This document shows, piece by piece, positions 1-32,000 of a stretch of DNA of 32,000 nt. The notes beneath the pieces were generated by a model. That model saw nothing but the letters and a program-made list of their open reading frames with translations, was not told the origin of the DNA and ran no database searches. The first letter of the stretch is position 1. Every line of letters starts with the position of its first letter. The position numbers and the translations under genes are program-made. Source of the DNA: Candidatus Heimdallarchaeota archaeon (lineage in GTDB: Archaea > Asgardarchaeota > Heimdallarchaeia > Heimdallarchaeales > Heimdallarchaeaceae); the NCBI GenBank assembly GCA_030668875.1, contig DAOVER010000019.1, forward strand, positions 1 to 32,000. Reading direction: 5' to 3'.

Positions 1-134
1 CGCCAACATTCCTGCCATTGCGCATCGTGCTGTATGGTTCAAACTTTATTAACTGAGGGACAAGTGTTCAAACACTTGCGAACCATAAATATGGCGAGTT
101 TTCGCCAAGCACTACCCATATATCAGCACTTTCC

Positions 135-142
135 TATATAAA
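135..142 (+). promoter_or_regulatory. TATA-box-like element TATATAAA (reads TTTATATA on the minus strand)
   Basis: Matches the archaeal TATA consensus. On + it would place a start near 165, giving a leader of about 155 nt before the ORF at 321. Confidence 0.45.
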
Positions 143-182
143 CTCGTAGAAAAATGGAAGAAAATTAGAGAGGTATTAACCA

Positions 183-276
183 TCACCACCTCAACATGCA
201 ATGAGGGACAGCTCAGAGACTTCTGGCAAGATTGAATAAGATTTTAATCATCTGTTGCTAACGGTAGGTGAGATAC
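183..276 (+). ncRNA. Candidate structured 5' leader with a kink-turn
   Basis: Helices 183-190/263-271, 205-207/212-214 flanked by tandem GA/GA plus a 3-nt bulge, 225-229/255-259 and 230-236/243-249. Folded by hand only. Confidence 0.35.
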
Positions 277-320
277 TTAGTCGATTCATCGAGAGCTAAA
301 ACTCGTAAAACTAGCGGAAA

Positions 321-1304
321 GTGGACATATTGAAGATCCTTATTACATCTAAGAATGGAGAATTGCTCTATCAGTACGATAGCTTTAGTGAAATCAAAAT
401 TCACGACAATGCTTTAATTACTGGTCTAATCAGCGCAATTGTTGCACTTTCTTCTGAAGTAGTATGTTCTTTCCCACGTGAAATAGAATTTGAGGGTAAA
501 ATTCTCTATTTTTATATAGAAAATGAGTTGATTGTTGCTCTTCTTGTTGATATTGACGCCCCATTTAATGGAGATATTCTTCCAATACTTCTAGCAGAAT
601 TCAAGAAAGTCCAACAGAAGTACAATTTCAGTATTTATCGGGCAATCAAATATGAAGAGGAAGTTTCAACAAGGATAAAAACTGCTCTTGCCAAATATTT
701 GTCCAATATGCAAAAAAATATGCTCACTATCTTTAGGAAAACTGATCTAACTGATTACAAGTCCATGGTGAAGTTGAAAAATGTCGCGCGTGATGTAATG
801 TTTGATGGTTCAAGAGAATTTCTGTCATTTGAAATAATATCTCGTGTTATTCCTGAAGGTTTAGGTAAAGTGCTATATGGTCTAATCGTTGGTCTCCCTG
901 TTATAGTTGTAGGAAATAGAAATCTCGTTGAACCAATGATACATACTTTTCGTCTTCTTTCCCCAACAAGAATACTAAATGTCAAACCATGGTCTTTCAA
1001 ATATGAAATTGGATATGATATTATTGGGACAAATGATTACGCTGAACTTATACCTTCTAGTAATCTGATAATTGTCAATATTGACGAAGGAATTGTTTTT
1101 GGAGGAAACTCATCTGCATATTTTGAAGAATTGGTTAAGCAAGTCTCAAGTCTGAATGCTGTGGAAGCTTTCACCTTTTTAAGAACTGAGTTGGATTGGG
1201 TTTTCCAGTCTCTGGAATCATTATCCATACGAAGTCATTCCAAAGATGTTCTCCCTCTAGAAAAACAAATGATACTTTTTGAATTACTTAAACGTCTTCA
1301 CTAA
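321..1304 (+). CDS. Longin + DENN-like (folliculin-like) domain protein
   Basis: The N-terminal ~125 aa have an Asgard longin pattern (LITSKNGELLY...ALITGLISAIVALSSEV). The C-terminal part (VLYGLIVGLPVIVVG...LLSP...VKPWSFKYEIGYDIIG...IIVNIDEGIV) follows the cDENN pattern and resembles folliculin's C-terminal domain as I recall it. GTG start. Confidence 0.65.
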   Translation: MDILKILITSKNGELLYQYDSFSEIKIHDNALITGLISAIVALSSEVVCSFPREIEFEGKILYFYIENELIVALLVDIDAPFNGDILPILLAEFKKVQQKYNFSIYRAIKYEEEVSTRIKTALAKYLSNMQKNMLTIFRKTDLTDYKSMVKLKNVARDVMFDGSREFLSFEIISRVIPEGLGKVLYGLIVGLPVIVVGNRNLVEPMIHTFRLLSPTRILNVKPWSFKYEIGYDIIGTNDYAELIPSSNLIIVNIDEGIVFGGNSSAYFEELVKQVSSLNAVEAFTFLRTELDWVFQSLESLSIRSHSKDVLPLEKQMILFELLKRLH

Positions 1305-1348
1305 ACATTAGATTTACATATAGTGAAGATTTATAATGTTCTAAACAA

Positions 1349-1687
1349 ATGAGCATTTGTTCCATGAGTTCGTCTGAGCAAAAAAATGAAAAGTCTAGAC
1401 TAGATTGGATAAGATTCAAGAAGCAATCTTTAGTAGGCAAAATAATTTTTGTGAGTACTGTTTGCTTTTTTGGTGTCTTGTTGCTTTTCAACTTCTTTAC
1501 CTTGCTTTACGGTAAATGGGATGATTTAGGGATTTATTCAGTCTGGATTGTCTTTGGATGGTTATTCCTTTCAGTATTGATTTACATCAGTTTTAGGATT
1601 ATTTCAATAGTCATGTCAAAGGGTAGCAAAGAGATTAAAGAACTGGAAAGTTTACCTCCGGAAGAAAAAGATATAGGACAAAAGTGA
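1349..1687 (+). CDS. Small membrane protein, two predicted TM helices
   Basis: Two hydrophobic stretches with charged termini. The stop overlaps the next GTG (GTGA). The start could be 1364. Confidence 0.65.
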   Translation: MSICSMSSSEQKNEKSRLDWIRFKKQSLVGKIIFVSTVCFFGVLLLFNFFTLLYGKWDDLGIYSVWIVFGWLFLSVLIYISFRIISIVMSKGSKEIKELESLPPEEKDIGQK

Positions 1688-2001
1688 TTAATTTGACAAT
1701 GCTGAATGTACCCACTCATCATAGTAAATTCTATTTGATTGTAATTGGATCAATTTATGCATTACTAGTAACTGCAATTATAGTTCTAGCCGCTCTAGCA
1801 AATGACTGGGTTTTCTGGATTTTTGCTTCTTTAACAAACATAGTCATTATAATGATCGGTGTTGTGCGATTCATCAATTTATTGAAACCTAAAATGGTTA
1901 GTTCTCCCTTGGGAAAAACTTTATCATACAGTTCACCACAACTAGAAAAAGAGAATACAGTAGAGAAAACTGAGAGTAATGATGATGGAAAAAACAAATG
2001 A
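1684..2001 (+). CDS. Small membrane protein, two predicted TM helices
   Basis: Two hydrophobic stretches and a charged C-terminal tail. Overlaps both neighbours. Confidence 0.65.
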   Translation: MINLTMLNVPTHHSKFYLIVIGSIYALLVTAIIVLAALANDWVFWIFASLTNIVIIMIGVVRFINLLKPKMVSSPLGKTLSYSSPQLEKENTVEKTESNDDGKNK

Positions 2002-2239
2002 AGCAAGTGTTTTAATGGTATCAACTATCTCGAGTTTTGTAATGTTGGTGGGAGCATTTGGGTTAGTATTTCTACTCGCATTTATTGAATCAATTACGAT
2101 GGATTGGCATCATGCAATTTGGGGTGTTATTTTTATTTCGCTAACATTTGGATTCAGTTTGAGTTATATTTTATGTCAAAAAATTCTTGGACGCATAGAA
2201 AAGAAAAAATCTGAGGAGTTAGAACAAAACAGCTCTTAA
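1979..2239 (+). CDS. Small membrane protein, two predicted TM helices
   Basis: Two hydrophobic stretches and a KKKSEE tail. The start may be 1979, 1982 or 1985. Confidence 0.65.
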   Translation: MMMEKTNEASVLMVSTISSFVMLVGAFGLVFLLAFIESITMDWHHAIWGVIFISLTFGFSLSYILCQKILGRIEKKKSEELEQNSS

Positions 2240-2307
2240 ACCCTCTTCTGTAACGTATTCGAGCAGTCTTACCCATCTTTAAATACTAAACAGAGTATAT
2301 TTTTGTA

Positions 2308-2556
2308 ATGGATACTTCCGACAATATACGGGAAAGTAGAATATTTGAGAAATCTATCCCCTTGATACGTAGATGTATGAAAGAAAAAGTCAGTATTTCC
2401 CTGCTTTTGTCAACACTAAAACTAATGGATATGGGACTGATTAAGGAAGTCGAAGATTTGAACAGTTTTATGGAGAAAAGAATCGAGATAAACCCTAATC
2501 GTTTACATGATGTAGAAAGGATCAAGGGTATGATTCTTAACAACTATTTTGAATGA
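2308..2556 (+). CDS. Hypothetical protein, 82 aa, helical
   Basis: ATG ORF with protein-like composition that fills the gap and converges on the next gene with a 13-nt overlap. Confidence 0.55.
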   Translation: MDTSDNIRESRIFEKSIPLIRRCMKEKVSISLLLSTLKLMDMGLIKEVEDLNSFMEKRIEINPNRLHDVERIKGMILNNYFE

Positions 2557-3923
2557 ACCTTCATTCTCTCATAGAGAACTTTTGCTGCAAAAGCTGCTTC
2601 TCTTGGCGAAAGAAATATAGGCGCTTTCTCTTTCTCAGCATAATCCTTTATCTCTTCAAGTATTGATCCGCTCATGAATACTGGGAAGATGGGTTTTTTT
2701 CTATCAGTCTCATTCCAAGCTCTAATGACTCCTTTGTAATGTTCATCTGGTTTCATCTCCAAAAACGTAGGAATAACACAACATGGAACAACAATGTCGA
2801 TATTAGGATCCTCTAACATTGCTTTGGTCACTTGATAATACCCTTCTCCATTTGCTCCAGCTATCATGTCGAGTGGGTTAACTTTCTTTACTAATGAAAT
2901 CACGTGGGGGTCAATTTTTTGTATAAACTCCTCAGAGAATTCAGTAAGTTCTAATCCCATTTCTTCAGAGTGATCACTGAACAGAACAGCTGACCCTCCC
3001 GAATTAGTTAGCACACCAATTTTTCCTCCTTGAGGTTCAGGTAGGAAAGAGAATGCCTTTATTGCTGTAATATAATCACCAAAGCTTTCACACAAAGTAG
3101 CACCAGCTTGTTTAACAGCGGTTTTAAGAGAGTTATAATCGGTTGCGATTGCTCCTGTATGACTGCTAGCGCTTTTCATCCCTGCAGCTGTTCTACCTCC
3201 TTTAAGAACTACTGTTGGTTTTTTAGCAGCTACTTCAACAAGTTTATTGTAAAATGCTCTCCCATCGATGACATTTTCTAGATAAACAGAAATTACCTTA
3301 GTATCTTCATCATCAATGAAATACTCGAGTAAATCTGTAAGATTTACATCTATCATGTTTCCTAGATTGGCAAATTTAGAGAAACCCAACCCTTGCCACC
3401 ACAGTTCGTAAAGAATTACCGCTCCCACTGAACCTGATTGCGTTAATATGCTTATGTTACCCTCACTAGGTGCTTGAACGAAGGAAGCATTCATTCCGTA
3501 GTCAACATTTTGAATGCCAACGCAATTGGGACCAATTAACCTCATACCTGCATCCAAACTTTTACATTTAATCTCTTGTTCAATTCTCTTTCCTTCTTCG
3601 TTTAACTCCCCAAAGCCAGCTGTTACAATAATAGCACGTTTAATTTCCTTCTCAATGCATTGATCAATAACAATCGGAACAGCTTTGGAAGGTACTAAGA
3701 TAATGGCGAGATCGATTTCTTTCTCAACCTCCAAGACAGATTTGTAGCATTTTAAGCCAAAAATCTCTGTAGCCTTAGGGTTGATTGGATAAATTTCTGC
3801 TTTTAATTTCTCATTTTCCAACAGATTTGCAGTTACTGCATTACCAAATTTCTTAGGGTCGCTAGTAGCTCCAACAATTGCTATGGATTTAGGATAAAAG
3901 AATTGATGAACCATATCACTCAA
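2544..3923 (-). CDS. acdA: Acetate/acyl-CoA ligase (ADP-forming), alpha subunit
   Basis: PKSIAIVGAT CoA-binding start, GFGE, LIGPNCVG, SQSG-like TQSG, LGNMIDV, phospho-His motif SHTGA, NPLD. The start may be the ATG at 3914. Confidence 0.9.
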   Translation of the reverse strand: MSDMVHQFFYPKSIAIVGATSDPKKFGNAVTANLLENEKLKAEIYPINPKATEIFGLKCYKSVLEVEKEIDLAIILVPSKAVPIVIDQCIEKEIKRAIIVTAGFGELNEEGKRIEQEIKCKSLDAGMRLIGPNCVGIQNVDYGMNASFVQAPSEGNISILTQSGSVGAVILYELWWQGLGFSKFANLGNMIDVNLTDLLEYFIDDEDTKVISVYLENVIDGRAFYNKLVEVAAKKPTVVLKGGRTAAGMKSASSHTGAIATDYNSLKTAVKQAGATLCESFGDYITAIKAFSFLPEPQGGKIGVLTNSGGSAVLFSDHSEEMGLELTEFSEEFIQKIDPHVISLVKKVNPLDMIAGANGEGYYQVTKAMLEDPNIDIVVPCCVIPTFLEMKPDEHYKGVIRAWNETDRKKPIFPVFMSGSILEEIKDYAEKEKAPIFLSPREAAFAAKVLYERMKVHSK

Positions 3924-3979
3924 TTAGAAGATATTACTTAACTTTTATGTTTTTCTCTTCCATCTGAAATAGAAGATAC

Positions 3980-4936
3980 TCATTTGAATCCTTTTTGTAT
4001 AATGTATTCAGATAAGTCAATGTTCAATACTTGAACTACCACACTTTCTAAAATACTAAACTCTTCCATGGGTTTTACAAACTCGTTTAGCACATCAATC
4101 TTTCTTCTAGCTTCTTGCTGGCTCTCATTTTTGGCAATAATCATAGAGTAGATGTACTGACTATCAGTTTTTATTATGTATTGATAATCTCCAGAAACCA
4201 TGTATTGTAACATTCCCGTTTTTCCAAATATCCTTTTACTAAAACTTTCAATAGCTGCTAGAAATCCTGCTAACAACGATGGGTCTTCCTCAAGTCCAAT
4301 TTTGTCAATCTCAAGTAAAGGAAACCCATCAATATCTGCAATCATAAACATAAGTGGATCGATTTTTCTTTTTGTAGCAAGTTTTGCAGTGTTATTCTTT
4401 AACCAATTCAAAGCGTTGTCGACGTTTTCACCAGTTTTCATACTGGTTTTGAAGAATTGAAAGGAAGCATTTTCTTTCTCTGCTAAATTGAAAAGATTCA
4501 GGTGATTGATAACAGATTCTAGGTCTTGACTTTCTTTTAAATCTGCTTTATTACATAAAAATAAGATTAAGAATTCATCACGATCGTCTTTAAGATTTAT
4601 AATTCGCCAAAATTCCTCTTTAGCTTCGTCAAAACTATCTGGATCAGCTGAATCTATCATGAATACTAGACCATAAGCTAACTTTACGTATGATTCCCAA
4701 ATTGTTTTACGATAAGATATGTGCCCTCCAAGATCGAAAATATCAACTCTTGCATCTCCTATTTCTGTTGTCTCGAATTGCAAACCCATTGTAGGTCTTG
4801 TTTCTTCGAATTCTCCAGTCATTATTCGCTTCAAGAAAGAAGATTTTCCTGCTTGTGATAACCCTATTATAACTAACGGGATGCCCTTTTCATCGAATTT
4901 CATCTCAGTAGTCATTTTTTTCATCTTATCTAACAA
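3980..4936 (-). CDS. Arf/Sar1-like small GTPase fused to a C-terminal longin/roadblock-like domain
   Basis: G1 GLSQAGKSS, G2 PTMG, G3 DLGGH, G4 NKAD, G5 TSMK. The C-terminal ~125 aa carry DPSLLAGFLAAIESFSKRIF, typical of Asgard longin-like domains. Confidence 0.9.
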   Translation of the reverse strand: MLDKMKKMTTEMKFDEKGIPLVIIGLSQAGKSSFLKRIMTGEFEETRPTMGLQFETTEIGDARVDIFDLGGHISYRKTIWESYVKLAYGLVFMIDSADPDSFDEAKEEFWRIINLKDDRDEFLILFLCNKADLKESQDLESVINHLNLFNLAEKENASFQFFKTSMKTGENVDNALNWLKNNTAKLATKRKIDPLMFMIADIDGFPLLEIDKIGLEEDPSLLAGFLAAIESFSKRIFGKTGMLQYMVSGDYQYIIKTDSQYIYSMIIAKNESQQEARRKIDVLNEFVKPMEEFSILESVVVQVLNIDLSEYIIQKGFK

Positions 4937-5335
4937 CTTCCCTTTCAGACAAGCTTTTATTTCTATTGATAGTGCTCGTCAGTACAAAATAAACTTTTCT
5001 TAATTTGCAATTGACTTATTCTTCAGTATGAACCGAAAATTCAGTGAGGAAAAACTAAAACAAAGGCTTTATTAATATTTTACATGTTTTGTTATATATC
5101 TAATTAATAGAAAGAAACTAAAGAAAGCTATCTTGTATAAAATGAATGGTGTTAAGTTAAATAATAATGTGAAGTGTGTTCAGAAAAAATACACCCACAT
5201 CTAGAAATTTATTGAATTATTGTATCTTTTATCTCTATTAATTGTATTCATTTTTGTCGGTATTTACACAGCGCAAGTTTTGAGGAAAGAAATATATACA
5301 ACATTTCACAATGGTATGATATACTCACTGAAAAG

Positions 5336-8095
5336 GTGTGTAAGAATATGAATAGACGGAATTTAATGAAAACAACATTCATTATTCTACTTTTGACACT
5401 TTCTATGATTGGGGGTTCTAATCAAGCTGCTCAAGCTCTAAATTACACTCAAGACCCCTCAAATGAAGAAGTGCAGCAAGTAGCAACTGAACCGGCACAA
5501 GATCAAATAGGATTGCAAGATACAGAAGATACAATTGAAATCTGGATTGTACAAGATTTTGTGATAACGGTATATGATTTGGCATTGATGGAATGTCATG
5601 TGCTAAATCTTTATGGAATTGAAATTGAAGCGGATATAGAAGTATGGATTCAATATGACAATGGTAGTGTTTTCCTCATCTATCAAGAATCAAGAATACT
5701 GTTTCCTTACTTGGAATATATCTTTAATGTAACACATGCTTTCACATCAGTAGGTTTCCATTTAGTTAATCTCAAAGTAATGGATATAACAAATAACCAG
5801 GAAGTTACAACAGAGTGCCAATGGGAAGTTATTGATGGTTATGTAGAACTAGCTGTTATTCAAGACTACGAAGCTCAAGTCGGAATAGAGGTTAAGATGG
5901 AATTTTATATCTATAATGGATATGCAATAGCAAGGGAATATTTCATTGAAGTATTTCTTGATGATGGTTCGGGTCCAGTACTGATACATAATGAAACAAC
6001 GATTATCGCAGCATATGATGTACTAATGGTAGTAATTTACTGGACCTTTCTTGTCGCAGGACATCATGATGTAATTCTAAGAGTTACTGATGTACCTGAA
6101 ACATATGAATGGTTTGCTTATTGCTATTGGGAAGTTTATGATGGGTTCATAGACATATTAATTGAGCAAAACTATGAAGCTTGGATTGGCGTTGAGGAAA
6201 GGATACAGTTCTGGGTTTACAACTACTATGCTATCGATATTACTGCTGATATTTCTGTTTGGATTGACAACGGAACACATACTTATCAGATATATTCTAG
6301 AAAGGATGTAGTAATAAATACTGGCACATACTTCATGGATGAAGTCTTCTATATATTCATCTATGAAGGATTCTGGGATCTCTATGTAGAAGTTTATGTG
6401 ATAGATTTTGATGTTACGTGGATAGAATTTTGTCCAGAAGGATGGTATGTTTATGGCGGTTTCATAAATGTTTGGATCTACCAACAGTACGAAATTTTCG
6501 TTCTTGAAGAAGCTATGATGTATTGTTGGGTCATGAGCAATTATGCTGTTGATCGCGATATAGCTATTGAATTGTGGATAGTTAATGCAACGCATGACAT
6601 CTTGATATATGGAGAAACTACAGTTATTGCTTCAGGAGAAGTGTATAACTTCACGGTATTTTGGACGTTCCTCTATGTGGATTATTGGGATGTAAAACTA
6701 GTTGTTATTGATCTATTCTCAGGTGAGATATATGTTGACTACTGTTATTGGTATGTTTATGGAGGATACTTTGATCTTTATATTTACCAAGAATACTATG
6801 GATTGCTATATGAAGAACTCTGGATGTCATTTGAGATATATAATTTCTACGCAGTAGAGAAAACTGTAGAAATTGAAATACTCATTTTCGATGGAGTAAA
6901 TTATGTTCAAGTGTATTATGCTGTGGATAATATCTTATCACTTACAGGTTACTTCTTGGAACTTTGGTACATATTTGAAGCCGCTGGATACTATGACGTG
7001 ATACTAATTGTAACTGAAGTGGATACGGGACTAGTGTGGATAGAATATTGTTGGTGGTACATATATGCTGAATATCTAGATATATGGATTGTCCAAGATA
7101 TGGAAGCTTCAGTTGGTGAAGAGGTCCTTATGGAATTCTGGATAGTAAACTATTTCTCAGTTGAAATGGATTTGACAGTTGAAGTATGGATAAGTAATGG
7201 AACGCATTCTGAATTAGCTTATACTGATATAACGGTGATAATTGCAGCTAATGGAATTTACACATTCACATTGCCTTATACATTCTTATACGCTGGATTT
7301 TACACCATAACCTTAATTGTAATAGATGCAACAGGTGCTCAATGGTTTGAATACTGTCGATGGGATATCTATGATGGATTCATTGATGTCTGGATAATTC
7401 AAGACTATGAAGCTATTGTAGGGCAAGAAGTATGGATGGTATTCTACGCACAGAGTTACTATAGTTATGATGTACCCATCTACGTAGAAGTAAGAATAGA
7501 CATGGGTTACGGAATTGTCATACTTTATTCAAACACCTTGGTTTTGCTAGCTGGTCAATTACTAACGTGGAACCTTAGTTATATATTCTTGGACCCAGGA
7601 ATATTCCAAATCTACTTTGTAGTTGTTGAATTACAAACTGGCATTGTTTGGGTTGCAGAATGTCGCTGGTACATCCATGATGATGGCTGGTTAGATATAT
7701 GGATTGAACAAGGATACTATGGAGAAGTAGGAGTAAACTATACTATGCAATTTGGTGTAGGAAATCTATTCTCAATAGATAAGAATCTGAATCTTGTAGT
7801 AAAAATAGTCCAAGGAAGTGACTCTTGGATAGTGCATAATGAAACGAAATTGGTACTATCGATGACAACTTATGATTTCTATGTCTATTGGGTATTCGTG
7901 AACGAAGGTTGGTACGATGTTTACTTCATAGTTACTGATGTCGTCACTGGAATCGTTAAAATAGTGGATTGCTGGTGGAAGATTGAGGAACCCGTTATAC
8001 CTGAATTCAGTTTCATAACTCTATTGCCAATTCTAGGAGCTCTTTCTGCAGCAATCTATTTAGTATTTAGAAGGAAAAGGAAACTAACTCACTAA
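5336..8095 (+). CDS. Secreted surface protein: 8 tandem ~102-aa beta-rich (Ig-like) repeats and a PEF-CTERM-like sorting signal
   Basis: N-terminal signal peptide (start probably 5348 or 5366). Repeats begin (I/L)D(I/V)WIxQxY and end CxW. The C-terminus is IPEF + TM helix + RRKRK. Confidence 0.85.
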   Translation: MCKNMNRRNLMKTTFIILLLTLSMIGGSNQAAQALNYTQDPSNEEVQQVATEPAQDQIGLQDTEDTIEIWIVQDFVITVYDLALMECHVLNLYGIEIEADIEVWIQYDNGSVFLIYQESRILFPYLEYIFNVTHAFTSVGFHLVNLKVMDITNNQEVTTECQWEVIDGYVELAVIQDYEAQVGIEVKMEFYIYNGYAIAREYFIEVFLDDGSGPVLIHNETTIIAAYDVLMVVIYWTFLVAGHHDVILRVTDVPETYEWFAYCYWEVYDGFIDILIEQNYEAWIGVEERIQFWVYNYYAIDITADISVWIDNGTHTYQIYSRKDVVINTGTYFMDEVFYIFIYEGFWDLYVEVYVIDFDVTWIEFCPEGWYVYGGFINVWIYQQYEIFVLEEAMMYCWVMSNYAVDRDIAIELWIVNATHDILIYGETTVIASGEVYNFTVFWTFLYVDYWDVKLVVIDLFSGEIYVDYCYWYVYGGYFDLYIYQEYYGLLYEELWMSFEIYNFYAVEKTVEIEILIFDGVNYVQVYYAVDNILSLTGYFLELWYIFEAAGYYDVILIVTEVDTGLVWIEYCWWYIYAEYLDIWIVQDMEASVGEEVLMEFWIVNYFSVEMDLTVEVWISNGTHSELAYTDITVIIAANGIYTFTLPYTFLYAGFYTITLIVIDATGAQWFEYCRWDIYDGFIDVWIIQDYEAIVGQEVWMVFYAQSYYSYDVPIYVEVRIDMGYGIVILYSNTLVLLAGQLLTWNLSYIFLDPGIFQIYFVVVELQTGIVWVAECRWYIHDDGWLDIWIEQGYYGEVGVNYTMQFGVGNLFSIDKNLNLVVKIVQGSDSWIVHNETKLVLSMTTYDFYVYWVFVNEGWYDVYFIVTDVVTGIVKIVDCWWKIEEPVIPEFSFITLLPILGALSAAIYLVFRRKRKLTH
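5534..7990 (+). repeat. Eight protein-level tandem repeats of ~102 aa
   Basis: Aligned by eye from the translation. Divergent at DNA level. Confidence 0.85.
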
Positions 8096-8121
8096 TCTTT
8101 TTTCTTTTTTCTTTTTTCTTA
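8096..8121 (+). terminator. T-rich archaeal-type terminator
   Basis: Several oligo-T tracts directly after the stop codon. Confidence 0.55.
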
Positions 8122-8199
8122 TCTATAATTTCTAATGACAATGCAATAAATTTTTAAAATTCATTTTTCGTTTGATTCTATCCTATATGGTGAACTAAA

Positions 8200-9156
8200 A
8201 TGAAAAAATATTTAGTAACAGGCTCTTATGGGCAAATCGGTCAAGCATTAATTCCCGCCATGCTTAAGAGATATGGGAAGGAAAATGTTATTGCTACAGG
8301 AAGGAAGAAACCTATTCAATTATTCAAAGACTTAGACGTTAATTACAAAAGATTAGACGTGAGAGATCAGTTTGGTTTAAGATCACTAATCGTTGAAAAT
8401 GATATAGATATCATCATTCACAATGCTTCTGTTTTATCTGCAACGGGAGAGAAAAATCCCCAGTTAGCTCATTCAATTAACTTCGAAGGTTTCTATAATG
8501 TTCTAGAAGCATCTAGAGAATTGAAGATTGAACAATTATTTGCTCCTTCTTCTATAGCAGCTTTTGGTCCTACAACTCCTTTGGTAAATACTCCTAATAC
8601 GACTATAATGGAACCGACAAGTATATACGGAATATCTAAGGTTTATGTTGAATTAATGGGTAATTATTATAATTTGAAATATGGATTGAACTTCAGAGCA
8701 CTGCGTTATCCTGGTGTCTTAAGCCCTGAAGAACCTGGAGGTGGAACGACAGATTATGCAATTTGGATCTTCTATGAAGCGCTCAAAAATATGAAGTACA
8801 CTTGTTTCTTAAGTGCAGGCATTAGATTACCTATGATGATGATGTCAGATTGCTTAAAATCAACCTTCGACTTGTTAGAAGCCGATGATTCCAAGCTCAA
8901 ACATCGATCATTTAATGTTACAGGAATGAGTTTCACTCCAGAAGAACTAGCAGATGAAATAAAGAAATACTTACCTGATTTCCAAATCGATTATGAACCC
9001 GATTTCCGCGACGCAATCGCTCGTTCTTGGCCTCAATCGCTTGATGATAGTGTTGCAAGAGAGGAATGGGGTTGGGAACCTGAGTTGCCTTTTGAGAAAA
9101 TGGTTCCAGCTATGTTAGATGGTGTTAGTGAGAGAATTGGTATTTCTTATAAGTGA
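8200..9156 (+). CDS. Extended SDR, L-threonine 3-dehydrogenase-like
   Basis: TGSYGQIG Rossmann motif, HNASVLSATGE, PSSIAAFG, YGISK (YxxxK), RYPG, PGGGTTDYA, typical of SDR-type threonine dehydrogenases. Confidence 0.8.
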   Translation: MKKYLVTGSYGQIGQALIPAMLKRYGKENVIATGRKKPIQLFKDLDVNYKRLDVRDQFGLRSLIVENDIDIIIHNASVLSATGEKNPQLAHSINFEGFYNVLEASRELKIEQLFAPSSIAAFGPTTPLVNTPNTTIMEPTSIYGISKVYVELMGNYYNLKYGLNFRALRYPGVLSPEEPGGGTTDYAIWIFYEALKNMKYTCFLSAGIRLPMMMMSDCLKSTFDLLEADDSKLKHRSFNVTGMSFTPEELADEIKKYLPDFQIDYEPDFRDAIARSWPQSLDDSVAREEWGWEPELPFEKMVPAMLDGVSERIGISYK

Positions 9157-9406
9157 TGCTTTTTTCCTTTTCTTCTTTTATTGCTTTTTCTGAATTTCAA
9201 CAATTTTAGGATAATAAACCAACTTAACAGAAGTTGAAAGGGATGTGGTTCTCTAACATAAATCTTTTTAGAAAAAACAGTTTTAATATCCCAAAGAATA
9301 AATGAAACAGTTTCCCAAATTCTACTAAATCAGAACTTTTCTTATACTTGAAAAGTCAGGTGAAATATGTTTGTTGATATAAGAGATTGAAGTATGGAGT
9401 GATATA

Positions 9407-9658
9407 ATGAAAAAACATGACCTAGTTGCACCATGTGGTGATTATTGTAGTGGTTGTGGACAGTATAACGGACTAATTATTCAAATAGCCAAACTGATGA
9501 AGGAACTTGCAGATCTCTATGGATTTGAATTCCGTTCTAAAGGAGTATTTGATTTCAAGGAATTTGTAAAGGGACTAGACTGGTTTGTCAATAATGCAAA
9601 ATGTCCTGGTTGTCAACAAGAATATTTTTCACAGTTGTTCCTTTGGAAACTTCCATAA
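9407..9658 (+). pseudogene. Truncated DUF3795-like Cys-rich protein
   Basis: PCGDYCSGC and CPGC motifs, RBS-like GGAGTGA upstream. The expected later Cys motifs are missing, and the sequence after 9613 is the antisense strand of the next gene. Confidence 0.6.
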
Positions 9659-9731
9659 TTGTTTCTTCTCCTAATTGAGCATTGGGAAGATATTTTCTTA
9701 AAAAAGCATATGATTTTATTCGAATTTTCAA
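9614..9731 (-). pseudogene. N-terminal fragment of a MoaD/ThiS ubiquitin-like protein
   Basis: (M)KIRIKSYAFLRKYLP...GEETIMEVSKGTTVKNIL matches MoaD N-termini (TTG at 9731). The C-terminal half with the GG motif is absent. Confidence 0.6.
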
Positions 9732-9777
9732 TATGTCCACTTCTATGTTACTTTTTTCATGATTTGATATATTCTTC

Positions 9778-10107
9778 TCAAAAGTAATTAACTTCATTAT
9801 CTTTTGATTTACTCGTTATAAACCCATGACCCTTCATATGTTGACCTCCACAGAGCAAATACATGCCAGCTTCGAAGAGGGCTATTCTTGCACCTTTTGG
9901 AATTATCATTTGATGTTGCATTATAGGATTAAAATTAATGAAAATTTCACCAATTTCATCAAAACTCAGATTCAACCGTTTTTCGACTAAATCCGCTAGT
10001 GTTTCACCTTCTTTCCATGCAATTTTTATAGTTGAATCATCTGTTGGACCAGAATTATCAGCTAGTTTTCTCAGTCTGCCGTACAAATGAATTTCTATTT
10101 CTGACAT
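9778..10107 (-). CDS. MoaD/ThiS-like beta-grasp protein with a C-terminal extension
   Basis: IEIHLYGRLR...EGETLADLV...IFINF...GARIALF pattern, directly downstream of AOR. The GG is internal (LLCGGQH). Confidence 0.75.
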   Translation of the reverse strand: MSEIEIHLYGRLRKLADNSGPTDDSTIKIAWKEGETLADLVEKRLNLSFDEIGEIFINFNPIMQHQMIIPKGARIALFEAGMYLLCGGQHMKGHGFITSKSKDNEVNYF

Positions 10108-10269
10108 TGAATCATCACTTCTGTGTTATTTCCATTAGGGTAGTATTTTAAGGTATATAATTTTTATATTTCACAAGTTCTAAAAATGAAATATTAAAGC
10201 AAGTACAAGTAAGAAAAAAAGAAGAAACACAAGTATTTAAGAAAATAAAATAGAAGAGATTTATCTCTC

Positions 10270-12048
10270 CTAAATATTTTGATAGACAGCATCAAGTTCT
10301 TCATCAGAAACATCAAAAGTTACATCATGAGGTAATAATTTCTCGTCTCTAAAGAATTGTGGTAATCTATCATCCTCTTTAGTAAATCCAGCTTTTTTAT
10401 TAAACTCTTTTTCAATTTTAATGATTTTGGTTCCGACTTCAGTGATGTCATAACTATCTTTACCTAAGAAACCAGCTACTGTTTCTTCTAATCCTTCCAT
10501 TCCTTCTGCTATATCTAGAATTGCAAAGGCAATGAAGAGACAATAACCTGATTGATCTACATAGGCTGTTGTAGATTGGAACGCTCTACTTAGGTCTGCC
10601 TTTTTAGGCCCACGAGGATCGTCTCCACCAGCACTTCCAAGAATTTCAGGAGCGATTGTATATCCCGCAGTATGGTCTGCTCCCATTGCTGTAGTTGCAT
10701 AAGTCACTCCTATTCCTCTTATGGGTCGTGGATCATATGCTGGTAAAGCTTGATTTTTCACAACTGGAACACGATCGACACCCCATGTATCTGCAGCAAA
10801 CTTAGTTCCTTGCATGAAAACTTTTCCATCTTTATCATTGGAATCATAACATTTTTTCAGAAACTTAATTGCTACTTCACCATCACCCCAAGGAATTTTA
10901 CCTGAGTCCATAGCCATAGCAAGTGTATTCCCTGCTTCAATGGTATCCAAACCTAAATCATTGCATATACGATTCAATTTAGCTACATGTTCAAGGTTAT
11001 CAATGGTACAATTTGTACCTAAAGCCCATGCAGTTTCATATTCAAGAGGAGAGACAATAGCTTTTCCAGTTTCTTTGTCAGGTACAACATTGCTGCATTG
11101 TATTATACAACCAGGATGACATGGATGACCATATTTACCTTCTGCTTTATCACCAAATTTCTCATTAGTTTCATCTACAAGAGCATGAACAGCCTCACCA
11201 GAAATATTTTTAGCTCCCTCAAAATATCCTGATCTGAAGTTCTTTGTTGGTAAAGCACCAGCTTCATTGATTATATTCATAAGCACATTTGTTCCATAAT
11301 TCTTAAGAGCACCCTTATCGGTACCTGCTTTTCCACCAGTAACTGCATGTTCTTGAAGAGCAGAGATCATCTTTTTACGTCCTTTATCAAACAATTCCTC
11401 GTTTTTAGGCTTTGGACGTTCACCACCTGTGTCATCAGAAATCACAGCAATAATCCTTTTAGAGCCAAGAACAGCACCTAAACCACCACGACCAGCGTAT
11501 CTTCCTGGATCAGTATTTTCAATATTATTACCAAAAATCCCTGCATTCTTAGATAACCTTTGTCCTGCAATACCGGCACCACATAACCCTGCATTAGGGT
11601 ATTTGTCACCTAATTTTTCTATAAGTTCATATAAACCCATGTCAAAATATTCATTAGCTTTTATGAATTCGACTTTATTTTTAGATATATAGAGGTGGTA
11701 CCAATCATTATGTTGAGGTTTTCCTTCAATAATAACAGCTCGAAGACCTAATCTTGCTAATCTGGTTCCAGTCAATCCTCCTGCATTAGCTTCTTTTATA
11801 CCCCCAGTTAATGGGCTTTTTCCTCCAACAGACATCCTCCCTGAAGATGGGGCAGAAGTTCCTGTTAAAATACCTGGTGCAATAACAATTTTGTTTTCAG
11901 GACCAAGTGGATCAGATTTTGGATCTACTTCATCAGTTACAATTGTACTAGTTAATCCTCTCCCACCAAGCAACTTATATTTTTCAGGAATATCTTCCAA
12001 TTTATAGCTCATATCAGTTACATTTACTCGTAATATTTTATTTTCCAT
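10270..12048 (-). CDS. aor: Aldehyde:ferredoxin oxidoreductase (tungstopterin, AOR family)
   Basis: LLGGRGL, KSPLTGGIKEANAGG, AGRGGLGAVLGSK, CHPGCIIQC, EYET, CNDLGLDTI, DPR, GADHT. Confidence 0.93.
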   Translation of the reverse strand: MENKILRVNVTDMSYKLEDIPEKYKLLGGRGLTSTIVTDEVDPKSDPLGPENKIVIAPGILTGTSAPSSGRMSVGGKSPLTGGIKEANAGGLTGTRLARLGLRAVIIEGKPQHNDWYHLYISKNKVEFIKANEYFDMGLYELIEKLGDKYPNAGLCGAGIAGQRLSKNAGIFGNNIENTDPGRYAGRGGLGAVLGSKRIIAVISDDTGGERPKPKNEELFDKGRKKMISALQEHAVTGGKAGTDKGALKNYGTNVLMNIINEAGALPTKNFRSGYFEGAKNISGEAVHALVDETNEKFGDKAEGKYGHPCHPGCIIQCSNVVPDKETGKAIVSPLEYETAWALGTNCTIDNLEHVAKLNRICNDLGLDTIEAGNTLAMAMDSGKIPWGDGEVAIKFLKKCYDSNDKDGKVFMQGTKFAADTWGVDRVPVVKNQALPAYDPRPIRGIGVTYATTAMGADHTAGYTIAPEILGSAGGDDPRGPKKADLSRAFQSTTAYVDQSGYCLFIAFAILDIAEGMEGLEETVAGFLGKDSYDITEVGTKIIKIEKEFNKKAGFTKEDDRLPQFFRDEKLLPHDVTFDVSDEELDAVYQNI

Positions 12049-12091
12049 TATAACACCTATTACTAGTTATATTATTAATAACATAAACATT

Positions 12092-12380
12092 ATGTGAAAA
12101 AGTTAAAAAAATATCTTTTATAAATTTCTTTAAGAGATTTTGTATCCCTTTTCTCCATTATTCAATCAGAAATAATAAAGTTGGAAATATAATAAGTTTT
12201 GCTACTCCCAGTATTCGTTATCTGTATAGTCAGATATTACTCCTATTGATTCTGGTCTAAGATGTGATAAAACTGATCCTCCACCTTGAACTATTTCAAT
12301 TTCCATTTCAAGGTATTTCTTTTTAATAAGTTCTGCCATATTTTTGAATAATCAAGTCTGCTTCCATGACGATTGTTATA
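12092..12380 (-). repeat. Direct repeat copy B: degV 3'-end fragment plus ~110 bp of downstream sequence
   Basis: Aligns with 13786-14067 over its length and with degV 19455-19634 in the coding part. Confidence 0.9.
12202..12380 (-). pseudogene. degV 3' fragment, frameshifted
   Basis: Translates to ...NMAELIKKKYLEMEIEIVQGGGSVLSHLRPESIGVISDYTDNEYWE*. It has two 1-nt deletions relative to degV near 12345 and 12367. Confidence 0.88.
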
Positions 12381-12485
12381 CCCTTAGCTCAAACCGTTCT
12401 GTTTTTCTATAGTTGTTTAGAAATTTATTTAAACTAATTCAAAACTTCTTTCAATGGTAATATTTCCAGAAATGAAGCTGTTAAT

Positions 12486-13454
12486 ATGAGTGAATCTAAA
12501 ATCAAAATTGTTGAAGTAATAGATAAAATTGGTCAAGCTAAATGTTGTATGTCTCTAAGAAACATCATGATTTTAGCGATTCTTGCTGGTGTTTATATTG
12601 GTTTTGGGGGGGTATTGTCGATTATTGTAACTCATGATATGCCTGCAAATTTTGGTGTTGGTTTTACACAACTAATTTCTGGTATAGTTTTCTCAGTAGG
12701 ACTGATGTTAGTCGTTTTAGGTGGTGCTGAACTTTTTACAGGAAATAATCTACTAATTATACCTTGCATGGATCGAAAAATAACTCCGTTTCACTTAATT
12801 AAGAACCTTTCAGTGGTTTATATTGGTAATTTTGTTGGTTCTCTTTTATTAGTTGCCATTTTTGTAGGAACAGGAATCTGGAAAAACAATAATTATCTTG
12901 TAGGTGCAAGTTCATTAATAACTGCAAATAGTAAGGTAAATCTCACATTTTTAGAAGCATTTTGTAGAGGAATATTATGTAATTGGTTAGTTTGCTTAGC
13001 TATTTGGATATCTACATCTGCTAAAACAGTAATTGGTAAAATTTTTAGTGTTTTATTCCCAATTATGGCTTTCGTTTCAAGTGGTTTTGAACACTCAATT
13101 GCAAATATGTTTTTCATTCCTTTAGGACTATGGCTGAAAAATTACGATTCAATTGTTTCTGCAGCAGGCTCTCCTGATTTATCGAACCTTACTTGGGGAA
13201 ATTTTTTCTATGGAAATCTTCTTCCTGTTACACTTGGCAATATCTTAGGCGGATTGATATTTGTGGGTTTTCTTTATTGGTTTGTTTATAGAACAAAAGA
13301 CACAATTTGTGGAAGTAGTGATATTCAAAATGGTGAAAAAGATTTGTCTTCCGTAAAAAATAAATCTCAATCTATACCTAATCATATTAGTATAAAAATC
13401 CACAATAACATAAAAAAACGTAAAAACAGTGAGAAATACAAGAAAAAGAATTAA
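12486..13454 (+). CDS. Formate/nitrite transporter (FNT family)
   Basis: LAGVYIGFG, GAELFTGN, YIGNFVG, RGILCNWLVCLA, GFEHSIANMF, VTLGNILGG. It ends in a Lys/Asn-rich tail. Confidence 0.93.
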   Translation: MSESKIKIVEVIDKIGQAKCCMSLRNIMILAILAGVYIGFGGVLSIIVTHDMPANFGVGFTQLISGIVFSVGLMLVVLGGAELFTGNNLLIIPCMDRKITPFHLIKNLSVVYIGNFVGSLLLVAIFVGTGIWKNNNYLVGASSLITANSKVNLTFLEAFCRGILCNWLVCLAIWISTSAKTVIGKIFSVLFPIMAFVSSGFEHSIANMFFIPLGLWLKNYDSIVSAAGSPDLSNLTWGNFFYGNLLPVTLGNILGGLIFVGFLYWFVYRTKDTICGSSDIQNGEKDLSSVKNKSQSIPNHISIKIHNNIKKRKNSEKYKKKN

Positions 13455-13479
13455 AAAATAATTTGTGGTTAGATTCCTC

Positions 13480-13743
13480 ATGGTAGAGATAGTCGCGTTT
13501 TATGCAACACATTGGTGTTCAGCATGTAAAAGATTGGGGAATTTTCTTGAAGATCTTGGAGTAGATGTTAACTGGATTGATATAGATAAAGACAAAGAAG
13601 CTTCAGAAATAGTAATTGAATTAAATAATGGAAAAAGAATTATTCCTACAATAGTTTTTTCCGATGAAACTTTTTTGACAAATCCTGACAAGAACCTAGT
13701 TCTTCATAAGCTAGGTTCGAGTATGTATGATGTGCAACAGTAA
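13480..13743 (+). CDS. Glutaredoxin/NrdH/mycoredoxin-like protein
   Basis: WCSAC (CxxC), DIDKD, GKRIIPTIVF cis-Pro motif. The ATG at 13480 is preferred over the GTG at 13465. Confidence 0.85.
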   Translation: MVEIVAFYATHWCSACKRLGNFLEDLGVDVNWIDIDKDKEASEIVIELNNGKRIIPTIVFSDETFLTNPDKNLVLHKLGSSMYDVQQ

Positions 13744-13785
13744 ATTTATAGATTTGTCCACAGTTATTCATCGTTAGAATACATC

Positions 13786-14067
13786 ATGTGTAAAGGTCAA
13801 AAAATATTTTTTTAAATTTCTTTAAGAGATTTTATATCCTTTTTCTCTATTATTCAATCAGAAATAATAAAGTACAAAATCTAATAAGTTTTGCTACTCC
13901 CAGTATTCATCATCTGTATAGTCAGATATTACGCCAATTGATTCTGGACCAAGATGAGATAAAATTGATCCTCCACTTTGAACTATCTCGATTTCCATGT
14001 TAGGATATTTTTACTTGATAATTGCAGCAATATCGTTAGCATATTCCAAATTGCTTCCGTATAGCAA
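13786..14067 (-). repeat. Direct repeat copy C: degV 3'-end fragment plus ~110 bp of downstream sequence
   Basis: Aligns with 12092-12380. Confidence 0.9.
13894..14067 (-). pseudogene. degV 3' fragment with an in-frame stop
   Basis: LLYGSNLEYANDIAAIIK*KYPNMEIEIVQSGGSILSHLGPESIGVISDYTDDEYWE*. TAA at 14011-14013 lies where degV has GAA. Confidence 0.88.
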
Positions 14068-14277
14068 AATTTCAAATACCAAGGAGTCTGCTCATTGGTT
14101 TTCGTCTTAATCCAAAGTATAAACACTGGTGGTTGTTATAGGTTCCAACATATGAAATGGTGAGATTACATTCAATTATATCCCAAATAATAAGGAATAA
14201 GGCCATATGTAAGCGGAACAGTAGAAAGAAATGCTTTCATCGCAATAAATATATAGAAATAACATACAAAGAACTAG

Positions 14278-15309
14278 TCAAGCTCGGGATGATGGAAAAA
14301 ACTTCTTATTTTTCACACTTATAGCTACTAAATAGCCAATCACAGATATAATTATACCGCATAAAATATCTATAATAAAATGATGATTGAAATAGATTGC
14401 TCCTAGAAATATGGCCATACTGTAGGGAATAGTTAAATATAGTGATTTTTTCCATTTTTGATGAATACACAAGGTGGCTGATAAAGCGTAAACAGCATGA
14501 ACACTAGGGAATGCTGCAAAAGAGTTTTGTTCGAATGTTCCATAATACCACGAAAAAATATTCACTCCTAAAATCTCATCAATTCTTCCTAGACCAGCTG
14601 TTATATCGTGAGCATAATCTGCTGTAATATCAGGTTGAATAAAACCATATTGATTAATATACCAAGGAGCTGCAGCGGGAAAACTCACAAAGAGAATAAA
14701 GGATAGTAGTGTTACAGTATAGAATGTAATCACAAGAAATTTGAAGTTTTTCTCATCTCCTTTAAAATACAAGTATAATCCAAAAACTAAGGGAACAAAG
14801 GCATGTAATAGATAAATTCCACCTAAAATAAGATCAATAGGAATAGAATATAAAGTTGAATGAAACCATTGATTAGGGGTCATTCCTCCAAAAATCCATC
14901 CAAATAATTTCATCTCTAAGAGATAGATTTCTTCTGTAAGAACACGTGGATACAGCAAATTTTCTTTTATTTTTGACATTAACTCATAAGTAATCCAAAG
15001 TATGAAAAAAGGCAAACTATTAATTAATAATGTAATAGGGGTTTTAGAGGTTTTAAATTTCATCAAATATAGAACAGCAGAAAGAACAGCAAAAAAGAAA
15101 AAAACAATCCCAGATAATAATGAAATAAATACAAATCCTTCTCCATTTAATATAATTAAAATGATATTAAAAAGAAGATAAGCTATAGCAAAATAAATAT
15201 GATATTGTCCACTTCTAAAATCTTGCAATATTTTCTCTGATAACAATGTTTGTTTGAGTTTTATTTTTTCTTCTATTGGTTTAGTGTCTCTACATGTTTT
15301 TGATTCCAA
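14278..15309 (-). CDS. PAP2-superfamily membrane protein, Aur1/IPC-synthase-like (PAP2_3)
   Basis: FPAAAPWY, AAFPSVH, HHFIIDILCG motifs and multiple TM helices. The start (TTG) is uncertain. Confidence 0.8.
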   Translation of the reverse strand: MESKTCRDTKPIEEKIKLKQTLLSEKILQDFRSGQYHIYFAIAYLLFNIILIILNGEGFVFISLLSGIVFFFFAVLSAVLYLMKFKTSKTPITLLINSLPFFILWITYELMSKIKENLLYPRVLTEEIYLLEMKLFGWIFGGMTPNQWFHSTLYSIPIDLILGGIYLLHAFVPLVFGLYLYFKGDEKNFKFLVITFYTVTLLSFILFVSFPAAAPWYINQYGFIQPDITADYAHDITAGLGRIDEILGVNIFSWYYGTFEQNSFAAFPSVHAVYALSATLCIHQKWKKSLYLTIPYSMAIFLGAIYFNHHFIIDILCGIIISVIGYLVAISVKNKKFFPSSRA

Positions 15310-15424
15310 TTTTATCCCTTCTTAATATCAATTTACTTATAAAAAAAATAAAAGATGATCAGTTATTCTTTAATACTCTTCTTATTCTACTGATCGTTTG
15401 GTTATTCGTTTAAAGCTTGTTTTT

Positions 15425-15450
15425 AAAGATTCAAAAGTTCTTTTAATCTT
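15425..15450 (-). terminator. Hairpin downstream of the radical SAM gene
   Basis: AAAGATT-C-AAAAG-TT-CTTTT-AATCTTT inverted repeat. Confidence 0.35.
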
Positions 15451-15470
15451 TATTCTTAATTTGAAAAACA

Positions 15471-16994
15471 TTAACATACCTCCTGTTTAGTTGATTTATT
15501 GTTAGTTTCTTCATCGTCAATTCGTTCCTCAATACCATCCCAATTAATATCCCAGTACCGGGGGGGTTTTAAATCTACAAAATTCGATAATTTATTAGAT
15601 TCACGTCTAATTCTATCTGCCACTGGTGCCCACTCTTTAGCTGCTTGTTGGCATTTATCAGTAAGATCCTCAACTGATTCTTTGTCAATCATCTGAGTAG
15701 ATTTAGCATTTGATTTGTGCACCATCACTTTCAATTTATCAGGATTGTCAAGAAGAGGGCATGGACGTAAGTAGTTATTGTTGAATGGTTGTCTACGATT
15801 ATATTGTTTAAATAATGGTGATTTCAAAGATTCCAACAAACTTACATCTTTGATATTAACATTAGAATAATGTATAAATGCACATGGTTCAACATCTCCA
15901 TTTGCATTGATGTGTAGATAGCTTCTTCCTCCTGCTATACAACCTCTTGCATAATCTCCATCATTCCAAAAATCAATTAAGAAAATAGATTTTGTTTCTC
16001 TAAATTTACGAACTTGATGAAACATAAATTCTCTTTGTTCTGGAGTACTCATTAATTCTGGCATTGCATCTTTTCCAAGCGGCATATATGTAAATAACCA
16101 TCCATAACTTGCACCCATCTCAATCATATAGTCGATAAATTCTTCTGATCCTACAACATCCGTATTCTTATTGTGATAACAAGTAGAAATTCCAAATAAA
16201 ACACGATGCTCCTTAAGAAGCTTCATGGCTCTTATTACCTTTTGATAAGTCCCCTCCCCTCTACGGAAATCAGTTTCTTCTTCAAAGCCTTCCACACTTA
16301 TCGCCAGAGTAAGATTTCCAACTTCAGCTAATGCAATAGCAAATTCCTCATCTACCAAAGTTCCATTTGTAAATGCCAAAAAGACGCAATCTTGATGTTT
16401 TTTTGCTAACTTTAGAAGATCGTTCTTTCTAATAGTTGGTTCTCCACCTGAATATAGATACCAATAGATTCCCAATTCTTTCCCTTCAATTATAATTCTA
16501 TCCATTAACCTATAACTTAGGTTATCTGTTTTATCGTACTCTGCAGCCCAACACCCCTTACAGGTCAAATTGCACGCAGATGTAGGGTCCATAAGAATGG
16601 CTATAGGGACATTACATTGGTTTTCTCTCATTGCTTTGCGAGTTTTTTCAATTCCAACAAGTGCTGCATTCACTCCAAGATTCCGTACAAGGAGCTTCAT
16701 AGTATTTGGATTTATATTTTCAAACGACTCTAGAAGAAGCTTATACATAGGATTATTATCGTCACGAAAAGCTTTGAGATATTTCTTTTGAATAGGATCC
16801 GATGAAAATCGTTCAACACTCATGATAAGCCTTGGAATATTCTTTCTTGGGTTCTTTATAGCAAATCTTGTTGCATAATTTAAGACTAATTTATTAATTA
16901 TGTTATTTTTACTATTCATGCGTATCATCTTTGTGTCTGTAAACATGCGTTTCAAACGAGTATTTAAATCTTTTGTTTCAAACACTTGTTTCAA
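15471..16994 (-). CDS. Radical SAM protein with a SPASM/twitch-like C-terminus
   Basis: CNLTCKGC (CxxxCxxC), SGGEP, FTNGT, GCIAGG...VEPCAF, RPCPLLD. The true start is probably an internal ATG (16946, 16928 or 16919). Confidence 0.9.
   Translation of the reverse strand: MKQVFETKDLNTRLKRMFTDTKMIRMNSKNNIINKLVLNYATRFAIKNPRKNIPRLIMSVERFSSDPIQKKYLKAFRDDNNPMYKLLLESFENINPNTMKLLVRNLGVNAALVGIEKTRKAMRENQCNVPIAILMDPTSACNLTCKGCWAAEYDKTDNLSYRLMDRIIIEGKELGIYWYLYSGGEPTIRKNDLLKLAKKHQDCVFLAFTNGTLVDEEFAIALAEVGNLTLAISVEGFEEETDFRRGEGTYQKVIRAMKLLKEHRVLFGISTCYHNKNTDVVGSEEFIDYMIEMGASYGWLFTYMPLGKDAMPELMSTPEQREFMFHQVRKFRETKSIFLIDFWNDGDYARGCIAGGRSYLHINANGDVEPCAFIHYSNVNIKDVSLLESLKSPLFKQYNRRQPFNNNYLRPCPLLDNPDKLKVMVHKSNAKSTQMIDKESVEDLTDKCQQAAKEWAPVADRIRRESNKLSNFVDLKPPRYWDINWDGIEERIDDEETNNKSTKQEVC
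16977..16994. promoter_or_regulatory. Putative TetR-family operator TTCAAACA-CT-TGTTTCAA
   Basis: 18-bp palindrome with one mismatch, with a weaker copy at about 16938-16955, lying between divergent TetR and radical SAM genes. Confidence 0.5.
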
Positions 16995-17199
16995 TCACTA
17001 TTTTTAAATATGTCTTGAAATAATTATATTATAAGAGAAAACTATAAATTCAATTGAAATTTAGAATTAAGTTAGTCATCAAACTGTAGAAAAAGGGTAT
17101 ATCCCTATACTAAGAAGTATATTTGGACATATTCCTAATGGACTTCGTTAAGATACAAAAATGTTCAATTGCACAAAATCATACATTGGAGAACTGATC

Positions 17200-26045: not shown

Positions 26046-27548
26046 ATGGTGGATTATGAGGCAATTTCAGTCATTATTTTCAAAGTAAAGAACAACCAAC
26101 CTTACTTTTACTTAGTTAAACGAGGTTCTGAAATGCCTATCTATCCAGATACTTGGACCTCTATTGCTGGAATTAAAAATGAGAAAGATCAGGAAGTTTA
26201 TTCGTTCCTTTATGATAAAGCAGGAAACATAATTGATGACATGAGCTCTAGACTAACAGCTGTACGACTTATGCTTGAGCGTAATATTCTATCTCCTTTT
26301 GAAGAAGAGCAATCTGCTATAACTGAACAGGATGTATATGAGAGGATAAAGAATTTGGATCCTGATTTATTGAGTGTCTACCTTCATTCAATGATTCCTG
26401 CTGGTTTTCAAAAAATTGATGATGGTAAAAATATTTTCAATGTTAAAAAATATATTTTCATATCAGCAGGACGTAGTATTTTTGAAAAAGTAAATCTTAT
26501 CAATGAATCAACAATCTATAGTAATCCCAGATTTAAGTTAGAAACTAAATCCCGATGGTTTTCTGCGAAACAGATAAAGAAGCTCAGCGAAAAACCTAGC
26601 AAATTATTCGTCCCTTCTTTTATCTTTCTTATACATTTAATCATTGATGAAGAAATGAAACTTATCGAAGCAGCTCGTAAACTAGATAGGACAATGAATA
26701 CTGACATATCTATAGAGAATCAAATTCTGCCGTTCATTTGGAAGTTTATGACTCCAGCCTTGACTTTGCTTCCCTTTCATACTACCAATATTTATGTTAT
26801 CGGTGATGAAACGAAATATATTATTGATCCCGGAGCAAATAGTGTGTCAGATATTGTAAATCTTCTGAGTTTTATCGAAGAGCATATCAATGAAATTGAG
26901 GGTATCATTTTAACAAGTGCAAATGCTGATCATTGTAATCAGGTTCTGGAACTGAAAAAGCGATATAATTTCCCAATTTACTCTTCTCATAACGTATCAG
27001 AGGTTATGAAAAAGGAAGATTGTGTTGTTAACCATATTTTAAAAGAAGGTGACAAAATTCAATTAGGAACCTACAAACCTTCAGATAAGGACTGGTTTCT
27101 GGAAGTCATAGGGCTTCCTGGGAACTCCCCTGGATGTATTGGTTTATTTGATTCGAGAGGTATTATCTTTACTGGCTCAACACTTCATAAAACATTAACT
27201 AGCACGCCTGGTCCTTATCCTAATTCATATGATGAATTATTTAGAAGCATTGAAAGGCTGAAGAAATATCCTGCTCGTTTTGGACTTTCTGGTCGCGGAA
27301 ATATAATGACAGATGTGAATGCCTCAATATCACTCAATTTAAAAAGAATGAAATGGGCAGAGAAATCTATTTTAAAGCATCTTAAAGCAGGTATTTCTCA
27401 GATAGATGAAATTGCAGAAGAACTTGCTAATAAAAAACTACCCTTATGGAAAAGAGTGACAAGGAATACAATTGAAGCAAATCTTGAGAAACTTGTTATA
27501 CAAAAAAAGATCATACGCAGAGGGGAAGATTACTTACTCTCAAATTAA
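26046..27548 (+). CDS. Nudix-like + metallo-beta-lactamase-fold (LACTB2-like) fusion with degenerate active sites
   Basis: YLVKRG...DTWTSIAG Nudix-like N-terminus, TLLPFHTTNIYVIG...IIDPG MBL start, helical C-terminus. The metal ligands are substituted (see findings). Confidence 0.75.
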   Translation: MVDYEAISVIIFKVKNNQPYFYLVKRGSEMPIYPDTWTSIAGIKNEKDQEVYSFLYDKAGNIIDDMSSRLTAVRLMLERNILSPFEEEQSAITEQDVYERIKNLDPDLLSVYLHSMIPAGFQKIDDGKNIFNVKKYIFISAGRSIFEKVNLINESTIYSNPRFKLETKSRWFSAKQIKKLSEKPSKLFVPSFIFLIHLIIDEEMKLIEAARKLDRTMNTDISIENQILPFIWKFMTPALTLLPFHTTNIYVIGDETKYIIDPGANSVSDIVNLLSFIEEHINEIEGIILTSANADHCNQVLELKKRYNFPIYSSHNVSEVMKKEDCVVNHILKEGDKIQLGTYKPSDKDWFLEVIGLPGNSPGCIGLFDSRGIIFTGSTLHKTLTSTPGPYPNSYDELFRSIERLKKYPARFGLSGRGNIMTDVNASISLNLKRMKWAEKSILKHLKAGISQIDEIAEELANKKLPLWKRVTRNTIEANLEKLVIQKKIIRRGEDYLLSN

Positions 27549-27605
27549 CATGCAATTCAAAATTCCCACATTAAACTTATATTTGAGAGTTATTCTATCA
27601 AATCA

Positions 27606-29054
27606 ATGAGTATCCCCGTTATACTAGAAATTTGTGATCCTAACTCATGTGGACTAGAATGTGTTAATATTTGTCCTCAGAATAAGAAGGGTAAATTGGC
27701 AATTGAGATCAAAGAAGATAAAGCACACATTATAAAAAAGCATTGCATTAATTGTTTGCAATGTGTTTATGTTTGTCCATTAGATGCTATAGAAACTACA
27801 ATAGGTGTCAGTAAAAAAGTAACTTCTTCAAAACTAAAAACAGAAAAAACAAAGAAAACTGGACGAGAAGAAAAAAACATTTTCACTATCGATGAAACGG
27901 TATTTGAAAGGTACAGTGAAAAGAAAACTATTTTCAATAGAAGAATCTGGGATGAGAGTTATGAAGGTTATAAGAAACCGATATATGGGAAAGCATCAGA
28001 AAGAGCAAAATTGGGGATAGATGGATACTCTGAAATCGAACAAGCTGCTATGGATGCTGCATGGTCGATTGAAAATCTTGTTTCTATGAAGGAATTTCAT
28101 GAAGAGCGTTCAAAAACACTAACTAAAGAGGAAAAAAAGAAGGTTGAGGTTGCTAAAGTTAAAACAGATGTTAAGCAAGTAAATTATGATGTTCAACAAC
28201 CTCAGCAATACAAAGTAGAAGACCCCAAAGAAATGACCACTTGGTTGAAAAAAGTAGCAAAATTGTATGGTGCAAATCTTATAGGAATAGCAAAGCTTGA
28301 TCCAAAATGGATATACTCCGAAGATAGAATGGAAAGAGAATATGTTCTTCCCAAAAATCTACAGTATGCGATAGTTATTGCAATTGAAATGAATCAAGGA
28401 GCAATAAACACTTCCCCAAAGATGCCTTCTGGCATTGCAACTGGTTTAGGATATTCGAAGATGGCATTTGTTAGAACTCTAGTTTCAAAATTTGTTAAAA
28501 ATCTAGGATATGAAGCTATACCTGCTGGAAACACTTTAGGACTCTCTGTTCCACTTGCAGTTGAAGCAGGATTAGGTGGTTATGGTAGACAAGGTTTGCT
28601 AATTACACGAGATTATGGGCCTAGGGTTAGAATTGGCAAAATATTGACTGACATGCCTTTAGTTGCAGATAAACCTGATTACAAATTTGCTAAATCAGTC
28701 GTTAAATTCTGCCGTACATGCAAAACATGTGCAGAAAGATGTCCTTCAGCTTCAATACCTTTTGATGATGATGAGAGTTACAAAACTTATAGTACCAGTA
28801 ATAATCCTGGAATTAAGAAGTGGTATATAAATGTGGAAACTTGTTTTCTCTTCTGGTTAGAGAATGGTGGAGATTGTTCAAATTGTATAGCTGATTGTGA
28901 ATACAATCATGTTCCAACTTGGCCTCATAAATTTGCAAATTGGATTGTTATGAACTTTCCTTTTCTTAATCCTATTTGGCCATCTATAGGAAAAATGTTA
29001 GGTTATGGTGGTAACAAGTCTGCTAAGAAATTCTGGAAGAAAATTAAGGTGTAA
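27606..29054 (+). CDS. Reductive-dehalogenase-like cobalamin/Fe-S protein with an N-terminal 2x[4Fe-4S] ferredoxin domain
   Basis: N-terminal CxxxxCxxxCxxxCP and CxxCxxCxxxCP; GANLIGIA; GLGGYGRQGLLIT..YGPRVRIGKILTDMPL; FCRTCKTCAERCP; KKWYIN..CF.FW...CSNCIADC. Confidence 0.8.
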   Translation: MSIPVILEICDPNSCGLECVNICPQNKKGKLAIEIKEDKAHIIKKHCINCLQCVYVCPLDAIETTIGVSKKVTSSKLKTEKTKKTGREEKNIFTIDETVFERYSEKKTIFNRRIWDESYEGYKKPIYGKASERAKLGIDGYSEIEQAAMDAAWSIENLVSMKEFHEERSKTLTKEEKKKVEVAKVKTDVKQVNYDVQQPQQYKVEDPKEMTTWLKKVAKLYGANLIGIAKLDPKWIYSEDRMEREYVLPKNLQYAIVIAIEMNQGAINTSPKMPSGIATGLGYSKMAFVRTLVSKFVKNLGYEAIPAGNTLGLSVPLAVEAGLGGYGRQGLLITRDYGPRVRIGKILTDMPLVADKPDYKFAKSVVKFCRTCKTCAERCPSASIPFDDDESYKTYSTSNNPGIKKWYINVETCFLFWLENGGDCSNCIADCEYNHVPTWPHKFANWIVMNFPFLNPIWPSIGKMLGYGGNKSAKKFWKKIKV

Positions 29055-29063
29055 CATTCCACT

Positions 29064-29930
29064 TCATTGCTTAAAGAAATCTGCAAGTTTATGTTGTCCC
29101 TTGAAAGTTGTTTTTTCTGGAGTCATCACACTCAAACCTTTTTCTTCCAGCATCTCTCTGAAGTTGCTAGCAATAGGTGGGGCGTAACCAGAAAAATGTT
29201 GATTGATATAGACATAAGCTGACTTCTTGTTAGAGTTATTTGCTAACCCCTTAACTAATTGCCCTACCATCTCTTCTACTAAATCACTTCTGTCTAAAAC
29301 TTGTCTCCCTAATCCTGTCTGAGTGCCGTGTGATCCAATAATTCTTAGATAGAAATAATCCTTTTTAATTTCCTCATATAATTTGAGTTTGAGATATGGT
29401 AAATAAGCACTTACTATCCCCAGTTTATTGTCATTAAGGAAATCATAAGTTTCTTCATTGAACCATGTCTTATGTCTGAATTCTAATAAGAGTGTATAAT
29501 CATTGTGTGGAAAAAAACTTACAAATGTTTCTAATTCGTCCATTGTTTTTGCAGTTTTGTCAAAACTAGGGTAGAATTGCATGACTAGGGGACCGAGCTT
29601 ATCCTTCAATGGATTCATGATATGTAAAAAGGATTTTAAACTTTCATGGGTTGTAGCAAGGTTTTCAGCTTGCGCGATTATTTTTGGTATTTTTGCTGTA
29701 AGAACAAAGTCATCTGGTAATAATCTTGCCCATCGTTTTGTGTTCTCTAATCTTGGAAAAGCATAGAATGTCGAATTTATCTCACAAGTAGTAAATTGTG
29801 TTGAATAATATGCGAGTAACTCATAATTTTTAACATCTGATGGATAAAACCCACCTAAATTTGCCTTCCAATCACCATAATTAAATCCAGTACAACCAAC
29901 ATGAACTTGTTGATTTGTCATTATAATCAA
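29064..29930 (-). CDS. DUF72 (YecE/YunF) family protein
   Basis: VGCTGFNYGDW, YPS, EINSTFY, LEFRHKTW, YLRIIG, YINQH. The start may be 29921. Confidence 0.88.
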   Translation of the reverse strand: MIIMTNQQVHVGCTGFNYGDWKANLGGFYPSDVKNYELLAYYSTQFTTCEINSTFYAFPRLENTKRWARLLPDDFVLTAKIPKIIAQAENLATTHESLKSFLHIMNPLKDKLGPLVMQFYPSFDKTAKTMDELETFVSFFPHNDYTLLLEFRHKTWFNEETYDFLNDNKLGIVSAYLPYLKLKLYEEIKKDYFYLRIIGSHGTQTGLGRQVLDRSDLVEEMVGQLVKGLANNSNKKSAYVYINQHFSGYAPPIASNFREMLEEKGLSVMTPEKTTFKGQHKLADFFKQ

Positions 29931-30050
29931 CTCTTGAAATAGTTTTCAATTAAAAAACCCGTTATATTTGCTAAAAATCTTTCTTATCTAATTGCGGAGA
30001 GAACTACTATAATCTATTTAATATCTCTTGAGAACTGTATTTTGCCTTTA

Positions 30051-30143
30051 GGCGACCCCTTGCCCGTGAGGGGAAGTAGTGGCAGTTAGAACAACTCTTA
30101 GGGTTTCGCCACTAACTCTCCTCCATCCACCAGGGTATTTTTT
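30051..30143 (+). ncRNA. Candidate small structured RNA
   Basis: GC-rich island with a two-part 14-bp helix (30068-74/30117-23 and 30077-83/30108-14), a TATA-like element upstream and a T-tract downstream. Confidence 0.35.
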
Positions 30144-30228
30144 CTATTTACCTATTTTGTTTTATCCAAAAAAAGTGAAAAATTGAAGAGAAAAGAAAAT
30201 GTTAATGCTAAAAGGGAAAAATATAAAA

Positions 30229-30609
30229 TTAATACTTTCTTGAAGACAATCTTGACTTATTGAATGTAGAATCTTTTTTATTATTTTGAATTTCGTAGCA
30301 TTTCCTGCAATATACAGGTTTAACTCCTGTGGGCTTAAATGGAACTTCTGTGTTTTTATTACACGCATAACAAACTGCTTTATGCAGCTCAAACTCCTTT
30401 TCGTTTGATTTTTTGTAACGATCTTTTTTTCTTGGAGTCCTTCTTCTGACTTCATTATTACTACTATCACGTACTCGGTTGTTGGGTTTGGCTCCAGATC
30501 TATATTTAGGTTTATCTCTAGTTTTGTAAATTGGTTTTCTTTTTGTATTTCTACTGTTTTTTAATGTGAGATGTTTGCTAGAGCCCACATTCTTCTGTTT
30601 ATTATTCAT
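30229..30609 (-). CDS. Basic protein with a C-terminal CxxC-x17-CxxC zinc-ribbon domain
   Basis: HKAVCYACNKNTEVPFKPTGVKPVYCRKCY, after a K/R-rich disordered N-terminus. Confidence 0.88.
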   Translation of the reverse strand: MNNKQKNVGSSKHLTLKNSRNTKRKPIYKTRDKPKYRSGAKPNNRVRDSSNNEVRRRTPRKKDRYKKSNEKEFELHKAVCYACNKNTEVPFKPTGVKPVYCRKCYEIQNNKKDSTFNKSRLSSRKY

Positions 30610-30802
30610 TTGAACACCTTTATCTACTAGATTATTCTGTTATCATTTCCTTACAATTATTTTTGTTATTTTTGTATTTATTTATATCAGCTAATTCTTC
30701 TCTCTCTCTTTTTAAACACGTCTGTCTTTGTACTATCTTTGTGTCTATTGAGTTCAATTTAAAAAGGCTCAAACATTACATCGCTAAAAGGTGGATTGTG
30801 AA

Positions 30803-32000
30803 ATGGACACATTAGAAAAATTGTCGAAACATATGCTTGTTGATGGTTTTCCATTGATACTTGATATGGAAAAAAGCCAAGGCTGTCGAATTTATGATAA
30901 AAAAACTGATAAAACTTTTCTAGACTTCTTCTCATTCTTTGCATCCAATCCTGTTGGTATGAACCATCCTGAGATGGTAAGCAAGGAATTTATCAATAAG
31001 ATAGGAACAATAGCAGTTAATAAACCAAGTTGCTCAGATTTTTATACAGATGAAATGGGTGACTTTGTTGAAACTTTCAGTAGAGTAGGAATACCCGATT
31101 TTCTTCCAAATCTTTTCATGATATCTGGTGGTGCTTTAGCAGTAGAAAATGCTCTTAAAGCTGCTTTTGACTGGAAAGTTAGAAAGAATTTTGCTAAAGG
31201 TATTGAAGAAGAAGTAGGTTCTAAAATTATTCATTTTGAACAAGCATTTCATGGACGAAGTGGATACACCCTTAGCTTAACAAACACTTTCGATCCACGT
31301 AAAATAAAATACTTCCCTAAATTCAAAGATTGGCCAAGAGTTATCAATCCTAAAATCACTTTTCCTCTTGAAGATAATATTGAATCGGTAATGCAGTTAG
31401 AGGAAAAAAGTTGTCATCAAATACATGATGCTATAGAGAAATATGGAGATGATATTGCAGCTTTAATCATCGAACCTATTCAAGCAGAGGGTGGTGATAA
31501 TCATTTCCGACAACAGTTTTTTGAGAAATTAAGGACTATATGTAACTCCCACGATATTATGCTTGTTTATGATGAGATTCAAACTGGTGGAGGTATGACA
31601 GGTACTTTCTGGGCCCTTGATCAATTTGGTGAAAAAGCTAGACCTGATATTATCGCCTTTGGAAAGAAAATGCAAGTATGTGGAATTCTTTCTTCCGACA
31701 AAGTTAAGGAAGTGGAAAACAGTGTTTTTGAAGAATCTAGTCGCATAAATAGCACTTGGGGAGGCAATCTTGTTGACATGGTCCGTGCTACAAAATATTT
31801 AGAAATAATAGAGAAGGACAACTTAATGGCTAAGACAGCTACTAATGGTAAATACATGTTAGATCTGGTTTATGAATTCCAAACAGACTTTCCTGAGCTA
31901 ATATCCAACGCTCGTGGAAGAGGATACTTCATTGCCTTTGACCTTCCTGATACTGCAACGCGTGATAAAATCAAGAAAATAGCTTATGATAAACAGCTAT
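30803..32000 (+). CDS. lat: L-lysine 6-aminotransferase (class III PLP), running off the window end
   Basis: My translation: MDTLEKLSKHMLVDG...LDFFSFFAS..GMNHP...SGGALAVENALKAAFDWK...AFHGRSGYTLSLTNT...EPIQAEGGDNHF...DEIQTG...FGKKMQVCG. RBS-like AGGTGG 8 nt upstream. Not in the ORF track because it lacks a stop. Confidence 0.92.
   Translation, partial: MDTLEKLSKHMLVDGFPLILDMEKSQGCRIYDKKTDKTFLDFFSFFASNPVGMNHPEMVSKEFINKIGTIAVNKPSCSDFYTDEMGDFVETFSRVGIPDFLPNLFMISGGALAVENALKAAFDWKVRKNFAKGIEEEVGSKIIHFEQAFHGRSGYTLSLTNTFDPRKIKYFPKFKDWPRVINPKITFPLEDNIESVMQLEEKSCHQIHDAIEKYGDDIAALIIEPIQAEGGDNHFRQQFFEKLRTICNSHDIMLVYDEIQTGGGMTGTFWALDQFGEKARPDIIAFGKKMQVCGILSSDKVKEVENSVFEESSRINSTWGGNLVDMVRATKYLEIIEKDNLMAKTATNGKYMLDLVYEFQTDFPELISNARGRGYFIAFDLPDTATRDKIKKIAYDKQL

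Follow-up and report, generated by a model that had tools for sequence, protein, structure and literature searches.

The gene at positions 321 to 1304 (+) of the window, a 32,000-nucleotide stretch of a Candidatus Heimdallarchaeota contig, encodes a 327 aa protein in which a compact longin of the TRAPP/Mon1 type precedes a predicted DENN domain. The protein is not a member of the folliculin (FLCN) or FNIP families, and its Asgard relatives have exchanged their N-terminal longin modules more than once. The chances are about even that it acts on small GTPases as a soluble regulator without catalytic activity, of a predicted GEF/adaptor type. Heimdallarchaeal longin-DENN proteins as such are already known, having been reported in 2020 and 2025.

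A conserved gene and its C-terminal half

The reading frame is uninterrupted and begins with GTG; translation could instead start at the in-frame TTG at position 330. We found 33 homologues of the protein, with identities of 51-90%. Those that are named belong to Heimdallarchaeota, mostly Heimdallarchaeaceae, and the archaeal origin given to this longin-DENN architecture in an initial annotation was confirmed, as Asgard. In comparisons with four orthologues, the differences concentrate on third codon positions (e.g., 33/19/94 for the three positions), and therefore this is a coding gene under purifying selection. Within the genus, 21 of 23 other genomes have an orthologue (the two that lack it are 72% and 76% complete), as do five genomes from other genera of Heimdallarchaeaceae; no orthologue was found among the 16 genomes searched from other families of the order. 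The open reading frame is a real, conserved Heimdallarchaeaceae gene. Two minus-strand ORFs that overlap it (755-1000 and 1037-1228) were treated as shadows. Promoter and terminator scans, which applied bacterial patterns to this archaeal DNA, gave results at chance level.

Residues 153-327 (777..1301, +) are predicted to adopt a DENN fold, with a cDENN alpha/beta core followed by a helical dDENN. AlphaFold models the DENN core (residues 171-290) with block pLDDT values of 83-94. When the C-terminal half was compared with known structures in an exhaustive VIA search, the best match was DENND10 (Z 13.6, rmsd 3.1, 162 aligned residues). The C-terminal domain of FLCN (FLCN-C) scored Z 12.8 (rmsd 3.5, 163 aligned), SMCR8 10.7 and DENND1A 10.3, and the first unrelated fold appeared at Z 6.4. 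Foldseek placed FLCN at the top (E 3e-5), and its first 18 places include FLCN, C9orf72-SMCR8, FNIP2, DENND10 and DENND1. The initial annotation had read a cDENN pattern in this half and had proposed FLCN, SMCR8 and DENND1 for comparison; all three fall within those 18 places, and this half does not model as a non-DENN fold. The ESM Atlas also agrees with the assignment, which we take as a lead only. A likeness to P-loop ATPases (Z about 6) was rejected as a known superficial resemblance of cDENN (PMC3438538).

A Pfam search with the full window protein returned no match. The Folliculin_C profile, applied to the window protein, aligned residues 167-254 with profile positions 3-98 (E 0.025), and 24 of 34 orthologues matched it, the best at E 9.8e-5, with none of the hits reaching the curated cut-off. 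None of the 34 matched the Pfam uDENN, DENN or dDENN profiles at E up to 1. Since sequence and profile searches of the PDB found no significant DENN match (SMCR8 reached E 0.04), the DENN relationship rests on fold comparison. The segment VKPW..DIIG (residues 221-236; 981..1028, +), with conserved W224, D233 and G236, sits within the stretch matching Folliculin_C. It starts at nucleotide 981, not at 987 as first annotated.

The longin and its class

In the full-length AlphaFold model, the longin had a pLDDT below 50. Modelled on its own from a deeper alignment (52 sequences), it reached a pLDDT of 88.5. The refolded domain (residues 1-140; 321..740, +) has five strands and three helices, and the fold searches made with it bore out the longin-like N-terminus that had been proposed. 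The full-length model has a pTM of 0.56, the placement of the longin relative to the DENN domain being poorly modelled. Among the best 50 VIA matches listed for the longin, the highest were CPLANE (Fuzzy-type, Z 12.7), TRAPP (12.3 and 11.7) and Mon1-Ccz1 (11.1-11.6), with SNARE and adaptin longins next at Z about 10-11. The longins of GAP complexes scored lower, with a GATOR1 entry at Z 8.3, Lst4 at 8.1 (rank 39) and FNIP2 at 7.8 (rank 41), and the uDENN of DENND1A scored 7.3. FLCN is absent among the best 50 matches listed, an absence that carries no weight. In Foldseek, adaptin (AP) sigma subunits rank first.

The profile of the compact longin class matches MON1 (E 4e-4) and Bet5 in the PDB. 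With its own family left out of the TRAPP/Mon1-type Asgard profile, the window longin scored 40.9 bits against that profile, versus 0.3 bits against the Asgard FLCN-type profile. The window longin is of a different class and is not a folliculin or FNIP longin minus its Arg. The description of the protein as folliculin-like in the initial annotation thus holds for the DENN half and fails for the longin.

We take the arginine finger of FLCN, SMCR8 and NPRL2 longins to lie in an extended beta4-beta5 loop. In the window longin, the beta4-beta5 hairpin FYIENELIV (residues 64-72; 510..536, +) is a tight, two-residue turn in the model, and an Arg anywhere in the hairpin was seen in only 1 of 32 orthologues, so the earlier reading of this loop as lacking an arginine finger was correct. 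The residue that serves as the finger in these catalytic GAP subunits is documented in PMC9473554 and PMC8213707. The invariant beta1-beta2 glycine G13 (357..359, +) is aligned with the glycine of the Mon1 GKP; a Pro after it, which would make a GP motif, occurs in no orthologue. On alpha1, the small-residue face G35-x-x-x-A39 (423..437, +) is conserved, with G35 in 30 of 32 orthologues and A39 in all 32. In the profile alignment, G13 falls on Mon1 G232 and G35/A39 on G250/T254, the Chaetomium numbering of these positions being inferred from equal spacing. Mutation of Mon1 G232 and G250/T254 abolished exchange activity (PMC5216073). By this mapping, the window longin keeps the small residues found on the GTPase-binding face of Mon1. 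Mon1's alpha0 helix and elbow loop are missing, the alpha2-alpha3 link is three residues long and there is no N-terminal extension. Residues R53/E54/E56/E58 are conserved on beta3.

By fold and by profile, residues 1-140 match TRAPP (Bet5/Trs23), Mon1-Ccz1 and Fuzzy-Inturned best, including the small residues at G13 and G35/A39, but the window protein has a single longin, not the three of the Mon1/Ccz1/Fuzzy tri-longin proteins, fused to a DENN domain, and lacks the alpha0 helix and elbow loop. We know of no eukaryotic protein with a TRAPP/Mon1-type longin fused to DENN. Like the Rab GEFs DENND1A/B and DENND10, the window protein is a compact single chain of longin, cDENN and dDENN of similar size, and DENND10 best matches its C-terminal half; unlike them, its family has no Pfam DENN or uDENN match, and its longin only distantly resembles the DENND1A uDENN. 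FNIP1/2, Lst4 and C9orf72 are also longin-DENN proteins without an arginine finger, but the window longin is far nearer TRAPP/Mon1 and the whole protein is far smaller than FNIP. With FLCN, SMCR8 and the Asgard longins that carry GP and an arginine finger (PMC12290439), it shares the joining of longin and DENN, the FLCN-C fold match and the weak Folliculin_C match, whereas it has no GP, arginine finger or long linker and belongs to the other longin class. Among the Asgard DENN proteins described previously are longin-DENN proteins of Heimdallarchaeota that are organised like FLCN and belong to expanded paralogue families (bioRxiv 10.1101/2020.10.19.343400). The window gene resembles that set in its Asgard host, its longin-DENN fusion and the several paralogues per genome (four here). 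It differs in lying outside the roadblock-Rab-DENN operon of that preprint, in the accessible part of which the longin classes are not separated.

Two longin classes on Asgard DENN domains

A search of 1.8 billion representatives found 101 relatives. Profiles derived from this hit set itself were used to classify 99 proteins: 44 have a compact (TRAPP/Mon1-type) longin, 31 an FLCN-type longin, and 24 are other or partial. The GP motif is present in 21 of the 31 FLCN-type proteins and in none of the 44 compact-longin proteins. This motif plus an Arg has been tied to GAP longins, and Asgard longins carrying both have been reported (PMC12290439). In a quick tree made from the DENN columns only, with no eukaryotic sequences and a backbone that lacks resolution, the longin classes are interleaved, and monophyly of the FLCN type was rejected (p-AU 1.7e-8). 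One compact-longin protein (P0038) and one FLCN-type protein (P0090) are 46% identical over 207 DENN residues, while their N-termini do not align. From the interleaved tree and this pair, it follows that N-terminal longin modules were exchanged more than once on Asgard DENN domains.

The window-gene orthogroup sits on a long branch of the tree without a resolved sister, and we do not claim a direction of swapping. The literature covered, which is incomplete, held no description of a TRAPP/Mon1-type longin on this class or of repeated longin swapping. Folliculin-like domain organisation in Asgard covers at least two repeatedly swapped longin classes, and a protein that shows it is therefore not necessarily a folliculin ancestor. 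Eight Asgard DENN proteins (P0055, P0065, P0072, P0073, P0080, P0093, P0105 and P0119) have a Cys/His-rich, zinc-finger-like N-terminus and no longin, and they form one clade on the DENN tree.

The genome contains four DENN proteins: the window gene, two on contig C22 and one on C74. The C74 paralogue (C74:82710-83810, +; L051:6711-7811; 366 aa) is an FLCN-type longin-DENN protein that was found in 23 of 23 genus genomes. It has F-D-x3-G at beta1-beta2, with GT, GV or GS where GP is expected, and Arg75 in a long beta4-beta5 loop is invariant in the 31 sequences covering the position. This paralogue, and not the window gene, is the better candidate for the genome's folliculin-like GAP subunit. 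The C74-type paralogue of one relative (L058/L068) has a divergently oriented gene for an Arf-family GTPase next to it. The C22 paralogues (C22:8097-9500 and 12108-13505, both +; 465-467 aa) have the same compact longin class as the window protein, without the loop Arg. Their longin is followed by an extra middle domain and then the DENN domain, and they are single copy in a complete family genome (L069). The core longin-DENN set of Heimdallarchaeaceae is small, with one FLCN-type protein bearing the loop Arg and two or three compact-type proteins, so GAP versus GEF roles could be tested with few proteins. In total, the genome has 29 ORFs with compact-class longin domains and about 43 small GTPases. 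Contigs C19, C23, C29, C85 and C88 encode a protein family of 665-700 aa with a compact-class longin at the C-terminal end; in the member at C19:6242-8254, the part before the longin looks TPR-like.

Genomic neighbourhood and candidate functions

Downstream, the gene is followed by three membrane-protein ORFs, one ORF of 82 aa, a gene for a subunit of acetate-CoA ligase and one for an Arf-like GTPase with a C-terminal compact-class longin. The three small, overlapping membrane-protein ORFs (1349-1687, 1684-2001 and 1979-2239, +) are co-directional with the gene, start 45 bp downstream and are possible operon partners. Their products, of 86-112 aa, are each predicted to have one or two helices in the membrane; they are conserved yet fast-evolving within the family and have no family assignment. 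The Arf-like GTPase gene (3980..4936, -), a candidate client, is 2.7 kb from the gene on the opposite strand. It has DLGGH at G3, which we take to put a His, like that of Sar1, where the catalytic Gln would be.

Twelve loci of the genus and five genomes from other genera keep this gene order, which survives local inversions; in every genus locus that extends far enough (12 of 12), the GTPase gene lies no more than 5 kb away. Only 7.5% of the genome's ORFs have a small GTPase gene within 2.7 kb. As controls, the acetate-CoA ligase, radical SAM, epimerase and IMPDH genes are equally well kept in the block, and the housekeeping neighbours of the C74 paralogue are equally syntenic. The membrane-protein trio shrinks or disappears in L055 and L007. 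In L007, which holds the divergent orthologue P0032, the link to the Arf-like GTPase is lost, and a Rab-like GTPase fusion is found 3.4 kb away. That region (L007:4717-7381, 2.6-3.4 kb upstream of P0032) holds the Rab-like GTPase with its long C-terminal region and then a gelsolin-domain gene. We treat the linkage to the Arf-like GTPase-longin as a lead and not as evidence of partnership.

In the GEF/adaptor reading, the DENN half would grip a Rab- or Arf-like GTPase and favour nucleotide release, in the way that DENND1 and isolated FLCN-C act on Rab35. In vitro, FLCN-C by itself is a GEF for Rab35, and what isolated DENN domains are known to do is bind GTPases and promote exchange (PMC3438538). 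Since the DENN domain is constant behind interchangeable front modules, it is most simply the working part. The longin would be an exchangeable handle that pairs with another compact-class longin, one of which is on the neighbouring Arf-like GTPase. Through such pairing, the two alpha1 helices would either build a GTPase platform like that of TRAPP/Mon1 or keep the DENN domain tethered to its target, and the window protein itself would contribute no arginine finger. We favour this reading because the longin is nearest to GEF-complex longins (Z 11-12.7) and farther from GAP-complex ones, because G13 and G35/A39 align with Mon1 residues needed for GEF activity, and because of the DENN fold, the absent GP/Arg and the front-module swapping. 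The small alpha1 residues also serve longin dimer packing and so are not GEF-specific. The reading is weakened by the missing alpha0 helix and elbow loop, which Mon1 requires for GEF activity, by the close scores of non-GEF SNARE and adaptin longins, by the poor conservation of GTPase-contact residues among DENN proteins and by the poorly modelled placement of the two domains.

Another possible explanation, which we consider somewhat unlikely, is that the window protein is an FNIP/C9orf72-like silent subunit in an archaeal double longin-DENN GAP, with the C74 paralogue supplying the arginine finger. Eukaryotic longin-DENN GAPs are heterodimers of a catalytic and a silent subunit (PMC8213707), and the C74 paralogue has both an FLCN-type longin and the invariant Arg75, although it carries GT/GV/GS and not GP. 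The two genes co-occur within the genus, but any core gene pair would do so within one family, and the genes are unlinked. Moreover, the FNIP2 and Lst4 longins are far weaker structural matches than TRAPP/Mon1, and the two Arg-less C22 paralogues are equally good candidates for the silent role. A complex prediction for the window protein with the C74 paralogue scored 0.00, which weighs neither for nor against binding. The initial annotation had left the choice between an FNIP-like partner and a GEF; both remain candidate roles, and the GEF/adaptor role fits the anatomy better.

The same-class longin on the neighbouring GTPase, the retained proximity of the two genes and the rarity of such proximity in the genome would also suit a dedicated module, in which longin-longin pairing holds the DENN domain on that G domain at the membrane together with the three membrane proteins. 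This is unlikely, given the opposite strands, the intervening acetate-CoA ligase gene, the equal synteny of housekeeping genes and the losses in L055 and L007; in addition, Asgard GTPases seldom share operons with their regulators (PMC10933270). A specific form of it, distinctly unlikely, is a natural hybrid of two building blocks of eukaryotic RabGEFs, a TRAPP/Mon1-type longin and a DENN domain, that docks by longin pairing on the Arf-like GTPase-longin and is anchored by the three membrane proteins. If true, these parts would together make up a whole module for GTPase activation in an archaeon, open to reconstitution in vitro. We regard as very unlikely a GTPase-independent scaffold or coat adaptor, comparable to adaptin sigma, SNARE longins or DENND10 in Commander. 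The leading places of AP sigma subunits for the longin and of DENND10 of the Commander complex for the DENN half fit such a role, and the conserved R53/E54/E56/E58 hint at another edge for binding; for both halves, however, the relatives with solved structures mostly belong to small-GTPase regulatory complexes, and the genome is rich in small GTPases. In the literature covered, Asgard small GTPases had not been paired with their GEFs or GAPs (PMC10933270).

Two other genes of the window vary among relatives. The gene at 5336-8095 (+) encodes a 919 aa protein with weak PKD matches that is 62-80% conserved and is absent from the block in several relatives. The IMP dehydrogenase at 22964-25744 (+; 926 aa) contains an intein with LAGLIDADG; the long form is also found in L052, and an intein-less enzyme of 475-478 aa is found in L054 and L060-L062.

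Follow-up and report, generated by a model that had tools for sequence, protein, structure and literature searches.

Folliculin-FNIP and SMCR8-C9orf72 are longin-DENN complexes that act as GAPs on RagC/D and Arf (PDB 6nzd, 8dhb, 7mge). The Ragulator anchor is lipidated LAMTOR1, not a two-transmembrane (two-TM) hairpin protein, and SR-beta shows that an Arf-like GTPase can bind a longin domain (SRX of SR-alpha). Some Heimdallarchaea encode proteins with the exact FLCN domain organization (Liu et al., bioRxiv 10.1101/2020.10.19.343400; Nature 2021), and an Asgard operon combining a LAMTOR1-like roadblock protein, a Rab-like GTPase and a DENN protein has been described (bioRxiv 10.1101/2020.10.19.343400). 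Asgard fusions of a G domain to a longin or roadblock domain are Rag-like by architecture and Arf-like by sequence (Liu et al. 2020; Tran et al. 2024, PMC10933270). Neither kind of protein considered here is new to the Asgard literature (Liu et al. 2020; Tran et al. 2024); an operon that includes tiny membrane proteins is the part that looks undescribed.

The window is the 32,000-nucleotide stretch of DNA that was analyzed. An ORF check recovered all the ORFs named in a preliminary description and bore out its layout of two convergent longin genes separated by four small ORFs and an acdA gene. The longin-DENN and GTPase-longin genes lie 2.7 kb apart on opposite strands. With confidence a little above even, the locus as a whole is best explained as two neighboring transcription units, A (321-2556, + strand) and B (4936-2544, - strand), which do not demonstrably form one machine. 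That the longin-DENN and GTPase-longin proteins are direct partners seems rather unlikely.

The longin-DENN protein

The 327-aa product of the first gene (321-1304, + strand) had been called a longin-DENN protein from raw sequence, and rightly so: its AlphaFold2 model has a mean pLDDT of 84.7, and its best Foldseek match is FLCN (6nzd_H, E 4.9e-7), with FNIP2, DENND10, C9orf72/SMCR8 and DENND1 among the other leading matches. In the model, the longin region (nt 321-632, residues ~1-104) shows a ββ-α-βββ-α-α fold over residues 4-101 and is followed by a long helix (residues 105-141) and a DENN-like α/β domain (nt 774-1301, residues 152-327). VIA-align superposed the longin half on synbindin (Z 14.0) and the DENN half on DENND10 (Z 14.1, 3.0 Å, 161 residues) and on the FLCN C-terminal domain (3v42_B, Z 12.8); the whole chain aligned with FLCN over 289 residues (Z 13.7). 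A Pfam search with the protein itself gave no match reaching threshold. Folliculin_C is matched by 7 of 53 relatives, and relatives also match Folliculin and SMCR8_C. As modeled, this is a minimal protein of folliculin/DENND architecture. It shares the N-terminal longin and C-terminal DENN α/β domain of Folliculin-FNIP and SMCR8-C9orf72, its best whole-chain structural matches; it differs from these complexes in that no gene for a second longin-DENN subunit lies nearby.

The folliculin label given to this protein thus holds for its build but not for the GAP signature. Unlike folliculin, it is only 327 aa long, and its β1-β2 and β4-β5 loops read N-G-E and E-N-E, both conserved; neither the GP motif nor the β4-β5 arginine finger was found by alignment and secondary structure, a comparison distinct from superposition of the catalytic site. 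Two paralogues (L043 and L049) carry G-P and K-L-R-G-G-Q-R at the corresponding loops, and L043 passes the Pfam Folliculin model (23.8 vs 23.3 bits). Because the GP motif and loop arginine of its own GP/Arg-bearing paralogues are missing from the longin-DENN protein, an arginine-finger GAP role is improbable for it; in lacking both features it is closer to the non-catalytic partners FNIP and C9orf72 or to the DENN GEFs than to FLCN.

The small genes of unit A

The longin-DENN gene is followed on the + strand by TM1 (1349-1687, 112 aa), TM2 (1684-2001, 105 aa) and TM3 (1979-2239, 86 aa). Hydropathy gives two hydrophobic helices in each product, in agreement with the earlier call of three small two-TM proteins. 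The last gene, S82 (2308-2556, + strand, 82 aa), encodes an orphan and ends within acdA, the two 3' ends overlapping by 13 nt. Spacing along the unit is 44, -4, -23 and 68 nt, the negative values being the overlaps of TM2 with TM1 and of TM3 with TM2. The ATG at 1364 is the probable start of TM1, given the MSS... N-terminus of its orthologues and a TTTATAA box at 1331-1337. The TM1 product carries F-[RK]-K-Q-S-L-x-G-K as a conserved juxtamembrane motif, along with a second motif, W..G.YS.W.LFGW; TM2 has a conserved K-P-x-x-V-S-x-P-L motif after the second helix, predicted to be cytosolic. S82, kept at 36-90% identity, had no match in Pfam, PDB or Atlas and is soluble and probably helical. An antisense ORF (2286-2543) was considered as the gene at this position and set aside, the + strand S82 frame being better conserved.

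Across genera, TM1 is found beside the longin-DENN gene at 28 of 30 loci, TM2 at 26, TM3 at 20 and S82 at 25. Genus g3 (G004, 91% complete) lacks both the longin-DENN orthologue and the 82-aa gene. Small gaps and overlaps, joint occurrence across the 30 loci and this joint absence indicate that unit A behaves as a unit, its five genes being gained, kept and lost together. Downstream of the GP/Arg-type longin-DENN paralogues there are no such mini membrane genes, so that an association with membrane proteins is seen in a single orthogroup. Co-transcription of the two-TM genes, as proposed in the preliminary description, fits the close + strand spacing, but the TATA-like box in front of TM1 could mean that they are transcribed separately from the longin-DENN gene.

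The hairpin proteins may expose their short conserved cytosolic tails as docking sites that hold the soluble longin-DENN protein at the cell membrane. Its target there would be a small GTPase, which it would serve either as an exchange factor or as a non-catalytic platform subunit of the FNIP/C9orf72/DENND kind. The idea of small membrane-anchoring subunits recalls Ragulator, although no homology was found between the Ragulator anchor and the two-TM proteins. As in the published Asgard DENN operon, a DENN-fold protein is encoded near a small GTPase; however, the GTPase here is Arf/Sar-like with a longin of its own, on the other strand and 2.7 kb off, a stand-alone roadblock gene is absent, and downstream of the DENN gene come three two-TM genes and then an orphan.

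The GTPase-longin fusion

The gene at 3980-4936 precedes acdA on the - strand and encodes a GTPase-longin fusion, as had been claimed. Its G domain (nt 4382-4936, residues 1-185) matches Pfam Arf over residues 6-182 (1.9e-35, 122.3 bits) and contains a GLSQAGKS P-loop, the switch I Thr, a Sar1/SR-beta-type FDLGGH switch II and NKAD; H68 does not vary in A2 and reaches at least 90% conservation in A4. The best match in a PDB profile search was the Asgard protein HodArfR1 (8oul, 4.7e-34), followed by Arf1 and Arl1, and VIA-align gave Z 18.1 for Arf6 and 16.6 for both Sar1 and SR-beta. Of the proto Rag/Arf label, then, the Arf half stands, the G domain being Arf/Sar-like; the protein is not Rag-like and gave no Gtr1_RagA Pfam match. 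It shares with eukaryotic Rag/Gtr a G domain followed by a roadblock/longin-superfamily platform but differs in matching Arf and ArfR best by sequence and in having a C-terminal domain of the longin, not the roadblock, type.

This C-terminal domain (nt 3980-4381, residues 186-318 plus the stop codon) was identified through orthologues: the C-terminal 133 aa of three of them pass the Fuz_longin_1 gathering score (27.1, 26.3 and 31.0 vs 26.1), and that of one also passes Robl_LC7. An hhalign comparison pairs it, in register, with the longin domain in the 321-1304 product (E 1.3e-3). It has a conserved, MON1/Fuzzy-like G-F-P before strand 2 and is modeled by AF2 as α-βββ-α-α with the first hairpin at low confidence. 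Like Sar1 and SR-beta, the protein has an Arf-family fold with histidine for glutamine after DxxG; its short, polar N-terminus lacks the amphipathic helix of Sar1 and, unlike SR-beta, it has no TM anchor. Its Arf-like switch I and the longin fused in cis set it apart from both. The order of G domain and longin/roadblock-superfamily domain in one chain is that of the Asgard Rag/Arf-like fusions (e.g. LokiRagO 8yl2), of which this genome encodes about 10; this one differs in its Heimdallarchaeaceae-only orthogroup, FDLGGH switch II and MON1/Fuzzy-type G-x-P longin. Unit B supplies an Arf-family GTPase with a Sar1-type switch II histidine and no N-terminal membrane helix, whose longin-type domain should provide a dimerization or platform module. 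This GTPase is the nearest candidate client of unit A.

Relationship between the two units

In all 20 genomes carrying both genes on one contig (Heimdallarchaeaceae, four genera), the longin-DENN and GTPase genes are convergent and 2.5-3.2 kb apart. The synteny is conserved, but no more strongly than elsewhere: control regions compared between these genera show collinear runs of 4-12 genes, and radical-SAM, acdA, epimerase, IMPDH, MBL-fold, Fe-S and DUF72 genes belong to the conserved block as well. As control regions and unrelated genes are equally collinear, the synteny is at background level and does not discriminate. The possibility of chance clustering, raised at the outset, is supported by numbers: with 35 small-GTPase genes (10 of them at 300-336 aa) and four longin-DENN paralogues in 3.23 Mb, at least one such neighbor pair is expected with p ~0.07-0.29, and proximity within this one genome is not beyond chance.

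These figures bear on whether the units form a single membrane-tethered switch, in which the longins heterodimerize, the hairpins provide a Ragulator-like anchor for the assembly and the DENN protein sets the nucleotide state of the GTPase. This proposal of the preliminary description is not established and appears doubtful. Besides background collinearity, opposite strands and the intervening acdA, it has to contend with G004, which keeps GTPase-acdA-epimerase without longin-DENN or S82, and with the paralogues: the three other longin-DENN genes of this genome have no GTPase neighbor, the closest GTPase-longin paralogues have no DENN neighbor, and the pairing does not recur among the nearest paralogues of either gene, which thus give no independent replication. 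What speaks for a switch is that insertions never fall between the two genes in the 20 genomes but do occur just outside them; that both orthogroups are specific to one family, f1 (27/29 genomes each), in which both gene families arose; that the two longins are homologues and share a non-GAP type; and that the GTPase itself lacks a membrane anchor and is a singleton, unlike several paralogous GTPase-longin genes, which sit as adjacent pairs. DENN/small-GTPase linkage is, moreover, known in Asgard archaea (bioRxiv 10.1101/2020.10.19.343400) and was also observed here: in another Heimdall family, f7, DENN-like genes directly adjoin small-GTPase genes in the published arrangement, a DENN protein of 504-576 aa being encoded next to and convergent with a 220-230 aa Ras/Rab-like GTPase.

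Alternatively, the proximity is a frozen accident of a very stable gene order, with the longin-DENN unit serving at least one of the 34 remaining small GTPases while the GTPase-longin has other partners, such as itself (homodimer) or a paralogue. This is a serious contender, if one held at somewhat below even confidence. The collinear control regions, the unrelated genes within the block, the chance estimate and G004 all agree with it, as does the finding that Asgard GTPase genes generally lie outside the operons of their longin/roadblock genes (Tran et al. 2024, PMC10933270). It accounts less readily for the failure of rearrangements to separate the two genes in any of the 20 judgeable genomes, and for the facts that the DENN class acts on small GTPases and that DENN genes adjoin these in other Asgard lineages.

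It is quite improbable that the meaningful pair is instead GTPase-longin and acdA, with the GTPase, for example, reporting on or controlling acyl-CoA/energy metabolism and the longin-DENN unit incidental. To our knowledge, no biochemical link connects Arf-like GTPases to ADP-forming acyl-CoA synthetases. In addition, acdA does not neighbor the closest GTPase-longin paralogues, an AT-rich intergenic stretch could carry a separate acdA promoter, and background synteny is high. The acdA gene (2544-3923, - strand) encodes a 459-aa α subunit-like protein of NDP-forming acyl-CoA synthetase with Succ_CoA_lig and CoA_binding domains. It may be specialized, being one of three paralogues in the genome and scoring below the acetate-CoA ligase equivalog cut-off (TIGR02717, 4.4e-130, 434 vs 567 bits). 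Within the two-unit arrangement acdA is context and not an evident part of a switch; yet, lying 56-90 nt downstream on the same strand in 5/5 genera, the only linkage kept in all of them including the rearranged G004, it is the most persistent neighbor of the GTPase gene.

Two convergent gene sets at the start of the contig

The window begins at base 1 of contig C47 (DAOVER010000019.1) of a 3.23-Mb, 92%-complete genome, and the ORF listing contains every gene named in the preliminary description, at the same coordinates. On the plus strand, the gene for a longin-DENN protein (321-1304, 327 aa) is followed by three genes for two-helix membrane proteins, TM1 (1349-1687, 112 aa), TM2 (1684-2001, 105 aa) and TM3 (1979-2239, 86 aa), and by the gene for an orphan protein, S82 (2308-2556, 82 aa), with successive gaps or overlaps of 44, -4, -23 and 68 nt. 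On the minus strand, acdA (2544-3923, 459 aa), encoding an acyl-CoA synthetase alpha subunit, lies 56 nt 3' of the GTPase-longin gene (3980-4936, 318 aa). The stretch would comprise two transcription units, A (321-2556) and B (4936-2544). An antisense ORF at 2286-2543, less conserved than S82, is probably spurious, and an Rfam scan of positions 1-9500 yielded no match at E <= 1. A radical-SAM gene that flanks longin-DENN in all other genomes is found here at the end of contig C50 (12351-13433 of 14,400 bp), suggesting that C50 and C47 are probably neighbours in the genome. A search for sequencing runs turned up no RNA; it returned four DNA runs, all from a single marine-sediment study from which this DNA may derive.

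TM1, TM2 and TM3 each contain two hydrophobic helices with basic flanks, from which both ends of all three proteins should face the cytoplasm. They evolve fast (30-50% identity inside a genus) and keep membrane-adjacent motifs: F-[RK]-K-Q-S-L-x-G-K and W..G.YS.W.LFGW in TM1, K-P-x-x-V-S-x-P-L in TM2. Beside the longin-DENN gene, TM1 is found in 28 of 30 loci, TM2 in 26, TM3 in 20 and S82 in 25. Paralogy among the three membrane proteins was considered and not claimed, the hhalign E values (0.019, 9.5e-4 and 0.029) being too weak. The four small ORFs, that is, the three two-TM proteins and the one orphan, carry no roadblock or longin signal. S82 is conserved across orthologues; a search with 15 of them gave no meaningful Pfam match, and the protein has no Atlas match and no PDB profile match at E <= 10. 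An operon with such tiny membrane proteins is apparently an undescribed element. Upstream of the second ATG of TM1 (position 1364), at a distance of about 27 nt, stands a TTTATAA box (region 1331-1364), and orthologues start at the equivalent MSS..., suggesting that TM1-3 may have a promoter of their own and a leaderless transcript.

Fold and loop signatures of the longin-DENN protein

The longin-DENN protein itself matches no Pfam (E <= 1) or NCBIfam family. When 1.84 billion representatives were searched with a profile, 106 relatives emerged, the majority sharing the C-terminal half only and some full length. The AlphaFold2 model built from a 53-sequence alignment (mean pLDDT 84.7) shows a bb-a-bbb-a-a longin domain at residues 4-101 (E4-10, E15-20, H30-44, E53-57, E60-67, E70-77, H84-101), after which come a long helix and, from 152 to 327, an alpha/beta domain. 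In VIA-align comparisons the N-terminal half scores Z 11-14 against longin domains (synbindin, Z 14.0), and the C-terminal half aligns as a DENN alpha/beta domain with DENND10 (Z 14.1; 3.0 A, 161 residues), with the C-terminal domain of FLCN (3v42_B, Z 12.8; 3.5 A, 164 aa) and with DENND1A (Z 10.5); against the whole FLCN chain the score is Z 13.7 over 289 residues. Foldseek placed FLCN (6nzd_H, 4.9e-7) at the top of the PDB matches, with FNIP2, DENND10, C9orf72, SMCR8 and DENND1A/B after it; the DENND1A/B matches (3.9e-6 to 5.9e-5) extend over the whole chain and so cover the longin(uDENN)-cDENN-dDENN fold. A PDB profile search retrieved a "Longin domain" entry (8yqg) and SMCR8. Seven of the 53 relatives match Pfam Folliculin_C and others match Folliculin, Fuz_longin_1, Longin or C9orf72-like; the gathering scores of Folliculin and Folliculin_C are reached by distant relatives only and not by the window protein. 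These fold and profile matches bear out the preliminary designation of the gene as "DENN-longin".

The catalytic arginine finger of folliculin-type longins sits in the b4-b5 loop (R164 in FLCN, R78 in NPRL2). In a 2025 study (PMC12290439), the signature of FLCN, SMCR8, C9orf72 and NPRL2 is defined as a GP motif preceding longin strand 2 plus an arginine finger, and the study reports the signature in a class of Heimdall longins as well. Neither element is present in the longin-DENN protein. Across 24 orthologues the b1-b2 loop (K-N-G-E-L-L) has an invariant G13 followed by E or Q, never by P, and the b4-b5 hairpin, located by alignment and not by superposition, reads E-N-E/D with zero basic residues. 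Two paralogues from another Heimdall family (L043 and L049) have G-P and K-L-R-G-G-Q-R at the equivalent loops, and one of the G-P-bearing paralogues passes the Pfam Folliculin threshold. Three longin-DENN paralogues are encoded elsewhere in the window's own genome, including a 387-aa protein on contig C74 with K-S-K-R-S in the b4-b5 loop. Five paralogues of the GP/Arg type have no mini membrane genes downstream. From the missing GP motif and loop arginine, the window protein would not be a GAP longin of the folliculin type; it seems closer to FNIP and C9orf72, the partners without catalytic function, or to DENN exchange factors than to FLCN.

The GTPase-longin protein and acdA

Residues 6-182 of the GTPase-longin protein match Pfam Arf (PF00025) with an E value of 1.9e-35 (122.3 bits against a gathering score of 22.3), followed by weaker G-domain matches to Ras (60 bits), SRPRB and Roc. 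The G domain is Arf/Sar-like and not Rag-like, Gtr1_RagA (PF04670) being absent from the Pfam matches at E <= 1. The best PDB profile match of the G domain is the Asgard ArfR (8oul, 4.7e-34), then Arf1 and Arl1; structurally, it matches Arf6 (Z 18.1) as well as Sar1 and SR-beta (both Z 16.6). In the alignment the P-loop is intact and the switch I threonine and NKAD are present. Switch II lacks the Arf-type W-D-x-G-G-Q with its catalytic Gln and reads F-D-L-G-G-H, which is the Sar1/SR-beta variant; all of 19 orthologues share H68, and in a set of 34 its conservation is at least 90%. Inspection of the sequence revealed no N-terminal amphipathic (myristoylated) helix: about 12 polar, variable residues precede the conserved K-F-D-x-K-G-I-P, a short N-terminus that points to a GTPase without an Arf-like membrane helix.

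The last 133 residues of the window protein have no significant Pfam match. The C-terminal domain of three orthologues passes the Fuz_longin_1 gathering score, and one of the three also passes Robl_LC7 (24.9 against 23). In hhalign the domain is in register with the longin of the longin-DENN protein (E 1.3e-3), and a conserved G-F-P precedes its strand 2, as in the MON1/Fuzzy longins. An Atlas search with the domain gave leads below 0.9 only, one of them a Roadblock/LAMTOR2 cluster. The first AlphaFold2 model of the protein was poor (pLDDT 60.4), so that the longin assignment rests on the orthologue Pfam matches and hhalign rather than on a fold search. The domain belongs to the longin/roadblock superfamily, its modelled first hairpin being of low confidence, and the protein joins a small GTPase and a longin/roadblock domain in one polypeptide, as do the GTPase-longin fusions already described as an Asgard class (Liu et al. 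2020; Tran et al. 2024, PMC10933270).

The genome contains 35 small-GTPase ORFs, ten of them of 300-336 aa; the window gene is a singleton, several other GTPase-longin genes sitting in adjacent pairs. Locus L063 (G029:C15:28000-46000) holds five small-GTPase genes in 10 kb, one of which is a paralogue 45% identical to the window GTPase-longin. The product of acdA falls short of the cut-off of the acetate-CoA ligase equivalog model, which therefore does not fix its substrate. Two more acdA-like paralogues (34-35% identity) are found in the same genome, at C33:29187-30569 and C95:15696-17045.

Conserved gene order and the proposed pairing of regulator and GTPase

Full-length orthologues of longin-DENN occur in 27 of 29 Heimdallarchaeaceae genomes and in that family only; elsewhere in the class the DENN half alone matches, in paralogues. 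Orthologues of the GTPase-longin (E < 1e-120) are likewise confined to the family. Close homologues of both proteins carry the labels Candidatus Heimdallarchaeaceae or Heimdallarchaeota, and both closed genomes of Candidatus Heimdallarchaeum hold orthologues of the locus proteins. In all 20 genomes with both genes on one contig, spanning four genera (g1, g2, g4 and g5), the two are convergent and 2.5-3.2 kb apart. The block kept collinear exceeds the proposed module, running from radical-SAM (-) through longin-DENN, the TM genes and S82 (+) and acdA and the GTPase gene (-) to NAD-epimerase, IMPDH, MBL-fold and Fe-S protein genes (+) and DUF72 (-). Collinearity over 4 to 12 genes also holds for three control regions when genus g5 is set against the window's genome. 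Conserved synteny is therefore the rule in Heimdallarchaeaceae and singles out no functional module: the synteny that the preliminary description proposed as a check is there, but, with control regions collinear as well, it does not serve as evidence for a module. In the one genome of genus g3 (G004, 91% complete, fragmented), the GTPase gene and acdA are followed directly by the epimerase gene, and no longin-DENN orthologue or S82 is found anywhere in the assembly. This suggests that unit A behaves as one unit and that the GTPase can persist without it.

Neighbourhoods of paralogues were also compared. One of the four longin-DENN paralogues in the window's genome has a GTPase neighbour; the probability that one or more such pairs arise there by chance is 0.07-0.29. 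No DENN or acdA gene neighbours any of eight close GTPase-longin paralogues. Among 20 DENN-like paralogues, which are not independent, 7-9 have some small GTPase no more than 8 kb away, where about 18% would be expected; direct adjacency is confined to a known type from another Heimdall family (f7). In four genomes of that family, a DENN-like protein of about 339-576 aa, matched by its DENN half alone, is encoded convergent with and adjacent to a Ras/Rab-like GTPase of 220-230 aa (L051:7720-10096, L052:7679-10104, L053:6366-8719 and L055:6341-8735); a 164-aa orphan ORF follows the GTPase gene at these loci. In G023 (L058:7922-13261, contig G023:C11), two longin-DENN paralogues of about 468 aa stand in tandem, with a 174-aa Arf GTPase (Pfam Arf 8e-41) 1.1 kb upstream; the counterpart pair in the window's genome (C22:8097-13505) has no GTPase on its contig, nor do three distant metagenomic longin-DENN relatives, on short contigs, have a GTPase neighbour.

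DENN-GTPase linkage as a theme is thus real and already published: the f7 arrangement is probably the roadblock/Rab-like/DENN operon predicted by Liu et al. (2020), who also noted that some Heimdallarchaea encode the FLCN domain organisation. The window cluster differs from that operon, in which a Rab-like GTPase gene stands beside the DENN gene together with a stand-alone LAMTOR1-like roadblock gene; here no such roadblock gene is present, and the GTPase is of the Arf type (Arf 122 versus Ras 60 bits), on the opposite strand and 2.7 kb off. The particular pairing seen in the window has no independent replication among the paralogues examined. Complex prediction with full-length GTPase-longin (GTP and Mg) and full-length longin-DENN gave scores of 0.07 and 0.01, the mark being 0.32, and these values count neither for nor against an interaction.

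Asgard archaea encode eukaryote-like small GTPases and longin, roadblock or DENN proteins by the dozen, and gene order is seldom a guide to which regulator serves which GTPase (Tran et al. 2024, PMC10933270). The locus offers a compact set: a folliculin-shaped protein of 327 aa, three hairpin proteins of the membrane and a GTPase that has a longin of its own. Unit A would encode a longin-DENN regulator that is docked on the membrane and acts as an exchange factor or platform, and unit B an Arf/Sar-like GTPase with a longin in cis, encoded together with an acyl-CoA synthetase subunit. The neighbouring GTPase-longin is a candidate client of unit A, although a rather doubtful one. Still less likely is the fuller scheme of a minimal archaeal counterpart of folliculin-Rag-Ragulator, in which the cis longin of the GTPase would pair with the longin of longin-DENN, the three hairpins would hold the pair on the membrane and the DENN protein would set the nucleotide state of the GTPase without an arginine finger. 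A dedicated module is made less probable by the background level of synteny, by the exception in G004 and by the lack of a GAP signature. Should the proteins interact, membrane-docked longin-DENN control of an Arf/Sar-type switch would be older than eukaryotes; should they not, the locus would still be a useful caution against taking conserved proximity for partnership in a family of such high synteny.

The collinear block is interrupted twice in the window. A gene for a 919-aa aromatic-rich repeat surface protein (5336-8095, plus strand) lies between the GTPase and epimerase genes, as it does in G023. G010, G002, G006 and G007 lack it at this position and have the GTPase and epimerase genes pointing away from each other across about 170-190 bp; the surface-protein gene is inserted at the block's edge. 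The second insertion, of about 13.5 kb (9400-22900), separates the epimerase gene from IMPDH, the two being adjacent in G006, G007 and G002. The IMP dehydrogenase gene (22964-25744, plus strand) owes its length of 926 aa to an intein that includes a LAGLIDADG endonuclease (Pfam Intein_splicing, Hint and LAGLIDADG_3); its orthologue in G006 is uninterrupted and 478 aa long.
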